Source: Dictyostelium discoideum (Eukaryota). Taken from it: a stretch of DNA of 64,000 nucleotides. The translations under genes and the position numbers were made by a program. The stretch is taken from NCBI GenBank assembly GCA_000004695.1, contig CM000150.2, positions 2,464,001 to 2,528,000 of the forward strand, given 5' to 3'. A model generated the notes under the pieces. The model searched no databases. It saw nothing but the letters and a program-made list of their open reading frames with translations, and was not told where the DNA came from. This document shows, piece by piece, positions 1 through 64,000 of the stretch. How positions within the stretch are numbered: position 1 is the stretch's first letter; the number at the start of each line of letters is the position of its first letter.

Positions 1-3000
1 TCTCATCAAATATACCAGAAAAGGTTGGTTTGAATACGAATTGAACCTCTCTCTTTCTGTAGGGTCTAACGATACCCATACGATCTGCATTTTCAATATT
101 TAAATTACCACTAGTGATTGAACCGGATTTCTTAATTCTATAGATCAATGGTACTTGTGAAAGATTATTGATAACCAATGATTTCGTACGATAATCATAT
201 TGAATGATATTACCGAAATTGATATATCTTTGAGCTAAATCCATAATGGATCCACAAACTTTAGTTGATACCATCAATTCTCTAATTGGTGAATCATTGA
301 TCTTTATACCATTCAATGACTCTAATGAAATGAATAATTTAGCTTCCATATTCTTTAGTTTACCACCTAACCAAGGTCTTTTCGTTCCACTAACCTTTGA
401 TACAATAAATATTGTTACCTCTGATTGTTGTTCAATCTCTAATCTATCCAATTTCTTTAATTGACCAGATTGAATAATAGTTTCCAATTTCTTTAATCTA
501 TTAATTTGTGATGTAATATATGAATTTTCACTCTCTAAATCTGTAAATAATGGTGGATTATTATCATATTCAAATGTTTGGATAAATTGAATTAATCCTG
601 ATGATGTTAAAAGATTTGATAAATCAACTTGTTGTTGTTGTTGTTGAATTTGTTGAGATTGTTGTAATTGTGATGATTGTTGTAATTGTAATGATTGTTG
701 TTGTTGTTGTTGCTGTTTGTCATCTTGTAAATTTGAATCATCATCTTTATTTGTTAAAACATTATTTGAAGTATTTATAAATGGTATATTAGTTGCACTA
801 TGACTTGATAAAGAACCTGGTCCAAAACTACCAATATTATTATTACTATTATTTAAAATAATATTATTATTATTATTATTATCTTTACTATCTTTACTAT
901 CTTTACTATTTGAAGAATCAAATGAAGGTGAAGAAGCTCTTGAATTAGTTCTTGAATTTGGATTACTTTGGTCATGACTTGATTGTAATTTTTTCTTTCT
1001 TTCTTGTGCTTGTTGTTGTAATTGTTGTTTATCTTTTGAATCTTGTGATTGTTGTTGTGGTGATTGTTGTTGTGGTGATTGTTGCTTTGGTACTTGTGAC
1101 GATGATGATGATTGTTGTTGTTGTTGTTGTTGCTCTTTATTATCTTTATCTTTTTCTTTTTCTTTTGAAGATTTTGGATTTAATGCTAAATCTAAATATT
1201 GACTATTACCAACTTTATTTGAACCACCAACTACATTTGAATTATCTTTATTTTCATCAAAGAATTTTGAGAGATATTCTTGAAGATTTTGTTTTGTAGT
1301 TGAATTTGCTAATGATTGATTTTGTGATACCAATAATGAGAGTTCTCTCTCCTCTGTATATAATTTAATTTCATCTGGTAAAGAGGTAGAAAGATTTAGA
1401 ACCAATGTACCTTTACTAACATTTTTTATACTAAACGTACGAACGGATGGACAATTTACAATGGTTTCATCGAAATCGATATAACTCTTATTGTATGAAG
1501 TTTCTAGATGATAAAATTTAGAATGAACAGAAACTGAATGTTCATCGATATTATTTGCACGTACCTCTAGGAACTGTTGTTGATCATCCATTATTGGATT
1601 CTTTAAATTGATAAAAGTGATTTGTTTACGATAGTCTGGATTATTTTTACGTGGTAAAAACTCCATTTGTAAATCGTAGGTTTGTTTAGGTGCAATTGAG
1701 AATGTTTGATTCTTGAATGATACAACCTTTGATTGATATCTCAATTGAAGATGAGCTGTTAAATCTGAAAGATTAACCAATTGTATAGTGTATCCTTTGA
1801 TGCTACCGACTGTGCAATCACCCAAATTAATCTCTGATGGTATCTTTACAACCGATGTACAAACTCTACTCGATACACGTATGGTTTTATTCTTTTGTTG
1901 TTGTGTCGATAGCTTACCTCCCAATAATGATTTACCATACTTTAAAAGGATTCTAAAGTTTTTATCATTCAATCTTTGTGATCTTGGATCACTAATTGGG
2001 AATAATGATTTCGGACAATATCTAACACTAATCACTCTTTCTGAACCTGGATTAAGTGTTAACTCTTCAATTCTTTCTTTACCATTTTTAACACCATGAT
2101 TTTGATTTCCTCCGCCTCCCTTTTGATTTGTATTACGTTGGTGATGGTGGTGGTGGTGACCACTACCATGACTTCCAATTGATAATTGACCATTATTAAT
2201 TTTAATTAAATCATCATGACTATCAGATGATCTATGTTCACCAATGGATAACTTTGATTGATTTCCATCTAAATCCTTTTCAGTATCCTCTTCATGAAAA
2301 TGAAAAGTTACTTCATCATCATCATTATTATTATTATTATTACCACCTCTACTACCACTACTAATTGATAAATCACTACTAAAATTAATATCAATTGATT
2401 CTTCTGATATATTCTTTATTGTAAATGTTTGAAAAGTTGCAACATCTGTATAACAATCTCCTAAATCTAAATTATTAGTTGAAACTTGTAATAATTCCTA
2501 TAAAAATAAAATAAAATAAAAAAAATTATTAATAATAAAATTAAGAATTAAATATGTATATATATATATATATATTAAAAGTATTATTTACAATTTGTTG
2601 TTCAGCAGAAACAAAAGAATGAATCATAACAATTTCATAACTATTTGAATCATTCTTATTCTCCAATTTAAATTTATAAGTGAATTGACCAATATTTGTT
2701 GGTTGATAAGTAACTCTAATTGTCATTGATGAATAACTTTGAACAATACTATTATCTCTTGATAATGGTAAACCAGTTGCATAATCTGTGAATTGAAAAT
2801 AGTTTCCAAATTTCTCTTTATAATAAGTTGAGAATCTTAATGGCATTTCACATTTATTCCAAAGTGTTATATCTTTAACATAGGTTTGACCAACTATACA
2901 ATCATCAAAAATTAATTCATTAACATCTAACTTTAATAATGATTTACAAATTCTAATTTGTAAATCAACAATTAATTCCTTTTGTTGTGGTAATATAATC

Positions 3001-3773
3001 AATTCATTATTATCACTAGATTGTTGTGATGATGATGATGATGGTAATAATGGCTCAGCATTAAAATAAATTTTACCTTTAACTTCAAAATAATTATATC
3101 TATCATTCTTTTTATCACCATCTTTTTTTATAATTTCATCTTTATCATTTAATTCTTTATTCTCGTCATTACTTTCTTTTGTTGTATCATTATTATTACT
3201 ATTATTATTATTATTATTATTATCTGTATTACTTTCATTATTTATATTTTCAATTAAATCTATATTTGGTGTTGAACTATCTGTATTATTACCATTATTA
3301 TCTATATTTGATTGGTCATCTTGTATTAATTGTTGTTGTTGTTTTGGTGGTTGTGATAATTGTTGATCAAATGGACGATATGAAATAACTATATTTTTAA
3401 TTTCTTTTGGTGCCAAATTGACTTGATCAATTAAATTCACTTCATTGAATAATTGATTGAAATCATCATCTTGTATTGGTGTTTCATCTGAATCATCTTG
3501 CATATTCTCATTGTTTAATTGGAATGCAACTTGTGGTAAATCTGATTTCAATTTGACTTGTACTGGATAATCAACTGTATTTATTAATTTGAAATTACGA
3601 AGTACATATGTCTCTTTAAGTACAACTTCATTCAATTCTAACTTCGATCCATTTAAACTTGTCTTTATAATTGGTAATATAATATTGTTACTAGTAGCGG
3701 TAGTAGTTGTTGTATTATTGTTGTTGTTTGTAGTAATATTACCACCACTAGTAATATTATTATTATTATCCAT
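1..3773 (-). CDS. Hypothetical poly-Q/poly-N protein. The 5' part of the gene (N-terminus at 3773) lies in the window and the 3' end runs past the window start. Model: complement(join(<1..2497,2592..3773)); more introns may lie downstream
   Basis: ORF track gives 410 aa from an ATG at 3773 (MDNNNNITSGG...). The minus-strand donor GTAAAT and acceptor ATAG bound an 82%-AT intron at about 2498..2591. The frame then continues (ELLQVSTNNLDLGDCYTDVATFQTF...) through (CAA)n tracts at 600-1150 that code poly-Q on the minus strand. I could not verify the frame all the way to position 1. Confidence 0.5.
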
Positions 3774-3957
3774 TTATAATTTCGATTAAATTAAATAATT
3801 TTAATATACATAAATTAAAAAAACAGGTTTATTGACAATACAAATAAAAATAAATAAAAAAAAAAATATATAATATAATATAATATAAAAAAAAGTATAA
3901 AAAAAAAAATTTAAAAAATTTAAAAAAATGAAAAATGGGAAAAATTGTTTTTTTTTT

Positions 3958-3991
<34 letters not shown>

Positions 3992-4311
3992 CAATTTATA
4001 ATATTACATATATAAAAATAATATTCATACTCATTGCTGGGTTTTATAAAAAAATAAAAATAAAATAATAAAAAAAAATGAAAATAAAATAATTTTTAAA
4101 GTTTTATTATTGATTATGGAAATTTAATTATAAAGATATTTTTTTATTCAATTTATTTTTTAAATTTTTAATTTTTATTATTTATTTGTTTTTTAAATTT
4201 TTTGGAACATCAATGAAATCCAAAAATAAAAAATGTATTACATAATAAAATAAATAAATAAAATAAAAATAAAAAAAAAAAAAAAGTACGGTTTAACGAG
4301 TCCGTTTGTTC

Positions 4312-4351
<40 letters not shown>

Positions 4352-4481
4352 ATTTTTTTAAATTTTTTTTTTTTTTTTAAAAAAAATTTGCTCACGCTTT
4401 TTTTTTTTTTTTTTTTTATTTATTTATTTTTTTTTTTTCGTTTTTTACCTCTTTCACAAATACATAATCTCTTTTTTGAAA

Positions 4482-4720
4482 ATGTCCGAAAGTAAGTTAC
4501 ATTATATTTTTAAGTAATACAATATAAAAAAAAAAAAATTAAAAAATAATAAAATTAAAAATAATGTAACTTGTCTAATTTTTTTTTTTTTTTTTCCCAC
4601 TCTTTTTTTTTTTTTTTATTTAAAGATAACGAAATTGAAATGGAACTCCCATTTGACTCATCTGCAATTACTTCAACAGAAGTTTTAGACAGAGTTAATG
4701 CTTTACTCACTCTCCAAGTA

Positions 4721-4770
<50 letters not shown>

Positions 4771-5686
4771 CTAAAAAAAATAATAAATATTAACATTTAT
4801 ATATATATTTTATTTAAAATAGGATACACAAAATGAATTAACGGAACAAATGGAAAAAGAAATTTTAGAAATTGAAAAGAAATATTTAAAAAAATTCCAA
4901 CCACTCGCAGAAAAGAGATTTGAAATTGTATCAGGTAAAGTTGAACCAACCAAAGAAGATCAACAATGTAAAGCACCAATTCAAGTTGAAAACCTTAAAT
5001 CTGTTCCAACCGATAAAGGTATTCCAAAGTTCTGGTTACATGTCTTACAAAACACCGAAGTCAAAGATATCATTGAAGAATGTGATATTGAAGCTTTAGA
5101 GTATTTAGTTGATATTAAAATCGTTCAAGTCGGTGACGCACAAGACTACTCATTAGATTTCCACTTTAGTGAAAATCCATTCTTCACCAACACTGTCATC
5201 TCCAAAACCGTCAAACTCGAAGAAGATAACGAATTAAATGAAATCGTCTCAACCCCAATCAATTGGAAAGATGGTAAAAACTTTACCGTTCAATCAAAGA
5301 AGAAAACTGTTAAATCAAAACCAACCAAAGGTAAAGCTGCCACCACCACCTCTACCACCGTTCAAGAGGTCGTCCCATGTTTCTTTAGCACCTTTGTCTC
5401 ACCAAACCAAGATCCAACCAGTGATGAAGAAGCTGATGAAATCATGTACATCCAATACCAAATTATCGCCAAATTAAAGGATATCGTTATCCCAGAAGCC
5501 GTTAACTTCTTTTTAGGTCGTGCTTCAGATGCCGAAGAAAACGATTATGACTTTGGTGAAGATTTCGAAGATGAAGAAGGTGAAGATGATGATGAAGAAG
5601 ATGATGAAGAAGAACAAACCATTAAAAAACCATCAGGTAAAGGTAAAGCTCAACCACAACAACCACAAGATTGTAAACAACAATAA
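4482..5686 (+). CDS. Nucleosome assembly protein 1 (NAP family): join(4482..4491,4626..4717,4823..5686)
   Basis: Exon 1 is ATGTCCGAAA followed by GTAAGT. Exon 2 ends CAA followed by GTAAGT, and exon 3 begins after AAAATAG. The spliced protein is MSENNEIEMELPFDSS...LTLQDTQNELTEQMEKEILEIEKKYLKKFQPLAEKRFEIV...GIPKFWLHVLQ...DFHFSENPFFTN..., which carries classic NAP1 motifs and an acidic DE-rich C-terminal tail. Confidence 0.85.
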
Positions 5687-6066
5687 ATTTAATGGTTGAA
5701 AAAAAAAAAAGAAAAAAAAATATGTTATACTTTTATCATTGAAAAAAAAAAAAAAAAACCTTTTAAAAAAAAAATAAAAAAAAAAAAAATTATTAAAAAA
5801 AAAAAAAGACAAATAATATTAATTAAAAATTTATTTATTTATATATTTATTGATCTCTTAAAATCCAAATTCTATTTTTAATTCCATTGAAATTATCCTG
5901 AAATTTATCTTTTTTTTCATTTTTTTTTTTTATATTTTATTTTTTATTTTTTTTTTATAATTTTTTTTTTTAAAAAACTCAATTTCAATTTTTTTTTTAA
6001 TTTTCATTTTTTTTTTTTTTTTTTTTGCAGGTAACCACCTTTTTAAAATAATAAAATAACCAAAAC

Positions 6067-6623
6067 ATGGAACAATTAAAAGAAGGAAATTCTTATTTTG
6101 TAGATGAACAATATGATGAAGCATTGAAATGTTATGATAAAGCTTGTTTAGAATTATCAAATAATGCAGAGGCATTCTTTAAAAGATCTCAATGTCATTC
6201 AAAATTATCAAATTTAAAAGAGGCTTTATCTGACATTAATACTTCAATTAAATTAGATTCAAATAATTCAAAATATTATCTCAAAAAAGGGTAAGTATTT
6301 TTTTTTTTTTTTTTTTTTTTCTCTCTTCAACCAATTTAATTAATTAATTTCTTTCTTAATAAAAAATATAGTCAACTTTGTTTTGAATTAGAGGAATTTG
6401 ATACAGCATTAAAAACATTTGAAAAAGGTCAATCAATTGATTCAGAAAATTCTTCATTTAAAACTTGGATTAGAAAATCTAAAGCAGAAATTCAATCAAA
6501 CCCAACAACTACAACTACAACCACACCAACTCCAACACCAACACCAACCCCAGCACCACAACCAGTTACAACAACAACAAATCCAACACCAATTCCAACT
6601 ACCTCAAATACTACTACTACTAC

Positions 6624-6680
<57 letters not shown>

Positions 6681-7311
6681 AACAACAGATTCTACAACTA
6701 CAAAATTACCAATACCATCATCAGGTAATAAAGTTAGACATGAATGGTATCAAACTGAAACACATGTTGTATTAACAATTTTTGCAAAATTTGTAACAGC
6801 ATCAAATTCAAAGATTAATCTCACCTCAAAATCTGTAAATATATCATTCCCATTAGCAAATGGTAGTGAATTCTTATTTGAAATGGATTTATTCGACCCA
6901 ATTGTTGATAAGGATAGTACAATTCATTATTATTCAACAAAAGTTGAAATTAAAATGAAGAAATCAAGAGCAATCAAATGGGATACCCTTGAATTCACAG
7001 ATAAATCAGGTCCAGTGGGTTTAATGGATCAAATTAGTTCCTCTCCAGCCGTACCATCACCATACGCCTCTAAAAAGGATTGGGATAAACTTCCAAATGA
7101 ACCAGAGGAGAAATTAGAGGGTGATCAAGCATTAAATAAAATTTTTAGAGATATCTTTTCCAAAGGTTCAGAAGATCAACAAAGAGCAATGATGAAATCT
7201 TTCACAGAATCTGGTGGTACTGTTTTATCAACAAATTGGGATGAAGTTGGTTCTAAAAAGGTTGTTGGTGAACCACCAAAAGGACTCGAATTTAAACAAT
7301 ATGAAAAATAA
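6067..7311 (+). CDS. SGT1 homolog (TPR + CS + SGS domains): join(6067..6290,6372..7311)
   Basis: Exon 1 (MEQLKEGNSYFVDEQYDEALKCYDKA...KYYLKKG) ends in GG followed by GTAAGT. Exon 2 follows AATATAG and runs in frame through a TPR continuation, a (Thr/Pro/Asn)-rich linker, a CS-like region (VRHEWYQTETHVVLTIFAK...) and the SGS-domain signature (KDWDKLPNEPEEKLEGDQALNKIFRDIFSKGSEDQQRAMMKSFTESGGTVLSTNWDEV). Confidence 0.8.
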
Positions 7312-7376
7312 AATAACCTAGGAATAAATAAATAGAATTAGACGATGATAATTTTAGTTTAATTATGTAAAAATAG

Positions 7377-7411
<35 letters not shown>

Positions 7412-7480
7412 AAAAGTTTTGTAGGGTCTTTTTTTTTTTTTTTTTTTTTGTCTTTCATTTGTTTTTTTTATTTTTATATT

Positions 7481-10033
<2,553 letters not shown>

Positions 10034-10746
10034 ATTGTGTGTGTGATCACTTTTTTTTTAATTGATTTTATAAATATGTGTTATCTTTTATTATATGTAA
10101 CTCTTCATTTTTTCAATAAAAAAAAAAAAAATTAAAAAAAAAAATATTAATGTGTCGTGTGTGTTTTTTTTTTTTATTTTTTTTATTTTTTTTTATTTTT
10201 ATTTTTTTTTTTTTGTAAAAAAAAAAAGAATGGAAAGTTTTTACTGGTTTTAATAATTTTGTAAAATAAAAATAAATAAATATTATCTTAATCCAACTAT
10301 TTTTTTTTTTTTTTTTTTACCAATATATTAAAATAAAAGATAGTCTTTAATTAAAATTTTTTTTCACTAAAAAAGAATTAAAGATATTTAAAAGAAATTG
10401 AAAAAAAATATTAATAAAATAAAAAAAAATTATAAAATCTGAAATCTATTTTTTTTTTTTGTGTGGGATTTTTTGTTCAATGTAGATATGACATTATAAT
10501 AATTTAATTTATTTTTGCCTATCTACAAAACCCATTTTTTTTTTTTTCAAAACATTTCAAATAAAATCCACTAATTTTAATTTTTTTTCTTCCAGATATT
10601 TTCATTCATTTTAGTTTTTTAACTGATTTTAAATTTTTATGAAATTTTTTTTTTTATTTTGTTTTTTTATTTTATTTTTTCCTCATTTTTTTTTATTTTA
10701 TTTTTCTGCAGGGAACCAATCATAAATAAATAGTTTTTTTAAAAAA

Positions 10747-12080
10747 ATGGAAAGAGTTAATGAACCCCTTTTAGGAGGTGATTCAAGAACAAGAAATAAC
10801 CCAATTTTAAATAGTGTAATGTTGGGTTGTGCAATGTTTTTTATATTATTTTTCAATATTGTAAATATTAATAAATAAATCTTGAAAAAAAAAAAAAAAA
10901 AAAAAAGTGATCAAAACAATTTTTAACTAATTTTTTTTAAAAAAAAAAAAAAAAATTTGAAAAAGGCAACACCAAATACATTATCATCAGATGTTGAAGG
11001 AATTTTCATTTATTTAGTATATATTGCTGCAATTTTAGGAGCACCATTAATAATTACAAGAATTCGTGAAAAATTATCAATGTTAATATCAATTATTATA
11101 TTCTTTATAACATTCCTTATTTTTATATATGCATCATCAGCTGATCTTGTTTCAGTAATCTTATCACCATTTGCATTAGAATTATTATGGATTTCAGTTG
11201 GTTCTTTTATTTTTTATATCTCTGATAAATCAAATATTGGTTTAAACTTTGGTATAGTAAGTTTGGAAAATACATTATATAATAATTATTAATGATTTAT
11301 TAATTTTTTTTTTTTTTTAAAAAAAAATAGTTTTTTTCAGTTTATGAACTTTTACAAGGATTATTCTTTTTAACATTAAATGATGTTCAAATTAATAATA
11401 GTACAGGATTTATAATAATGTTTATAATATTTTTTATTGTTGGAATATTATTAATATTATTCTTAGGTAATCCAAGTAGAATTAGAGGTGATGGTTTGGG
11501 CTCTGATTTAGTTGAAGAATTGATTTCACCATTTAAAGTAATGTTTGATTTAAAATTCCTATTTATAATTCCATCAATTATTTTCATTGGTTTTTCAAGT
11601 GAATTTGGTATTACTGGAGTTGCAAATGTTAATCAATACGTTTACTTTGGCACAAATCTTGTTGTTAGTTCATTGACACCAGTGATTGTCGGTTTCCTAT
11701 TTGACAGATTAAAGAAAATGTTTGTAGTGATCATATTACTAATTATGGGAATTTTAGCGATTATTACATCACATATATTCGTTTATGATAGTGATGAAGA
11801 TCAAAATCACACTAGTTACTATTATGTGGCCGCTGTAACTTATACGATCCTAAAATGTGGTTTAACAGTATTCGTTTATGCATTAGTTGGTTATTTATAT
11901 CAAAAGAAACCATTACCTTCAAATGCTGCAATTCAATTTATATTTGTAACTGGTTTAGTTTTAGCTTTTATCTTTTCTTATTTCATTTCAAATTTCTATG
12001 TAGGATTTTATGTTTTAACAGCATTATTAGTTATTGCTTGTATTTTATTATTATATTTAACTAAAAAACATGACTTATAA
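10747..12080 (+). CDS. Polytopic membrane protein (MFS/UNC93-like?): approx join(10747..10860,10966..11256,11331..12080)
   Basis: Exon 1 ATG at 10747 (MERVNEPLLGGDSRTRNNPILNSVMLGCAMFFILFFNI) is followed by a GTAAAT donor. Exon 2 after AAAAAG (ATPNTLSSDVEGIFIYLVYIAAILGAPLIITRI...) ends at a GTAAGT donor. Exon 3 follows an AATAG or TTTCAG acceptor (the exact acceptor is ambiguous) and codes a run of hydrophobic helices ending ...LLLYLTKKHDL*. It is highly hydrophobic with many predicted transmembrane spans. Confidence 0.5.
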
Positions 12081-12435
12081 AGTTAAAAAAAAAAAAACCA
12101 AAAAACTAAAAATAGATTTTTTTTTTTTTTTTTTTTTTTTAATTACTGATTGTATTTAAAAAAAAAAAAAAATAAAAAAAAAACTAAAAAAGAAAAATAA
12201 ATAAAAATAAAATATAATAATCTAGATTTTTAAAATAATCCAAACATTATATTATTTAAAAAAAAAAAAATTTTTAGAATTTAAAATAAAAAAAAGATAT
12301 ATAAAAAAGTGATTGATTTTCTTTTTTTTTTTTTTTTTTTTTTTTTTATTATATTGATTTATTTTATTTCATTTTTTAATTTTTTTTTTTTTTTTTTTTT
12401 TTTGATATAGAACTTTGTTTTTTTATTTCTTTTTT

Positions 12436-12466
<31 letters not shown>

Positions 12467-12606
12467 TTTCTTCTTTTTTATATTTGAATTTTGTATTTGT
12501 GTTTTTATACTTTTTTTCTTTTCTTTTCTTTTTTTTTTTTTTTAAATTGGATAATATTAAAAAAAAAAAAAAAAAAGTGTAAAATTATAATAGTATTTTT
12601 TTTTTT

Positions 12607-13532
12607 TTATAAAGATACAGGTGGTTCACATTTTAATGAATTATTTTTAATTAATTCATCATCGAATAATTCAGAAGGTGGTTTAGTTAAAACCTTTTGA
12701 ATTGAAGGAATTGGTCTGAAACAATGAGATTGAAGTTGTTGAGATTGTAAAATCTTTCTTGATAATTGACGATAATGGAAAAAGTTAACGATACCACCTG
12801 GTAAAAGACGTGGTGAACTTGTTTCAATAAAAGATAATTCGTCCAATAATAAATGAATATTTGGAATGCAAGGTGGTTTAGCATCTGGTAATAACTCTCT
12901 ATACTTTTTATGATCATTCTCTTTGGAAACGATTGATTTCAAATGTTCAAAAGTGGCAAGATTTCTTTGGGAAACGTTTCTCCAAGTGTCTGACAAACGT
13001 TCGATAGATTGGTCTACCAAAGGCTCGACAATGGAGAAAACCGCAGCATAATCGTTATTGGCCAAACATTTCTCTGCGGCCTCAATGAAACGTTCGATTG
13101 TAGCAACTCTTTTTTGAAGTTTAGTTTGTTTTAAAATCTCTGTTGAAACGAAACGAGCGAGATTATTACATTTTCTAACGAATTTATGAATGTTTTCAGC
13201 TGGTACAACCTCGACGAATGAAGTACCAACATATGGTGTAGTTGTTGATTCTTCGCCACATTTCTCCCAAATATATTCAATAAATTCTCTAGCTTTAATA
13301 CGATTAAAGTAAAAACTATTAATAATTGTAATTTGACGTGCCAACTCTGTACTATGAATATCTTTTACATCCAAATATTCACTAGTAGTTGGTGGTGGTA
13401 TAATACTAACTGGATATGGTTCCTCACCATTACCAATACCATTTGATGTTACCAATACACTATATCTATTATTACCATTTTGAAGCATCATTTTTGATTG
13501 ATTTGCTGCCGCAATATTTATTATATTTAATC

Positions 13533-13622
<90 letters not shown>

Positions 13623-16100
13623 TACTACTACTATTTACACTATTATTATTATTTATATTATTTATATTATTTACAGGGTTATTATTATTATTATTATTAT
13701 TATTTATAAAATCGGAAGGACTATTAATTTGAATTAATAATTCTAATTCTGAACGTTTTTTTTGTAATTCAGTCATTAGCTTTGGATCGATTAATAATTC
13801 ATTATTACTTATTGTTGTACCTAAAAGTAAAGCTGTACTTGAGTTTTGTTGAGCAGAGATTTTATCAAATTCATTTAAATTATCTTCCATTGCTTCCTCG
13901 AGGAAATCTTGTGGATAATAGTCGATCCAACGTTTAAAGAAAATGATAACACGTAATTGAATCACTCTTTGTACCTTTTTCCAACCATTGATATCATTGG
14001 TAAAGTTATCGGGTGAATTGGCGATATAACGTGATAATAAGAGTTCAAAGATTTGTTGTGGTGGTGCAAAACAACGATATGCCAATAGGAAATCTTGAAT
14101 GTATGATGTATCATAGTAGTAATCAGAGGTTGCACGTTCAATCATCTTTGTGATATGACTTGTCAATGCTGCATAGCATGGTCCTTGTTTTCTCTTTAAT
14201 GTTTGGTATCCAACATGTTTTGGTTTTGCTGCAATCTTCCAAATTGAATCACTTGGTTTATGTGGTCTAGATTGAATTGGTGAGGTTGGTGGTGGTGTTG
14301 TTGATAATTGACCATCAACCAAATTCAATTCCATAGATTTCCTATGAAGTGACATTGTATTTCTTCTAGATTGTGCTAATGATACTAATTGCGATCCTTG
14401 TGGTGGTGTTGATGGTGATGAATTATTACTTCCACCTGATGATGATAAATTAATTTGTTGAATACCTGTTGTAATATCTGGTGAGATATTACTAATATTA
14501 TTATTATTATTGTTATTGTTATTGCTATTATTTGGCGAGAATGAAATATTTGGAGTTTGAATAATTGGTGTTTGAATAGTTGGTGTTGAAACTACTGCTG
14601 CTGCAGCTGCGGCGGCGGCGGCGGCTGCGGCTGCAGCTGCAGTTGCTACCTTTAAGTTATTTTGACAAACTTTTAATTGAGATAAAATTTCATCAAACTT
14701 TGGTCTAGTTAATGGTTCATAAAGACAACATTCAACGCATACTGAAATTAATTCAGATGGACATCCTGGTATTGATTTTTGTTTTAATTCTTCTGGATTA
14801 ATATCAAAACATGTCTCTGGTGATCTAACCCATAAATCTACACCTGGTTTTCTTCCAGTAATTAATTCTGCTAAAACGACACCATATGAAAATACATCAC
14901 ATGATGTGTCATAACTCATACCCAATAAAATTTCCTAATTTCAAAAAAAAAAAATAAATATTAAAAAAAAAAAAAAAATAATAATAAAAAAAAATAAAAG
15001 AAGAAAGTTAATAATTATAATAATAATAATAATAATAATAAAAATAATAATAAATAAAAAAAAAAAAATAAAAACAATCTCGATTAAATTCGATTCGATT
15101 TTCGATTGGATTTTTTTTTAAAAAAAAAAATAAAAATATGGCTTATACTAAAATATCTTTCGAGCCATTTAAAAAAAAAATCTGTCCAAAAAAAAAAAAA
15201 AAAAAAATGAAAATTTTGGAATACTCACTGGTGCAACCCAACCTTCAGTACCGCACATAGTCATATGTCTTGATTTTTTTGTTTGTTCGCTCATTCTAGC
15301 AAAACCGACTATAGTTTTGTGGGAAAAGAAAAAAAAAAAAAAAAAAAAAAGTTAGAAATGAAATAAAAAAAAAAAAAAAAAAAAAAAACAATCTAAAAAT
15401 ATACTTACAATCACATAAACGGATTCTTTGAAATTCATCCAACTATTGAATAAAATAAAAAAAATAAGAATGTTAGATAATTTTATTATTATTATATATT
15501 TTTTTTTTTTCTTTACATACCAAAATATTTTTTGATTTTAAATCTCTATGAATAATTTTCTTGGCATGTAAAAATACCATTGCCTTTGCTAAATCTACTG
15601 CAATTGATACACGTTTATCCCAACCAATTGGTGGTGTTTTCTTTAAAAGTTGTCTTACATCACCACCTGATACAAATTCTGTTACAATATATAATCCACT
15701 TGAGTGAACACAAATACCTGAGAAATTAACAATGAATGGATGTCTTAATGATCTATTTATTATTGTGAAAAATCAAAATCAAAATCAAAATCAAAATCAA
15801 AATCAAAAAAATAAAAAGAAAAAAAAGGGTGTCAGAAAAGCAAATAAATTTTTTTTTTTTATACTGAAAAAAAAAAAAAAAAAATACTTACTGAAGCATC
15901 GAAACTTCTCTATCAATATATTTGAGATATTCAGGGTCGTCAGCTTTTTCAATTTTTTTAATTGCAACATCTAAACCTAAATAACATCCTCTAAATACTG
16001 AACCAAAACTTCCTTTGCCAATTTTTTCATTGAATTCTAAACTCTCAAATGGTATATCCCAAATTGCCTGTGTTGGTAAGCCTGGATCTGCTTCTGCCAT
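12607..16100 (-). CDS. Protein kinase (TKL-like) + RasGEF-N + RasGEF (CDC25) fusion protein: complement(join(12607..14934,15229..15308,15409..15442,15521..15752,15892..16100))
   Basis: Exon 1 starts MAEADPGLPTQAIWDIPFESLEFNEKIGKGSFGSVFRGCYLGLDVAIKK (Gly loop and VAIK). The next exons code the HRDLKSKNILL, DFGFAR and GTEGWVAPE motifs, split by short introns with GTAAGT, GTATGT and GTGAGT donors. The last 772-aa exon continues DVFSYGVVLAELITGRKP, then poly-Ala/poly-Asn linkers, then RasGEF N-terminal and catalytic motifs (ELARQITIINSFYFNRIK...PCIPNIHLLLDELSFIE). The domain order resembles Dictyostelium RasGEFs that carry a kinase (possibly gefX-like), but I do not recognise the locus itself. 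Confidence 0.8.
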
Positions 16101-16665
16101 TCTTTATTTTATTTTTATTTTTTTACTTTATTTATATATATATAAATTTATTTATTATTATTATTATTATTAATACTACAAATTTATTATTGTACAAAAA
16201 AAAAAAAGATGGTTATTTTATTGAAAAAAAAAGAAAATAAAAATTAAAAATTAAAAAAAAAAAAAAAAAGCAATCTTTATAAAATGTGTGAGAGGTGTGG
16301 TTTTTTTTTTTTTTTTTTTTTTATTATTTTTTTATTTTTTTATTATTTTTTTATTATTTTTTGTGTTTTGTGGTTGATAAGAATAAAATAATCTTTTAAT
16401 TTAGATTAATTATTCTGTTGTGTGTGTGAGTTTTCTATTTTTACTATTTTACAACAATGGAAAAGGAAAAAATAATACAACAAAAAAAAAATAAGAAAAC
16501 TTTTTTTTTTTTTTTTTTTGACAACTTTATTATTGTGAAAATTTATATTTATCTATATGATGATAAAATTTGTTTAAAAATTTATAATAAAGGTTGTTGG
16601 TGGGCATGCGATATTTTTGAAAAAAAAAAAAAAAAAAAAAAAAATTAAAAAAAAAAAAAAAAAAC

Positions 16666-16705
<40 letters not shown>

Positions 16706-16967
16706 TTTTTTTTTTGGTTTTGGTTATATTTTATTGGCTAATATATCGATGTTTAAAAGAAATTAAAATGCCAATCGTGAACCATTGTCCTGTATAATTG
16801 TTTTTTGGCTCAAAAGTTTCCCTTTTTTTTTTTTTTTTTTATATATATGTTTAGATTTGATTTTTTGGGGGTGTGAATTTATAAATGTGAAAAAAAATAT
16901 AAAATATAAAAATAAATTTAAAAATAAAAATAAAAATATAAATAAAAATAAGGCGAAATATCAAAAA

Positions 16968-17001
<34 letters not shown>

Positions 17002-17509
17002 AAAATTTTGATTACAATTTAAGTTAAAATCAAAACAAATAAACCAAAAAAAAAAAAAGAAAAAAAAAGAAAAAAAAAAAAAAGAAAAAAAAAAAGAAAA
17101 AAAAAAGTGGGAAGATTTGATTATTATAATAGTTGGAAAGTCGATCTTAATAAAATCTATTCCAGAAAGGGGGAGTGTGAAATTAATAAACCAACCTACC
17201 TTTATTTAAAAACTTATCAATCCCTTTTATCATTTTTTTTTTTTTGTTTTTTATTATCATTTATTATTATTATAATTATTACTATTATAATTTTTTTTTT
17301 TCTAAACTTTTAACTTATTTTTTTTTTTTTTTTTTCTAAACATTTATCTGATGAAATGTCATAAGTTATTGATGAAATGTCATAAGTTAACAAACTAAAA
17401 AAAAAACTTTTTTTTTTTTTTTTTCATTTTAATTCCCACCCTTTTTTTTTTTTATTTTTATTTTTATTTTTAATTTTTTAACCCAAATAAACTTACCTTC
17501 ACAGTAACA

Positions 17510-18781
<1,272 letters not shown>

Positions 18782-18896
18782 TAAAAATAAATATTCTATA
18801 AATAAACCATTACTTTAATAAATTTTAAATTTATTGTTTTATTTTTGTTTTTTTTTTTTTTTGTTTTATTTTTTATTTTGTTTTATTTTTTTATTT

Positions 18897-19859
18897 TTAT
18901 TTTAATTTCTTTACATCATTAATTGAATGAAATGAAATTTCACCACGTTCAATTACATCTGGTAAATTATCAATATGATTTAATTGAACACGAATGAATT
19001 TAACCATATCCAAAAGTTGTTGTGGTGTAACATCTGGACTCATTGCATAAAAGTTTCTCCATAATGCATTACATAATACTGTATCATCAAATAAACCTTC
19101 ATCATATGAAATTAATGTTCCTAAATAAGTTGTATAAAAATCTTTTAAATATTTTGGAATAAATCTTTTTTTAATCTAAAAATAAAAAAAGGTATTAATA
19201 AATAAATTTTATTTTATTTTATTTAATTTTTTTTTTTTTTTTAAAAAAAAAAGATTACATACACCAGCAATTGCTATTTTTTTTTCTAAATCTTCCCAAA
19301 AACGATCATATAAATCAATTTGTAATTGTTTTGAAAGTTTTAAATCTTTTCTTAAACGTACAAATACAATCCAAATATGAAGTACAGATATGGTAAACCA
19401 ACTTCTAACATTAACTGGTAAATTTGATTGTTTATAAAATTCAATATCAGATGATTGTTTTGCAATTTCTTCATAAATACGATATGAATTATGTAATGAA
19501 ATTGTATCCTTTGAATAGAATCCTAATAAAGCAAGATACCAACTCTTTTCTTTTCTCATTTGTTCCTTTGCTAAATATTTTGGATTTGGAATATATTTTA
19601 AAATTTCTTTATCATAATCACTATTAATTATTTCATCTTTATTAATATTTATATCTTCTGTTGTTGTTGCAGCATTTGTTTCATTTTCTGGTTTAATAGT
19701 CGAGAATGATTTAATTAAACAATTATTGAAATTATTTGTTTTAAATAAATTTGAATTTGAATTCAAATTTCTAATAGTTGAAATATTAAATTTATTTGAA
19801 TATTGTAATAACCCCCTTTTTAATAAATTTCTAGATATATTATTAATCATTTTTTTCAC
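18897..19859 (-). CDS. Ubiquinol-cytochrome c reductase complex chaperone CBP3/UQCC1 homolog: complement(join(18897..19175,19263..19859))
   Basis: Exon 1 (MKKMINNISRNLLKRGLLQYSN..., a mitochondrial presequence-like N-terminus) includes SWFTISVLHIWIVFVRLRKDLKLSKQLQIDLYDRFWEDLEKKIAIAG, which is the UQCC1/CBP3 signature. It is followed by a GTATGT donor. Exon 2 follows TTTTTAG (IKKRFIPKYLKDFYTTYLGTLISYDEGLFDDTVLCNALWRNFYAM...DVKKLK*). Confidence 0.8.
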
Positions 19860-20100
19860 TTTTTACCACAAACCACCCAACTGAATTAAATAAACGACAA
19901 AAAAAAAAAAAAAAAAAATTAAAAAATTAAAAATTAAAAAAAAAATTAAAATAAAAAAAAAAAAAAAAAAATTAAAAAACGAGTAATTTCGTGTCCATTA
20001 GTTTTTTTTTTTTTTTTTCATTTTTTTATTTTTTAGATATAATATTTAATTATAAAAATAGAAATATATATATATATATTTATATTTATAAATAATTAAT

Positions 20101-21209
20101 ATGATTATTCCAAAATTTTCAGTTGACCAAAATGATGAATTTATTATTGTTGTTGCAATAACACCATATATTAAAGCATCAGAAGCAGATTTTTATTTAT
20201 TGGAAAATCAATTTAAATTCTATTGTAAACCATATTTCCTTAGACTTACATTTAGTCATAATATAGTTGAAAATGGTAAAGAGAAAGCATCATTCAATGT
20301 AAATACACAAGAATTTACATTTTATTTACCAAAAGAAATAAATGGTCAAAAATTCAATGATTTAGATTTAATTACAAAATTATTAGAGAAAAAGTCAACA
20401 ACAAATACTTCAAAGATTCAAGTTTTAAATGGTGAATCAAATCAAGATGACCAAGATGAAGATGAAGAAGGTGAAGATTATGAAGATGAAGAATGGGAAT
20501 TTGAACAAATTGTTGAACCTGAACCATCTGTATGTAATATATAAATAATAATAATAATAAATAATAATAAATTTTTTTATATTAATAATTTTATTCTTTT
20601 TTTAAAAAAATAGTTAGATGAATTAAAAAATAAAATTAAATATGGATTCAATGATGGATATAGTGATTTCTTTCAAGGATTACAACAAGATATTAGTGAT
20701 ATAATTGATATTCCAATTATCGATTCAATTACAAAACAAGAAAGAACAAAAGTTAGAACTGAATTTGAAGATTTAAAATTTGATCCAGAAAGATTTATGG
20801 AAAATCATTTCTTTAATGATGATATTAAAGAATTATTACATTATAAATGTTATTGGGAAGATTTAATTGAAAAGAAATTAAAATTAAAAAATGAAAAAAA
20901 TCAAAAACAATCATCTGAACAAGAATCGAATGAAATAATAAATAAAAAAGAAGAAGAAAAACAAGAAGAAAAACAAGAGGAAAAAGTTGAAGAAATTAAA
21001 GAAAAAGTTGAAGAAATTAAACAAATTGATCCATCAAATTTAGAAGATTATGATGAAGGTAATGATGAAGTTACAAATGAAACTACAATTGAATCAAATG
21101 AAATTTCAGATGAATTATTAGAAAAGATTAATTCAACTTTATCAAAGAAAATTTCAATTGTAAATGATGAGTCAGATATCAAAAATAGTTTAATTGAAAA
21201 AGAAGATTC

Positions 21210-21256
<47 letters not shown>

Positions 21257-21936
21257 AATCAACAACTACAAATAATAATAAATATTCAAAGAAATTAATT
21301 ACATTTTCAGATGAAGAAAAAGATATAATGAAAAATTTACCAAATAAAGAATATATGATTAGTAATGAAAAATCAATATTACTTGGATTGGTTGATATAA
21401 TTTATTCATATGCATATAATGAAAGAGTTAATATGGGTTATGAAAATATTGAATCAGCTTGGAACATTTGTAAATTGTCAGGTACATTATCATGTCTTGA
21501 TAATTTTTATAATTTATCATCAGTTTTAGAATGTTGTTTTAAGAGATCATTAACGTTCCCACTTTATCGTAGTTGGTTATTATCAGAACGTGTTCTTAGA
21601 GATACAAAACAAATTTTCCAATTAGGAAAAAGATCACTTTTAAAATGTTTATTAGATATTAAAAAGAAATTAGAATCTTCAGAATTTAAATACTACTTAA
21701 ATAGATTATATATTGATGATTATTGTATTTGGTTACAACATGCAAGTAAAAAGAAATTAAAATCATTACGTAATAAATTATCTGAATATGAAATGAAAAA
21801 GTCAATGATATCATGGCCATTAGAAGAATATGAAAAATTAGTTGAAGAAGAAGGTATGGTATTTGGTGAAGAAGAAGAGGATGAAGATAATAAAGAAGAA
21901 CAATTTGAATATGAAAATCAAGATGAAAGTGATTAA
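20101..21936 (+). CDS. SHQ1 (H/ACA snoRNP assembly factor) homolog: join(20101..20529,20614..21936)
   Basis: The N-terminal CS-type domain (MIIPKFSVDQNDEFIIVVAITPYIKASEADFYLLENQFKFYCKPYFLRLTFSHNIVENGKEKASFNV) is followed by an acidic stretch and a GTATGT donor. Exon 2 after AAAATAG carries SHQ1-domain motifs (MKNLPNKEYMISNEKSILLGLVDIIYSYAYNERVNMGYENIESAWNICKLSGTLSCLDNF). Confidence 0.8.
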
Positions 21937-21988
21937 ATAAAAATAAAAATAAAAAATTAAAATAAAAATTAAATTATGTATTGTTTAT

Positions 21989-24073
21989 TTATTTTTTAAA
22001 TTTATAATAATGTGGAGCAATTTCAAATAACCAATTTGGTTCAATTGAAGTTACATCTTTCATATATTCTTTTGTTGTAATTGTAACTTCATTAAAAATG
22101 ACCCATTGTGGTGAATTTGATAAACAAAGTACAGAGGTTGGATGTAACCAAAGTTTATGTTTTTCTCTAATGGTTTGATAGGAACCATCTGGTTGTAATT
22201 GAGCTGCATTTGTAAAGAATCCTGAAACAATTGCCTTTCGAATTAAATTACTGCATTGTTCTCTATTGTTATTGCTATCAAAACAAGATATAACATTTAT
22301 TGAATATTTCTTTGCATAAGCTAATAGTTGTTTTCTAACTTGTAATACTCTTTGCATAGCTTTATAATTGATTTGATGTTGATTACACCATTGTGGTGAA
22401 CTTTGATTACTGATAAATGAATTGAAAATATTTAATAAAGTTAAATGATCACCTTCTTTAACTAATAGATGTTTTCTTGATTTATGATTTTGATTAGTGA
22501 ATAAACCTTGAATATTTAACATAGCAGTGATTGTAATACACTCATCAGAACAATTGAAACCATTTGAAGATGATTGAATTATCATTTTTGAAAAGGTTGG
22601 ATCTGTAGGGAACTCTGCCATTATCATACCGGTTGGATTGGTTAGCTTACCATTATCATCCAACGCACCCAATCCATAGAGTACTTCTAGACCTCTTATG
22701 AGTGAACTTGATGGTGGTTGTGAAATGAAATCGAAATTTAAAATATTATCAATACCCAATGCTTTCAATTGTAATATTGTATTTGTTAAATTTGAACGTT
22801 GAATCTCTGGTATAGTTTGGTCTGGTAATAGTTTTTCATAGGTTAATTCAGTATATAGTCTATAGCATTTACCAGCTCTACTTCTACCAGCCCTACCAGC
22901 TCTTTGATTCGCCGATGATTTCGATGTTGGTACAATCACCAATGATTCCAAACCACTCTCTGAATCATATGATTTAATTTTAACAAAACCACAATCAACC
23001 ACATAAACTACACCATCGATTGTAATTGATGTCTCTGCAATATTAGTTGAAATTATAATCTTTCTAATCTTTTTACTATCACCAACCGATTCAAAAACTT
23101 TAATTTGTTTATTAATTGATAATCCAGAATACATTGGTAATAATGAATATTTCATAAATGGTTGTTGTTGTTGATGGTGGTGTTGTTGATGATATTGTCT
23201 TAAAATTTCAAATTTATCATCCAATGTTTGAATTAGTTTTTCAATTTCTTCTTGACCTGTTAAAAATACTAAAATATCACCAGGTGGTTGAGTTGTATGA
23301 ATATCAATTATAGTTTGTATGGTTGTTTGAATATAATTTGAAGTTGATTCTTCAAGATAGTGTATATCTACTGGATAAGTTCTACCTTCAATTGAAAGAA
23401 TTGTTGAAGTATCTTTTGATTTATCATTAGTTTGATTATAATTAAAAAAGTTGAAAAAATCATTTGCATTTAAAGTTGCTGATGAAATTATTAATTTTAA
23501 ACTATTATCATTATTATTGTTATTATTTGTTGAATTTCTTTTTTTTTGAACTTTTTTTAATAATCCCATTAAAAGATCAGTTTGTAATGAACGTTCATGC
23601 GCTTCATCAATCATAATTACAGAATATTTTAAAAGTAATGGATCTAACATCATTTCTCTAATTAACATACCATCAGTGACATATTTGATTCTAGTTTCGA
23701 TATCTGATATCTTTTCATCGAATCTAACACTATATCCAACGGTTTTACCAACATGTTGTTCACCCATTTCTTGTGCAACCCTTTCTGCTAATGATATGGC
23801 TGCAACTCTTCTTGGTTGTGTACATAAAATAGTTCTAAATCCATCTGACCAACCACTTTCAAATAGATATTGTGGAATTTGTGTTGATTTACCACATCCT
23901 GTATTACCAATAATTACTAATGTACTATATTTCTCTAATAAATATAATATATGTTTACGATTTTGATAAATTGGTAATGAAATTCTTTGTTGTTGAATTG
24001 TTAATTTTTGATTACTATTATATATAAAATTATCATTTCCAAATGATAATGATGAATCTTTATCAAATAATGA

Positions 24074-24105
<32 letters not shown>

Positions 24106-24139
24106 TACTATTATTATTTATTTGATTATTTGTTGCCAT
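21989..24139 (-). CDS. DEAH-box ATP-dependent RNA helicase (DHX35/Prp43-like)
   Basis: 716-aa ORF with GNTGCGKSTQIPQY (motif I), DEAHERSL (motif II), SATL, QRAGRAGR (motif VI) and the OB/HA2 C-terminal region. The N-terminus is poly-N. An upstream exon cannot be ruled out. Confidence 0.85.
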
Positions 24140-24608
24140 TTTATCATTTTCGATTGTAAAAATTTCAAATTAAAAATGAAAAAAAAAAAAAAAAAATAAA
24201 TAAAAAAAAAAAAAAAAAATATTTGTGAAAATTATTCAAGTAACAAACTTGGATTCCCATATATAAAAATAATTATAGTTACTAATTTTGAAATTTTTTA
24301 AGAAAAAACAAAAATAATCAGGTTTGGCTGTGATAGGTTAAAAAAAAAAAAATAAAAAATAAAAAATAACCCAAGTTGGCTTGTCCCCGTATATTTGTGG
24401 TAATAATTAAATTAAATATAATAGTTTTTACAACATAGAATAAAACTATCCATACATAAATAAAATAAGATTTCAAGTTTTTTTTTTTTTTTTTTATTTC
24501 ATTTTTTTTTTATTTAATTGATATATGCATATTATTACTTTATTTTTTAATTTTTATTATTTTTTTTTTTTTATTATTTTTTTTATTTTTTTTATTTTTT
24601 TTAAATTA

Positions 24609-25340
24609 TTATGTTCTTTGAATTTCACCATTTATTAAAGAAATAGTTAAAGGTTTCCATTGTTTGAGAACATCTGGTGCATATGAGACAGATTCTAATT
24701 CAGGTTTTAGGATTGAACTTGTTTCTGGACCATATTTAACACCTTGTGATTCTAATTGATTTAAGAATGATTCATATTCTTTTCTTGCTGTAAGTGATGA
24801 TTTATAAAAACCTTCAATATCAAATACTCTTTGATGACCTTGTTGTGACCATTGTTGTTTTAATCTTTTTAATTTTTTTAATTTTTTTTTTTTTTTTAAA
24901 ATTAAAAATTATTATTAATAATTATATTTACTATATTTATATTTTAAAAAATGAAAATGAAAATGAAAATGAAAATGAAAATGAAATGTACATACTTTGA
25001 TAAATCAATATGTGGTAAATCTCTTTCGAAATCAAATGTAAATTTTAAAGATGATTCTAATGGATTTTCAAATAATTTATCTAATTCTGTAACTTTTTGT
25101 TTCATATTTAATTGTTGATAAATTTTTGAAAGATTTGTAGCACAATTTTGTACCATATCATTATTTCTACCTAATGATTTCTCTAATAATGAAAATGCTT
25201 TTTCACAATATGGTAATGCTTCTTCATAATTACCTTCAACTGAAAGATAACTTGATAAATTTAATAATGCTAAACCAATTCTATCATCAACTAAATAATC
25301 TTTTGAACTAATAATAATAATAATAATAATTTATTAATAT

Positions 25341-25380
<40 letters not shown>

Positions 25381-26162
25381 TAAATAATATACTTACGTTT
25401 CAAAAACTGAAATTGCTTGTTTACAAGTTTCAATTGCTTTTAAATTATCTTGTAATAAAGAGAATAATTCAGAAAGATGTAATAAAGTGTTACCAAAGAA
25501 TGGTAAATCTTCTTGAGATTCTAAATAACCTAAAGATTTGGTATAACATTTAACAGAATCCATGAATAAACCTTTAGTATGATAAATATAACCTAAATTT
25601 GAGAGTAAATAACCATAACATTGATCAGTTGTAATACCAAGTTCAGAGGTTCTTGTTGGCATTGAACCTTGTTTAGTACTTTCAAATAATGTAATACCAC
25701 TGATTAAAACGGTCTCTGCATCGTCAAATTTACCTTGAACAATTAATTGATTGGCTTGATCATTTAAATGAATACATTTCAATAATGGTGATACATTCTT
25801 TGTTTCATATGGTGTTAATTTAATTTTCTCAACTTGTGGTGTATAAAATTCTGATATCTTTTTTGAAACTTCTTGAATCTTTTTTCTTTATAATCATTAT
25901 TAAATAATAAAATTAATTTCTGCTAAAATAATAAATAAAGTAAATAATTATATATTAATATTACTTACTCGAATAAAACAGAAGCAGGTTGTTGAACTTC
26001 TTCGGTTATTTCAGTTTCAGTTTCTTCTTGATCAAATTCTGTTTTTATAGGTGAAGTAAAATTTCTTTTATTTATTAAATTTGATGCTGGTTTAACAATC
26101 AATCCATTATTTAATTTAGTTATTGATTTTCTAACTGTAATACATCTATTAATAAAATTCAT
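24609..26162 (-). CDS. TPR-repeat protein with an N-terminal mitochondrial-presequence-like segment: complement(join(24609..24864,24996..25307,25397..25885,25969..26162))
   Basis: The four exons join in frame using GTAAGT, GTAAGT and GTATGT donors. The protein runs MNFINRCITVRKSITKLNNGLIVKPASNLINKRNF... then TPR-like helices (YLLSNLGYIYHTKGLFMDSVKCYTKSLGYLESQEDLPFFGNTLLHLSELF; NYEEALPYCEKAFSLLEKSLGRNNDMVQNCATNL) and ends ...ISLINGEIQRT*. The intron at 24868-24995 contains (GAAAAT)n. A TTC19-like function is only a weak guess. Confidence 0.55.
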
Positions 26163-27364
26163 TTTATTGAACTTTTTTTTGATTTTTTTACTTGATCAAA
26201 TAAAAAAAATAAAAAATAAAAGTGCTATGGGTGAAAATGCAGAAAAAAAAAAAAAATAAAAAAAAAATAAAAATAAAATAAAAAATATTTAAAAACGAAA
26301 AAAAAAAAAAAATAAAAAAAAATAAAAAAAATAAAAAACAAATTTACAGACAACTTGTGATCATTTATTTTTTTTTTTTTTTTTTTTGTTTATGCAAATA
26401 AACTTTATTATTATTATTACAAATAATTTTTTTTTTTTAATAGTTCATCACGTCCAAAAATCTAAAATGAGGTAGGGTCTTTTTAAATTCAGAAATTTAT
26501 CAATAAGTTAACGAAGAATGGGAAAGCTTCACATCCAAAATCCATTGTGTTTATGAAAACATGTTTTTTAAAATTTTTTTTTTTTTTTTGTGTGTTTTGA
26601 AAAAATAAAAAATAAAATTAAATATTATTATATTATTAATTTTTGTGTGTTTTTAAAAAAAAAAAAAAAAAAAAAAAAATTATTGAAATGAAAAAAATTA
26701 TTGGCAACTGATAATATTAAATATTCAATTCCATTATGTGGGGGGAGGGAGACAGGGGGGGAGTTGAAAGATTTAAAAGAGAAAAAAAAAAAAAAGGAGA
26801 AAAAAAAAAAAAAAGAAGAAAAAAAAAACAAATAAATTAATGTTGAAATTTACACTTTATTAGTAATTTTATTAAGAGTAAAAAAAAACTTAATTTTCAA
26901 TTTTTTTTCTTTTAATAAATCAATTACTTTTTGTGTGTTAGGTTAGTTTGAAAACTTTTTATGATTCCATTTTTTCTCCTTTTGTTTTTTTTTTTATACC
27001 TGAATCTGGAAAATAAAAAATTCGTAATGTGGAAATTATTATCAATTAACGTTTAAAAAATGAAGGGGTAAAGGTGTAAATTAATAAAATGTAGGGGGAT
27101 TGTGAAATTTGGTATGGGAAAATAAAAAAAAAAGTGTGGGTTAGATTTTTTAAAAAAAAAAAAAATTTAATTTAAAAAATGTCAAGAGATATTTTTCTAA
27201 TTGGTTGAAAATAAAAGGGCAGTAAGATAACCCATGGAAAACTGATTGCCAGTCTTGGTTTGGATATTAAGAAAAAAAAAAAATATTTGCTTTTTTTTAT
27301 TTTTTTTTTATTTTTTTTTTTTTTTTTGGGGATTAGTTCAAAAAAAAAAAAATGTTAATAAAAA

Positions 27365-29733
27365 TAATCTCTTTGTGTTTCAAAATCAAATAAAGATATT
27401 CCATCAATACTTTCTCTTGGTGGTAATGTTACAATTAGAGGTTTCGATTCAAGTTCAACATGGACTGGTTATGATAGAATTAATCAAACAACATTCATCA
27501 GATCATTTCCATTCACAAATAATGGTAATTACCAATTATTAAATTAGGTGGTTTAAGAAATGCAGTGGGTATTGAACAATATAATTTAGATAATTATTAT
27601 ACAAAAATGACAAAGAATGTTTATACTGATAAATATGCATTTGATTCAATACAAACACCTCACACTGGTCATGTATTAATAAATCCTTATAATAAAAATG
27701 TTTGGATAAAAGGCATTGGTAGTTGCTCAATGGTTTTCACTGGTTCTTCAATTGTAGATATTCAAAATTCAGTATTTTATGATTTTGGACATACAACATC
27801 ATTACAATTACATCAAACTAATAATAGTCCAAATAGATATCCAATCACATTATACCATAATAAAAAACCAGTAAATATTGAAAATAATTGTTTTTTACCA
27901 TCAATCAATTCCCCACAACAAAGTTTAACACCAAGATCATTCATTGGTGCAGTTCATTCATTTGGTAATATCATTGGTAATTCATTTGTATTAAGTGAAT
28001 CTTCAAGTGGAATGGCTATGAGTGGTATTTCATTATTATATGGTACTGAACAATTCAATATCAGTTATAATTCTTTCATATCATTTTACTCGAATACTAC
28101 AGCAGTACCATCAAATAGACAATATCCAGATAATATCGATTATATCAATAGTGGTATTATTTCAACATCACCATATTCAATTTATGAATCAAATGCATTT
28201 GAAGGTAGATTCAAAGGTGGTGCAATTCGCATTATTCCATTACAATCAAGATCAACAATTGTAGGTTTAAATAGTGATAGATTAGGTGTTTACAATGGAT
28301 ATGAACAATCAAATCTCGATGATAAAGTATCCAATAGTATTTGGAATAAAGTTATATTCAAAGATAATGTATTCTTTGGCGAATCAGAATTTCGTGTTAC
28401 ATATCTAATGTCAATACAACCACCAATTAAAATCAACTTTTTAAGAGGATGGTATATTAATCAAAGACCATCGATGACATTACCACCAAATGAAGCAAAT
28501 GTCGATTACTCTTATGATTCATCATTAATTTGGATACGTTTAAGACCATTGAATATGGCCCCAACTGAAACCAATAATCTTTCAGGTAAATGCAATAGTG
28601 TTTCAATAAAGAATTCAGACCTTTCATCCTCTTACAATTTTTTCTCAGATTCATTCAGATGTAATTTCAATTGTTGATTCAAAATTCACAGAAAAAATTA
28701 ACCCTGGAAATAATAGTATAAGCTTCATTAAAAGATTTACCAATCAACTATTCCTTTCAAATGTTAATGGTACAAAAAGCAATAGAAGTAATGCAATGAG
28801 TACACGTTCATATCCATTTTATCAAATATCACCAAATAGTATTATCAATCCACCATTAACTCAAAATAATATTAATTCACATTCATTGCAAATTTTGAAA
28901 TGAATCTATTCTTTGGTATCGAATCACTAGTTCTTGAAACAATAATTGATGAAGTTTTTCAAAATAATTCAATCATTAAACCTTTAGAAAATCCAATAGA
29001 TTCAAAATTTGTTCAATTACCACCTTCAGCCAATGGTCCATATACAGTAATTTTATCAACTAGACCTAATTTTCCAAATAATACAATTTATGAAAAAGTA
29101 CCACACACAGGATGTTTCTTTGCAGGAACATATATTGTTGATAATAGTGCAAATAATTTTTATCTTGGTATTGATTTATCACCACCAATTGATCATCTTA
29201 TTACACCACCACGTGCATTATCAATTTTTGGTAAACAATGGACAAAATGTAATTGGATTCAATCATTAAATAAATGTACAACAACAGGTTTATTCACACC
29301 AAATTCATCAATGACATTTATTCCATCTGAAATCACAGAAAATGATGAAATCTCAATGATAACATCATACCTTGGTAATGATATAATCAATAATATTCCA
29401 AGTACACTCAATAAATCATTAGCAGGTCCACATCAATATAAATTTTATTTATACTCATATAATCCAGATTGGACAGATTCAATCGTTAATCCAATACCAT
29501 CATTTACAATTAAAATCAATGGTAAATATCAAGAACCAATTACAAGATCAGCGCCATCTTATTTAACCTATAAAAAGTATGGTCCATTCTATTGGAATAA
29601 TATTAATTCAACTGAACAAACTCTATCAATTGGTTGGGCTAATGATAATATTAAATATTCAATTCCACTATCTGGTATTGAAATTTATTCAAATATTCAA
29701 ACTCCATTCACAATTCAATTAGTAATTAATTAA
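27365..29733 (+). pseudogene. About 2.4 kb of coding-like sequence broken into four reading-frame segments by three apparent 1-nt frameshifts. Likely a pseudogene of a Dictyostelium-specific Ser/Asn-rich protein, though it could be a real gene if the sequence has indel errors
   Basis: The open frames are about 27365-27547 (...SLGGNVTIRGFDSSSTWTGYDRINQTTFIRSFPFTNNGNYQLLN*), 27529-28677 (370 aa), about 28612-28903 (IQTFHPLTIFSQIHSDVISIVDSKFTEKINPGNNS...HSLQILK*) and 28875-29733 (277 aa). Adjacent frames overlap by tens of nucleotides. There are no AT-rich intron-like sequences or splice signals at the junctions, and composition is uniform and coding-like throughout. Confidence 0.35.
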
Positions 29734-29840
29734 ACTGGTTTAATCTAAAATTGTAATAACAAAAAAATAAATAAAAATAATATAAATAAAGTTTTAAGAT
29801 GACTATCTAAAAAAAATATATATTTAAGTGTAGTTTATTT

Positions 29841-30511
29841 TTAATTTTTTTTTCCGCCTAATACTCTTGAAGAAGTAGCAATTTTTGGTTGTTCTTTATA
29901 ATAATAATTATTACTATTACTTATATTCATATTAAAACTATTATTATTAAAATTATTATTATTAAAATTATTAAAACTATTGTTATTATTAATATTATTA
30001 TAATTATTATTATTATTATTATTATAATTATTAATATTATTATTATTATTTGTAAAACCGCTATTATTAGAATCTGGAATTGAAGAATCATAAAATAAAA
30101 TATTTTCTAATAATAAAACCTTTGAATCTTGAGTAAACTCTATATTATAAGAACCTTGTGGTAATGGTGGTGTTTGAAATGATATTTTTCTACCAGCATT
30201 TGAAATCTCAATATTTTGTAACTGTTTAACATTGTCACCATTACCAGAGCCAATATTAACTTTTAATATATTACTTTTTACTGGGTGTTTGAATTGTACA
30301 CTAACTTTATTTCCACTTAATGGTGACACTGTTGGATGAATCATTTCAACAACTATATCATCAAATGTTTCACCAGTAGATCCAATCTCTTTACTCATTA
30401 ATATTGAAAATGAATCATTTTGATGAGGTTGGTTATTATTATACCCACTATTACTGTTATTAAAAGATCTTAAACTAGGTGATGCTGTTTTTGGTGATGA
30501 ATTTAAACTAC

Positions 30512-30545
<34 letters not shown>

Positions 30546-32701
30546 ACTATTATTTCTGCTATGAGTTCTACTAAAACTTTTAATTTCATTATTATTACTA
30601 CTAATACTACTGCTAATACTACTACTGTTATTATAAAATTCACTATTATTATTATTAATATTATTATTATTATTATTTACATTGTTAAAATTTTTAACAT
30701 TATTTTGATTGTTTTTATATGTATTTTTATTTGAATCTGAAGAATTATTTAATAAAGGAGAGGTTGTTGATTTTTGAAACATATCAAGAGCATAATCATT
30801 TACATTTGAAATATCTTCATCAGTTTGAAAACAAGAATTTGTAAAGAAAAGGAACTGTTTTGTTAGTGTAAGATCGCCATCAGAGATTATTAATTCGACC
30901 TCGCCTTCATTTGGTTGTGAAGGACTAAGAAACATGATTGCATGTACATTCTGTTTAAAAGGTTTAACGTTTAAGTTTCCCACGGTGATTTCAATTGATT
31001 TCTTATTTAAATTATCACCAGTTATAGTGACAAAACAACCACTTTGTGGGCAAACTGCAGGTACAACCGATACGATTGAACTTCTATTATCAATTTCATC
31101 GATTAAAATATCCTTTAGTAATAAATAAACATCTGGCTTACTTCTCATTTCCATTGGTACAGCATATCCACGAATTCTAACTTCATCATTTAATTCTTTT
31201 AAAGTTAATGTTGATAATAATTTACCATCTACTAAAATTTGACCATCTTCTGAATATTTTGATTCGCTTGGTTTTGTAATTGGTCTATATTCTTGTTTTG
31301 TAATTGGTTGTTGTTGTTGTGTGGTTGGTTGTTTCTTATCACTTAATAAATTTGAAAATGATGAGAAAATACTTGATAATATTGGTGTTGGACTTGATGA
31401 TAATATATTACTATTATTAACTGATTCAATAATTGGACTTTCACAACCACTATTACTATAACTATTATTATTATTATTATTATTTGTAGTATAATTTGTA
31501 CCTTTTTTATTATTATTATTATTATTACCAATTTCTCTATTATAAATTTCTCTATTTAAAATATCAATTAATTGTTTTAAAACTTCTTGTTTTGATCTTG
31601 AATCACCTAAAGGTACAGATGAACCATGATTTTTAATTTCATCATTTATATCTTTGAGTGATAAAGAATTTAATAAATCTTGATTAATCTCTAATTCACC
31701 AGTTGATTGATTTGAAATAATTAATTGTGATTTATTTGATTTTATCATTGAATTTGTAGTATCGACAGTGATTAATAGCTTTTGATTGAATTGATTTGAG
31801 GTTAATTTAAATTCAGGTATTGAAGTTTGTAAATAAGTTGCAAAACTATGTTTAATATTATTGATGACTTGATTTTGTTTTGGTGTTGAACCTTGTAATT
31901 GTTTTAATTGTCTAATACCACTTTCCAACTCTTTGATTGAGATTGCAATGGTTTCTTCTAATGATTTCGCTTTTGAAACTGATGGTGATGCATTATTTTG
32001 AATTTGTAATACCAATGATTTAAAAGTTGGTATATACTTTTTACAATCCAATATATTCAATTGCATTTGTTCATAGAATTGAACGAAATCTGAATTCATT
32101 GATTTATCACTTTGTCTGTTAAAATCTAATCTTGTAATCATAATCTTTAGTGATGAAAAACAAACATTACATGTTATAACTGAATTTGGTTGTTGATGTT
32201 GTTGACTATGATTACTATTATTTTGTACTATAGAATTTGTTTCTTTTAATTTTATATTTAAAGATGATAATGGTACTGAATTATTATTACAATTTGAACA
32301 AACTATTGAATTACAAACTAAACATTTTTGCCTTTTATTAAATATTTTACCAAATTTACTACCACATATACAACAATTTTGTACCATTCTATTGATTTCT
32401 TGTGAATCTGTATTCAATAAAGTACTAATATTTAATGCTGCTTGTTTAAATTTAATTAACAATAAATCTTCTCCATTTCTATTATTATTTAAATATTTAT
32501 TTTTTAAAATATTAAATTCTTCTGTTTTATTTCTATAAACTAATTTTTTTTGTTTAAAAAAATTAATTAATAAAAAATTAAAAAAAAAAAAGTATTAATT
32601 AAATTGTTTAATTAATAAAATAATATTTATATTAAAAAATAATTACTTAATAAGGGTTCTTCTTTTGTATAACTTGTATTGAATTCTTCTGAACTCATCA
32701 T
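29841..32701 (-). CDS. Protein with an N-terminal Cys-rich zinc-finger-like motif, two SAP-like helices and IPT/TIG-like beta domains: complement(join(29841..32539,32647..32701))
   Basis: Exon 1 (MMSSEEFNTSYTKEEPLL) is followed by a GTAATT donor. Exon 2 follows AAAATTAG (YRNKTEEFNILKNKYLNNNRNGEDLLLIKFKQAALN...). It contains CCICGSKFGKIFNKRQKCLVCNSIVCSNC (three CxxC pairs), two SAP-like segments (LKDINDEIKNHGSSVPLGDSRSKQEVLKQLIDIL; LKELNDEVRIRGYAVPMEMRSKPDVYLLLKDIL), and TIG-like segments (SIVSVVPAVCPQSGCFVTITGDNL...). It is poly-N/S rich. Confidence 0.6.
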
Positions 32702-33221
32702 TTTTTTAATCTATTAATTTTTTTTTTTTTTTATTGTTATATTATATTATTTTATTATTATTATTATTATTATTATTTTATATTTTATTTTAAATCTTTT
32801 AAATGTAATAAGTGCGTGTATTAATTTGAATGTGTACACGCTCACACGACTGCAAATTTTAAAATTAATAAAAAAAAAAAAAAAAATTTTAATTTTATTT
32901 TTTTTTTTATTTTTTTTTTTTTATATTTTTTTATTTTTTTATTTATCAAGAAAGAAATTCTCATTTCTAATTAGTGGGGGGGTGGTAATTAAAAAAAATA
33001 AGAATAAATGAAAATAAAATTTTAGCCTGGTTAAATTTTTTTTGAAATTAAATTCCATGATTTTCCCGAATTTTTTTTTTATTTTTTTATTTCCTTTAAC
33101 AAATAAAGTTAAAAAAAAAAAAAAAAAAATAAAGAAAAAGAAAAAAGTTTAAAATAATAATATTTTTTTATTTTTATTTTTTTTATTTTTTTTTAGTGTT
33201 AATTATTTTATTATTATTTTT

Positions 33222-35823
33222 TTATTTTTTAAACTTTTTAGAATTTTCTTTATTTTTTTGTTCTTCAGCTTTTCTTTTAATATTTTGTGCCATTTCACTT
33301 AAACTTGATTTTGATGTTGTTGTTGTAGTGGTAGAATTAGTAGTAGTTGAATTTAAATTTTGATCTTTTAATTTATTTCTTCTTTCTAAAATTTCTTTTT
33401 CTTCTTTTTCTTTTTCAACTTTACGACGATTTTTCTTTTCGGTTAACATTTCAACCATACCAGTAGTTCTTTTGAATTTAGGGTCTGTTGGATCTATAGC
33501 GTAAGCTGGATCAATGAACATGCTATGAAATCTATTATCAGTTGTATTCATTTTGAAACCTTGGAGATCAATTAAATGTTTATCATCTTGGACATCCATT
33601 TTTTGATTTTTCTTTTTCAATTTCTTTTCCAATTTCTTTCTTTCAATTGGATCGATTGTATTCATTTTAGCTTCTCTCTCCAATTGTTTCTTTGTATAAC
33701 CTTTATTCTTTGAGAGATCATCATCCATTAAAAGTAACTCTAACTCTGCTTTCTCTTTTTTTTCCTCTTCAGTGACTCTACCTTTAGATTTATTCTTTTT
33801 TTGTTGTTTCTCTTTCTCTTCTTTCTCTTTAATTAATTTCTCAATTTCAATTCTTCTCTCTCTCTTTTTTTGTGATTTCTTTTCTTTCTTCTTTTCTAAA
33901 TAATCTGTAAAAACATTACCATTCTCTCTCTTTTCTTTTTCTTTTAATAATTTTTTACCAACATTATTTAAATTTGTATTAATTACCATCTCTTGAACTG
34001 TATCATCTTCTGAATCTGATTTTAAATCTTTTGCCCAATCTGGTGTTTCTGAATCTGATCCATTTAATAAATTATCATCATCATCATCGTCATCGTCATC
34101 ATCACCACTTTCATTTTCAGATGATTCATCATCAGCAGCAGAATCTGATTCATCATCATCATTTTCTTTATTAATTATACCTTCTTTATCAGATTCTTCA
34201 TCTTCTTCATCACTTGAACCAATTTCTTGATCTGAAAATTTAATTGAAAGACCATCGTCATCATCATCATCATCATCACTTTCATTTGATTTTTGTTGTT
34301 TTTGTTGTTTTAAAGTATCAGAGAAAGCTGAATTAAATGTAATTTGAATATCATCTTTTTCTTCTTCATCTTCAATACCATCTAATAATAATGATTTATA
34401 TTTATTTCTAAGTGCTAAACGTTTTGAATTTTTAGTTGTTTGTTTTCCATTTTTATTATTATTATTATTATTATCACCATCATCAGATGATTCTTCAGAT
34501 GATTCTTCAGATGAAGTTGGATCAGCTAAATATGCTCTTAAATCTTCTTCTCTTGCATCAAATTTTGAAAAGTTTTTAGTTAATAACTTCTTTCTAGTCT
34601 TATCGATATCCCAAGTGAAATCGACTGCTGTACCTTTAAGAATTGAAGTTTGGAAACCAAAACCACCATTTTCATCAGTTGAAGCGGGTAACTCTGTACA
34701 AGTGTCTCTTGGTGTATTTGTGAATTTTTGATCATCTGGAATGAATCTAAGATCTAAAACATTTGCTGTATCTTCAATTTCCATACCTTCACATTCTTCA
34801 TAAATTTTATTGGCAGTTTGAATTGAGCTACATTCAACTACAGCGTAATAGTATCTTAATTTCGATAATTCATATTGTCTTAACTTTTCCAAATTAAATC
34901 CTTTACCATCTAATGATTCTGCATCCTCTAGTTTATCAAAACTTAATGAACTCTCTTTTAAGCCATTATTATTACTATTGTTTATTATCGCTTTACTTGA
35001 GTCCCAAATTTCTTTATTTGGACCCAACGATTTTTCACGTGCCATTTGTTCCAAACCAAAATCCGATGGATAAATTGTAATTCTTTCAATATGACCACCA
35101 CCTGATGATGGTACAAATGAATTCAATAATATAAATAATTGTTTTGATGTAATATTATCCCAATCACAATTTAATACTGCAAATCTTTTAGTTGCATCAC
35201 CTCTTGGTACTTCCTCTTCTTCTTCCTCTTCCTCTTCAATATCATCACCTTGAAACTCTTCTGCATCTGAACTTTCTGTGTCTGAATTATATTCAAATCC
35301 ACCATATTCAATAACTTTTTCTGATTCAATATCTGAATTAATTGATTCCTCTTCTTCAACTTCTGATTCTGACTCTGATTCTGATTCAACAACTGGTTTC
35401 TTAATTTCTTTCTTTGTTGTTGATTTTGGTTTCTTTTCTTTTTCTTCTTTTTCTTCTTTTTCTTCATTTTCTAAAACATAGGTTTTCTTAATTGATTTAT
35501 CAATTTTTTTGTTTACAATCTTTCTACCATATTCATCAATTGGTGCTAAAAATAATGAAAAGAATTAACAAATTTTGTTATTAAATATTTATTATTTTTT
35601 TTTTATTTTTTATTTTTTTATTTTTTAAAAATTTACCATCTGATGTGAATGAACTATTTGATTTCATTAAATCACCGAATCTATTATCAAGTTGAACTGC
35701 CTTATCTTTTCTTCTGTACATCTTAAATTTTGGATCATTTTGAGCATGTTTAAAACGATTATCTGTAATTGCACCATTATTTGGTTTATTACCACCATTT
35801 TGTTTTGTTTTATTACTTTTCAT
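33222..35823 (-). CDS. ESF1 (18S rRNA factor / NUC153-domain nucleolar pre-rRNA processing protein) homolog: complement(join(33222..35545,35637..35823))
   Basis: Exon 1 (MKSNKTKQNGGNKPNNGAITDNRFKHAQNDPKFKMYRRKDKAVQLDNRFGDLMKSNSSFTSD) is followed by a GTAAAT donor. Exon 2 follows TTTTTAG and carries the ESF1 signature RFAVLNCDWDNITSKQLFILLNSFVPSSGGGHIERITIYPSDFGLEQMAREKSLGP. It also has acidic D/E/S tracts and a K/E-rich coiled-coil C-terminus. Confidence 0.8.
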
Positions 35824-35937
35824 CTCTTTACTTCTCTCTTTTATTTTTGTAATCGAACAAATGTGAGAAAATGAAAATAAAAAAAAAAAAATTAAAAATA
35901 AAAAAAAATAAAAATAAAAAAAAAAACGACAAACGAA

Positions 35938-35971
<34 letters not shown>

Positions 35972-36174
35972 CAATTTTCTTTTTTTTTTTTTTTTTAATT
36001 TTAATCAATTTATTTTAAATTTAATTATTTAATTATTTATTATTTTAAATTTTACTATGAATAGATTGTATTAATTAATTTTCTTTAAGTCATCCAACTT
36101 TTTTGGGGTATAAAAAAAAAAAAAAAAGTTAGAATTCTTTATAATTAAATAAGAGTTTAAAAAAAAAAAAAAAA

Positions 36175-36579
36175 TTAAATACATACAAAAAGTTCACCAA
36201 CATGAATGAATTTTTCTTTCAAATTATTTGTATAATCAAAATCATCACAAACTACAAAGATTGAATCATATGGTTTTGAAGTGATTGCATATAAAGTAGG
36301 TTTTGGATTTGAATTTTCATTTTGATTGGATATTGAATGAAATGAAATTAGATCACCATTTACAGTTTTATTTATTGGGTCTACTTTAAATTTTGAACCG
36401 TTTGCTTCTAGTTCATATCCCCAACAAGTATCCATTGATAAAATCTCTCTAATTTTACTAATTTCGTGGTTTTCCATTTGGAATTTTGGTGACTTGAATC
36501 GAAATTCCATTCCTTTAATACACCCAAAACTTGAGAATGTTTCATAAGTTATTATTAAATTCTTTTCGTTTTCAAACAT
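36175..36579 (-). CDS. Hypothetical protein, first exon only (134 aa). The exon ends at a GTATGT donor and the downstream exon or exons were not located
   Basis: The ORF MFENEKNLIITYETFSSFGCIKGMEFRFKSPKFQ...FIHVGELF is followed directly by GTATGTATTTAATTT on the minus strand. It has coding-like composition and I recognise no family. Confidence 0.35.
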   Translation of the reverse strand: MFENEKNLIITYETFSSFGCIKGMEFRFKSPKFQMENHEISKIREILSMDTCWGYELEANGSKFKVDPINKTVNGDLISFHSISNQNENSNPKPTLYAITSKPYDSIFVVCDDFDYTNNLKEKFIHVGELFVCI

Positions 36580-37383
36580 TTTTCTATTTATCTTTTTTTT
36601 TTTTTTTTTTTTTTTTCTAAAAATTTTTAATTATAATTATAATTATAATTGTATTGAGTGTTGTTGGGTGTTTAATAATTTTTTTTTTTTAATTTTTTTT
36701 TTTTAAATTAAAAATTATTTATTTATTAATTGTTTTTTTTTTTTTTTAAAAAAAATTTGTTTGTGGTTATATTAATTTTTTATTTGTGAAAAAAAATTAA
36801 AATTTAAAAAATAATTATGTAATTATTTATCATTTATTGATGTCCAAATGATAATTATTTTTATTTATTATAAAATAAAAATTATACGTATAACCTTATT
36901 AATGATCGAATTTAAATCATTCACAATTTTATTTTTCTTTATAATTCTTTTTTTTTTTTTCTATTTTTTATAATTCAAAACAAAAAAAAAAAAAAAAAAA
37001 AAAATATAGATTAAGCAAACCAATGTAGATAATTTTTTATTGTATTTTTTATTTTTTTAATTTCTTTTTTTAATTTCTTTTTTTTTTTTAATTCAAAAGC
37101 CGATTTAAAAAAATATTGTAATTTTTTTATTTGGGCCAACAAAAATACTTTTTTTGTTTCAAGGTTTTTTTTTTTGAATTGGACAACGCAATTTTTTTTA
37201 ATTGGTGTATAACACAATTGCAGGGGCTAAATATAACAAATCTCATCAATGCCAGGATGTGTAAAATTTAAATTTTTTTTCCTATTATTATTAAAAATCA
37301 ATTTTTTTTTTTTGAATTGGATAACGCAATTATTATTTGCTTCTCCTTGAGATGCTAGATCTCATTTTATTTTTTTTTTTTTT

Positions 37384-37628
37384 TTACAGGGTCTTTTTGA
37401 TTAAAACATCTTTTTTGTCCAAACTTTTTTCTAAATCTTTTTTTATTTTATCGTCTGGTTCGTGATTGATGTTTATGACGTATTTGAATTGTTTTTTTTT
37501 TTTTAATTGAGTTTTATCCACAATTTCGCTTATTTTTTGTAGGCATTTGTGTTGCTTAATATTTGTGGTGTTGTTTGTGATTTTCATTTTATTTTCTTTC
37601 TATCTTTTTTATTTTTCTGATTAACTTG

Positions 37629-37686
<58 letters not shown>

Positions 37687-39392
37687 TTATAGAAAGTACT
37701 GAGTGAATTATTGTATTTTTTGAGATGTTTAGGAAGTTCTATTGCGGGTGTTGATGATGATTTGTGACACCCCTTGTCCTGTTTTATCAATTGGTGCGTG
37801 GTGTGTTATTTTGTTTTTATATTGTTGATTTATTGAGTAAATTTTATTTGTTTTTATATTTGTTTCAGTTAGAAGTGCTGCGTCCAGCTTGTTGTTGTCT
37901 AAAACGGTGTTTATTATGCTGGCAGATTGGATGGTGTTGGATCCTTGGACGTTCCAAACACCTATTCTTATTGTGTTTTTCTTTATAGTTTTATTTGGGG
38001 TAGATTTTTATCTACCTTTTGAAGTTTCTGGTTTATTTTGTCTTCTAACTGATCTTTACTTTGTTCGTTGTGTTGTTGGTCTTGTGTGTTTGTGGGGTTT
38101 TTTGATTTATTGATTTGTTTTAGAATTTCCTTGTTGAAGTTGTCTATATCTTCATCCATTTTTGTTTTTATGCTTTTTTGTCCATATTCACCCAATTTTG
38201 GTTTGACTGGTGTTTTGTTGGTCTTGTTTGTTTTGTCTTGTTGTTTCTTTTTTGGTGTGTTTAACAATTTACTTGGTGAATCGATAATTTTCGATGGTGT
38301 ACCATAGGTTGGGCTGAAACTCATGATATGTTTTATTGGAGAGGAGAAGAACCATTGATTTGAAGGGATTGAAAGTGGGAATTCTATTTTTCTTATTGCA
38401 TCAGTGTTTGGGCTGGTGAAGTCGAAGATATCATTTGCCTCTCTAAGTTTTTCTTCCGTTGTTAGTCCCTTTGTTTCGCCGTGTTGTTTTATTGGTGTAT
38501 TGTATGGAGATGGTGGTTCGATAGGTTTTTCTGATTTTGTTTTAATTTCTTGATTGTTTATCGATTGTGTATTGATCTCATTCTCTATTCTTGTTAGTTC
38601 ATCTACGTTTTCTAGTGATGCTTCTATTACCTTTTGAGCTGTATCATCTAGGGCCATAAATGTTTTATCATTAGATGAGGATGTGATTGGTGGGATAATG
38701 ATTGTTCTTTTTCCTTGTTTTGGTATTTGTTCTGATGTAGATTGTGGTTGTTGTTCATCTGATTGTTTTTTATTTTTGTTTTCTTCTTGATTTTCTGGTA
38801 ATGAGGTTTGATCTCTCCATCCTTTGTTGGAGTGTCCAATTAATGTTAGATTGTCTAGTTCAATGATAGTGTCAAATTCTTCTACGACTCTTTTCACTGT
38901 TTTGATAATTAGAGTTTCGCCTTTAATTTCTGATTTAATTAGTTTACATCCTTCATTTTCTATTACCCATTCTATTTCTGTGAGTGATTTATACCAATCA
39001 AAATCTGTATACATATTTTTTGGTCTTATAGTGGTTATAAATTGTCCTTTTAATTCTGCATCAAACATATTTACAAAATAGATTACTGTACTAATACTGT
39101 CTGTGAGAATTTTGAATGTATTATTACTTTTGATTAAAACATCTTTTTTGTCCAAACTTTTTTCTAAATCTTTTTTTATTTTATCGTCTGGTTCGTGATT
39201 GATGTTTATGACGTATTTGAATTGTTTTTTTTTTAATTGAGTTTTATCCACAATTTCGCTTATTTTTTGTAGGCATTTGTGTTGCTTAATATTTGTGGTG
39301 TTGTTTGTGATTTTCATTTTATTTTCTTTCTATCTTTTTTATTTTTCTTTAAAAAGTTAAAAATCTGGAAATTTTCTAATTAACTTGGTTCC

Positions 39393-39458
<66 letters not shown>

Positions 39459-39460
39459 TC
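37384..39460 (-). mobile_element. tRNA-gene-associated non-LTR retroelement (TRE5-like). A full ORF1 copy sits head-to-head about 120-260 bp upstream of tRNA-Lys, followed in tandem by a 5'-region/ORF1 fragment (37384-37625). Each unit is bounded by a ~55-nt poly(T) tract on the plus strand
   Basis: A ~240-bp block including the ORF1 start (MKITNNTTNIKQHKCLQKISEIVDKTQLKK...) occurs twice, at 39115-39355 and 37384-37625. Each is followed on the plus strand by CTGATTAACTTGG/CCAGG and T(53-56) at 37632-37684 and 39403-39458. The element lies on the strand opposite to the tRNA and upstream of it, which is the TRE5 arrangement in Dictyostelium. I recognise the class, not the specific family. Confidence 0.5.
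37983..39317 (-). CDS. Retroelement ORF1 protein (444 aa)
   Basis: An intact 444-aa ORF whose 5' end is duplicated at 37384-37587 (the listed 67-aa ORF starts identically). It is basic and Lys-rich with a Q/N/T-rich C-terminus. Its position and orientation relative to the tRNA gene fit a TRE5-type ORF1. Confidence 0.5.
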   Translation of the reverse strand: MKITNNTTNIKQHKCLQKISEIVDKTQLKKKQFKYVININHEPDDKIKKDLEKSLDKKDVLIKSNNTFKILTDSISTVIYFVNMFDAELKGQFITTIRPKNMYTDFDWYKSLTEIEWVIENEGCKLIKSEIKGETLIIKTVKRVVEEFDTIIELDNLTLIGHSNKGWRDQTSLPENQEENKNKKQSDEQQPQSTSEQIPKQGKRTIIIPPITSSSNDKTFMALDDTAQKVIEASLENVDELTRIENEINTQSINNQEIKTKSEKPIEPPSPYNTPIKQHGETKGLTTEEKLREANDIFDFTSPNTDAIRKIEFPLSIPSNQWFFSSPIKHIMSFSPTYGTPSKIIDSPSKLLNTPKKKQQDKTNKTNKTPVKPKLGEYGQKSIKTKMDEDIDNFNKEILKQINKSKNPTNTQDQQHNEQSKDQLEDKINQKLQKVDKNLPQIKL

Positions 39461-39576
39461 TTTTTTATATGAAAAATGAAATAATCAAAAAAAGAGATTG
39501 TTGTTGTTGTTTGTTTTTTTCGATCTCTAATTAATTAATGACCTAATCTAGTAATTAAAATTTATTTATAACAAAT

Positions 39577-39650
39577 GCCCAGATAGCTCAGTCGGTAGAG
39601 CGCAAGGCTTTTAACCTTGTGGTCGGGGGTTCGAGCCCCCCTTTGGGCGA
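39577..39650 (+). tRNA. tRNA-Lys (anticodon UUU)
   Basis: GCCCAGATAGCTCAGTCGGTAGAGCGCAAGGCTTTTAACCTTGTGGTCGGGGGTTCGAGCCCCCCTTTGGGCG. It has a 7-bp acceptor stem, an A box (TAGCTCAGTCGG), the anticodon stem-loop CAAGG-CTTTTAA-CCTTG, and a B box (GGTTCGAGCC). There is one extra C between the T stem and the acceptor 3' strand compared with a canonical 73-nt fold, so the exact end is +/-1. Confidence 0.75.
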
Positions 39651-39666
39651 ATTTTAAAATAATCAA

Positions 39667-39932
39667 CTTTAGATCAAGTGTTCGACTCTGTATATGAAAT
39701 TAAAAAAATGGTCAACTATCCATTTATATTTTAACCGACCAATATTTTCATGCTTGGAGAGATCACTTTTTTTTTTTTAAAATAAAAAAATAGATTAATC
39801 ATTTATCCCTGGAAATAAGCAATAATTAATAGTTTTAATTATATTTATGAGTTTTTAATTTTAAAATATAAATGGTTAGCTGACCATTTTTTAAAGACGT
39901 TTTTACGGATTCGAACACTTGATCTAAAGATA
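39667..39932. repeat. Extra B-box (ex-B) element downstream of the tRNA gene, plus an inverted copy 240 bp away
   Basis: CTTTAGATCAAGTGTTCGACTCTGT at 39667-39691, about 20 bp 3' of the tRNA, contains GTTCGA. Its reverse complement, CTTTAGATCAAGTGTTCGAATCCGT, lies at 39908-39932 and has a better B-box consensus (GTTCGAATCC). Between them is a near-palindrome, AAATGGTTAGCTGACCATTT, at 39871-39890. Confidence 0.6.
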
Positions 39933-40109
39933 TATTTATTTAAATAAATTTTTAAATATAACTTTCAAAGAAATTACATTATTGGTTTTAAATTTAGAAT
40001 TTAAATATATCTTTTTTCATGAAAAATCCAATTCAAAAAAAAATCTTTTTTCATGAAAAAAAATTATTATTTGATTGTAAATTTTGATTTTGATTTAAAA
40101 AATATTGAT

Positions 40110-41723
40110 TTACTTCTTTAAAGATTGGATGATGAGATGAATCAATTGAATATTCAGTGAAAATGAATCGACAACATTGATTTGTCCACTATCTAAAGAA
40201 TTGATAACGATTGATATTAATAGATTCATATTATTTAATAAAACATTAACCATTGTAATATTTAAATTTTTAAAATAATTGGAAATCTTTAAATGACCAC
40301 ATTGTGATGTAGAATAATTTAAAATGTTTGAAAGTAGGTCAATAACATCACCACTAATACCACTAGTATCACCACTATTACCATATCTAAATAATAAAAA
40401 AGATAAAGTTACATCTAATAAAAGTAAATCACCTCTTTTTGAAATTTCAAATGCCAAATATTTGCAATTAAAAAATTTCTTATTTTTAAAAATTTTAATG
40501 ATTTGATTTTTATCATTATTGTCACAAGTATTATCGCAATTGTTAAATAAATTTGAGTTCAACTTTTTCCCATTATAATATTCCATTAAAATTAAATCTG
40601 AATTATCAACTAAACATCTTTTTGGTTCAATTTCTAAATACTTATTCCCACATATATTATAAACGTTGTTTATTAATTGATTTAATTATAGTATCTGAAT
40701 TAATTTTGCCTATTTTTTAAGAATATTGGTTTGGTAATTTAAAAACACAATTTTAAAAATATAAATTTCTTACCAATTGTGACCATTTATTTAAATAAAT
40801 AACTCCATTCCATATATAAGGATCACCATCATTCTTTTTTTTAACCAAAATATATTTATTCATTAGACCATCCAATTATTTAAAAGTTTTGATAGTTTCT
40901 TTTGCCAAAATTTTACTCTCAATTACTTCCAACTTAATGACTCCTGTTTTTTTCTCGTCAACCTTTTTTTTGAGGTCTTCAGAATAGAAAGAGGCTGATG
41001 ATACCCTTTTTGCTCCAGAACCTGGAAAAACTGTATTAATGGTTTGAATATTTAAATTACCATTAATAATATACTTTGGAATAATATGAAGTTCTTCTTT
41101 TGACAAAGTTATACAAATTGAATGCTGCGCGTGTTGATTATCTAAAGTCCCTGTACCGTAATTATAAAGAGGATGATATAAGGTTCTGGAGATTTTGGAA
41201 CACTGTGAATTACATGAATTCCCCCTTCTTCATTCCAAATAAAAAATCCTTTTGCATGTGCCTTTTTTAACACATGAAACATATGAAAAAAAAAGAATTA
41301 ACAACAAATTATAATAAAAAAAAAATAAAAATAAAAATTTAAAATTAACACATACACTATTATCTCCACGGGTTGATCATTATAGGTCAAACTATTATAT
41401 ATAGTTTTACCAGAGCTATTTGGATAACTCTGTTTGTATGTTGATGCAATTGGGTTTGGCTCATGCGGATTCCTAATATTATAATAAGCTAATTCATTAA
41501 TCACCCTATTTAATTCATTATCAGTATAAATAGCACCTCTACTGTGACTCAATTGTTCTAAAACCCACCATTCAACATTCTTTTCTATTTTAACTCCATC
41601 TTTATCTATAAACACCTGACTTTTTGTATAAACATTTTTTGTTGTTATACATTTTGGAGGAACACAATAAATTTGTGATATTAATAAAAATAAATATAGA
41701 ACTATTATATATTTATTTTTCAT
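40110..41723 (-). pseudogene. DNase II-like paralog, copy A. It keeps the signal-peptide exon (41298..41723) and the second exon (carrying one frameshift), but the third exon is deleted or diverged
   Basis: Exon 1 (MKNKYIIVLYLFLLISQIYCVPPKCITTKNVYTKSQVFIDKDGVKIEKNVEWWVLEQLSHSRGAIYTDN...) is paralogous to 55336..55734. Exon 2 (about 40800-41270) codes AHAKGFFIWNEEGGIHVIHSVPKSPE, then a 1-nt frameshift relative to copy B, then ...HAQHSICITLSKEELHIIPKY.... Downstream of the conserved intron (about 40715-40800) the sequence no longer codes DNase II motifs. The 158-aa ORF 40110..40586 is unrelated and low-complexity. Confidence 0.55.
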
Positions 41724-41744
41724 TTCTTAGATCTAGTATAAAAA

Positions 41745-41960
41745 AAAAAAAAAAAAAAATGAATCTATTTTTGCATTGAAATCTAAATTTGGATTTTTTT
41801 AAAAAAAAACGAACGAATTTTTGTTTCAGAAAAAAAAAAAAAAAAAAATTGATTCTTTTTTTTGTGAAAAAAAAAAAAAAAAAATGAATCTATTTTTGCA
41901 TTGAAATCTAAATTTGGATTTTTTTAAAAAAAAACGAACGAATTTTTTTTTTATTGTTTT
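41745..41960. promoter_or_regulatory. Divergent intergenic region between DNase II-like copy A (minus) and the giant gene (plus). It contains a ~70-bp direct repeat, present twice
   Basis: AAAATGAATCTATTTTTGCATTGAAATCTAAATTTGGATTTTTTTAAAAAAAAACGAACGAATTTTT occurs at about 41757-41826 and again at about 41880-41949. A related AAAAACGAACGAAAAT core recurs upstream of copy B (55880-55900). Any function is unknown. Confidence 0.3.
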
Positions 41961-42017
41961 CGAGCATCTCTACAAATCTTTTTTAATTTTTTTTTACGAA
42001 ACAGTTCTAAAATGTTT

Positions 42018-42049
<32 letters not shown>

Positions 42050-42113
42050 CTCAAAAAAAAATTATTAAATCTCAGAATATGTTTTTTTAAATCATATTTA
42101 AATTAAATAAAAA

Positions 42114-44047
42114 ATGGTAAAATATAAAATAATAATATCATTTTTATTTTTTATTTTATATTGCAATTGTTTCACATTTGGTAGTTACACATTTGATACA
42201 AAAAATTGGTCAACAAATGGTACACTATCATCATGTGTTTTTTATGATTTTGTAAATAACGATTATTATGATTTAAGAGCTATTGTCCACAATGATCATC
42301 AAGGTCCTTACAAAGCAAGTTTTCCTGCCGAACTTCCTGGTGGAATTCAAACACCTTATACAATGTATTTTAATCCTTGTTTTAATGATAATGTGTGTCC
42401 AGGTGGTCTTTCAGTAGGTTGTATGAGTTATGTGCAAAATTCACAAAAAATTCTTAATTCCGTTGGTTCACTTTCAGAGCCACATTCTATAACATTAAAT
42501 TCAGAAGGTATTTCTATTGAATATCAATCAGCTCTTTTACCATCAACAACATGTGCCTCTAATGGTAACCGTAGAACTTTGGTTTTATTTATTACTTGTA
42601 TCCCAACCGAAACATTTAAAATTATTGGTACTTATAACAGAAGAGTATTATGTGAACATACAATTTATATATCTTCAAAATTAGTTTGTAAAGATAGAGG
42701 AATATTATTTAATCAAGGTCTATTTTATGATTTAACACCAATGAAATTGTAAGTTGTTAAATTCTTTTTTATATTTTTTTTTTATTTTAATTTTTTTTTT
42801 TTTTTGTTTTTAATAAAAAAAAAAAAAACCAAACACGAAATTTTTTGTTTTTAATAAAAATTAAAATATCTAACCACTTTTTTTTCAATTTTTTATTTTT
42901 TTCTTCCCACAGATTAGCAAGCACTTCACACCAAATTACCAACAGTGACCAAACACAAGATATTCTCTTTAATTTATTCGGAAATGTAAATAGATGTGGT
43001 ACTTTCGGTACATCAACATTAAGTTATCAATCATGTATTTTAACAGTTGCTAATAAAGTGATCGATTATAAACTAGATTCAAGATATGCAACATCACCAA
43101 AATCAGTTATGGTAGGATCTCTCAGTCAACCAAGAACAATTACATTTACAAATGATGTAATAACCATAATTTATAGTTCAACAACTGGTTTCACAGAATG
43201 CTCATCAAATGGTAACAAATATTCATCAAAGTATATTTTAATTTGTGATCCATTCACAGAATATTATGTAGATAAATTTACATTAGAATCACAATGTATT
43301 TATCAAATTAAGGTTTATACTAAATACGCATGTCCAACATTACGTTTATTCAAACAAACACAATATTATGACCTTTCACCATTGATGTTGTAAGTATTCA
43401 ATTTATTCTTGTATTTCTTCAAAACAGTTATTAATTATTAATAATAAAATAAATAATAGGGATTCAACAAGAAATTATACAACAAGTCATATTACAGACG
43501 GATATGAGTATAATATTGTATTCAATATTGGTAATAAAGCACAAATGTGTAGCGATGCATTTAATGATTATTATTTTGCTTGTCAATATGATCCACGTTA
43601 TAAAAGTTTTAATCCACTTGCAAAGGCAAGTTTAGGTCAAAGAGTAACATTTGATTTAAATCAAGTTAAATTCGAATATACTTCACCAATGTCAGGTTGT
43701 TTAAGAACTTTTATTATTGTTTTAACTTGTGATGAAAACCAACATTATCAATTAGTTTCAACTTTAGAATCTCCTGCATGTGTATATACAGTAACAATTG
43801 AAACTAAATATGTATGTGAATCAACAATTTATTACAATAGATTCGACTATACATATTATGATATTACTCCAATAAAAACGTAAGTTTTAAATTAAATTTG
43901 AAATTAAATTTAAATATAAATAATAATATTAATAATATTAATAATCTTTATTGTCAACAACTAAAATATTAATTTAATTAGAGAAAAAGATAGTCCAAAT
44001 AAAATAGATATTGTTGTTGGTGGATATCCATATAGAGTAAGTAAATT

Positions 44048-44100
<53 letters not shown>

Positions 44101-47100
44101 AACAAATATTTTTCTAATAGCTTTTTTATGGTATCGGTAATACTGTTGATTATTGCGGAGAACAAGTGGGATCAGTCCCTGGTGTAGATTATCAAGCTTG
44201 TCAATATCTCAGTGGTCTTGTTATTCAAGTCGGTAGTTTAAAAAATACATCAATGATTCTTAATAAGGATGGTATAAGTATATATCATACCTCACCATTC
44301 GATTTAACCAAAGTGTGCCAAAATACAAGATATCAAAGAGTAAACATTTTAAATATGGTATGTGATCCAACAGCAACAAATGTTGTGGTCAGCGCTACTG
44401 AGACTGCCAACAATTGGGCATGTGAATATACAATCGAAATTAAAACTAAATATGCATGTTCAATTAATTATGCACCAGTATTACCAGTTGTTGGAAATCC
44501 ATGTTTATACAGTTGTACACCACCAGGTGCTTTAAATCCAAAAGCTATAGTTAGTGTACTTTTAAATTTAGGTGTTTGTTTCTCAGAGATTAATAAATAT
44601 GGTACAGGTGCACAATCATTACTTAATATATTTAAAGATACTTGGGTTTCAAATCACAATGGGTATGATGATTGGATGGGTGGACAACTTTATTCACTAT
44701 TATTAACAGGTAAACCACAGTCAACAATTTCACCATATGTTATTTCAATTACACATGATAATTTATGTACATATGGTGCCGATGGGTTAAGTAAAGCAAA
44801 AAATTCAATCAATGATTTTCTTACTATTACAAATGATCTTCTTGAAATTTCAAATCGTGCAGTTAGTTTAACCGTTACCAAATATACATATTCAGATGGA
44901 GCAATTACATTATCAACACATAAACTTTTATCAACATCAACTGGAGGTCTTGCAATTATTAAATACAAAAATTTGCTATGCTACTATTCAATAGTCCCAA
45001 ATTTACAAACTTTAATTATTGGGAGTTATTTGCTTTCTTGCCCATATTATTCACTACCAACTATTACAGTGCACAGTTTAACACCATCAATAGGGAAAGT
45101 TGGAGATACTATCACAATTAATGGTCAAAATTTAGATACAGATATATATGATGTTTATTTCAACATTATTGATGACAACAGTAAAATTAAAGCAACAATA
45201 ACATCAAGAACCGTAAATTTTGTAAAAGTAATTGTTCCAAATGGTTTTGGTAATGCATTAGTCTACACTCAAAATATACTTAATCCAACTACCTCCGATA
45301 AACTTTCATTTTCATATCCATCACCAACGATTGTCAAAGTAATTAGTCAACCATTTAGTACAGGTATCATCAATAGATTCTTTGTTATTGGTCAAAACCA
45401 TCGTTCTTTAATAACCAATATTGTTATTAATCCATACATCGATAATATTGAAAAAGAAGCAATTTATTGTGAAATTGAAAAGTATTGTCCAAGTTCATCA
45501 AAAATTCCATCGATTTCAGGATCAGCAGTAGGTCATCCATGTATTGATTCAACAGTTTACTCTGAGAATTCCCAGTTTTTCGATTATTCCAAGTATGATG
45601 TTTTTGTTTGTATCAAATCATCATTAGGTGTTGGAAGTGGTATCATTAAATTCCCATCACAAACATTTACATTTGCATACTCTTATAAAGCACCTCTCTT
45701 ATATTTTGTACCACCTGGCATTCGTATTCCAACTGATGGTGGTAGTTTTCAATTGGATGGTAAAAACTTTCCGCCAACACAAGAAATCATTGATCTCGGT
45801 TTAAACACACCTGTAATCATTTGGAATAATGATAATTTTGTTACATTCAAAGGAACAAATCTTGCAAATACCAATATCAATTGGAAGAGTTCGAAATCGA
45901 TTTTATGTGTTGCACCACCTGGTTTCGGTGGACCATTCATCGTTACAGTAACTGTCGGTAAACAAGTGTCAAAGACTATATATCCAAGTGATTTAGATGA
46001 AAATCCAACAAATTATAATTTATATTATTATCCCCCAGCAGTTGTTGACATATCAGAAGTTTCAACTGATGGTGGTGAAGTTATAATAAAAGGTACAAAT
46101 TTTATTCCAGCCTCGCTTAAAGATCAAATTAATAATCAACCAATAATCGGTTCACCTCATTCAGTAGAGTTTAATAATGTTTTATCTTCATCATGGACAT
46201 GGATTGATTCAACACATGTAAAAGCCATCGTACAAAAAGGTATTGGTACAATCTCTACAATTGTAAATGTTGGTGGTCAAAGATCTGATTTAAATCCAAT
46301 TCCTGTAAATTTTTACAAAAGACCTGAACTAGATAATAAAAAATATGAAAACTTTGCAAATAGTGATATTTTAATAACTGGTTCTAATTTTATACCAGTT
46401 GGTGTTTCAGCAGGTTCATCAAGTTCTGTCAAAATCGGAGGTATTCCCTGTAACTCTGTAACATGGGTAGATTCAAAATCTGTTATTTGTAATGTGCCAA
46501 TTGGAACTGGTGATAATTTAAATATCCAAGTAACAGTTGGAGGTCAACAAACCGAATTAAATGATTATTTCTCATATTTAGGGCAATGCGATTTCCTCTG
46601 TAGCGATTTATCAAATTTAGTAAGTTTTTAAACATTTTAATTACAGAAAAAAAAAAAAAAACTAAAAAATACTAATTTATTATCATTTTTATCTCAAAGG
46701 AATTAGCAAAAGTTATTGGGGAAAATAAAAAAGATTTAAAGAGTACTCTTTTATTAACAGGTGTATGTTTAGAACAAATTGAGCAATATAATTTCACAGA
46801 TATTAATGATGAAATTGAATCAAGTTGGATTGAAAACTCAATTATTGATGATTGGACAAGTGGTAAATTCTATAACTATTTCAAATCATCAGAATCATAC
46901 TCAACAGTTAAAACACTTGCAAAATATATTACACCAAAGAATCCATGTATTTATGAAAATAAAAGAGTAAAGAATTCATTAGATTACCTTTTTGAAATCA
47001 ATTCAGATATTTTCCATTTAATTGAACTTTCAATTTCATCAAAAATCAGTTATCCAGATTCACCATATGAAACTTATTTCTATGAATCATCAAGCAACCC

Positions 47101-50100
47101 AGAGTATGGTCTTTCAATTATTACATTTGATTCAGCAATTTGTAGCTTTACAGAATCAACTATTCAAGACTATCAAAGTGGAAAAGTATTACAATCATGT
47201 TCAATCATTCCAATTATAAATCAAGTAATTAATCCAACAACAACACTTCAAGCACCATATCAATATTCACTTACAATAATTGGTAGATTATTTGATAGTT
47301 CAACTAGAATATTCTTATCAGGTTATGAATGTCCAATCATTGGTAATATCGCTACTAATCAAAATGATTATATTCAAACTCTTAGTTGTTCAGTACCACC
47401 AGAAATCGAATCATACTCGGCCTCTCAAATTACTTTTTACAATGATTATAGTGAAAATAATATATATAATTTCTTGTTTTATTTTAAAAAATCATTCTTT
47501 TTTAAATATCCAATTTCAACAGTAACTCAAATTCAATACCCATCAAGTGGTCCAATTCAAATGAATTCTGAAATTAAAGTAATTGGTTTTAATTTCTTCC
47601 CATATGGTATTACAAATCCAAGCATTCAAGTTTTTATTGATGATCTTGAATTAACTGATACTATATTTGGATTAACAAGCATAAATGGAGTTGATTCATT
47701 TTCATTTATTGCTTCTGGTTTAGGTTCTTTAAAGTAAGTGAAAAAAAAAAAATTAAAAAAAAAAATTTATAAATATTTATTAATATTTAAAAATATTTTT
47801 TTACAGTTTCATTCGATTATTTTATAGTAATAGTTTACCGATGTTTATAAACGATGATATTAATTTAGAATTCTCATTTGAAAGACCAATTATTAATAGT
47901 ATATTACCAACAAATGGAGATTACAATACAAAAGTTACAATTAATGGTAATAATTTTAGAAAAGGTCAATCAGTAAAAATTGGAGACATATTAGTAAATG
48001 ATATTGAATTCATTTCAAACCAAGAGATTATTGCTTCAGCACCATTTGGATTTATTAGTGGACTTGTAGTTGTTTATTCAGATGATCAATTCAGTTTAGA
48101 AGAAATATCATTTAGTTATACTTCACCAATTATAGACCAAGTTATTCTTTCAAATTATGAATCAAAATTAAACACAACAGGTACAAATTATTTCACAGTA
48201 ATAGGTAGAGGTTTAGGTACATACATTGCAGAACAAGTCGATATTATTATCAATCAAGAGTTTTATGCAAGTTGCGAATTCGATTTCTGTGAAAGTTTAG
48301 AAATTATTGAAGATATAGATATAAAAGATCAAGGAATTTGTCAATATTTAAAATATAATAAATATCAATATATCAATGAAAACTTTGATATATTAAATTG
48401 TATTTTAACCGATTCGATTGGTAAAGATAAATCAATCAGTATCAAAATTTCAGAATTCCAAAACCAAACTTTCACCTACTCTTATTATGAACCATGGATT
48501 GAAAAATTAACACAAAACTCTTCATCAGCAAACACTGATGGTGGTGAAGTTATCGTTATAAATGGTTACAACTTTTTACCATTCGAAAATTTAAGTCCAT
48601 ACTATGAAAACAATGAAACTATTGCACAATGGTTAAATCAATCAGAAATATTAATTGGTGAAAGCTATCTTTGTCAATCAATTAATTGGACCAATTCCTA
48701 TGAATTAAATTGTACAATCCCACCAGGAATTGGTGTTAATCATACAATCATTGTAAAAGTAGGCCTTCAATCATCAAATCATACTGATTATTTGTATTCT
48801 TACGATTCACCAAACCTTGATACAATCAATAACTCCACTGGAAATGAAACACATTACTATTCTTCAACAGATGGTAACAATGAAATTATAATAACAGGTT
48901 ATAACTTTATTCCAAAAGAGTTATCAGATCATTACAACCAGAATGAAAATAAAACCATAAATTCAATACTATTAGGTAAACAATATTGTAATGAAACTAT
49001 TTGGATTAATTCAACAACAGTCAAATGTAAACCAATAGCAGGTATCGGGTCAAATTACAAAATTATCATTAAAGTTGGTAATCAAGATTCAAACGAAACC
49101 GTTTACTTCTCATATGAGAAGCCAATTTTAGATTTAAAGAATTACACAGGTTCAACAAATGGTAATACTGAAATTACAATAACAGGTATCAACTTTATTC
49201 CAAAAGAATTAGCAGATAATAATAATTTCAATCAATCAGAGAACTATATAATGATTGGTGATAATAAATGTAACGAAACTATTTGGATCAACTCAACAAC
49301 AGTTAAATGTAAACCAATATCAGGTACTGGTATCAATCATAGAGTTATAATAACAGTTGGTAATCAAAACTCAAATGAAACGGTCTACTTTTCATATGAT
49401 AAACCAATTTTAGATATTAAAAACTATAGTAGTCCAACTGATGGCAATACTGAAATCACAATAACAGGTGAAAACTTTATTCCAAAAGAATTAGCAGAAA
49501 ATAATAATTTCAATCAATCAGAGAACTATATAATGATTGGTAATAATGAATGTAATGAAACTATTTGGATCAATTCAACAACAGTTAAATGTAAACCGTT
49601 AGCAGGTATCGGGTCAAATTACAAAATTTTCATTAAAGTTGGTAATCAAGATTCAAATGAAACCGTTTACTTCTCATATGAGATGCCAATTTTAGATTTA
49701 AAGAATTACACAGGTTCAACAAATGGTAATACTGAAATTACAATAACAGGTATCAACTTTATTCCAAAAGAATTAGCAGATAATAATAATTTCAATCAAT
49801 CAGAGAACTATATAATGATTGGTGATAATAAATGTAATGAAACTACTTGGATCAATTCAACAACAGTTAAATGTAAACCAATATCAGGTACTGGTATCAA
49901 TCATAAAGTTATCATAACAGTTGGTAATCAAAACTCAAATGAAACGGTCTACTTTTCATATGATAAACCAATTTTAGATATTAAAAACTATAGTAGTCCA
50001 ACTGATGGAAATACTGAAATCACAATTACAGGTGAAAACTTTATTGAAAATTATAATCAAGAAAAACATAATGAAAATGATAATTTCGTTAGAATTGGTG

Positions 50101-52856
50101 AAAATAAATGTAATGAAACAAAGTGGATAAATTCGACAACAATTAAATGTAAAATAATTCAAGGTATTGGTTTAGATTATAAAATAGTTGTAACAGTTGC
50201 CAATCAACAATCAAATGAAAATGTTTTCTTTTCATATGAAAAACCAATGATTGACAGTAAAACACTATTAGCATCAACCAGTGGCAGTGAAACTATTAAA
50301 ATTACAGGTACTAATTTCATTCCATCAACTTTAGTAGAACATTACAACAAAGAAGAAAATAAAGATAACTCAATAAATTCAGTTACTATCAATAACGAGT
50401 TTTGTAATGATATTACATGGATTAGCTCAACAGAACTAACATGTAAACCATTAGCAGGAGTTGGAACCAATCATACTATATTCATTTTGGTTGGAACTCA
50501 AAAATCAAATGAAGAAAACTCATTCTCATATAAACCTCCGAATATTGAAGAGTTTAAATACTACACAGCACCAACACATTCCAATAAAATTATTACTATA
50601 ACTGGTGAAAACTTTATTCCAATCGAATTATTATCAAAAGACAACAGCAATAGTTCAGTACTTATTGATAATATAAAATGTGAAGAAATCAAATGGATTG
50701 ATTCAACAAAAGTTTCATGTCAAGTTCCAGTAGGTCAAGGTAAAGATTTATCGATTAAAGTTAAAATTGAAAATCAAGAAACTGAAGAAAATCAACAATT
50801 TTCATATGATAAACCATTTATTCAATCAATCAATCCAAATAAAGGAAGATGTAATCAAGAAGTATTAATTACAATTCAAGGTGATAGTTTTGGAAAGAGT
50901 GATCAACTAATTAAAATTGGTAATAACGAATGTCAAGATATTCAATTCTATCCAAATCATACATTTACATGTAAAGTTCCAATCGTGGAGAATTCAATTG
51001 AATCCATTGTTTTATTAAATGTTGGCAATCAAGATTCAAACGATAACATTACATATAAATACTATGGACCACCAGAAATTAAAAGTATTGGTTTACCATC
51101 ATATCTTTCATTCAAAGGTGATGATTTAATTACAATCATTGGTAATAACTTTATAGAATATGATGATGGATCTGATGAAATTGTTAAATTTAATAATGAA
51201 CCAACAACTATCATTGAAAACACAGAAACATACATTAAAATTAAAACTCTTAGTGGTGATGAATTTAATGTACCAATTGCTGTAGAATTAAATGGTCAAA
51301 TAAGTAATACAGATACTTCATTCGTTTACTCAAATCCAATAATTGAAAGTGTAACACCATCATCAAGTAGCTCAAAATCAAATACTAATATCATCATTAA
51401 AGGACATAATCTTGGGTATTTAACAAACACTCCCAAAATTACAATTGGAAGTAGTAATTGTTTAAATATCAAAACTATATCTCCAAATGAAATTCATTGC
51501 ATCGTTATGAAATCAAGCGCAGGCACTAAACAATTAACATTAACCTATGAAAGTTATCAACCAACCTATTCACAATTCACTCACAAAAACGATGATGACA
51601 GTGATAGCCACGATGATGATGATGATGACCATAAAAACAATAATGGACCAAAAAACACCATATTAAGTATTCTTGGAGGTATAATTGGAGCAGCAGCATC
51701 AGCAGCCGTAAGTGGATTTATAACAAGCATTTTCGGTGGTGCGACATCAGTAGCCACAGCAGCAGCAACAGCAACAGCAGCAGGTACTGCGGTAGCAGCA
51801 GCAACTACAGCGTCAACAGCAACAGCTATTGCCGGTGCAATTACCGAAGGTGTTGCAGTGGCCTTTACAGGGGTATCAGTAATAGCAGCAACAGCAGGTG
51901 GTGTTGTTATTACTTCAATTGTAACAGCAACAGCCATCCTTATTTCAGGTGGAAGTACACAATCACCAACTCCAACCATAGCTCCAACTATTTCACCAAC
52001 TCCAACGCCAACCGATAACTATTGGGTAAGATGTATGGTCGATTATTCAAGATTAACTTTACAAGTCGATAATCTTTACGGTCAAGATATAGTATGTATT
52101 GATGGTAATGGAATTTCATCAATTTTCAACGAATCATTCTCTTGTAAACCTGATCTTATTAACGATGGTATGATATGTGCTCAACAACATCAAGATGGAA
52201 CAAATTCAACAACCACATTTGGTAATTCAACATTAATTTGTCATATTGACTCAACAAAATCATGTGAAATTTCACCACCATTCATCATACCATCCGATCC
52301 AATTGAAGATGATGAATATTCAAATATTCTAGAATGTCAATATAATCTCATTGAAAATTCATTATCAACACACTCTAATAATAGTCCACTAAGATGTTAT
52401 AATAATGAAACTGAAAATTACTTCATTATGAATACTACACTTTCATGCTCAAAAGATGAATCATTAAGTCAAGATAAAGATACGATTTCTTGTTTAGCAG
52501 ATACAGATGACACTCAAATCTTTTTCTATAAGAACTCAATTACATGCATTACAGATTATCCATACTATAGATGTACAATGAAATCTCAACCATCACAAGA
52601 TGATAACATAATTCCAAAACCAACATTACCACCAATTCCATCAATTGATGATGATTCCACATGTATTTATGATTCAGCCAATTCATATTCAATAGATCTC
52701 CAACTAACGACTGGAACTAATGCTAAATGTCCAAAAAATGAAAAAGAACTTCGTTATGATCTTTCAACTTCTCTAACATGCACTGATTATATCACACTTA
52801 AAAACTCCACTTATTCAATTTCATATTCAAATTACATTTGCATTAAAACAAAATAA
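42114..52856 (+). CDS. Giant secreted or membrane protein (~3,390 aa): signal peptide, ~5 MRH/CI-MPR-like Cys repeats, >=15 IPT/TIG repeats, a Gly/Ala/Thr/Val-rich hydrophobic segment, and a C-terminal Cys-rich domain. Model: join(42114..42748,42913..43389,43460..43879,43982..44036,44121..46619,46700..47733,47807..52856)
   Basis: All six donors are GTAAGT. The acceptors are CCCACAG, AATAG, ATTAG, CTAATAG, TCAAAG and TTTACAG, and the phases check out (635+477+420+55+2499+1034+5050 = 10170 nt). The N-terminus MVKYKIIISFLFFILYCNCF is a signal peptide. Exons 1-3 and 5 each code ~150-aa modules ending C-x-Y-x-[IV]-x-[IV]-x-TKY[AV]C followed by YYD[LI][ST]P. That is the same motif order as cation-independent mannose-6-phosphate receptor (CI-MPR) repeats, C.Y.F.W.T..AC then [YF]DLSPL. 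Exons 5-7 code repeated TDGG...I.G.NFIP...C....W.....VKC....G.G......V.VG.Q.S modules (IPT/TIG-like). A segment ILSILGGIIGAAASAAVSGFITSIFGGATSVATAAATATAAGTAVAAATTASTATAIAGAI...VVITSIVTATAILISGG sits at 51660-51960. This is followed by a Thr/Pro linker and a ~290-aa Cys-rich C-terminus. Confidence 0.75.
48990..50040 (+). repeat. Near-identical tandem repeats inside exon 7 (two alternating ~270-bp TIG modules, A-B-A'-B')
   Basis: ...ITGYNFIPKELSDHYNQNENKTINSILLGKQYCNETIWINSTTVKCKPIAGIGSNYKIIIKVGNQDSNETVYFSYEKPILDLKNYTGSTNGNTEITITGINFIPKELADNNNFNQSENYIMIGDNKCNETIWINSTTVKCKPISGTGINHRVIITVGNQNSNETVYFSYDKPILDIKNYSSPTDGNTEITITGENFIPKELAENNNF... repeats almost verbatim, at above 95% nucleotide identity. 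Confidence 0.8.
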
Positions 52857-53194
52857 AAACAATTAAAAAATTTTAAAAAACAAAATGATATAATAATTTA
52901 ATGAAATAATTTAATTACTATTTTTACTATTTTTTTTATTTTCAAAAAACTGTAATTAAATTATTTCATTAAATCATTATGTCACACCACCCAAAATTCA
53001 ATTCTGAAAACTTTTTTTATTTAATTACCCTTAAGAAAAAATTAAATGTGAAAATAAATGTTATATTTATTTTAGTTTTGTTTTTTTTTTTAAATTATCA
53101 TTAATAATAATGATGCACCATTTGGTATTATCTAATTTTGAAAACTAAAAAAAAAAAAATTTATTTTTGGAATTAGTTAAATTTAAAAAAAAAT

Positions 53195-55300
53195 TTAAAT
53201 TAAAATATAATTAATACTTACACCTTTGGTATATTCACCCAAAACTTTTGTAAATTCCTTAATGGAATTGATGTTTTGTAGATCACCATGTCTATTTTCA
53301 GTTAAGAGAATACAATAGATAAGATGATCTTGGCAATCTGGATGATATTTAATGATTTTTGAGTCTGTATCACTTGGAAAAGCTTTACATATTTTTTTAT
53401 TAATTTCATTATAATCCTTATGACCTTTTTCGCTATCACTTTGATCGCCTTCGATTTTATTTGGGAATTTAAATGGTACTAAATCATTGATTTCAACTTC
53501 TTTCAATTGAATGATGTTTTTATTTTTAATAAATTTCAATTTTTCATAAAGTTCTTTTACTAAATCAATATTTTTTAAATCGATATATATCTTATCTGGG
53601 AAAGGTGTGAGTATTGATGTTGGTTCGATAATGGTATTTTGTGTTAGAGCAGTTACCTTTTTATTATCTCTTGATGAGGTAAGTGTAAATGTTGATTCAA
53701 CATAGATATCTTTAAACAATTGGTAAGATTTGGATTTTTCAAAGCTACAAGTGACATCATCATTATCACATAAAATAATTTCCCCATTGATTGATGGAAA
53801 CACATTGAAATCGAATAACTCTGATTTGTATATATTTTGATCCTTAAGTTGGGTTAATAGTGGAATATAAACATTGTCATAACCATAGTTATATTCATTT
53901 GAAAATAATTTATCTTCATCTTTTTCATTATTGTAAACGATATTAAATGGATTCAAATGATAGTATTTTTCATCATCTCCATAACCTTTTACCTTGGTTT
54001 CAAAGTTTAGCTTTCTGTTACCTAAAACATTAGATCATTTGGATATTTTTCTATTAATTCGTTTAAATTCAACTTTTGACCTGCAATGCTATTTAATCTT
54101 AAAGAAGCTTTTCTAAGATATTGACCATCCTCTGGGTGTCTAATTATACCAACTCTTCTGTAAAAGTATTCAGAAAGATATTTCATTTCGTCACTGCAAA
54201 AAGAACCACCTCCACGTGCCTCTTGCCTTCCATGCCAATTTAAATCACCAAAGCAAATAGTCCCACCACCGCCACCGCTATATGCTTTATCCATATAATT
54301 GATTTGATAAGACATTTTTGAATGGTCACTTCCTGAATCAGAGCTAATAACTGTTGACCAAGGTGTTTCGAATCTGTAAGAAAGATATATTGATACAACT
54401 GCTGGAGACATTTCATTTTTTCCTTTTTCCATCTTTGTTTGAGTATGGACCATTGTTTTAAAATTATTACCATTTTTAAAACTATAGATGTAATGCCAAA
54501 GTATAAAAAATTTAATTTTTTCCTTGTGAGTATTTTCAATTTTATCACTATACTCTTTATAAAGGTGTGTATTTGTTGTTTGAATGAAGTAATCCCCTTT
54601 ATTTTTACTCTCATAAATTTTATTATAGTGAACATTTGTTTCATGAGCTGTATCTGATGATGTAATATTTTTGTTTAGAATTAAATCTGCCTATTTTAAG
54701 AATGTAAGTTTGATGATTTATTAACACAAATTTATAATTAAAATTACTTACCAATTGTGACCATTTATTTAAATAAATAATTCCATCCCATATATCAGGA
54801 TCAACTTTATTCTTTTTTTTAACAAAAATATTATCACTCATTAGATCATCCAATTCTTTAAAAGTTTTGGGAATTTTTGTTTCTAAAATTGAACTATCAA
54901 TTTTTTCCAACTTAATGACTCCTGAGCTTATCTTTTCAACCTCTGTTTGAAGATTTTCGGAATAAGAATCGGCTGATGATACCTTTTTAACCTTTTTACC
55001 ATTTCCTGTTGAAACTGTATTAATGGTTTGAATATTTAAATTACTATAAATAATATACTTTGGAATAATATAAAGTTCTTCTTTTGACAAAGTTATACAA
55101 ATTGAATGTTGAGCATGTTGATGATTTAAAGTATTTTTATCGAAATTAAAAAGAGGTTCATATCCTGTTTCTGGAGATCTTGGAACACTGTGAATTACAT
55201 GAATTCCCCCATTTTCATTCCAAATGAAAAATCCTTTTGCATGTGCCTTTTTTAAATAAATAAATTAAAAAAAAAAAATATGTTAACAAATAATGATAAC

Positions 55301-55337
<37 letters not shown>

Positions 55338-55734
55338 AATAATAAACACAAACACTATCTTCACCACTACTGAGCTGATCATTATAAGTCAAACTATTAT
55401 ATATAATTTTGTTGTCAGATTTATTTGGTAAACTCTGTTTGTATGTAGATGTAATAGGGTTTGGTTCTTTTGGATCTCTAATATTATAATTTGCAATTTC
55501 ATTTATCTCTGAACTTCCTCCTTTTAATGTGTTATCAGTATAAATAGCACCTTGACTGTGACTTAATTGTTCTAAAAACCACCATTCGACATTCTTTTCT
55601 ATTTTAACTCCATCCTCAAATACTTGACTATCCTTGTAAATATTTTTTGTTGTTATACATTTTGGAGGATCGTTACAATAAATAGGTGATATTAATACAA
55701 ATAAATATAAAAAAATAATATATTTATTTCTCAT
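53195..55734 (-). CDS. DNase II-like (acid deoxyribonuclease) paralog, copy B. Exons approx complement(join(54022..54690,54751..55246,~55350..55734)). The C-terminal extension ORF 53195..53956 is out of frame because of a 4-nt deletion relative to copy C
   Basis: The N-terminus MRNKYIIFLYLFVLISPIYC is a signal peptide. Exon 2 codes KKAHAKGFFIWNENGGIHVIHSVPRSPETGYEPLFNF (first DNase II HxK motif). Exon 3 codes ...SDSGSDHSKMSYQINYMDKAYSGGGGGTICFGDLNWHGRQEARGGGSFCSDE (second HxK and the RGGG..C motif) and then ends KYPNDLMF* at 54022. The paralog-conserved continuation (KLNFETKVKGYGDDEKYYHLNPFNIVYNNEKDEDKLFSNEYNYGYDNVY...SINYILI*) is in another frame; ccaaatgatctaatgttttagg here corresponds to ccacagcgtctaaaagaaattttagg in copy C. 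Intron donors are GTAAGT. Confidence 0.6.
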
Positions 55735-56164
55735 TTTCTTAAGTCTAATGTTATAATGTTTGTTTCAATTTTTTAAAATTGGGTGTGTTTTTGCGAAAAA
55801 AAAAAAAAAAAAAAAAAAAATGGCTTTGTCGTCAACAAAAAAGAAAAAAAACTAAAATTGGATCATTTAAAATAAAATAAAAAAACGAACGAAAATATTT
55901 TTTTTTAATCGTTTTTAGATGGTTTTACCACTCCTTTGATTATTGAAAATCTTTTTTAAATATTTTTAGATTTTTTTTTTTTTATTTTTTTCGACCCATT
56001 ATTTTATAAAAAAAAAAATAATAAAAATTACCCCCACAAACCGCTTTTTTTTTTTTTTTTCACAAAGCCTGGTTTTTAATTTTTTTAACACTTTTTGGCT
56101 TTGCATCTTTATCGCTTAAAATACGGTTTGGAAAATACAACATTTTTTTTTTAATCAACCATAC

Positions 56165-56196
<32 letters not shown>

Positions 56197-56212
56197 TCGT
56201 ATTGAAATTAAA

Positions 56213-57808
56213 AAAAAATGGTAAAATTTTAAATAGTTATATCATTTTTATTATTTATTTTATATTTTAATTGTTTCACATTTGGTAGTTACACATTTGA
56301 TACAAAAAATTGGTCAACAAATGGTACACTATCATCATGTGTTTTTTATGATTTTGTAAATAACGATTATTATGATTTAAGAGCTATTGTCTATCCTGAT
56401 CATCGAGGTTCCCACAGAGCAAGTTTCACAGCTGAGCTTTCTGGTGGAATTCAAACACCATATACAATATATTTTAATCCTTGTTTTAATGATCATATGT
56501 GTCCAGGTGGTCTTTCAGTAGGTTGTATGCAAAAATAGAGGAGTATTATTTAATCAAGGTCTATTTTATGATTTAACACCAATGAAATTGTAAGTTATTA
56601 AATTCTTTTTCATATTTATTTTTTTATATTTTTTTTTTTTAAAATAATTATCAAAAAATAAAAAAAAAAAAGAACCAAACACAAAATTTCAAAATAAAAA
56701 AATCTAATCTTTTTTCACTTTTTTTTATTTTTTTTTAATTTTTTTATTTTTATTTTTTTTTCCCACAGATTAACAAGCACTTCACACCAAATCACCAATG
56801 ATGACCATACAAAAGATATTCTCTTTAATTTATTCGGAAATGTAAATAGATGTGGTACTTTCGGTACATCAACATTAAGTTATCAATCATGTATTTTAAC
56901 AGTTGCTAATAAAGCGATCAATTATAAACTAGATTCAAGATATGCAACATCACCAAAATCAGTTATGGTAGGATCTCTCAGTCAACCAAGAACAATTACA
57001 TTTACAAATGATGTAATAACCATAATTTATAGTTCAACAACTGGTTTCACAGAATGCTCATCAAATGGTAACAAATATTCATCAAAGTATATTTTAATTT
57101 GTGATCCATTCACAGAATATTATGTAGATAAATTTACATTAGAATCACAATGTATTTATCAAATCAAAGTTTATACTAAATACGCATGTCCAACATTACG
57201 TTTATTCAAACAAACACAATATTATGATCTTTCGCCATTGATGTTGTAAGTATTCAATTTAATTAAAAAACTTTTTTGGTGTTTTATTCTTTTGCGCTTA
57301 TTAATTATTAATAATAAAATAAATAATAGGGATTCAGCAAGAAATTATACAACAAGTCACTTTACAGACGGATCTGAGTTTTTTATTGTATTCAATATTG
57401 GTAATAAAGCACAAATGTGTAGCGATGCATTAAATGATTATTATTTTTCTTGTCAATACGAACCACGTCAAAAATTTTTTTATCCACTTGCAAAGGCAAG
57501 TTTAGGTCATAGAGTAACATTTGATTTAAATCAAGTTAAATTTGAATATACTTCACCATCAACAACAACTTGCTCATCAAATTCCTATAAAAGAGATCTT
57601 ATTGTTATTTTAAATTGTGATGAAAACCAACATTATCAATTAGTTTCAACTTTAGAATCTCCAACATGTGTATATACAATAACAATTAAAACTAAATATG
57701 TATGTGAATCAACAATTTATTACAATAGAATTAACTATACCTATTATGATATTACTCCAATAAAAACGTAAGTTTTAAATTAAATTTAATTATAAATTAT
57801 AAATTATA

Positions 57809-57874
<66 letters not shown>

Positions 57875-60800
57875 TATAACTTTATTAACAACCAAAACTA
57901 TTAATTTTAATTAGAACAAAAGATAGTCCAAAAACTGTAGATATTGTTGTTGGTGGATATCCATATAAAGTAAGGGATAATTTTTAAATTTTTAAATTTT
58001 TTTTTTTTTTTTTTTTTTTTTTTGACAAACACCAAACGTGTGTGAAACTAAAATTTAAATATTTTATATATATTTAAAAATGGTTACTAACTTTACTTTA
58101 TTAATTTTTTCCAACAGCTTTATTACGGTATAGGTAATACTGTTAATTATTGCTCAAATCAAGTGGAGTCAGTTCCAGGTGTTGATTATCAAGCTTGCCA
58201 ATATCTCAGCGGTCTTGTTATTCAAGTCGGTAGTTTAAAAAATACATCAATGTATATAAGTAATAATGGTATAAGTATATATCATACCACACCATTTGAT
58301 TTAACCAGAGTATGCCAAAATACAAGATATCAAAGAGTGATACAACAGCAATTAACGTTGTGGTCAGCGCTACGGAGACTGCCAATTATTGGGCATGTGA
58401 ATATACAATCGAAATTAAAACCAAATATGCATGTCCAATTAATTATGCACCAGTATTACCAGTTGTTGGAAATCCATGTTTATACACTTGCACACCACCA
58501 GGTGCTTTAAATCCAAAAGCTATAGTTTGTGTACTTTTAAATTTAGGCTTGTTTCTCAGAGATTAATAAATATGGTACAGGTGCACAATCATTACTTGTT
58601 ATATTCAACAATACTTGGGTTTTAAACCACAACGGATATGATGATTGGATGGGTGGACAACTTTATTCACTATTACTAACAGGTAAACCACAAACATCGA
58701 TTTCACCATATGTTAGTTCAATTACACATGATAATTTATGTACATATGGTACCAATGGGTTAAGTAAAGCAAAAAATTCAATCAATGATTTTCTTACTAT
58801 CACAAATGATCTTCTTGAAATTTCAAATCGTGCAGCCAGTTCAACCGTTACCAAATATACATATTCAGATGGAGAAATTACATTATCAACACATAAACTT
58901 TTGTCAACATCAACTGGAGGTCTTGCAATTATTAAATACAAAAATTTGCTATGCTACTATTCAATAGTTTCAAATTTACAAACTTTAGTTATTTCGAATT
59001 ATTTGCTTTCATGTCCATATTATTCACCAACTATTACAGTGTTCAGTTTAACACCATCAACAGGGCAAATTGGAGATATTATCACAATTAATGGTCAAAA
59101 TTTAGATACAAATAGATATGATGTTTATTTCAACATTATTGATGACAACAGTAAAATTAAAGCAACAATAACATCAAAGTAATTAGTCAACCATTTAGTA
59201 CAGATATCATCAATAGATTCTTTGTTATTGGTCAAAACCATCGTTCTTTAATAACCAATATCACCATTTATCCATATATCGATAATATTGAAAAAGAAAC
59301 AATATATTGTGAAATTGAAAAGTATTGTCCAAGTTCATCAAAAATTCCATCGATTCCAGAATCAGCAGTAGGTCATCCATGTATTGATTCAACAGTTTAC
59401 TCTGAGAATTCTCAGTTTATAAGGTACAAATTTTATTCCAGCCTCGCTTGCAGATCAAATTAATAATCAATCATTAATTGGTTCACCAAATTCAGTCACG
59501 TTTAATAATGTTTTATCTTCATCATGGAAATGGATTAACTCAACACATGTAAAAGCCATCGTACAAAAAGGTATTGGAGCAATCCTTACAATTGTAAATG
59601 TTGGAAGCCAAAGTACTGAAACGAGTCCATATCCCGTAATTTTTTATAAACAACCTGAATTAGATAATAAAAAATATGAAAACTTTGCAAATAGTAATAT
59701 TTTAATAACTGGTTCTAATTTTGTACCAGTTAGTGTTTCAGCAGGTTCATCAAGTTCTGTCAAAATCGGAGGTATTCCCTGTAACTCTGTAACATGGGTA
59801 GATTCAAAATCTGTTATTTGTAATGTACTAATTGGAACTGGTGATAATTTAAATATCCAAGTAACAGTTGGAGGTCAACAAACCGAATTAAATAATTATT
59901 TCTCATATTTAGGGCAATGCGATTTCCTCTGTAGCGATTTATCAAATTTAGTAAGTTTTTAAACATTTTAATTACAGAGGAAAAAAAAAACTAAAAAATA
60001 CTAATTTTTTACATTATAATCTCAAAGGAATTAGAAAAAGTTATTAGAGAAAATAAAAAAGATTTAAAGCAATAGTTCAGTACTTATTGATAATATAAAA
60101 TGTGAAGAAATCAAATGGATTGATTCAACAAAAGTTTCATGTCAAGTTCCAGTAGGTCAAGGCAAAGATTTATCGATTAAAGTTAAAATTGAAAATCAAG
60201 AAACTGAAGAAAATCAACAATTTTCATATGATAAACCATTTATTCAATCAATCAATCCAATTAAAGGAAGATGTAATCAAGAAGTATTAATTACAATTCA
60301 AGGTGATAGTTTTGGAAAGAGTGATCAACTAATTAAAATTGGTAATAACGAATGTCAAGATATTCAATTCTATCCAAATCATACATTTACATGTAAAGTT
60401 CCAATCGTGGAGAATTCAATTGAATCCATTGTTTTATTAAATATTGGCAATCAAGATTCAAACGATAACATTACATATAAATACTATGGACCACCAGAAA
60501 TTAAAAGTATTGGTTTACCTTCACATCTTTCATTTAAAGGTGATGATTTAATTACAATCATTGGTAATAACTTTATAGAATATGAAGATGGATCTGATGA
60601 AATTGTTGTTAAATTTAATAATGAACCAACAACTATCATTGAAAACACAGAAACATACATTAAAATTAAAATTCTTAGTGGTGATGAATTTAATGTAACA
60701 GCAACAGCCATCCTTATTTCAGGTGGAAGTACACAATCACCAACTCCAACCATAGCTCCAACTATTTCACCAACTCCAACGCCAACCGATAACTATTGGG

Positions 60801-61629
60801 TAAGATGTATGGTCGATTATTCAAGATTAACTTTACAAGTCGATAATCTTTACGGTCAAGATATAGTATGTATTGATGGTAATGGAATTTCATCAATTTT
60901 CAACGAATCATTCTCTTGTAAACCTGATCTTATTAACGATGGTATGATATGTGCTCAACAACATCAAGATGGAACAAATTCAACAACCACATTTGGTAAT
61001 TCAACATTAATTTGTCATATTGACTCAACAAAATCATGTGAAATTTCACCACCATTCATTATACCATCCGATCCAATTGAAGAGATGAATATTCAAATAT
61101 TTTAGAATGTCAATATAATCTCAATGAAAATTCATTATCAACACACTCTAATAATAGTCCACTAAGATGTTATAATAATGAAACTGAAAATTACTTCATT
61201 ATGAATACTACACTTTCATGCTCAAAAGATGAATCATTAAGTCAAGATAAAGATACGATTTCTTGTTTAGCAGATACAGATGATACTCAAATCTTTTTCT
61301 ATAAGAACTCAATTACATGCATTACAGATTATCCATACTATAGATGTACAATGAAATCTCAACCATCACCAGATGATAACATAATTCCAAAACCAACATT
61401 ACCACCAATTCCATCAATTGATGATGATTCCACATGTATTTATGATTCAGCCAATCCATATTCAATAGATCTCCAACTAACGACTGGAACTAATGCTAAA
61501 TGTCCAAAAAATGAAAAAGAACTTCGTTATGATCTTTCAACTTCTCTAACATGCACTGATTATATCACACTTAAAAACTCCACTTATTCAATTTCATATT
61601 CAAATTACATTTGCATTAAAACAAAATAA
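56213..61629 (+). pseudogene. Decayed tandem duplicate of the giant MRH/TIG gene (5.4 kb versus 10.7 kb)
   Basis: It is co-linear with 42114-52856 at roughly 90-97% identity, but it carries the following lesions: (1) the start is disrupted (ATGGTAAAATTTTAA); (2) ~290 bp of exon 1 is deleted at 56530 (..ggttgtatg|caaaaatagagg..); (3) frameshifts and deletions occur in the exon-5 homolog at about 58335, 58550, 59175 and 59425; (4) a ~3.9-kb deletion joins the exon-6 start to the late TIG repeats at 60075; (5) a ~660-bp deletion at 60700 removes the Gly/Ala-rich segment; (6) a 1-nt deletion lies at 61090. The exon 2-4 homologs (56763-57968) and the C-terminal Cys-rich region (60700-61629) are still largely open. 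There is an (ATA)n microsatellite at 57812-57870. Confidence 0.75.
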
Positions 61630-61953
61630 AAACAATTAAAAAATTTTAAAAAACAAAATGATATAATAATTTAATGAAATAATTTAATTACTATTTTTAC
61701 TATTTTTTTTTATTTTCGAAAAACTGTAATTAAATTATTTCATTAAATCATTATGTCATACCACCCAAAATTCAATTCTGAAAACTTTTTTTTTATTTAA
61801 TTACCCTTAAGAAAAAATTAAATGTGAAAATAAATGTTATATTTATTTTAGTATTGTTTTATTAATTTAAATTATTAATGCACCGTTTATCTAATTTTGA
61901 AAACTAAAAAAAAAAAAATTTATTTTTGGAATTAGTTAAATTTAAAAAAAAAT

Positions 61954-64000
61954 TTAAATTAAAATATAATTAATACTTACACCTTTGGTATATTCACCCA
62001 AAACTTTTATTAATTCATCATTGGATTTGATGTTTTGTAGATCACCATGTCTATTTTCAGTTAAGAGAATACAATAGATAAGATGATCTTGGCAATCTGG
62101 ATGATATTTAATGATTTTTGAGTCTGTATCACTTGGAAAAGCTTTACATATATTTTTATTAATTTCATTATAATCCTTATCATCATGACCTTCTTCGCTA
62201 TCACTTTGATCGCCTTCGATTTTATTTGGGAATTTAAATGGTTCTAAATCATCTTTGATTTTAACTTCTTTCAATTGAATGATGTTTTTATTTTTAATAA
62301 ATTTCAATTTTTCATAAAGTTCTTTTACTAAATCAATATTTTTTAAATCGATATATATCTTATCTGGGAAAGGTGTGAGTATTGATGTTGGTTCGATAAT
62401 GGTATTTTGTGTTAGAGCAGTTACCTTTTTATTCTTTTTTGATGAGGTAAGTGTAAATGTTGATTCAACATAGATATCTTTAAACAATTGGTAAGATTTG
62501 GATTTTTCAAAGCTACAAGTGACATCATTATCATCACATAAAATAATTTCCCCATTGATTGATGGAAACACATTGAAATCGAATAACTCTGATTTGTATT
62601 TATTTGTAGTTTGATCCTTAAGTTGAGTTAATAATGGAATGTAAACATTGTCATAACCATAGTTATATTCATTTGAAAATAATTTATCTTTTTCATTATT
62701 GTAAACGATAATAAATGGATTCAAATGATAGTATTTTTCATCATCTTCATAACCTTTTACCTTGGTTTCAAAGTCTAGCTTTCTGATACCTAAAATTTCT
62801 TTTAGACGCTGTGGATATTTATCTATTAATCCGTTTAAATTCAACTTTTGACCTGCAATGCTATTTAATCTTAAAGAAGCTTTTATAAGATATTGACCTT
62901 TATCTGGGTGTCTAATTATACCAACTCTTCTGTAAAAGTATTCAGAAAGATATTTCATTTCGTCACTGCAAAAAGAACCACCTCCACGTGCCTCTTGCCT
63001 TCCATGCCAATTTAAATCACCAAAGCAAATAGTTCCACCACCGCCACCGCTATATGCTTTATCCATATTATTGAATTGATAAGACATTTTTGAATGGTCA
63101 CTTCCTGAATCAGAGCTAATAACTTCTGACCAAGGTGTTTCGAATCTGTAAGAAAGATAAACTGATTCAACTGCTGGAGATATTGCATTTAGTCCATTTT
63201 CGATCTTTGTTTGAGTATGGACCATTGTTTTAAAATTATTACCATTTTTAAAATTATCGATGTAATGCCAAAGTATAAAAAATTTAATTTTTTCCTTGTG
63301 AGCTTTGTCAATTTTTTTATTATACGCTTTATAAAGGTTTTTATTTGTTGTTTGAATGAAATAATCCCCTTTATTTTTACTCTCATAAATTTTATTATAG
63401 TGAACATTTGTTTCATGAGCTGTATCTGATGATGTAATATCTTTGTTTAGAATTAAAACTGCCTATTTTAAGAATGTAAGTTTGATGATTTATTAACACA
63501 AATTTATAATTAAAATTACTTACCAATTGTGACCATTTATTTAAATAAATAATTCCATCCCATATATCAGGATCACCATCATTCTTTTTTTCAACAAAAA
63601 TATATTCACTCATTAGACCATCCAATTCTTTAAAAGTTTTGGGAATTTTTGTTGCTAAAATTGTACTATCAATTTCTTCCAACTTAATGACTCCTGAGCT
63701 TATCTTTTCAACCTTGGTTTTGAGATTTCTGGAATAAGAATCGGCTGATGATACCTTTTTAACCTTTTGACCATTTCCTGTTGAAACTGTATTAATGGTT
63801 TGAATATTTAAATTACTATAAATAATATACTTTGGAATAATATAAAGTTCTTCTTTTGACAAAGTTATACAAATTGAATGTTGAGCATGTTGATTTTTTA
63901 AAGTCTTTTTATTGAAATTAAAAAGAGGTTCATATCCTTTTTCTGGAGATTGTGGAACACTGTGAATTACATGAATTCCCCCTTCTTCATTCCAAATGAA
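61954..64000 (-). CDS. DNase II-like paralog, copy C (apparently intact; the 5' signal-peptide exon lies beyond the window end). Model: complement(join(61954..63462,63524..>64000))
   Basis: Exon (>64000..63524): ...FIWNEEGGIHVIHSVPQSPEKGYEPLFNF...LSKEELYIIPKYIIYSNLNIQTINTV...NKWSQL, then a GTAAGT donor. Exon 63462..61954 (1509 nt, in frame) codes AVLILNKDITSSDTAHETNVHYNKIYESKNKGDYF...MVHTQTKIENG...DHSKMSYQFNNMDKAYSGGGGGTICFGDLNWHGRQEARGGGSFCSDE..., which continues without a stop into the ~250-aa extension ...RKLDFETKVKGYEDDEKYYHLNPFIIVYNNEKDKLFSNEYNYGYDNVYIPLL...CQDHLIYCILLTENRHGDLQNI...SINYILI*. Confidence 0.7.

Follow-up and report, generated by a model that had tools for sequence, protein, structure and literature searches.

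A probable complete copy of the non-autonomous retrotransposon TRE5-A.2, lacking a target-site duplication, upstream of a tRNA-Lys(UUU) gene in Dictyostelium discoideum

Results

Organization of the tRNA-Lys(UUU) locus

The window, by which we mean the whole analysed stretch of 64,000 nucleotides from contig CM000150.2 of D. discoideum, contains a tRNA-Lys(UUU) gene on the plus strand whose identification was confirmed by ARAGORN and Rfam and which serves as the landmark for integration (Table 1). Upstream of it and on the opposite strand lies a set of features belonging to a retroelement. [quoted passage not shown] The measured gap of 49 bp agrees with the roughly 48 bp that had been anticipated, and together with the strict opposite orientation it falls inside the distance of 40-54 bp upstream of tRNA genes published for TRE5 integration (PMC5911963).

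Table 1 Features of the element and its surroundings in window coordinates.
Feature	Position	Strand	Evidence or comparison
tRNA-Lys(UUU), integration landmark	39577..39649	+	Rfam RF00005, 72.6 bits; ARAGORN 39576-39650
Spacer between element 5' end and first tRNA nucleotide, 49 bp	39528..39576	.	Sequence and 5'-junction comparison
Partial A-module, 72 nt	39456..39527	-	100% identical to the beginning of every 199-bp unit in L001-L009
Poly(A) between A- and B-modules, 59 nt	39397..39455	-	In all copies, 31-42 nt
5' B-module, 290 nt, with ORF1 start at 39317	39107..39396	-	98.3% over 292 bp
TRE5-A ORF1, 444 aa, intact	37983..39317	-	99-100% identity to many D. discoideum proteins
Final 62 bp of ORF2, kept after deletion; junction at 37746	37685..37746	-	Alignment to L002
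Internal poly(A), 54 nt, ahead of 3' B-module	37631..37684	-	In all copies, 32-43 nt
3' B-module, A.2 form	37395..37630	-	94% identity over 224 bp to 5' B-module
C-module remnant, 81 nt, ending ...TTGCGTTATCCAATTC	37314..37394	-	Aligned to the complete C-modules of L002 and L003
Oligo(A) tail, 12 nt	37302..37313	-	Other copies 8-27 nt, same position
Older, diverged, 5'-truncated TRE5 C-module-like remnant (...ATGAGAT...TTGCGTTGTCCAATTC)	37165..37260 (upper boundary approximate)	-	Alignment

We compared the locus with nine other loci (L001-L009), with the same locus in a second assembly (L010) and with a divergent D. discoideum strain (L011). Exact-protein look-ups for neighbouring raw ORFs and for P0001, P0004 and P0005 returned no record, and a homologue search with ORF 40113-40586 gave no hits. 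L010 has a DNase II gene annotated here, and ORF 40113-40586 evidently does not correspond to its true reading frame.

Modular structure of the element

Read along the minus strand, the element consists of a partial A-module, A59, the 5' B-module, ORF1, an ORF2 stub, A54, the 3' B-module, a C-module remnant and A12. Its 1712-bp core (39396-37685) is 99.9-100% identical in the nine other loci and in the second assembly, as determined by blastn against L001-L010, all of which also have the A stub, both poly(A) tracts, the 3' B-module and the C terminus. The published layout of TRE5-A.2, a non-autonomous element, is AB-ORF1-BC (PMC3159450), and our definition of the B-module was taken from the same source.

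At the 5' end, the partial A-module is made up of an extra G and the first 71 nt of the A unit (AGATCGAAAAAAACAAAC...GACTT), whose period is 199 according to TRF. No complete 199-bp unit was found in the window copy, and the "A" of AB-ORF1-BC is thus only partial. Every copy has this partial unit ahead of the poly(A), and in the others 1-22 full units come before it. The terminal GAGATCG is shared with five other copies in the 5'-junction comparison. In the second assembly of this locus the A/B poly(A) tract is 42 nt long. The 5' B-module was aligned to the 3' B-module of the full-length L002 and L003 with the identity given in Table 1.

The ORF2 deletion amounts to 3133 bp. Window positions 39396-37746 align with L002 10539-12190 and positions 37746-37685 with L002 15324-15385, leaving L002 12191-15323 without a counterpart in the window copy. 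Primers for TRE5-A ORF2 had no match in the window; their only matches are in the 1047-aa RVT_1 ORF located after ORF1 in full-length L002 and L003.

Downstream of the stub, the recurrence of the first ~240 bp beside long T tracts, described earlier from the letters alone, is real: positions 37395-37618 repeat 39128-39348 with 94% identity over 224 bp (E=8e-99), and the homology reaches the T-runs of 54 and 59 nt. This 3' B-module has the A.2 form, with about 38 bp deleted in its leader part, and its start CCCAAGTTAATCAGA was found in all ten TRE5-A.2 copies compared. The B-module is therefore duplicated from the 5' UTR and ORF1 start into the 3' UTR and followed by C-module and oligo(A). Relative to A.1 copies, the gap across the B- and C-modules is ~70-72 bp and 80-81 nt of the C-module remain. 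For TRE5-A.2, a 72-bp BC deletion, 87 remaining nt of C-module and a hairpin essential for retrotransposition have been published (PMC3159450). The last 54 nt of the C-module in the window copy are predicted to form hairpins (-11.3 kcal/mol, z=-3.1), and none of 200 shuffled sequences was as stable.

The second copy of the repeat had been thought to break off at 37384 beside a 20-bp direct repeat. B-module homology ends at 37395 instead, and the C-module follows without breakage. The 20-mer does occur twice, at 37174-37193 and 37312-37331, shifted by a few bases from the earlier 37177 and 37311. Alignment identifies it as the 3' terminus of the C-module and the terminus of the older remnant, whose A11 tail occupies 37165-37175. 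Strain L011 has a diverged remnant at the orthologous position, and its tail is A15. Assignment of 37165-37260 to a full TRE5-A C-module was rejected, as only the last ~22 nt and the ATGAGAT motif match.

Assignment to TRE5-A.2

TRE5-A.2, formerly known as DRE, is an ORF2-deleted derivative of TRE5-A, an L1-clade non-LTR retrotransposon of D. discoideum. Naming the family from primers and a structural description in the literature, we assign the 2226 bp at 37302..39527 (minus strand), including the A12 tail, to one complete TRE5-A.2 copy with a probability of about 95%. The subtype follows from the AB-ORF1-BC match combined with the deletions of ORF2 and of ~72 bp at BC relative to full-length copies. 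The earlier uncertainty about the family was not borne out.

An undescribed TRE5 variant with a short leader (~85 bp), carrying either a tandem partial duplication confined to this locus or another partial insertion from repeated targeting of the tRNA gene, is highly improbable and is refuted by the multi-locus comparison, even though the internal repeat and the poly(T) tracts exist and a full A-module is indeed missing here. The duplicated segment and the poly(A) tracts are also present at unrelated tRNA genes and correspond to the published B-module duplication; the supposed tandem partial copy is the 3' B-module, family-wide and present in all other copies compared. Their different tRNAs and flanks contradict any notion that the comparison loci are assembly copies of the window locus. 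An independent non-LTR insertion, moreover, would lose its 5' end and not its 3' end. The tracts regarded as unusual are built into every copy, measuring 31-43 nt elsewhere, and the leader was undercounted: the 5' UTR comprises 210 nt, running through the poly(A) and the 72-nt A-module piece to 39527. The idea of a short-leader variant arose because the B-module holding the ORF1 start and the A-module beyond the poly(A) went unrecognised.

The identity of the ORF1 product points the same way. Dozens of D. discoideum AX4 proteins are 99-100% identical to the 444-aa sequence, which is encoded in exactly this form on 11 contigs and has an RT-containing ORF2 behind it in full-length copies. The window as a whole is AX4-like. 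A tRNA gene lies upstream in opposite orientation at eight of the nine loci examined. The published TRE5-A ORF1 qPCR primer Rep-109 matches exactly at 38845-38873, and Rep-108 matches at 39187-39212 with a 1-nt indel. The length of 444 aa fits the 51 kDa published for TRE5-A ORF1 protein (PMC5911963). No Pfam domain was found in ORF1, as the literature leads one to expect, and NCBI names all copies 'hypothetical protein'; these two observations would suit a host gene lying near the tRNA by coincidence, a reading of vanishing probability that is refuted by copy number, tRNA placement, ORF2 and primers.

Absence of a target-site duplication at a synteny break

TRE5-A insertions are expected to carry target-site duplications (PMC9012585), and other copies have clean ones. 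Local alignment and k-mer comparison of the flanks GGTCATTAATTAATTA and TTGATTTTTAATAATAATAGG of the window copy revealed no duplication of 10-16 bp. The sole word shared in this search, the 10-mer ATTTGTTATA, occupies a non-junction position and was judged a chance match.

The element sits exactly at a synteny break relative to three Dictyostelium genomes, which have tRNA-Asn where the window has tRNA-Lys. For the distal flank, the orthologous sequence in the divergent D. discoideum strain, D. citrinum and D. firmibasis lies upstream of tRNA-Asn(GTT), and in these three genomes the point corresponding to the 3' junction of the element lies ~44 bp upstream of tRNA-Asn, that is, at a TRE5 target site. 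The proximal flank contains tRNA-Lys(UUU) and different genes. The missing duplication and the synteny break at the element suggest a recombinant of two TRE5-A copies. Judged from these junctions, the window copy may on balance mark the point at which two TRE5-A insertions, located at different tRNA loci, underwent non-allelic recombination. If true, it would record a chromosomal rearrangement mediated by a retrotransposon and confined to the AX4/laboratory lineage.

Atypical integration at tRNA-Lys, through target-site deletion or endonuclease-independent insertion at a break, would likewise leave no duplication, and we regard it as a possible but rather doubtful explanation. Non-LTR insertions without target-site duplications occur in other systems, and the reciprocal recombination product, defined by tRNA-Asn(GTT) and ...CAATCATGATTTATTT on the 5' side and GGTCATTAATTAATTA on the 3' side, was not found among the loci compared. 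Nevertheless, atypical integration does not explain why the 3' junction lies ~44 bp from the tRNA-Asn position unless an element first sat there. Since we attribute the missing duplication to recombination after integration, it was not counted against the family assignment.

Discussion

The TRE5-A.2 copy at tRNA-Lys(UUU) is an already known element that matches the published blueprint module by module. It shares with TRE5-A.2 the ORF1, the AB-ORF1-BC order with a doubled B-module, the ORF2 and ~72-bp BC deletions, the hairpin, the oligo(A) and the placement at a tRNA gene. The only locus-specific traits are the missing complete 199-bp A-module, with a 72-nt partial unit in place of the complete units of other copies, and the missing target-site duplication at a synteny break; the poly(A) tracts of 59 and 54 nt are also longer than the 31-43 nt seen elsewhere.

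Autonomous TRE5-A.1 (5.6-5.8 kb) shares the A-, B- and C-modules, ORF1 and target preference but retains the 1047-aa APE/RT/ZF ORF2, a complete C-module of ~135 bp and a 3' B-module without deletion; its full-length copies in our set span L002 10032-15857 and L003 1798-7429. TRE5-B and TRE5-C belong to the same clade and also target sites upstream of tRNA genes. By their description they are set apart from the window copy, which has both a 3' B-module and a C-module, whereas neither has a 3' B-module and TRE5-B has no C-module (PMC3159450).

According to the literature, RNA polymerase II would transcribe TRE5-A.2 from the A-module. Binding of the 51-kDa ORF1 protein to TFIIIB subunits would direct integration to ~50 bp upstream of tRNA genes, and the ORF2 protein with its endonuclease, reverse transcriptase and zinc finger would be supplied in trans by TRE5-A.1 (PMC3159450, PMC5391098, PMC5911963). 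A proposed role of the ORF2 protein is to bind the hairpin of the C-module by recognition and to perform target-primed reverse transcription.

Analogous arrangements are familiar from mammals. HAL1 is an ORF1-only LINE derivative that relies on ORF2 protein in trans, and the 5' end of mouse L1 consists of tandem monomeric promoter units in variable copy number. The analogy is limited, as sequences and host are unrelated and tRNA genes are not targeted there.

As a discovery the copy carries little weight, TRE5-A/DRE having been characterised since 1989-1992. Its practical value is that of a correction: in Dictyostelium, a repeated ORF1 start that lies downstream of ORF1 and follows a poly(A) of 30-60 nt, read as poly(T) on the opposite strand, is the signature of TRE5-A and no anomaly.

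Assignment of the element to TRE5-A

The tRNA-Lys(UUU) gene was placed at 39576-39650 by ARAGORN and at 39577-39649 (72.6 bits) by Rfam, and 259 bp from it lies the ATG of an intact 444-aa ORF in opposite orientation. In a homologue search this ORF matched many D. discoideum AX4 'hypothetical proteins' at 99-100% identity, and an exact-protein look-up found the identical protein encoded on 11 contigs, from which nine loci (L001-L009) were taken for comparison. A tRNA gene (His, Val, Thr, Ser, Glu/Ala, Gly) stands upstream in opposite orientation in eight of the nine; in L002 and L003 a second ORF1 copy precedes an RVT_1-containing ORF of 1047 aa. As judged from its multiple copies, the tRNA association and the reverse transcriptase ORF after ORF1, the 444-aa ORF is ORF1 of a tRNA-associated non-LTR retrotransposon; the multicopy, tRNA-associated loci and the downstream RVT_1 ORF rule out a host gene. 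A Pfam search of the ORF returned no domain, in agreement with the literature, which states that no homology links TRE5-A ORF1 to other ORF1 proteins.

The family name is based on published primer sequences and the published structural description. The TRE5-A ORF1 qPCR primers of PMC4559204 lie in the window, Rep-109 as an exact match at 38845-38873 (0 of 100 shuffles match) and Rep-108, allowing for one single-base indel, at 39187-39212 and a second time in the repeat copy, upholding the TRE ORF1 proposed by the sequence-only reading, with no host gene. The ORF2 primers match solely the reverse transcriptase ORFs of L002 and L003 and nowhere in the window. The length of 444 aa fits the published 51-kDa ORF1 protein (PMC5911963).

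From the element 5' end (39527) to tRNA nucleotide 1 (39577) we measured 49 bp, close to the expected ~48 bp, and spacing and orientation fit the published TRE5 range of 40-54 bp upstream of a tRNA gene in strict orientation (PMC5911963); the sequence-only reading had recognised this geometry correctly. Just 3' of the tRNA gene, in the window and in L010 (the same locus in a second assembly), is an inverted repeat (39653-39734 / 39861-39944, 80% over 86 bp), each arm of which holds a B-box-like motif (GTGTTCGACTC / GTGTTCGAATCC) resembling the external B boxes described for Dictyostelium tRNA genes.

Module anatomy

The published layout of TRE5-A.1 is AB-ORF1/ORF2-BC, with an A-module of ~200 bp that has promoter activity, a B-module of 290 bp and a C-module of 134-137 bp; TRE5-A.2 is AB-ORF1-BC, lacking a large part of ORF2 and 72 bp in BC, so that only the 3'-terminal 87 bp of C remain (PMC3159450). 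By comparing the window element with the loci in blastn, we located every published part: the feature is a known element, a textbook TRE5-A.2 copy. Aligned with full C-modules, the window copy shows a gap of ~70-72 bp, in keeping with the published TRE5-A.2 deletion. Hairpins are predicted in the final 54 nt of the C-module (-11.3 kcal/mol, z=-3.1), in line with a C-module structure that retrotransposition reportedly requires (PMC3159450). Architecture, copy-to-copy identity, placement and orientation with respect to the tRNA gene, intact ORF1 and predicted hairpin come from sequence analysis. According to the literature, TRE5-A ORF1 protein binds TFIIIB subunits and shows cis preference, TRE5-A.2 is mobilised in trans by the TRE5-A.1 ORF2 protein, and integration proceeds by target-primed reverse transcription.

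Features of the window element and of the compared loci (window positions unless a locus is named)
Feature	Position	Strand	Remark
Partial A-module	39527-39456	-	one extra G + first 71 nt of 199-bp A unit; blastn vs loci
Poly(A) tract A59	39455-39397	-	blastn vs loci
5' B-module	39396-39107	-	98.3% over 292 bp to 3' B-module of full-length copies
ORF1	39317-37983	-	start at 39317, inside 5' B-module
ORF2 deletion junction	37746	-	3133 bp of full-length copy absent (L002 12191-15323)
Last 62 bp of ORF2	37746-37685	-	blastn vs loci
Poly(A) tract A54	37684-37631	-	blastn vs loci
3' B-module	37630-37395	-	blastn vs loci
C-module remnant	37394-37314	-	alignment with full C-modules
A12 tail	37313-37302	-	blastn vs loci
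Diverged C-module-like TRE5 remnant, old, 5'-truncated	37165-37260		A11 tail; 138 bp beyond young element
Internal poly(A) tracts	L010 6412-6453, 8166-8199		equivalents of 39397-39455 and 37631-37684
Tandem 199-bp A-module arrays	L001 6226-7909; L007 6217-7880; L006 3619-7880		8, 8 and 21 units
Stacked TRE5-A sites	L002 9990-10031, 15857-15883; L003 7429-11150; L006 9988-10260; L007 9982-10910; L008 9981-10530
Loci compared at the synteny break	L011 7963-8400; L012 8892-9000; L013 7240-7330

Repeated segments are shared by the family

The segment 37395-37618 repeats 39128-39348 (94% over 224 bp, E=8e-99), and a T-run on the forward strand adjoins each copy. The sequence-only reading had seen in this a tandem partial copy from repeated targeting or a new variant, with unusual poly(T) tracts. 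The 1712-bp core 39396-37685 recurs at 99.9-100% identity in the nine other loci and L010, and all copies have in common the A stub, both internal poly(A) tracts, the deleted-form 3' B-module (starting CCCAAGTTAATCAGA) and the same C terminus. The duplication and the tracts are thus canonical TRE5-A structure, giving no evidence of repeated targeting or a new variant, and the leader count, ended at the poly(A), had come out too short. Only the tract lengths stand out, and homopolymer length is assembly-sensitive: elsewhere they are 31-42 and 32-43 nt, and at this one locus 59 and 54 nt in the window vs 42 and 34 nt in L010. That last difference may come from the homopolymers being truly unstable or from an error in assembly or sequencing.

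A 20-bp direct repeat noted earlier does exist (37174-37193 and 37312-37331), but it is simply two TRE5 C-type termini with A tails. The copy at 37312 is the element's own C-module terminus (...AATTGCGTTATCCAATTC) running into A12; the other comprises the terminus of a second, far more diverged C-like sequence and its A11 tail. Since the divergent D. discoideum strain (L011) has a positionally orthologous remnant with an A15 tail at 8490-8575, this is an old 5'-truncated TRE5 insertion predating the strain split, which may derive from TRE5-A or from TRE5-C.

The 5' end and A-module copy number

The element begins at 39527 with G-AGATCGAAAAAAAC. At six of ten 5' ends (window 39527, L002 10044, L003 1818, L005 7620, L006 3627, L009 7611) the TSD is followed at once by G+AGATCG, unlike at internal A-A junctions, which read C+AGATCG (TCAGATCG). 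With five other copies starting GAGATCG, the window 5' end does not look like random truncation. The recurrent ends are consistent with a fixed transcription start plus a non-templated G, which could be cap-derived.

Complete 199-bp A units number 0 in the window and L010, 1 in L003, L004, L005 and L009, 2 in L002, 8 in L001 and L007, and 21 in L006. The arrays of L001, L006 and L007, TRE5-A.2 copies from a recent D. discoideum assembly, resemble the variable monomer arrays of the mouse L1 5' UTR. The zero-unit copy could result from array contraction after integration or from copying of RNA begun in the terminal partial unit. With no complete A unit, the window copy may be poorly transcribed.

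A missing target-site duplication at a synteny break

TSDs of 10-16 bp are reported (PMC9012585), and clean ones of this size flank other copies (e.g. TTTTATTTATTAT in L001, TGGTTTCGTACATTC in L005, GTACGTTATTATCTA in L006, TATATATAATTTTA in L007). Where TRE5-A insertions are stacked at one tRNA gene, the same short sequence follows each tail (e.g. GTTTTGTAATT four times in L003, GATTAATCACCAAT twice in L002): repeated integrations re-use one nick site and re-duplicate the same TSD. The window element has no TSD when its flanks (37281-37301 and 39528-39543) are compared: 5' ...GGTCATTAATTAATTA vs 3' TTGATTTTTAATAATAATAGG. This is not a misassembly, as L010 shows identical junctions.

The neighbouring ESF1-like gene served to trace synteny into the divergent strain, D. 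citrinum (L012) and D. firmibasis (L013). Each of these three genomes has tRNA-Asn(GTT), not tRNA-Lys, at the end of the orthologous intergenic region, with a gene of 1083-1261 aa beyond; in the window these are replaced by tRNA-Lys and by genes for DNase II and a TIG-domain protein. By tblastx, the sequence upstream of tRNA-Asn in L011 is homologous to L012 and L013 and has no counterpart within the 64-kb window. L011 further carries a 5'-truncated TRE5-A 44 bp upstream of tRNA-Asn (TSD TGATTTATTT), whose 3' junction aligns with that of the window element.

The DNase II gene (419 aa) is annotated at L010 4144-5757, equivalent to window 40110-41723. Of two minus-strand stretches in this span, 40110-40586 and 41298-41723, the first holds a raw ORF of 158 aa without homologues in the homologue search; the gene's real exons must lie in other frames, with introns.

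The TSD-less element sits exactly at the synteny break, and the two together suggest that, in the AX4 lineage, two TRE5-A copies underwent non-allelic recombination. In the simplest account, to which we give slightly better than even odds (about 0.55), the AX4 ancestor carried an element at tRNA-Asn, and recombination between it and a TRE5-A at a tRNA-Lys locus left a chimera with flanks from two insertions. The reciprocal product was not found among the loci compared. It is this missing TSD at a synteny breakpoint that makes the window copy worth following up, and it is the sole point that does.

Follow-up and report, generated by a model that had tools for sequence, protein, structure and literature searches.

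The window analysed here, a 64,000-nt stretch of Dictyostelium discoideum DNA, carries on its forward strand a giant gene (42114..52856) with DNase II sequences on both sides. The gene starts with an ATG at 42114, its stop codon ends at 52856, and splicing and translation gave seven exons (42114-42748, 42913-43389, 43460-43879, 43982-44036, 44121-46619, 46700-47733 and 47807-52856) separated by six introns (42749-42912, 43390-43459, 43880-43981, 44037-44120, 46620-46699 and 47734-47806). The spliced coding sequence of 10,170 nt encodes 3,389 aa in frame without an internal stop, in agreement with the seven exons, single ~10.2-kb CDS and ~3,390 aa of the initial annotation. All six introns have the form GTAAGT...AG, with lengths of 70-164 nt and a GC content of 7-14%. 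The gene cannot be a product of chance, since its frame stays open for 10 kb and its six introns are canonical in DNA of roughly 20-30% GC. It is real and intact, and the AX4 annotation already contains it under a generic name: the protein is D. discoideum AX4 XP_002649194.1 (UniProt C7FZX2, "IPT/TIG domain-containing protein", 3,380 aa), from which it differs only at the intron-6 acceptor. The protein is therefore not new to the databases, and the paralogue DDB_G0290815 and the orthologues of D. firmibasis and D. purpureum have likewise received the automatic name 'MRH domain-containing protein'. Comparison with the AX4 gene model upheld every splice site except the last, for which AX4 uses the acceptor at 47834 (3,380 aa); an alternative acceptor at 47828 gives 3,382 aa and an exact match to KAM9941430.1. 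The translations from AX4 and from a second D. discoideum assembly are the same everywhere except at this junction.

The claim that DNase II genes lie next to the giant gene was confirmed by a Pfam search of the open reading frames of the window, which gave DNase_II matches on both sides of it (55339-55734, 54025-54453 and 41301-41723, all on the reverse strand). Downstream lies a DNase II gene (53090..55728, reverse strand), for which the 99.97%-identical locus L002 has a gene call of 775 aa. It is tail-to-tail to the giant gene and head-to-head to P0002 (55814..61099, forward strand), the next copy, a decayed paralogue with large internal deletions and a predicted product of 1,321 aa. Upstream, the 5' fragment of a DNase II gene (40697..41735, reverse strand) faces the giant gene head-to-head across ~390 bp; its DNA is 90% identical to the 5' part of the L001 DNase II gene, and the profile match within it covers DNase_II positions 7-81. 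This head-to-head pairing occurs in D. purpureum as well as in D. discoideum. The family to which the giant gene belongs is dictyostelid-specific, and its copies arise by tandem duplication together with DNase II genes. Several other MRH proteins are present in the D. discoideum genome.

Both neighbouring copies, P0001 and P0002, are fragmented. Coding constraint shows in the comparison with the next paralogue, relative to which the giant gene has only indels in multiples of three, no stops and a dN/dS of 0.49. Patches of very low dS suggest gene conversion. Taken with the decayed copies, a dN/dS of ~0.5 points to relaxed constraint. The fragmented neighbours, the dN/dS and the low-dS patches would also suit the view that the gene, as part of a repeat family that expanded recently, is decaying or can largely be dispensed with and has no separate function. 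We consider this highly improbable, because the 10.2-kb frame is intact over seven exons, the indels relative to the next copy are all in frame, the coding sequence is identical in AX4 and the second assembly outside the intron-6 junction, and the architecture of four MRH modules, X and TIG is found in D. cf. discoideum and D. firmibasis and is kept as far as D. purpureum.

The N-terminus of the giant protein (residues 1-23, MVKYKIIISFLFFILYCNCFTFG; 42114..42182) appears signal-peptide-like from its hydrophobicity, with a Kyte-Doolittle hydrophobic segment at residues 4-25. It is followed by module 1 (residues 41-196; 42234..42701; alignments and hmmsearch with a module profile, E 4e-59), module 2 (residues 197-357; 42702..43348, across intron 1; alignments and module profile), module 3 (residues 358-495; 43349..43832, across intron 2) and module 4 (residues 496-647; 43833..44474, across introns 3 and 4; module profile, E 4e-62), the last of which includes a micro-exon of about 54 nt (43982-44036). 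A PDB search with a profile of these modules returned 18 matches, all of them MRH proteins, with CI-MPR at E 3.4e-16. Searched against 1.84 billion representative proteins, the module profile gave 196 matches, including CI-MPR-type proteins from choanoflagellates and sea urchins that are 2,300-2,600 aa long and matched in 10-16 stretches. Against Pfam, module 3 alone scored just above the PRKCSH_1 cutoff (23.5 bits, cutoff 23) and module 4 gave only weak CIMR, ATG27 and PRKCSH_1 matches, whereas modules 1 and 2 gave none and the whole protein stayed under the PRKCSH_1 cutoff at 17.7 bits. The Cys framework of the MRH superfamily is present, with eight Cys in conserved columns in module 1 and six each in modules 2-4, as is, in modules 2-4, its C-x-Y-x-Phi-x-Phi-x-T-x-x-A-C signature, which is degenerate in module 1. 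The motifs described in the initial annotation hold for modules 2-4, in the form C-x-Y-x-[IV]-x-[IV]-x-TKY[AV]C and then [FY]YD[LI][TS]P, but are likewise degenerate in module 1. A structure model of module 3, made from a paralogous copy that differs by two residues from the module of the giant gene, had a pLDDT of 88.9 and a pTM of 0.82. The flattened β-barrel of ~140-155 aa, with nine strands in two sheets, that is expected of the superfamily was found, and the best 38 Foldseek matches of the model were all MRH (TM 0.67-0.75). Profile search, Pfam (modules 3 and 4) and fold together identify all four modules at the N-terminus as genuine MRH (P-type lectin) domains, as the initial annotation had proposed.

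In all sugar-binding MRH domains, a tetrad of Gln, Arg, Glu and Tyr holds the mannose ring. Alignment showed this tetrad to be complete in module 3 (Q413, 43584-43586; R453, 43704-43706; E474, 43767-43769; Y480, 43785-43787) and present in the profile columns of module 4 (Q557, R602, E623 and Y632). Both sets align to Q348/R391/E416/Y421 of CI-MPR domain 3, whose loop C bears S386 beside the ligand. R391 of CI-MPR has been called essential, and four residues are described as essential in carbohydrate binding (PMC7481795). Module 1 lacks the Gln, Glu and Tyr, with His182 at the Tyr position, and module 2 lacks the Arg and the Gln, which is replaced by Ile. The conserved residues that had been sought in all N-terminal modules were thus recovered in modules 3 and 4 but not in modules 1 and 2, and just these two of the four look sugar-competent. 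Since modules 3 and 4 keep Gln, Arg, Glu and Tyr, a lectin function for them is plausible. The full tetrad of module 3 was present in every copy examined (the window, P0003, P0004, P0005 and the L002 paralogue), and the motifs YQ[AS]CQ, Arg and E-x3-C-x-Y recur in dictyostelid MRH modules, a pattern that would be expected if sugar binding were under selection. Loop C of module 3 is 6 aa shorter in the giant gene than in the neighbouring paralogue, and the neighbouring intact paralogue has Ser in place of the Gln of module 4; together with the dN/dS of ~0.5, these differences count against a lectin-receptor reading.

Of the 15 domains of CI-MPR, 11 bind protein or have a purely structural role. 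The giant protein could similarly be a structural component of a matrix, sheath or coat, or a homophilic adhesin, with MRH modules that bind protein or play a structural part but bind no sugar. The missing tetrad residues of modules 1 and 2 and the shortened loop C of module 3 are consistent with this. We nevertheless hold it to be unlikely, though the strongest of the competing accounts, given the full tetrad of module 3 in every copy and the recurrent dictyostelid motifs.

Behind the MRH modules, two copies of a domain X alternate with two runs of TIG modules: X copy 1 (residues 648-840; 44475..45053), TIG modules 1-5 (residues 841-1348; 45054..46577), X copy 2 (residues 1349-1535; 46578..47218, across intron 5) and TIG modules 6-20 (residues 1536-2963; 47219..51575, across intron 6). 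The X copies, ~190 aa each, share 26% identity (BLASTP, E 1e-14), and copy 1 has no Pfam match and no relative in the PDB. On the whole protein, Pfam TIG matched 15 stretches (E 9e-161, 522.8 bits). Periodicity gave 20 modules: 15 exceed the PF01833 gathering threshold (20.9 bits) on their own, three fall under it and two with inserts have no match, in accord with the at least 15 IPT/TIG-like modules noted earlier. Modules 1-5 scored 40.2, none, 25.2, 20.0 and 51.0 bits, respectively. Within modules 6-20, Tandem Repeats Finder detected a 282-nt unit repeated 4.5 times (48987-50248), and these modules hold 39 of the 51 N-x-S/T sequons of the giant protein, which contains 90 Cys.

The TIG array is followed by an acidic run read from the sequence (residues 2968-2982, DDDSDSHDDDDDDHK; 51588..51632) and by a hydrophobic segment in which small residues predominate (residues 2991-3089; 51657..51953), with Kyte-Doolittle values of at least 1.6 over residues 2990-3017 and 3047-3091. 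The stretch of ~100 residues said to consist almost entirely of G/A/T/V/I/S was indeed found, with 93 of 101 positions at residues 2990-3090, and its DNA has a GC content of 0.44-0.48 inside an AT-rich gene. The segment is kept in the paralogue P0004, and the paralogue P0015 has a single strong transmembrane helix at the equivalent place. We presume that the segment is a membrane anchor with one to four passes. With the single helix of P0015, the Cys-rich domain beyond it would face the cytosol, which would be odd. A Pro/Thr/Ser linker, likewise read from the sequence (residues 3090-3110; 51954..52016), leads to a family-specific Cys-rich C-terminal domain (residues 3111-3389; 52017..52853). 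Its aligned part contains 16 Cys, 13 of which are common to the giant protein and the 25%-identical P0015, and residues 3001-3389 hold seven sequons, bearing out the Cys- and N-glycosylation-site-rich domain first described. The domain has no significant match in Pfam, and the only outside relative found is a fragment of DDB_G0289225. The recent 282-nt duplications of the TIG array, the Pro/Thr linker and the Cys-rich end resemble extracellular structural proteins, and one TIG module has a weak TgrO1-like Ig match (19.1 bits, under the cutoff); these features again fit a structural or homophilic role.

The hydrophobic N-terminus, the 51 sequons, the 90 Cys and the conserved C-terminal Cys argue for routing through the secretory pathway. 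We favour the explanation, to which we give about an even chance, that the giant protein is a glycan-binding, membrane-anchored receptor or adhesin of the cell surface or a lumen, its layout being taken from the sequence. The giant glycoprotein would enter the secretory pathway via its signal peptide. Its four-MRH cassette tops a stalk of ~20 TIG (Ig-like) modules, which the two X domains interrupt. The small-residue segment would tie this stalk to the membrane, with a disulfide-type C-terminal domain beyond it. Modules 3 and 4 would recognise N-glycans based on mannose, perhaps with the methyl-phosphorylated or sulfated mannose that is typical of Dictyostelium glycoproteins, whereas modules 1 and 2 would be scaffolding, the part that most CI-MPR domains play. 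The long, heavily N-glycosylated TIG rod would keep the lectin head far off the membrane, where, on the cell surface or inside the endo-lysosomal lumen, it could capture glycoproteins, matrix, prey or adjacent cells.

The initial annotation had proposed a sorting or adhesion receptor. If it were a sorting receptor, the MRH cassette would carry methyl-phosphomannosyl hydrolases, including the adjacent DNase II, to lysosomes as a counterpart of the MPRs. MRH modules with an intact tetrad and the DNase II pairing in two species speak for this, and dictyostelid N-glycans bear Man-6-P that is often methylated (PMC11795075), while Dictyostelium is described in an older paper as being without detectable Man-6-P receptors (PMC2114169). 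Against it, the giant protein has a 280-aa domain with conserved Cys instead of a single transmembrane helix and a short cytosolic tail with sorting motifs, and no known cargo receptor has a role for a stalk of ~20 TIG modules. Within the family, copy number turns over and some copies have decayed, and better candidates exist among the smaller type I dictyostelid MRH proteins, such as P0054, with an MRH domain at 30-174, a transmembrane helix within 584-614 and a short tail. Lysosomal enzyme sorting in Dictyostelium is not known to fail when GlcNAc-1-phosphotransferase or sulfation is lost, which we also count against it. We therefore regard the sorting part of the proposal as improbable and retain the receptor or adhesin part, because the protein lacks a classical MPR tail; a TIG rod with a distal lectin head suits a receptor or adhesin of the surface or endo-lysosomal system, not a Golgi-to-lysosome cargo receptor.

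Dictyostelium was among the first non-vertebrates shown to phosphorylate the mannose of lysosomal enzymes. According to the older literature it has no detectable mannose-6-phosphate receptor (PMC2114169), and the giant protein is a candidate lectin of this organism. The presence in dictyostelids of MPR-type domains whose tetrad is intact bears on what reads the methyl-phosphate and sulfate marks, and modules 3-4 (~290 aa) with four point mutants provide a reagent to ask whether an endogenous lectin does so. It is a long shot that modules 3 and 4 are the first endogenous lectin domains specific for the dictyostelid marks Man-6-P-OMe and Man-6-SO4, capturing or tethering marked glycoproteins at the surface or in phagolysosomes. 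If they were, the DNase II pairing in two Dictyostelium species, a second testable lead, could reflect a co-regulated module of nuclease plus tether, for example for digesting prey or extracellular DNA.

An MRH cassette on a TIG stalk is an architecture undescribed for P-type lectins. CI-MPR has 15 contiguous MRH domains and CD-MPR one, whereas the giant protein has four, with six Cys in modules 2-4 compared to eight per CI-MPR module. It also lacks the FnII insert and the classical type I topology of the MPRs, with their single transmembrane helix and short tail carrying tyrosine or acidic-dileucine signals; its ~100-aa hydrophobic segment is followed by the Pro/Thr linker and the 280-aa domain. 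Its ~20 TIG domains, two X domains and Cys-rich C-terminal domain go beyond CI-MPR, and it is not a CI-MPR orthologue. Drosophila LERP and the Trichomonas TvMPRs (five MRH domains) are like it in having few tandem, non-vertebrate MRH domains. They lack most of the Man-6-P-binding residues of the human receptor (PMC8717582). Both are type I proteins with short tails bearing YxxPhi or DxxLL. The giant protein, in contrast, lacks such a tail, carries a TIG stalk and retains the tetrad in two modules. OS-9/Yos9, XTP3-B/ERLEC1, glucosidase II beta and GNPTG are soluble ER or Golgi proteins in which one or two MRH domains are combined with different partner domains.

TgrB1/TgrC1, plexins, Met and fibrocystin resemble the giant protein in placing an extracellular IPT/TIG array on a membrane anchor, and the Tgr proteins are, like its family, polymorphic or multi-copy and arranged in tandem. 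Tgr proteins are far smaller: they have a few TIG domains and a single transmembrane helix but no MRH domain. Membership in the Tgr allorecognition family was rejected, since the one Ig_TgrO1 match among the TIG modules lies below the Pfam cutoff of 27.9 bits, with no significant Tgr-specific match, and the architecture is quite different. The paralogue P0015, a single 2,456-aa gene in newer assemblies that AX4 splits into DDB_G0290815 and DDB_G0290813, lies on a different chromosome-sized AX4 record (5,125,352 bp) from that of the giant gene (4,923,596 bp). It is shorter, has its X domains in tandem and has one clear transmembrane helix rather than a 100-aa hydrophobic segment. It nevertheless follows the same order as the giant protein, with 23-36% identity across aligned blocks: four MRH modules, two X domains, a TIG array, the transmembrane helix, a Ser/Thr/Pro linker and the Cys-rich end.

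The giant gene lies on the plus strand at 42114-52856 of the window, where long open segments occur in three frames. Joining seven exons (42114-42748, 42913-43389, 43460-43879, 43982-44036, 44121-46619, 46700-47733 and 47807-52856) gave a coding sequence of 10,170 nt, or 3,389 aa, with zero internal stops, showing that the coordinates, exon count and length proposed in the initial annotation were correct. All six introns start with GTAAGT, end with AG, are 70-164 nt long and have 7-14% GC, compared to roughly 25-35% in the exons. The exact 3,389-aa sequence was absent from a collection of 15 billion proteins. When exon 7 was started at 47828, an acceptor 21 nt downstream, the 3,382-aa product was an exact match to D. 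discoideum KAM9941430.1. The 90% cluster representative of this protein is the 3,380-aa AX4 "IPT/TIG domain-containing protein" (XP_002649194.1 / EEU04144.1 / UniProt C7FZX2), encoded on a 4,923,596-bp AX4 record and the same as the 3,389-aa translation except that the third AG is used (exon 7 from 47834). Around the end of intron 6 (47807-47834), three AG acceptors, all in frame, fall in a span of 27 nt and yield 3,389, 3,382 or 3,380 aa, and three annotations have each made a different choice. The D. firmibasis model retains a counterpart of the seven disputed residues (NYIQLVF vs NFIRLFY), which would mildly favour the 47807 acceptor chosen initially. Window 45814-64000 matched a long-read contig of D. 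discoideum at 99.97% identity.

The description of the protein as uncharacterised held in that full-text literature searches found no papers on the gene, but the protein was already in the AX4 annotation. An "MRH domain-containing protein" encoded by DDB_G0283243 carries D413Y in a huntingtin suppressor strain (PMC12954983). Identity of the giant gene with DDB_G0283243 was rejected, since the latter is on chromosome 4 and the giant gene on the 4,923,596-bp record, and since residue 413 of the giant protein is Gln.

The N-terminal region consists of four modules, each about 140-160 aa long (residues 41-196, 197-357, 358-495 and 496-647), which share 23-27% pairwise identity and a common cysteine framework. 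Pfam PRKCSH_1 was sub-threshold on the entire protein (17.7 bits) and scored 23.5 bits on module 3 alone (cutoff 23). Module 4 matched ATG27, CIMR and PRKCSH_1, all weakly, and all three are also found among the Pfam matches of MRH-containing relatives. When all PDB sequences were searched with a profile of the modules, 18 matches were returned, all of them MRH proteins; CI-MPR was matched at E 3.4e-16, and the others were ERLEC1, glucosidase II beta, CD-MPR and GNPTG. Against 1.84 billion representative proteins the profile gave 196 matches, with dictyostelid relatives first, followed by proteins of 2,300-2,600 aa with 10-16 matched stretches; among those looked up, one was a sea-urchin CI-MPR and two were from choanoflagellates.

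AlphaFold modelling of modules 3-4 from a shallow 8-row alignment was poor (pLDDT 44.5) and was not relied on; its Foldseek matches were all MRH, from a model too poor for them to count. An alignment of 36 dictyostelid MRH modules gave a nine-stranded model of module 3 (pLDDT 88.9, pTM 0.82), built on a paralogous copy that differs at 2 residues from the module in the window. The first 38 PDB structures matched to this model by Foldseek were MRH, with TM scores of 0.67-0.75 to CD-MPR/CI-MPR domains, and past these the E-values leapt from 3e-3 to 0.2. The predicted fold establishes module 3 as a member of the MRH superfamily, and modules 1, 2 and 4 are assigned to it because they are homologous to module 3. 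The MRH/CIMR-type identity originally proposed for these modules, with AlphaFold as a check, was thus borne out by the PDB profile search and the module 3 fold, the Pfam scores being marginal. Introns 1-3 (42749-42912, 43390-43459 and 43880-43981) are all of phase 2 and occupy an equivalent repeat position, three residues beyond the YD[LI][ST]P Pro. One MRH unit apiece is encoded by exons 2 and 3, a signature of exon duplication.

The four carbohydrate-binding residues of CI-MPR domain 3, which we take to be Q348, R391, E416 and Y421 (numbering counted from the printed HMMER alignment), aligned with Q413, R453, E474 and Y480 of module 3 in HMMER and MAFFT alignments. Their counterparts in the profile columns of module 4 are Q557, R602, E623 and Y632. 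Module 1 retains the Arg alone, with Tyr replaced by His, and module 2 has neither the Gln nor the Arg. As judged by alignment, these comparisons show that the sugar-binding residues, whose presence the initial annotation had proposed to check, are retained as a full tetrad in modules 3 and 4 and not in modules 1 and 2. The motifs YQ[AS]CQ, Arg and E-x3-C-x-Y recur in many dictyostelid MRH modules. In loop C of module 3 (43700 region), 18 nt present in the next paralogue are deleted in frame. This deletion is common to the giant gene and P0001, a decayed family copy, and shortens the loop from the conserved Cys to Arg453. In CI-MPR, loop C bears S386, which is adjacent to the ligand (PMC7481795). 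The next paralogue has Ser at the module 4 Gln position. Both the deletion and this substitution call for caution in predicting sugar binding.

Beyond the MRH modules, Pfam TIG matched 15 stretches of the protein (E 9e-161), and an F-x-Y / P-x-I periodicity defined 20 modules, 15 of which scored above the cutoff alone in per-module Pfam scans, 3 below it, and 2, bearing inserts, had no match. This agrees with the earlier count of at least 15 IPT/TIG modules. A home-made iterative HMM for TIG drifted into a partial model of 59 positions and was replaced by the per-module scans. Modules 12-15 correspond to a 282-nt tandem repeat of 4.5 copies with 81-83% matches. Weak, sub-cutoff matches of the protein to SPRY and Peptidase_C25_C were dismissed. 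A further domain, X, is present twice, at residues 648-840 (window 44475-45053) and 1349-1535 (window 46578-47218); the copies are 26% identical (E 1e-14), and the domain shows invariant Cys and Trp positions. Domain X had zero relatives in Pfam or PDB searches. It also occurs in the family proteins P0005 and P0009 and, as two tandem copies, in the diverged paralogue P0015.

An acidic run is followed by a hydrophobic segment (residues 2990-3090), in which 93 of 101 residues are A, T, G, I, S or V and one is charged. This is the stretch of about 100 G/A/T/V/I/S residues noticed at the outset. Its Kyte-Doolittle peaks fall at residues 2990-3017 and 3047-3091. GC in the underlying DNA (51657-51953) rises to 44-48%, against an AT-rich background in the rest of the gene, which we read as pointing to selection to keep the Ala/Gly codons. 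The segment is kept in copies of 82-88% identity, and in P0015, which is 25% identical, the equivalent position is occupied by a single very strong transmembrane helix. Downstream lie a linker of Pro/Thr and a C-terminal domain of 280 aa, for which a search gave a fragment of DDB_G0289225 as the sole outside match. This domain is Cys-rich, as reported: it has 16 Cys, and P0015 shares 13 of them, a pattern typical of disulfide-bonded domains outside the cytoplasm.

Compared to the next intact paralogue, the giant gene has only indels that are multiples of three, zero stops and an overall dN/dS of 0.49. Over window 42114-47995, compared with positions 19227-25286 of the second D. discoideum locus (L002), dS for modules 2-3 was 0.03 and that for modules 1 and 4 was 0.24-0.32; such uneven divergence suggests patches of gene conversion between the tandem paralogues. 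The order of four MRH modules, X and TIG was also found in D. cf. discoideum, D. firmibasis and D. purpureum. The diverged AX4 paralogue is on another chromosome-sized record and is split into DDB_G0290815 (1,544 aa) and DDB_G0290813 (901 aa), which several newer D. discoideum assemblies present as one gene of ~2,456 aa; the reference model is therefore probably split. UniProt already uses the name "MRH domain-containing protein" for DDB_G0290815 and for the proteins of D. firmibasis and D. purpureum. In the full-text searches, DDB_G0290815 appeared solely in a list of genes without recoverable mutants (PMC7190356).

The giant gene belongs to a tandem array of MRH-TIG genes on the plus strand alternating with DNase II genes on the minus strand, an arrangement found at two loci on one D. 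discoideum contig, decayed copies P0001 and P0002 included. A 5' DNase II fragment (40697-41735, minus) is head-to-head with the giant gene, about 390 bp away. On the other side are a DNase II gene (about 53090-55728, minus), the decayed MRH-TIG copy P0002 (about 55814-61099, plus) with large internal deletions, and a second DNase II gene (from about 61856, minus). The DNase II neighbours described previously are thus present on both sides. The neighbouring DNase II genes have annotated products of 775-804 aa in D. discoideum and 643 aa in D. purpureum; DNase II is usually well below 775-804 aa. The DNase_II profile spans part of each neighbouring gene, and a 253-aa 3' ORF (53198-53956, minus) had no Pfam match. 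Further upstream (1-40000), ordinary Dictyostelium genes were seen by eye, including a helicase-like ORF (21989-24139, minus), an ORF resembling a kinase plus RasGEF (12607-14925, minus) and an acidic-tailed ORF (4850-5686, plus).

In D. purpureum (GL871026.1, positions 6994-15033 of the locus), a DNase II gene on the minus strand, identified by a precomputed Pfam match, is head-to-head with the MRH-TIG orthologue on the plus strand, as in D. discoideum. The orthologue is followed by a 2,041-aa TIG gene, which is probably its continuation. Searched by tblastn with the DNase II pieces of the window, neither the D. purpureum nor the D. firmibasis locus gave a match, and by this search the D. firmibasis locus has no DNase II. 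The pairing with DNase II is the one observation that sustains a link to lysosomal enzymes, for which the giant protein was initially proposed as a candidate sorting receptor. We rate this role low, because the protein is missing the defining type I tail, no known cargo receptor makes use of a stalk such as its TIG array, dictyostelids also have smaller MRH proteins of the classical layout (such as P0054, with an MRH domain, a transmembrane helix and a short tail), and copies turn over within the MRH-TIG family. The initial annotation was confirmed in its observations and in part in its interpretation, with the sorting-receptor role rated low.

Collectively, these results show that the giant protein carries an MRH lectin-type head, with the sugar-binding residues kept in two of its modules, on top of a long TIG stalk, and that it combines a conserved hydrophobic anchor with features of the secretory pathway. 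We infer binding of mannose-type N-glycans by this protein, either at the cell surface or in an endocytic lumen. Present though unstudied in the reference annotation, the giant protein is a new architecture among P-type lectins.

Follow-up and report, generated by a model that had tools for sequence, protein, structure and literature searches.

An in-frame repeat of two TIG domains in a giant surface-type protein of Dictyostelium discoideum and its possible origin by non-allelic recombination

Introduction

In surface proteins with repeated domains, unequal crossing-over and non-allelic gene conversion are the general means by which arrays of Ig-like/TIG domains expand in tandem and evolve in concert. 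A large gene on chromosome 1 of Dictyostelium discoideum carries such an array, in which two TIG modules occur twice in the order A-B-A'-B' at high identity, and it raises the question of whether the repeat is a young duplication, with the array still growing, or an older array re-patterned by copying. The window analyzed here is a stretch of 64,000 nt (GCA_000004695.1, contig CM000150.2, positions 2,464,001 to 2,528,000 of the forward strand), to which all coordinates refer.

The Host Gene and Its Cluster

The host gene (42114–52856, + strand) is modeled with seven exons (42114–42748, 42913–43389, 43460–43879, 43982–44036, 44121–46619, 46700–47733 and 47807 or 47828–52856, all +) that encode 3382–3389 aa with a signal peptide, an MRH-like part, multiple TIG domains, a hydrophobic anchor and a Cys-rich tail. 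GTAAGT donors and frame-preserving AG acceptors give one open frame, and an independent annotation of the identical locus reports a 3382-aa product that equals one splice variant of the model. The TIG domain (Pfam PF01833) matched 12 stretches of the exon-7 ORF (E = 7.3e-137) and 3 stretches of the exon-5 ORF (E = 7e-26). In exon 3, a PRKCSH_1 (MRH-like) match scored 24.6–25.0 bits, above the cutoff of 23, and the segment after it showed faint CIMR and PRKCSH_1 matches. The sequence also predicts an N-terminal hydrophobic leader, 51 N-glycosylation sequons and an anchor region of ~100 aa, rich in Ala/Thr/Gly and with two hydrophobic cores, which is followed by a 301-aa Cys-rich, sequon-bearing tail; the leader, sequons and anchor bear out the suggestion of a first-pass annotation that the protein is of a cell-surface type.

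This gene, whose product would be secreted or anchored in the membrane, heads a tandem cluster. Copy 2 (55012–63272, +) is a degenerate paralogue that aligns in blastn blocks of 81–98% identity with large deletions; it lacks the equivalent of 46741–50646 and hence the whole array, and it is frameshifted at 61084. The annotation of a second D. discoideum assembly (GCA_054883475.1) gives it a product of 1321 aa. The cluster has the same order in D. cf. discoideum, a cryptic sister species that is ~6% diverged: a big gene, a degenerate copy, DNase II and a gene of ~3197 aa. All cluster genes lie on the + strand and the intervening DNase II genes on the − strand. Exon 1 differs by 11.2% between copy 1 and copy 3 but by 5.4% between copy 3 and its orthologue, the sister paralogue p1, and in exon 5 copy 1 differs from its orthologue by 6.1%, against 9.5% for copy 3. 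Since these distances agree with the cluster order, the first genes of both clusters are taken as orthologous. On the other hand, AX4 copies 1 and 3 differ by only 2.6% in exon 6, and in exon 7 the sister-species genes are 2–3% apart, against 4–6% between species. Because these exons cluster by species, gene conversion acts in the cluster, and the paralogues have demonstrably exchanged sequence through it. With its giant MRH-TIG genes in tandem and DNase II genes between them, the cluster is a place where a sister species allows exchange among paralogues to be dated.

Structure of the Repeat

Self-comparison of the window at an offset of 564 nt showed that 48987–49481 and 49551–50045 (both +) are identical at 481 of 495 nt (97.2%), with 14 mismatches and no gap, against a background identity of 25–40% at the same offset. 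The offset corresponds to two TIG modules of 282 nt (94 aa), codon-aligned and within exon 7. A two-TIG cassette repeated in this exon at above 95% identity, as the first-pass annotation had claimed, is therefore confirmed and is in frame; its proposed sizes, ~270 bp for the module and ~540 bp for the unit, have to be corrected to 282 bp and 564 bp. Tandem Repeats Finder reported 48987–50045 with a period of 282 and 3.8 copies, and its maximum period of 500 placed a 564-nt period beyond its reach; a further repeat search gave copies every 282 nt, the third of which is 95% identical to the first. Only 1.88 cassettes are present. A spacer of 69 nt (49482–49550) parts the two 495-nt blocks, and the ends of both blocks fall in the middle of TIG domains, away from the domain borders.

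It was considered that the reference assembly might have expanded the repeat falsely, a possibility whose probability is practically negligible. Its only attraction is the general difficulty of repeats in AT-rich genomes, and it is countered by 14 differing sites with a codon-position bias unlike that of sequencing errors, by unique sequence in the junction unit, and by a sister-species orthologue of equal length. The region 48700–50300 also matches the independently assembled GCA_054883475.1 at 1601 of 1601 positions (0 mismatches and 1 gap over 18.2 kb). Because it is identical there, the repeat is real and no assembly artefact, although that genome belongs to the same laboratory lineage and so is uninformative on natural variation. 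The repeat of the D. discoideum reference is in this way documented together with its exact structure. An earlier warning of mis-assembly from short reads applies in a mild form, in that 8 of 910 150-mers are non-unique, but it does not extend to 250-mers, none of which is non-unique, and the longest exact stretch common to both blocks is 153 nt.

Age of the Cassettes and Selection

Nine of the 14 differences between the cassettes are synonymous (Sd 9/101, Nd 5/394; P = 4.5e-4 for at least 9 of 14), which gives a dS of 0.095 and a dN/dS of 0.13 and indicates that both cassettes have been under purifying selection since they diverged. Nucleotide diversity in D. discoideum is 0.0008 (PMC2895654) and the median gene diversity is 0.0014 (bioRxiv 10.1101/2025.10.22.684067), so that the cassette dS is about 70–120 times the diversity of the species. 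The divergence at all sites (2.8%) likewise exceeds within-species diversity and is too high for a duplication that is still segregating. With a mutation rate of 2.47e-11 (PMC7466956), dS/2mu would put the divergence at about 1.9e9 generations. AX4 and sister-species genes differ at a dS of 0.15–0.19; by this comparison the AX4 cassettes split at roughly half the depth of the divergence between the species.

These values bear on the view that the duplication is very recent, that the array is still expanding and that wild strains differ in copy number, which now seems very unlikely. The identity of 97.2% and a unit number that varies among paralogues speak for it, and rearrangement within the species is known from related surface-gene families of Dictyostelium (PMC12745789; bioRxiv 10.1101/2025.10.22.684067). 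It is contradicted by the synonymous divergence and the significant synonymous excess, by a unit number that has stayed constant across ~6% divergence, and by the absence of any other recent internal duplicate, since apart from the cassette pair no two parts of the gene match at more than ~87%. Neither "very recent" nor "still expanding", the terms first applied to the array, can thus be upheld. More generally, high identity between repeat copies is not readable as recency where gene conversion is active.

The Five-Unit Sub-Array and the Mosaic Unit U5

The blocks lie in a sub-array of five TIG units (48804–50237, +), delimited by the FSY motif and a MAFFT alignment: U3 (48804–49115, 312 nt), U4 (49116–49397, 282 nt), U5 (49398–49679, 282 nt), U6 (49680–49961, 282 nt) and U7 (49962–50237, 276 nt), all on the + strand. 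In the identity matrices U4 and U6 are 97.9% identical and the remaining unit pairs 67–85%. The first block runs from the C-terminal part of U3 through the whole of U4 and 84 nt into U5; the second likewise runs from the C-terminal part of U5 through the whole of U6 and 84 nt into U7. The spacer is the middle segment of U5, encodes PKELAENNNFNQSENYIMIGNNE and interrupts the 564-nt periodicity. It is of the U4/U6 type, 95.7% identical to the neighboring modules at an offset of 282 (3 of 69 positions mismatch the U4 and U6 middles) but only 58–59% identical to the middles of U3 or U7, of which no further copies were found in the window.

Base-by-base comparison shows U5 to be a three-part mosaic. 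Its switch from U7-type to U4-type sequence lies at 49473–49481 (+), inside AACTTTATT, a 9-nt stretch common to U4, U5, U6 and U7; the switch points sit in AACTTTATT and TGTAATGAAAC, both of which are sequence common to the units. The annotated passage from A-B to A-B-A'-B' by simple duplication therefore describes the pattern but is incomplete, given the mosaic U5 and an array of different composition in the sister species. The divergences of the sub-blocks are alike (2/84, 6/282 and 6/129). Clustering of the mismatches, which would point to mosaic conversion, was evaluated by hand calculation and was not significant (longest gap 153 nt, P about 0.09). A period-2 signal was looked for outside the repeat block and none was found, the C-terminal part of U7 being 75% identical to both the U3c/U5c and the U4c/U6c types; homogenization of an old A-B-A'-B' array was rejected in its simple form on this ground.

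Unit Number and Composition in Relatives

AX4 45000–52856 is colinear with a 3429-aa gene of D. cf. discoideum at 93.85% identity, and this orthologue has five units, with no indel and with the unit lengths of AX4. Two paralogues in the same species have the order U2-U3-U4-U7-U8, that is, a three-unit U3-U4-U7 array, and in a D. firmibasis copy U3 and U4 are followed by just one U7-like unit. AX4-lineage copy 3, which starts about 1 kb beyond the end of the window, has 3197 aa, against 3198 and 3199 aa in the three-unit sister-species genes. The D. cf. discoideum proteins are 78–83% identical to the host protein and D. firmibasis RB653_006925 is ~70% identical; another D. firmibasis locus, L001, was rejected as an orthologue (35–46% identity, different flanks). 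This distribution indicates an ancestral sub-array of three units, U3-U4-U7; the first cluster gene has five in D. discoideum as well as in its cryptic sister. The part of the first-pass annotation that foresaw changes in unit number holds over evolutionary time, with three units in the paralogues and D. firmibasis and five in the host gene. Its prediction of copy-number differences among strains is weakened, since the sister orthologue keeps five units despite ~6% divergence, which comes close to the invariant repeat number named there as evidence to the contrary.

The five units are composed differently in the two species. The central 213 nt (49551–49763, +), made up of the C-part of U5 and the N-part of U6, differ at 34 of 213 positions (16%) between AX4 and the sister orthologue, against ~5% elsewhere. 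In AX4 this segment is a copy of U3c-U4n (7 mismatches in 213 nt to AX4 U3c-U4n, 12 to that of the sister and 14 to the sister paralogues), and in the sister orthologue it is of the U4c-U7n type. The extra units of the sister species are about 4–7% from their source units, and are thus as old as the species split. No derived base was found that is common to AX4 U5 and sister U5 and absent from the source units. The breakpoints from U7-type to U4-type also differ (GAA in AX4 U5; ATT and GTC in sister U5 and U6), and one site of the middle segment is T in all three AX4 units and G in all compared sister U4, U5 and U6 units.

Origin of the Repeat

As marks of a change in the array, an in-frame multiple of the unit, homologous junctions and a unit number that differs in relatives were all found. 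Since the two copies are offset by precisely 2 × 282 nt, with switch points in sequence shared by the units, recombination would have taken place at homologous, in-frame positions. The best reading of the sub-array is that non-allelic recombination adds and rearranges its units in the course of evolution. For the repeat itself, a product of non-allelic homologous recombination that re-patterned an inherited five-unit array by copying is given a probability of about one in two, and the AX4 arrangement most likely reflects one recombination event of this kind rather than a fresh two-unit duplication.

The common ancestor of AX4 and the sister species would already have had the two extra units, which probably arose when unequal exchanges of one unit joined the N-part of U7 to the remainder of U4, the arrangement that the sister species still shows. 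A single event of non-allelic gene conversion or unequal exchange in the AX4 lineage would afterwards have copied U3c-U4-U5n over U5c-U6-U7n; alternatively, the donor may have been the corresponding block of copy 3, the three-unit paralogue. This tract would be exactly the stretch that can be aligned at the 564-nt offset, ending where the unrelated middles of U3/U5 and U5/U7 start, and it would have produced the A-B-A'-B' appearance with the unit number unchanged. The event is placed after the species split because the cassette dS is below the interspecies values and the AX4 center is nearest to its own U3c-U4n. As it is in frame and swaps homologous domain parts, the domain folds would be kept, and a glycosylated Ig-like stalk would merely be lengthened or reshuffled. 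Two successive one-unit unequal exchanges were ruled out for AX4 by reasoning from unit structure, since they cannot produce its arrangement, although they can produce that of the sister.

Alternatively, the AX4 lineage may have gained the repeat by duplication de novo, a less probable reading that deserves to be kept in view. Here a three-unit U3-U4-U7 array would gain 564 nt in one event, either by a U7/U3 unequal exchange with a 69-nt conversion patch from U4 or in a single pass of replication whose template switched backward twice, at AACTTTATT and at TGTAATGAAAC; in the sister species, two unequal exchanges of one unit each would separately have brought the number to five. The equal divergence of the sub-blocks is what a single event predicts, the cassette divergence is younger than the species split, older period-2 signal is lacking outside the block and the three-unit state is widespread. 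Additionally, breakpoints and diagnostic sites group by species; the lack of a shared derived U5 base, the differing breakpoints and the T/G site weigh against a shared origin because an independent origin predicts such patterns, and under a shared origin the species-specific breakpoints and the T/G site need further conversion events. Two further points count against copying within an inherited array, namely that a homologous-recombination tract does not easily run through 213 nt of only ~80% identity and that the counts that place the AX4 center are small (7 vs 12 mismatches). On the other hand, de novo duplication requires that the first gene gained two units, no more and no fewer, on separate occasions in the two species, with the third gene staying at three in each, and an additional patch or a double switch of template has to be assumed as well. 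Grouping by species is also seen in whole exons of paralogues that predate the split, so that conversion accounts for it without an independent origin.

Relation to tgr Genes and Other MRH-TIG Loci

The array resembles TIG arrays in general in its in-frame integer multiple of the domain, its breakpoints at homologous positions within domains, its grouping of units by species, a unit number that varies between paralogues, and a frame kept by selection. Specific here are a two-domain cassette with mid-domain ends and two species with equally long but differently composed arrays; nothing in this is unusual, and the array appears to be a product of ordinary recombination-driven evolution.

A comparison with the tgr ("tiger") family, which includes the allorecognition genes tgrB1/tgrC1, had been suggested. 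The host protein would resemble tgr proteins in its predicted signal peptide, its IPT/TIG repeats outside the cell and a putative membrane anchor, and both kinds of gene form tandem clusters with pseudogene copies and paralogue-to-paralogue exchange; duplication, recombination and gene conversion have been described in the literature for the tgrBC locus. The tgr family is delimited by sequence similarity with AX4 tgrA-tgrT (PMC12745789). The host protein has N-terminal MRH-like domains, which two published descriptions of the tgr architecture do not mention, and it differs further in its at least 15 TIG stretches, its double hydrophobic region and its Cys-rich tail. The head-to-head pairing of tgrB1/tgrC1, found in many but not all tgr genes, contrasts with co-oriented cluster genes and interleaved DNase II, and databases name the host's relatives "MRH domain-containing" or "IPT/TIG domain-containing" rather than Tgr. 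The one link shown between the host gene and the tgr genes is the TIG domain in common. By analogy, the MRH-TIG cluster might be a second recombination-prone surface-protein locus like tgrBC, with wild strains that differ in module number or composition and hence in recognition, but this is an unlikely proposal; if it were true, non-allelic conversion among TIG modules and paralogues would keep yielding extracellular variants that affect cell-cell or cell-prey recognition. The practical value of the locus is modest, as a comparison for tgrBC in the evolution of Dictyostelium surface proteins, and it opens no new question.

The architecture and tandem clustering of the host gene recur in D. firmibasis (RB653_006925/6, and RB653_009586 with its neighbor) and in D. 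cf. discoideum (ACTFIZ_008383/4), RB653_009586 being only 36% identical to the host protein and at a non-syntenic locus. The D. firmibasis "MRH domain-containing" relatives and ACTFIZ_008383/4 have the three-unit U3-U4-U7 sub-array, unlike the five-unit host gene. DNase II genes adjoin the relatives' genes in D. firmibasis and D. cf. discoideum, as they do at the host cluster.

Architecture of the Exon 7 Repeat

The window is AT-rich, and its DEAH helicase of 716 aa (21992–24139, minus strand) is letter-for-letter D. discoideum AX4 XP_645858.1. Tandem Repeats Finder reported a period of 282 nt in 3.8 copies at 48987–50045, and a repeat finder returned five copies at 282-nt spacing, the third being 95% identical to the first. 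Sliding identity at an offset of 564 nt reaches 0.93–1.00 over ~48990–49440 and beyond that drops to a background of 0.25–0.40; the maximal ungapped segment pairs 48987–49481 with 49551–50045 (495 nt, 14 mismatches, 97.2% identity). Self-comparison thus bears out the high-identity two-TIG repeat proposed in the first-pass annotation, and its dimensions (modules of ~270 bp in a ~540-bp unit) are corrected to modules of 282 nt forming a cassette of 564 nt, present 1.88 times. The repeat structure is confirmed by a second D. discoideum assembly (GCA_054883475.1) that is identical at 1601 of 1601 nt over 48700–50300 and shows 0 mismatches and 1 gap over 18.2 kb of the window. We infer that this is probably the AX2-214 genome of PMC12745789; it comes from the same laboratory lineage and is therefore uninformative on natural variation.

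The gene carrying the repeat (copy 1 of a tandem cluster, 42114–52856, plus strand) consists of seven exons joined via GTAAGT donors and frame-keeping acceptors into one frame of 3389 aa. An alternative acceptor at 47828 yields 3382 aa, the product length in an independent annotation of the identical locus, so the earlier assignment of the repeat to exon 7 was right. In Pfam, the exon-7 ORF matches 12 TIG stretches (E=7e-137), exon 5 three more, and exon 3 an MRH-like PRKCSH_1 domain above cutoff. The product, a surface-type or secretory-pathway protein, has a hydrophobic leader at the N-terminus, and 25 of its 51 N-glycosylation sequons fall within the five-unit sub-array U3–U7. Its C-terminal part (51690–52856, model residues about 2990–3389) comprises an Ala/Thr/Gly-rich region of ~100 aa that holds two hydrophobic cores; the 301 aa beyond it form a tail containing 16 Cys and 7 sequons, for which Pfam gave nothing above cutoff. 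This membrane-anchor region is unusual in placing two cores ahead of a Cys- and sequon-bearing tail; such a tail would seem to lie outside the cell, in which case a hairpin would be likelier than a single pass through the membrane. The TIG domain is shared with the tgr family, which appears similar in surface-protein layout and also in its cluster dynamics as reported in PMC12745789 and the companion preprint. Unlike tgr genes, this gene has MRH-like domains, far more TIGs, and a different C-terminus and cluster layout; its relatives carry names other than Tgr, the comparison being one of features and names.

Divided at its conserved FSY motif, the array resolves into U3 (48804–49115), three units of 282 nt each (U4, U5 and U6, the first beginning at 49116) and U7 (49962–50237). 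The ends of the high-identity block fall off the domain borders, such that [U3 C-part][U4][U5 N-part] matches [U5 C-part][U6][U7 N-part]. U5 is a mosaic in three parts: nt 1–84 match U7 at 97.6%, the 69 nt in the middle match U4 and U6 (identical to one another there) at 95.7%, and the closing 129 nt match U3 at 95.3%. The sequence first switches within AACTTTATT, 9 nt common to U4–U7. An older two-unit periodicity was searched for outside the high-identity block and none was seen, and no other internal match across the gene exceeded about 87%.

Age of the Repeat and Comparison With a Sister Species

Nine of the 14 differences between the cassettes are synonymous third-position changes (dS=0.095, dN=0.013, omega=0.13, Nei-Gojobori), and this synonymous excess (P=4.5e-4) means that both cassettes have been translated and constrained since their divergence. 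For D. discoideum, PMC2895654 gives a nucleotide diversity of 0.0008, and long-read assemblies give a median gene diversity of 0.0014 (bioRxiv 10.1101/2025.10.22.684067). Silent-site divergence of the cassettes is ~70–120x that between two random alleles, and the proposed very recent origin fails on the population scale. With a base-substitution rate of 2.47e-11 per site per generation (PMC7466956), and silent sites taken as neutral, we infer a divergence of ~1.9e9 generations. The dS of the pair is about half of that between AX4 and the genes of the cryptic sister species D. cf. discoideum (0.15–0.19).

Relatives were located by exhaustive HMMER search. In 'Dictyostelium cf. discoideum', ACTFIZ_008384 (3198 aa) and its neighbor (3199 aa) both read U2-U3-U4-U7-U8, the three-unit state to which the internal anatomy of AX4 had already pointed; a degenerate copy in D. 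firmibasis has U3, U4 and then one U7-like unit. A third sister-species gene, upstream (3429 aa), is colinear with AX4 45000–52856 at 93.85% identity, without indels in the array and with identical unit lengths. Cluster order is alike in both species (big gene, degenerate copy, DNase II, ~3197-aa gene), and sequence distances agree with this orthology: in exon 1 (42114–42748), copy 1 of AX4 is 11.2% distant from copy 3, which is 5.4% distant from its sister-species counterpart, and in exon 5 the lowest distance for copy 1 is to the 3429-aa gene (6.1%). The first gene therefore has five units and the third gene three in both species. The picture of a recent, still expanding and polymorphic array is unsupported on present evidence, and unit number is unchanged in this one cross-lineage comparison.

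Offset-564 identity in the sister-species array is only 89.9%. The orthologues are ~5% apart throughout, except that the central 213 nt (U5 C-part and U6 N-part) diverge by 16%. In AX4 these 213 nt are a copy of U3c–U4n and in the sister species they are of the U4c–U7n type, so that its U5 and U6 are both hybrids, with the N-part of U7 fused to the rest of U4. The AX4 segment is nearest to U3c–U4n of AX4 itself, at 7/213; the U3c–U4n of the sister species stands at 12 and that of its paralogues at 14. Exchange between paralogues by gene conversion can be seen directly: D. discoideum copies 1 and 3 differ by only 2.6% in exon 6 (46700–47733) against the exon 1 value, and the three sister-species genes are mutually 2–3% apart in exon 7.

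Origin of the Cassette

The favored reading (probability about 0.5) is that a five-unit array was inherited and later overwritten in the AX4 lineage. Non-allelic conversion or exchange would have replaced U5c–U6–U7n with U3c–U4–U5n, or with the matching block of copy 3 as alternative donor, and the non-homologous middle segments would have set the tract limits. Alternatively, 564 nt of a three-unit array may have been duplicated de novo in the AX4 lineage, the sister species gaining two units in parallel. This account, possible but regarded with some doubt, draws on the species-specific breakpoints and diagnostic sites; conversion, demonstrated here, yields such by-species clustering anyway, equal unit gains in positionally orthologous genes would be a coincidence, and a 69-nt patch or a double template switch is additionally required. 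Under overwriting and duplication alike, there was one recombination event in the AX4 lineage, after the sister-species split and long before the coalescence of present-day alleles. The original observation is confirmed and its interpretation partly supported. The finding is an ordinary one, a fresh example of a known process; such change is the standard mode of evolution of repeat-domain arrays.

The Surrounding Cluster

The cluster occupies 41028–54500, 55012–63272 and 63784–64000. Copy 2 (55012–63272) is a degenerate version that has lost large segments and is frameshifted at 61084; the region upstream of copy 3 starts at 63784, and its gene, intact and 3197 aa long in the second assembly, lies ~1 kb past the window end. 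Frame-broken TIG gene fragments also adjoin intact genes in D. cf. discoideum (locus 8387–11154) and D. firmibasis (locus 9817–12147). Their deletions differ from those of copy 2, an indication that copies in the cluster have probably arisen and decayed more than once. DNase II-family genes lie between the copies on the minus strand (~53090–55728 and from 61856 onward), an interleaving also seen in D. cf. discoideum, and in D. firmibasis a DNase II gene adjoins the tandem paralogues. Compared with its paralogue at 61954–63225, the DNase II-like gene lying downstream of the TIG gene (53195–54453, minus strand) shifts frame near 54030; this is probably an intron and not a disabling frameshift, because a product of 775 aa is annotated there in the second assembly. 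Finally, a 444-aa ORF (37983–39317, minus strand) belongs to a 17-member cluster at 90% identity, spread over at least 14 D. discoideum contigs and annotated throughout as 'hypothetical protein', and is probably part of a dispersed repeat or transposable element.

Follow-up and report, generated by a model that had tools for sequence, protein, structure and literature searches.

Among described proteins, the one considered here can be compared with TgrB1 and TgrC1, which are polymorphic cell-surface allorecognition adhesion glycoproteins of Dictyostelium carrying IPT/TIG repeats (PMC4404348, PMC12745789). The gene described here is from the same organism, lying in a 64,000-nucleotide window of the Dictyostelium discoideum genome (contig CM000150.2, positions 2,464,001 to 2,528,000 of the forward strand; coordinates below are those of the window), and also encodes IPT/TIG repeats; the likeness considered here is that of the TIG fold. 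Tgr proteins are much smaller, are single-pass type I proteins, and are not known to carry an MRH domain or a C-terminal Cys-rich domain.

Two further systems are relevant to the most unusual part of the protein, a hydrophobic segment of 98 residues between the TIG array and the Cys-rich domain. Helical-hairpin anchors with a marginal return helix are known, as are the internal signal sequences of viral polyproteins, and the segment resembles both in having two hydrophobic stretches and a short loop between two domains that would be translocated. It differs in that the loop of the window gene and its nearest relatives (family A) has no positive charge, and in that the flanking translocated domains are very large; the second hydrophobic stretch of a more distant paralog family (family B) would not insert by itself, being too weak, as in hairpins with a marginal return helix. 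Transmembrane glycine-zipper or small-xxx-small motifs for helix packing are said to have been described by Kim and colleagues in 2005. The segment is like these in being rich in Gly, Ala and Ser and in having Gly, Ser or Thr at every fourth residue over six turns of its first span, but has no match to the Pfam families PF13488 and PF13441 (Gly-zipper_Omp, Gly-zipper_YMGG) or PF05433 (Rick_17kDa_Anti).

Organization of the gene and composition of the segment

The domains of the giant protein encoded by the gene (Table 1) are ordered as a signal peptide, MRH-like domains, TIG arrays, an acidic stretch, the segment, a Pro/Thr linker and the Cys-rich C-terminal domain. There are four MRH-like domains, with a Pfam match to PF13015 (PRKCSH_1/MRH), and 12 stretches of the last-exon ORF protein match PF01833 (TIG). 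A paralog from D. cf. discoideum, P0003 (3198 aa), tiles 42114..52853 in tblastn searches with collinear and stop-free exons, and the inter-exon gaps are 84-91% AT with GTAAGT donor sites.

Table 1. Positions of the gene, of the parts of the segment and of associated features in the window
Feature	Positions	Strand	Remarks
Whole multi-exon gene, giant protein, ~3,400 codons	42114..52856	+	From ORFs, tblastn and Pfam
Signal peptide MVKYKIIISFLFFILYCNCFTFG	42114..42182	+	N-terminus of the gene
Last exon ORF, 1671 codons	47841..52856	+	12 TIG repeats through Cys-rich domain
Antisense ORF, 132 codons	51581..51979	-	By-product of sense composition, not a gene
Acidic/polar juxtamembrane stretch NDDDSDSHDDDDDDHKNNNGPKNT	51588..51659	+	N-terminal (predicted extracytoplasmic) side of span 1
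Span 1, residues 1274-1300, ILSILGGIIGAAASAAVSGFITSIFGG	51660..51740	+	Probable TM helix, N-terminus outside
Ala/Thr-rich uncharged middle, residues 1301-1336, single Glu at end	51741..51848	+	Proposed loop
Last hydrophobic stretch, residues 1337-1371, GVAVAFTGVSVIAATAGGVVITSIVTATAILISGG	51849..51953	+	Proposed return span, N-in/C-out
Ser/Thr/Pro linker STQSPTPTIAPTISPTPTPT	51954..52013	+	Variable length; 2-codon indel relative to ortholog
Cys-rich C-terminal domain, 280 residues	52014..52856	+	Stop codon included; 16 Cys; predicted all-beta
Segment remnant, last 10 residues TATAILISGG	60694..60727	+	Degraded downstream copy, directly after deletion junction

The original prediction placed a Gly/Ala/Thr/Val/Ile segment of about 100 residues with a single Glu at 51640..51990, between the TIG array and the Cys-rich domain, and both its composition and its position are borne out, with 12 Pfam TIG stretches before it and 16 Cys after. 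The peptide quoted in that prediction is found letter-exact in the translation of 47841..52856, and the hydrophobic block as delimited here by translation, residues 1274-1371 of this ORF (51660..51953), consists of that peptide and three residues (ILS) upstream. Its composition is A29 T16 G14 I13 V10 S9 L3 F3 E1, so that 97 of 98 residues are G, A, T, V, I, S, L or F and the sole charge is Glu1336; the same residues make up 50% of the remainder of the ORF protein, where they form no run longer than 10. The longest such run in the segment is 63, compared with a maximum of 23 over 2000 shuffles of the whole protein, and Ala occurs 29 times in the segment compared with 22 times across the remaining 1573 residues of the ORF. 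This near charge-free stretch of 98 residues is both real and conserved.

Coding status of the segment

Whether orthologs lack the segment, and whether it is intronic, had been named as the points on which the original prediction would turn. Orthologs and paralogs retain it, and it is not intron-like, with 53% AT compared with 84-91% in this gene's five introns or inter-exon gaps and a GC3 of 0.14 that is like that of the rest of the gene (0.16). In the window, as in three further copies of the gene, the sense frame runs unbroken from the 12 TIG domains via the segment into the conserved Cys-rich domain. The D. cf. discoideum ortholog has no indel over the 98 codons, whereas the flanking acidic and Pro/Thr stretches do carry indels (one codon in the acidic stretch, which has other lengths again in P0003 and P0001). 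Relative to this ortholog, omega is 0.30 for the segment and 0.24 gene-wide; the middle of the segment has an omega of 0.13, with nine synonymous and three non-synonymous changes and no indel. As judged from these comparisons, the segment is under constraint, and is coding rather than intronic.

Two observations could be taken to indicate that the segment is untranslated as read here, either because it is an intron or because the antisense ORF is a real gene: there is a GTAAGT hexamer at 51708..51713, and the antisense strand is open for 132 codons with synonymous and non-synonymous counts that equal those of the sense frame (14/13). This ORF exists as originally reported and was rightly called spurious, being explained by shared wobble positions. 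The third codon positions of the antisense frame are the sense third positions, such that Ala stays Ala, Thr and Val are exchanged for each other, Gly becomes Pro and Ile becomes Ile or Met, and the frame is open because a stop would require a sense Tyr, His or Gln codon, of which the segment has none; such openness is forced wherever the sense protein lacks these three residues. Because both frames share wobble positions, an equal antisense omega is uninformative, and dN/dS and low GC3 therefore do not decide for the sense frame over the antisense. The sense frame is preferred because of its continuity with the flanking domains, joining the TIG domains to the Cys-rich domain in four gene copies, and, taken with the AT content and GC3, this leaves an intron or an antisense gene hardly credible.

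Relatives of the protein

Relatives were found by exhaustive HMMER search; a word-indexed homolog search with the Cys-rich domain as query gave no match, although the collection searched includes relatives. HMMER E values were 2.6e-242 for P0003, 1.8e-10 for P0008 and 8.5e-4 for P0012, and all matches at E below 1e-4 were from Dictyostelium. The one match outside Dictyostelium, to P0011, a Sporothrix-type protein (E=4.7e-4), covers only the low-complexity start of the query. On the strength of these searches the MRH/TIG/Cys-rich family (A and B together) is an uncharacterised one restricted to the lineage of group-4 Dictyostelium. A literature search on these genes found no study of them, the sole mention being the listing of DDB_G0290815 among failed knockout attempts (PMC7190356).

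The members of family B are P0008 (2456 aa, from a wild strain) and P0012 of D. dimigraforme, both about 26% identical. P0008 covers two AX4 genes, DDB_G0290815 (an MRH domain-containing protein) and DDB_G0290813 (an IPT/TIG domain-containing protein), which represent one protein split in AX4. Family B resembles family A in having a signal peptide, MRH, a TIG array, a hydrophobic module of about 97 residues, an S/T/P-rich linker at the equivalent place and a Cys-rich domain, and the module aligns across the family A segment with small gaps only (about 5 columns). Within the module, a strong TM helix is followed by a loop of some 55 residues that is rich in Lys and Arg (seven of these and two acidic residues, net +5) and by a short second hydrophobic patch. 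The two families differ in that the first helix is far more hydrophobic in family B and that the second half of its module contains nine or ten charged residues (EK, RR, KD, KR, K), whereas the family A segment in the window contains one Glu and neither Lys nor Arg, with a single Arg in P0003 and P0013.

Hydropathy of the segment

The segment is the sole strongly hydrophobic region within the 1671-residue ORF. Kyte-Doolittle means over 19 residues of at least 1.6 form two peaks, at residues 1272-1299 and 1329-1373, and GES trapezoid values are at least 1.0, the GES/TopPred-like cutoff used, at all sliding-window centres from 1278 to 1371, such that the whole block is above the cutoff. The multi-helix membrane reading of the original prediction is thus sustained in that both measures indicate more than one span, but not in its strict form as a glycine zipper. 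There is one GxxxG (shuffle mean 1.8), the motif (G,A,S)xxxGxxx(G,S,T) occurs six times compared with a shuffle mean of 4.7 (P=0.31), and an hmmscan with the 98 residues as query matched no Pfam family at E<=10, glycine-zipper families included. A sequence search of the PDB with the segment gave SlyB as a weak match only (E=3.1, not significant), and in AlphaFold2 models of two constructs the segment has pLDDT values of 22-39, which is not a confident structure.

The three parts of the segment differ in their properties. Span 1 has a 19-residue Kyte-Doolittle mean of 1.7-1.8, aligns with the strong TM helix of family B (Hessa-scale sum -3.95), and carries a small-residue face formed by G1279, G1283, S1287, S1291, T1295 and G1299; the distribution of G/S/T versus bulky residues has a period of 4.0 (P=0.0005) that is missing from the middle and last thirds. 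The middle, whose counterpart in the family B alignment is the Lys/Arg-rich loop, has a Kyte-Doolittle mean of 0.8-1.3 and a Hessa-scale sum of +3.7 to +7, and here the scales disagree, the GES scale classing it as transmembrane and the other two as not. The last stretch is the hydropathy maximum of the protein, with a Kyte-Doolittle mean of up to 2.0 and a Hessa-scale sum as low as +0.96; it terminates in the small residues S-G-G and aligns with a conserved patch of family B, RVSTIALAMVVTKSSMGG. This second patch has a GES value of 1.16 in P0012, which reaches the cutoff, and 0.98 in P0008, with Hessa-scale sums of +5 to +7; the P0008 patch, with about 11 apolar residues and a sum of +7, is marginal for a TM helix.

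The Cys-rich C-terminal domain

The 16 Cys residues of the C-terminal domain are arranged in three modules (6+6+4). The totals are even in both families and vary by pairs (16 in A, 14 in B), and 13 columns are invariant between them; the Cys of columns 163 and 243 are specific to family A and lack a counterpart in B, and one Cys column differs, being at 380 in A and at 360 in B. No CxxC or His metal-site pattern is present in the domain. AlphaFold2 predicts beta strands in modules 1-2 with pLDDT values of 55-80. Pfam yielded no family above threshold for the domain (SPRY fell below it), Pfam and PDB sequence searches with the segment and with the Cys-rich domain gave nothing significant (pectate lyase was a weak match, E=0.014), and a Foldseek search of the PDB recovered the TIG fold only, the C-terminal domain being without a match. 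Three N-x-S/T sequon columns are common to families A and B, a number reached in 0 of ~280 circular shifts, although this test is inflated by the homology of the aligned sequences; sequons conserved across every member of both families are limited to one site (P=0.12, not significant), and only the pairwise tests gave significance. These properties, together with the S/T/P linker that comes ahead of the domain in both families, suggest that the C-terminal domain is extracytoplasmic, and also that it may be disulfide-bonded and glycosylated, for which the even Cys counts are suggestive but not proof.

Membrane topology

We favour the view that the segment would serve as a membrane anchor crossing an even number of times, with both large flanking domains outside, a reading that we hold and doubt in about equal measure. 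The signal peptide at the start of the gene would place the TIG array in the lumen or outside the cell, and span 1 must therefore be N-out; if both flanking domains are extracytoplasmic, an even number of spans follows. The strong acidity of the residues just before span 1 and the basic tail directly after it in a truncated copy, P0001, both fit an N-out, C-in orientation. Positively charged loops are cytoplasmic under the positive-inside rule, and the loop of family B is placed in the cytoplasm because it is rich in Lys and Arg; the proposed loop of family A has neither residue, and the positive-inside argument comes from the paralog. The original prediction called the topology ambiguous, and it is now narrowed to the extent that the evidence, although indirect, favours both flanks being extracytoplasmic.

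In the minimal form of this even-span anchor, a hairpin, span 1 (about 1274-1300) would enter the membrane with its N-terminus outside, an uncharged Ala/Thr stretch of about 35 residues would lie at the cytoplasmic face, and the last stretch (about 1337-1371) would bring the chain back across, leaving the MRH/TIG ectodomain and the disulfide-rich C-terminal domain both on the extracytoplasmic side. The middle would thus be a cytoplasmic or interfacial loop, or alternatively a weakly hydrophobic helix pair, and in a four-span variant it would dip into the membrane as such a weak extra pair. Through its Gly/Ser/Thr face, span 1 would pack tightly with the return span or with other copies. Insertion into the membrane, how many spans form and on which side the loop lies are in each case what we infer to be most likely. 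A GPI signal, which the original prediction had considered, is rejected, since 300 residues come after the segment and the C-terminus (...NYICIKTK) is not hydrophobic.

An anchor of type I, with one or three spans and with the Pro/Thr linker and Cys-rich domain in the cytoplasm, would agree with the finding that only the first stretch of family B is unambiguously transmembrane on the Hessa scale, and with the naturally truncated P0001, which is a plain type I protein of span 1 and a basic tail. We nonetheless regard this as rather unlikely: a 280-residue all-beta domain with 16 or 14 Cys and 13 invariant columns is atypical for the cytosol, sequon columns are common to both families, and no part of the family A protein is more hydrophobic than its last hydrophobic stretch. 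It is also conceivable, with an even number of spans, that the last stretch is an internal signal cleaved by signal peptidase between ILISGG and S, such that the TIG giant stays anchored. Family B can be parsed by the classic n/h/c rule into a basic n-region (KDGIKR), an h-region of 11 residues (VSTIALAMVVT) and a c-region that is polar and has small residues (KSSMGG), and the S-G-G end in family A provides small residues at -3 and -1, but family A has no basic n-region, cleavable signals are usually shorter than its hydrophobic stretch of about 33 residues, and the -2 position of one ortholog is Asp (ILISDG), a tolerated but untypical residue. Such cleavage seems improbable to us, and release of the Cys-rich domain as a separate lumenal or secreted protein equally so.

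The protein might also be fully secreted, with the segment acting as an extracellular beta-aggregating linker, amyloid-like as was originally suggested, or as a self-associating one, derived from triplet-repeat DNA. The middle is indeed encoded by imperfect GCA/ACA repeats, at which copies differ by slippage and microhomology deletions, and beta-branched residues (VVITSIVTATAILI) are frequent in the last third, which AlphaFold2 models as strands at very low confidence. The data speak neither for nor against an amyloid-like character as such. Hydrophobic stretches of at least 25 residues after a signal peptide are normally integrated as stop-transfer sequences, and the homologous stretch of family B is unmistakably a TM helix; moreover, module length is near-equal in families at 26% identity, without an indel in the ortholog, which is not how unconstrained low-complexity sequence behaves, and together these make secretion of the whole protein very improbable. 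Elastomeric low-complexity domains have a high combined Pro and Gly content, and an elastomer-like region, also raised in the original prediction, was rejected in view of the zero Pro and 14 Gly per 98 residues (14%) of the segment, which count against the secreted linker too.

A bolder possibility, to which we give little credence, is that family A has turned a hairpin like that of family B into a wholly embedded, almost charge-free 98-residue four-helix or re-entrant bundle, which may perhaps self-associate via the small-residue face, or has made its last span a cleaved internal signal. Either would constitute a natural experiment in how membrane proteins acquire their topology, and a type of anchor not seen before between two giant ectodomains, and an embedded bundle would have reached its topology without any positive-inside signal. 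Should the favoured even-span anchor be correct, a surface protein of ~3,400 residues would be tethered by a near charge-free hairpin or four-span anchor with its two ectodomains on the same side, and the charged family B and family A would provide a ready pair for weighing the positive-inside rule, one that also bears on the insertion of weakly hydrophobic return helices. The present evidence most simply describes a membrane anchor of odd composition, and not a new mechanism. The MRH/TIG/Cys-rich family occurs in tandem, fast-decaying gene arrays that are reminiscent of recognition loci.

Degraded and rearranged copies

The segment was initially described as exactly the part deleted in the downstream copy of the gene, which is correct for 88 of its 98 residues, although the deletion is larger and the last 10 residues remain (Table 1). 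That copy lacks the bases corresponding to 51273..51919 of the main gene through an in-frame loss of 651 bp with a 4-bp TGTA microhomology, which takes the last TIG domain, the acidic stretch and segment residues 1-88. The DNA of the middle contains an imperfect GCA/ACA triplet-like repeat (51752..51828), in which TRF identifies arrays with periods of 3, 6, 18 and 21. P0004 is without 16 residues of the middle, and a 12-nt direct repeat in the window at 51766 and 51814, 48 nt apart, fits a slippage deletion of that size.

The truncated copy P0001 has span 1 alone, followed by the basic tail MKFLNKTR. Its homology to the window ends at 51741 and resumes in the 3' flank after about 190 nt of unrelated sequence; we considered P0001, with its TM helix and basic tail, as an ancestral type I state and rejected this because the break in homology at 51741 shows it to be a rearranged copy. 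The locus as a whole contains tandem copies and pseudogenes, and differs between strains.

Architecture of the giant gene

The hydrophobic segment of the giant MRH/TIG protein is a real, conserved and compositionally extreme module, and its host proteins form an uncharacterised, Dictyostelium-restricted family of MRH/TIG/Cys-rich giants. In the window, whose AT-rich composition (~25% GC) is Dictyostelium-like, the ORF encoding the segment is preceded by further ORFs with MRH-like domains (PF13015, E=1.7e-5) and more TIG repeats. P0003, a D. cf. discoideum protein of 3198 residues, tiles 42114..52853 with collinear exons and without stops in them, and the gaps separating the exons have GTAAGT donor sites and an AT content of 84-91%; together with the signal peptide, this makes the product a protein of ~3,400 residues that enters the secretory pathway.

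Features of the giant gene and its neighbourhood (window coordinates; residues counted in ORF 47841..52856)
Feature	Position	Strand	Remarks
Signal peptide MVKYKIIISFLFFILYCNCFTFG	upstream ORFs, start 42114	+	
ORF	47841..52856	+	translation of 1671 residues; last exon of larger gene
Acidic stretch NDDDSDSHDDDDDDHK	after last TIG repeat	+	followed by hydrophobic block
Hydrophobic block ILSILGGIIGAAASAAVSGFITSIFGGATSVATAAATATAAGTAVAAATTASTATAIAGAITEGVAVAFTGVSVIAATAGGVVITSIVTATAILISGG	51660..51953, residues 1274-1371	+	followed by Ser/Thr/Pro linker
Ser/Thr/Pro linker	between hydrophobic block and Cys domain	+	
Cys-rich C-terminal domain	52014-52853	+	after linker; 280 residues, 16 Cys; three modules, 6+6+4 Cys
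Downstream degraded duplicate	~56200..61670		
DNase II-like genes	40876-41723, 53195-55734, 61954-63862	-	PF03265 matches

Composition and coding status of the segment

The peptide described in the original prediction is matched exactly by translation, and it lies where it was placed, after the 12 IPT/TIG stretches (Pfam) of the ORF and before the Cys-rich domain. The composition of the 98-residue block is A29 T16 G14 I13 V10 S9 L3 F3 E1, with 29 Ala against 22 in all other 1573 residues. The longest run of G/A/T/V/I/S/L/F is 63 residues, compared with 10 in the rest of the protein and a maximum of 23 in 2000 shuffles, and is thus far beyond chance.

An intronic origin is ruled out by base composition (53% AT, versus 84-91% in introns of this gene) and by conservation. 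The raised GC is confined to codon positions 1 and 2 (0.57, 0.69), whereas GC3 is 0.14 against 0.16 in the rest of the gene. Nor do orthologs lack the segment: that of D. cf. discoideum (L001:2985-8018) keeps 98/98 codons with zero indels, whereas the adjoining acidic and Pro/Thr stretches do contain indels. The segment differs from this ortholog by 13 synonymous and 10 non-synonymous changes, with omega 0.30 (0.24 for the whole exon, 0.13 for the Ala/Thr middle). A (GAT)n run (51612-51628 / 51588-51635) encodes the poly-Asp juxtamembrane stretch, whose length is different in all copies compared.

The antisense ORF 51581..51979 (-) is spurious, as had been proposed. Of the antisense frames, its frame alone shares third positions with the sense frame, so its counts (14/13) and omega equal the sense values, and omega cannot separate the two. 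It reads Ala as Ala, Thr as Val, Val as Thr, Gly as Pro, Ile as Ile/Met and Asp as Ser. Since an antisense stop requires Tyr, His or Gln to be encoded on the sense strand, the frame is necessarily open wherever these residues are missing, as they are throughout the segment, and it mirrors the sense composition. The sense frame is settled by its continuity with the upstream TIG repeats and downstream conserved Cys-rich domain in four independent gene copies.

Relatives

When 1.84 billion representative proteins were scanned exhaustively by HMMER with the segment plus the Cys-rich domain, only 11 proteins reached E<=0.001, all from Dictyostelium save one compositional match. Within family A, the type of the window gene, P0003 and P0013 (3198 and 3199 aa, both D. 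cf. discoideum) have segments of equal length, with conservative substitutions save one Gly-to-Arg. P0004 is missing 16 residues of the Ala/Thr middle, which in size fits a slippage deletion between copies of the 12-nt direct repeat CAACAGCAACAG, found in the window at 51766 and 51814 (spacing 48 nt). P0001 has only a basic tail beyond the first hydrophobic stretch. Its DNA identifies it as a rearranged copy, homologous up to window 51741 and then again in the 3' flank; keeping only the first span, it is predicted to be a conventional type I membrane protein. In its locus (L001:8497-11154, the middle D. cf. discoideum copy), ~190 nt of unrelated sequence after this span encodes the tail.

Family B comprises paralogs 25-27% identical to family A, P0008 (D. 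discoideum, 2456 aa) and P0012 (D. dimigraforme), with 13 invariant Cys columns common to both families and a module of almost equal length in the same position. Its first element, IVIFMVIGLAALVAAALLASTALPL, is unmistakable as a predicted transmembrane helix (Hessa-scale sum -3.95); an Ala/Ser/Thr-rich stretch, the highly conserved ALEKSLQFGFAAVTRRVVTQVAKDGIKR and a terminal patch, VSTIALAMVVTKSSMGG, follow. ALEKSLQFGFAAVTRRVVTQVAKDGIKR supplies 6/7 Lys/Arg of the loop, which has two acidic residues in all. For the patch, a GES/TopPred-like profile gives 1.16 (P0012) and 0.98 (P0008), against cutoffs of 1.0 (certain) and 0.6 (putative).

Some AX4 gene models (proteins P0002, P0006, P0018 and P0020) differ from these proteins. 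DDB_G0289225 and DDB_G0289223 look like fragments of a decayed family A copy, and the P0008 counterpart is split into DDB_G0290815 (MRH part) and DDB_G0290813 (TIG part); in wild strains, by contrast, one protein of ~2456 aa is annotated. The difference points to mis-annotation, or to a presence/absence polymorphism among strains.

Proposed membrane topology

The C-terminal domain is an undescribed domain, found in Dictyostelium only, with neither a Pfam family nor a PDB fold match; its second and third modules resemble each other weakly (E=1e-4). Cys counts are even in both families (16 in A, 14 in B). Two of the Cys specific to family A, in columns 163 and 243, have no Cys counterpart in family B, and one further Cys column is not the same in the two families (380 in A, 360 in B). 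Neither a CxxC nor a His pattern is present. The domain is predicted to be all-beta (pLDDT 55-80 over modules 1 and 2), and a S/T/P-rich linker precedes it in both families. Three N-x-S/T sequon columns are common to the families, a number reached by 0 of ~280 circular shifts in a test favoured by homology between the aligned sequences; a stricter test, conservation in all members, was not significant. The even Cys counts and differing Cys columns, absent CxxC and His pattern, all-beta prediction, sequons and linker point to an oxidising, glycosylating compartment.

In the window's hydrophobic segment, Kyte-Doolittle 19-mers rise above 1.6 at two places only, 1272-1299 and 1329-1373, with 0.8-1.3 in the middle. 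Summed on the Hessa scale, an approximation with central values only, the first stretch gives ~+2, the middle +3.7 to +7 and the last ~+1. The GES scale puts the whole block above 1.0, which would leave room for up to four helices. In the first 27 residues Gly/Ser/Thr alternate with bulky residues at period 4.0 (P=0.0005), which puts G1279, G1283, S1287, S1291, T1295 and G1299 together on a single face of the helix; no helical periodicity was found in the other two thirds. The glycine zipper originally suggested is not borne out, as strict motifs are not enriched and none of the Gly-zipper families in Pfam matches. The AlphaFold2 prediction for the segment was not usable (pLDDT 22-39), and a fold search matched only TIG.

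Taken with the N-terminal signal peptide, the acidic stretch that precedes span 1 and the Lys/Arg-rich family B loop, the features of the C-terminal domain make an even number of spans, with the MRH/TIG side and the Cys-rich domain both outside, the most economical model. The segment is thus best read as a putative even-span (hairpin or four-span) membrane anchor, a topology held with moderate confidence, at roughly even chances. The Ala/Thr middle may form a loop, cytoplasmic or interfacial, or else an extra pair of weak helices. The last hydrophobic stretch may be cleaved like an internal signal: the window segment closes with S-G-G, and the family B stretch shows an n/h/c layout resembling a signal peptide. 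Two other early suggestions fail, a GPI signal through the segment's position in the protein and an elastomer through its lack of Pro.

The downstream copy and the repeated locus

The downstream degraded copy lacks main-gene bases 51273..51919; given the TGTA microhomology at the junction, the in-frame loss is 651 bp. The segment is not, as first described, exactly the deleted part: along with 88/98 segment residues, the final TIG repeat and the acidic stretch are lost, and TATAILISGG survives. The triplet-repeat-like DNA of the segment contains three independent rearrangement breakpoints (P0001, P0004 and this copy). When 55012-61673 is compared with 41028-52900, the 3' part (50646-51272, 51920-52900) is 98-99% identical and the 5' part 81-95%, and 46742-50645, home of most of the TIG array, is absent. 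The identity contrast and missing parts suggest recent gene conversion or staggered duplication followed by deletions.

A DNase II-like gene lies head-to-head upstream of each giant MRH/TIG copy, and the repeated unit is therefore the DNase II-like gene plus the giant gene, an arrangement that D. cf. discoideum (L001) shares. Of the DNase II-like copies, the middle one (53195-55734) is divided among separate ORFs and is possibly a pseudogene.

Follow-up and report, generated by a model that had tools for sequence, protein, structure and literature searches.

As a rule, DNase II is compact, with about 350 residues arranged as one domain pair, and the question raised by this locus is whether a DNase II-like gene of Dictyostelium discoideum, here called copy C, encodes a substantially longer protein and, if so, what its C-terminal extension (the tail) might be. 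Copy C lies at one edge of the DNA analysed here (64,000 nt, hereafter the window), which also holds two related copies, B and A (Table 1). Taken together, our analyses make it likely that copy C is intact, with a putative accessory module encoded by exon 3 and translated together with the nuclease, and that copy B has been truncated.

Table 1. DNase II-like copies and neighbouring genes in the window (positions are those of the window; exons of copy B are approximate)
Feature	Position	Strand	Basis and description
Copy A	40771..41723	-	tblastn and ORFs; exons 1-2 only, fragment of a DDB_G0270642-like paralogue
Giant MRH/TIG-repeat gene	42114-52856	+	MRH/PRKCSH_1-like repeat ORFs
Copy B, stranded extension	53222..54036	-	+1 frame, open straight after the frameshift; 253-aa listed ORF
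Copy B (DDB_G0270848, 514 aa, AX4 chromosome 1)	54022..55734	-	tblastn of P0002, 99-100% identity
Copy B, exons	55734-55351, 55246-54749, 54690-54022	-
Giant gene, degraded copy	56194-61629	+
Copy C, exon 4	61862..61903	-	13 codons, FSKLDKRCINNLN then stop; identical ending in the gene model of P0005
Copy C, intron 3	61904..61980	-	77 nt, GTAAGT...TTTAG, 92% A+T
Copy C, exon 3, C-terminal extension	61981..62913	-	311 codons, RHPDKG to EYTKG, continuous ORF
Copy C, exon 3, RGGG motif	62988-62977	-
Copy C, exon 3, second catalytic motif (DHSK)	63099-63088	-
Copy C, exon 3, core part	62914..63462	-	C-terminal half of the DNase II-like domain
Copy C, intron 2	63463..63523	-	61 nt, GTAAGT...AATAG, 84% A+T
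Copy C, exon 2	63524..64000	-	Translation; partial exon (window edge), FIWNEEGGIHVIHSVP...KWSQL, within the DNase II-like core

The reading frame of copy C is uninterrupted from the DHSK motif through RGGG to where the tail ends, as the initial annotation of this locus had proposed. Specifically, a minus-strand ORF of 423 aa (61954-63225) contains no stop from DHSKMSYQ and CFGDLNWHGRQEARGGGSFC through all of the peptides quoted in that annotation, and its frame remains open upstream to position 63462, the first base of exon 3, which follows the intron at 63523-63463. The span flagged at the outset (61954-63462) has this exon start as its upper limit; the gene, however, lies on the minus strand, exon 3 ends at 61981 with a splice donor (GGT followed by GTAAGT, junction 61981/61980), and the TAA at 61954 is not the true 3' end of copy C. 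The tail occupies the same exon and the same frame as the C-terminal half of the core, and exon 4 adds the sixth cysteine of the extension, a near-C-terminal cysteine that is kept in most family members. A hidden intron between AAG and GTAAAAGG (~62750) was considered and rejected, as this region has 72% A+T, lacks a consensus donor, and is conserved as coding sequence in two diverged loci described below (L002 and L003).

Comparison with other assemblies supports this gene model. Copy C is 99.8% identical to P0005, a 798-aa protein from another D. discoideum strain, and exon 2 alone matches P0005 residues 133-292 at 99.4% identity; the first ~133 codons of copy C fall beyond the window edge, and so does its first HxK motif, which P0005 and copy B both contain. 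A second D. discoideum assembly (locus L004), whose sequence agrees with the window to 99.95% over 12 kb, models copy C as P0005, and the 3' ending of that model matches the one predicted here. Intron 2 is found at the same position in L002 and L003 and has the same sequence in copy B; copies B and C and a third D. discoideum copy (at locus L001, see below) share an identical intron 3, with its position kept in L002 and L003. The Pfam DNase_II profile scored 24.4 bits on the C-terminal motif region in exon 3 of copy C and 25.9 and 25.4 bits on the copy B fragments (gathering cut-off, 23 bits), and reached 123.4 bits (E = 1.5e-35) on full-length P0005. With about 798 codons, copy C is an intact gene. 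An AX4 protein corresponding to it was absent from a database of 5.8 billion sequences, which does include P0005 from the other strain, and the AX4 annotation may treat copy C as a pseudogene or not include it at all.

The tail is a constant part of a protein family in Dictyostelium (D. discoideum group). A search with a full-length profile recovered 30 proteins, nearly all 740-834 aa long and covering 92-100% of the 799-aa query, and the 28 Dictyostelium proteins that were aligned (alignment A4) are 708-834 aa long with the tail included. The family comes from D. discoideum strains, 'cf. discoideum' isolates, D. dimigraforme, D. purpureum, D. citrinum, and D. firmibasis; members with the tail include DDB_G0270642 (782 aa), DDB_G0291033 (745 aa), DDB_G0290837 (759 aa), and DDB_G0267616 (748 aa) in AX4, D. 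purpureum DICPUDRAFT_156612 (816 aa), and D. firmibasis RB653_009548, RB653_009549, and RB653_009596. Word-indexed searches with the tail alone, which returned two proteins from a single sequence and one from a four-sequence alignment, had suggested an orphan sequence, and the 30 proteins found with the full-length profile show that this was wrong. An exhaustive phmmer search returned only two representatives of 50%-identity clusters, both full-length proteins (793 and 834 aa). At their loci (L002 and L003, respectively), tblastn revealed the same four-exon structure as in copy C, with the C-terminal half of the core and the entire tail in one uninterrupted exon of 476-510 codons, even though tail identity to copy C is 67% for L002 and 31% for L003. 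Neither an intron nor a stop separates core and tail in any of these three genes, and across the family the tail belongs to the same protein rather than to a separate gene, the two findings on which the initial annotation had staked its reading.

These public protein models, among them the four AX4 paralogues and DICPUDRAFT_156612, already include the tail, and calling it novel was thus an overstatement. They are labelled uncharacterized, DNase_II is the sole Pfam domain recorded for them, and the five AX4 gene identifiers were not mentioned in the literature searched. What can be said is that the tail is a lineage-restricted and undescribed module on a known enzyme, already within public protein models.

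Conservation within the family is concentrated at a few positions. Both catalytic motifs, H128/K130 (AHAKG) and H414/S415/K416 (DHSK), are invariant in all 28 aligned sequences, and by inspection a hydrophobic, signal-peptide-like N-terminal leader (MRNKYIIFLYLFVLIS.IYC) occurs in copy B and all family members. In the tail, the invariant residues are E523, F590, C600, C607, C730, D750, L752, and C755 over the full length (E49, F116, C126, C133, C256, D276, L278, and C281 when counted within the tail; alignments A4 and A5). Four tail cysteines are invariant across the 28 sequences, one is nearly so, and a further one is conserved in the last exon; the cysteine count is exactly six in 24 of 28 tails, and copy C/P0005 has all six, including that of exon 4, and matches the tail pattern FE...F..C......C...C...C.D.L..C. 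In one model from another strain (P0008), intron 2 is kept in frame as VSSFNYKFVLINHQTYTLNNY (A4 columns ~363-382), which is an annotation artefact.

We then asked how strongly the tail is constrained. The initial annotation had argued for constraint from the likeness of the tails of copies B and C; since these are recent duplicates with identical introns (introns 2 and 3 are 100% identical between them), their likeness is uninformative on this point. The two copies are separated by 6 synonymous and 56 non-synonymous differences (dS about 0.02, omega about 2), of which 3 and 29 lie in the core and 3 and 27 belong to the tail. When the L001 copy is taken as the outgroup, 0 synonymous and 20 non-synonymous codon changes fall on the B lineage (0 and 11 in the stranded extension) and 5 and 12 on the C lineage. 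The claim of coding constraint itself holds on other grounds, namely omega values for the tail of 0.56 (against L002) and 0.44 (against L003) at 31-67% identity, together with the invariant cysteines in 28 proteins. The corresponding values for the C-terminal half of the core are 0.76 and 0.43, and constraint on the tail is about that on the core C-half; both are weakly constrained, and the family evolves fast. Between recent paralogues omega is at or above 1, and some copies, including those in the window, may be decaying; the non-synonymous excess between B and C reflects either relaxed constraint or diversifying selection. All tail indels that distinguish B, C, and the L001 copy have lengths divisible by 3. 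We do not take these in-frame indels as proof that the tail of copy B is still translated, as they lie in short A-rich/GAT repeats where slippage may explain them, and the B-lineage count of 0 synonymous and 20 non-synonymous changes further weakens that idea.

Copy B illustrates the loss of the tail. Its translation matches DDB_G0270848 exactly, and it ends early because of a 4-nt deletion relative to copy C, placed by DNA alignment between 54030 and 54031 at the junction of core and tail, which creates the ending ...KYPNDLMF-TAG (stop at 54024-54022). The extension had been described as out of frame in this copy, and this deletion is the cause; the stranded extension retains 90% identity to the tail of copy C. 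Copy B is a recent duplicate whose tail was severed by a frameshift. In the second assembly, the 4-nt deletion is present too (L004, 18764-21402), yet the annotated product there is 775 aa long, a model that probably bridges the frameshift by an artificial short intron. The third D. discoideum copy (P0001, a 463-aa model; L001, 9916-11424) begins at the acceptor of intron 2 and has two core frameshifts (-1 and -2) some 100 nt from each other, with a fully open tail; it adjoins another TIG/ComC_SSD gene. Copy A lacks both the C-terminal half of the core and the extension.

These copies are embedded in a tandem segmental duplication (40697-64000) with a unit of ~14.5 kb, in which 40697-55747 aligns to 54678-64000 at 80-98% identity. 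Each unit pairs a DNase II-like gene on the minus strand with a giant MRH/TIG-repeat gene on the plus strand. The giant gene of the second unit is internally deleted, with 50646-51275 mapping to 60068-60700 and the sequence from 51920 onwards mapping to 60694 onwards. A 1671-aa ORF that follows the MRH-like ORFs contains at least 12 IPT/TIG repeats and a C-terminal hydrophobic stretch, and gene models from strain ACTFIT merge the giant MRH/TIG ORFs into single proteins (3197-3382 aa). In L002 and L003, too, the DNase II-like gene has a comparable giant MRH+TIG gene upstream in divergent orientation, and the pairing is thus syntenic across diverged lineages. Elsewhere in the window, a short direct repeat of ~330 bp (37395-37688 and 39128-39454, 88% identity) flanks a 444-aa minus-strand ORF (37983-39317) without a Pfam match.

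What, then, is the tail? It measures ~300-325 aa, more than the ~250 aa first estimated, and carries the protein ~300 residues beyond the canonical end. The tail of copy C matched no Pfam family at E values up to 1, a profile search of PDB sequences gave chance-level matches only, and a Foldseek search of the predicted tail structure against PDB and BFVD gave no match below E 0.07, with DNase II absent from the matches; in short, the tail alone has no significant sequence or structure match to Pfam or PDB families. It had been regarded as a distinct module of unrecognised type, and we agree: the tail is a distinct module without a match among described families. AlphaFold prediction from a single sequence was useless (pLDDT 34), whereas AF2 with a 23-sequence alignment gave a pLDDT of 78.7 and a pTM of 0.74. 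The predicted layout comprises a short helical linker, a beta-rich region (tail residues 47-173), a long helix (184-202), a disordered acidic insert (233-243), and a final region of helices and strands. Most tails are acidic (pI 4.5-5.8 in 24 of 28 members), and a conserved His/Lys/Asp triad is absent from the tail in the 28-sequence alignment.

These features suggest how the protein may work. From conservation we infer that the mRNA reads through the junction of core and tail. The product would be an acid DNase that is secreted or endolysosomal; its leader-like N-terminus and its cysteine framework would locate it to the secretory or endolysosomal lumen, and acid DNase activity is predicted because the HxK pairs are intact. 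The tail, in turn, would be a disulfide-stabilised, non-catalytic accessory module, a role suggested by its acidity, by the missing triad, and by the absence of DNase II from its fold matches. It would most likely serve in binding or targeting (of a substrate surface, a partner, or a sorting receptor) or modulate access to the active site; its acidity speaks against simple electrostatic DNA binding.

The main rival to an accessory module is a C-terminal pro-domain or autoinhibitor, which would keep the nuclease inactive or escort it through the ER/Golgi, perhaps as an acidic, DNA-mimicking lid on the basic DNA groove, and later be clipped off or be shed at acidic pH in lysosomes or phagosomes. 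Such a role would fit the acidic tail beside a core that is often neutral to basic, as would the low-complexity or flexible linker (AF2 pLDDT of 57 for the first 10 residues) ahead of the beta-rich region; no cleavage motif was identified. The core of copy B, without a tail, still yields an ORF annotated as a gene; copy B is, however, perhaps a dying gene, given the changes along its lineage (0 synonymous and 20 non-synonymous). The activity of canonical DNase II depends on acid pH, and the enzyme needs no inhibitor of this kind. On balance, we regard a pro-domain as unlikely.

A bolder variant of the accessory-module reading holds that the tail is an undescribed, Dictyostelium-only fold or domain family on secreted nucleases that evolve fast, are being amplified in tandem, and are linked in the genome to giant surface-receptor genes with MRH/TIG repeats, and that it serves recognition or delivery in an arms race. 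If true, the tail would bear on the discrimination of prey, pathogens, or non-kin rather than being a housekeeping lysosomal appendage; we think this quite improbable.

A view under which the tail is no part of the nuclease, but an unrecognised intron, 3' UTR, a downstream gene of its own, or what is left of a pseudogene and open in copy C by chance, draws on the AX4 annotation, which ends copy B at the junction (514 aa), on the lack of an AX4 copy C protein in the database searched, and on the B versus C omega of about 2. Against it, the one-exon fusion without a stop recurs at 31% and 67% tail identity, the tail is present in 28 proteins from at least five named species, its cysteines are invariant, omega against diverged relatives is below 1, and the tail indels among B, C, and the L001 copy preserve the frame. 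Base composition points the same way: in this A+T-rich window (G+C 17-31%), the tail of copy C has 73% A+T, close to the core part of exon 3 (69%) and coding-like compared with the introns (84-92%), which argues that its ORF is not open by chance, and no donor-like hexamers occur inside it. We consider this view largely refuted and very improbable. Least probable of all, to the point of being hardly credible, is a degenerate third phospholipase-D-like repeat that arose by internal duplication of the DNase II fold, an idea that takes its appeal from DNase II itself being a pseudo-dimer of two PLD-like halves and from a tail the size of about one and a half such halves, and for which hhalign of the tail against each core half found no similarity, albeit in a weak test: its control, which compared the two core halves with each other, failed as well.

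With an accessory module as the preferred reading, the tail is a modest curiosity rather than a discovery, since public protein models include it, and the current understanding of DNase II catalysis is unchanged. Still, a lineage-specific family carries an extra, probably disulfide-rich module of ~300 residues without a domain-database description. Defining this module would better annotate five or more D. discoideum genes together with related ones, and would provide a handle on why dictyostelids expanded the DNase II family.

Compared with canonical DNase II (PF03265; human DNASE2; Burkholderia thailandensis 5i3e/5unb), the long Dictyostelium family shares the Pfam domain and the two HxK motifs, and has a putative N-terminal secretory leader. 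The match between the family profile and PDB sequences is marginal (5i3e, E = 0.047), and the DHSK...RGGG block of the family aligns to 5i3e residues 278-317. The statement in the initial annotation that canonical enzymes end soon after RGGG is borne out by 5i3e/5unb (358 aa), the only solved DNase II, which ends 41 residues after this motif, whereas P0005 continues for ~345. The family core is also larger, with ~470 aa and internal insertions compared to ~330 aa in canonical DNase II. The closest comparisons are the annotated paralogues and orthologues, which have the same leader, DNase II-like core, tail, and tail cysteine framework over 92-99% of full length and are 26-71% identical overall; a distant clade shows just 14-21% tail identity, is missing the acidic EGDQSDSEEGHDD insert, and has an extra Pro-rich acidic C-terminal tail. 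Ig-like, CnaB, or FN3-type beta-sandwich accessory modules of secreted proteins (RrgA 2ww8, PapC usher domains, SpyCatcher) are also among the closest systems.

DNase II is normally encoded by one or a few gene copies and has been expanded in particular lineages. The plancitoxin-like DNase II expansion of Trichinella spiralis is reported to comprise 125 predicted genes (PMC4148230), and the GO term 'Deoxyribonuclease II activity' is enriched among dictyostelid lineage-specific expansions (PMC8535579); the passages of these two papers that we drew on mention no C-terminal module of this kind. The window itself shows tandem duplication in progress.
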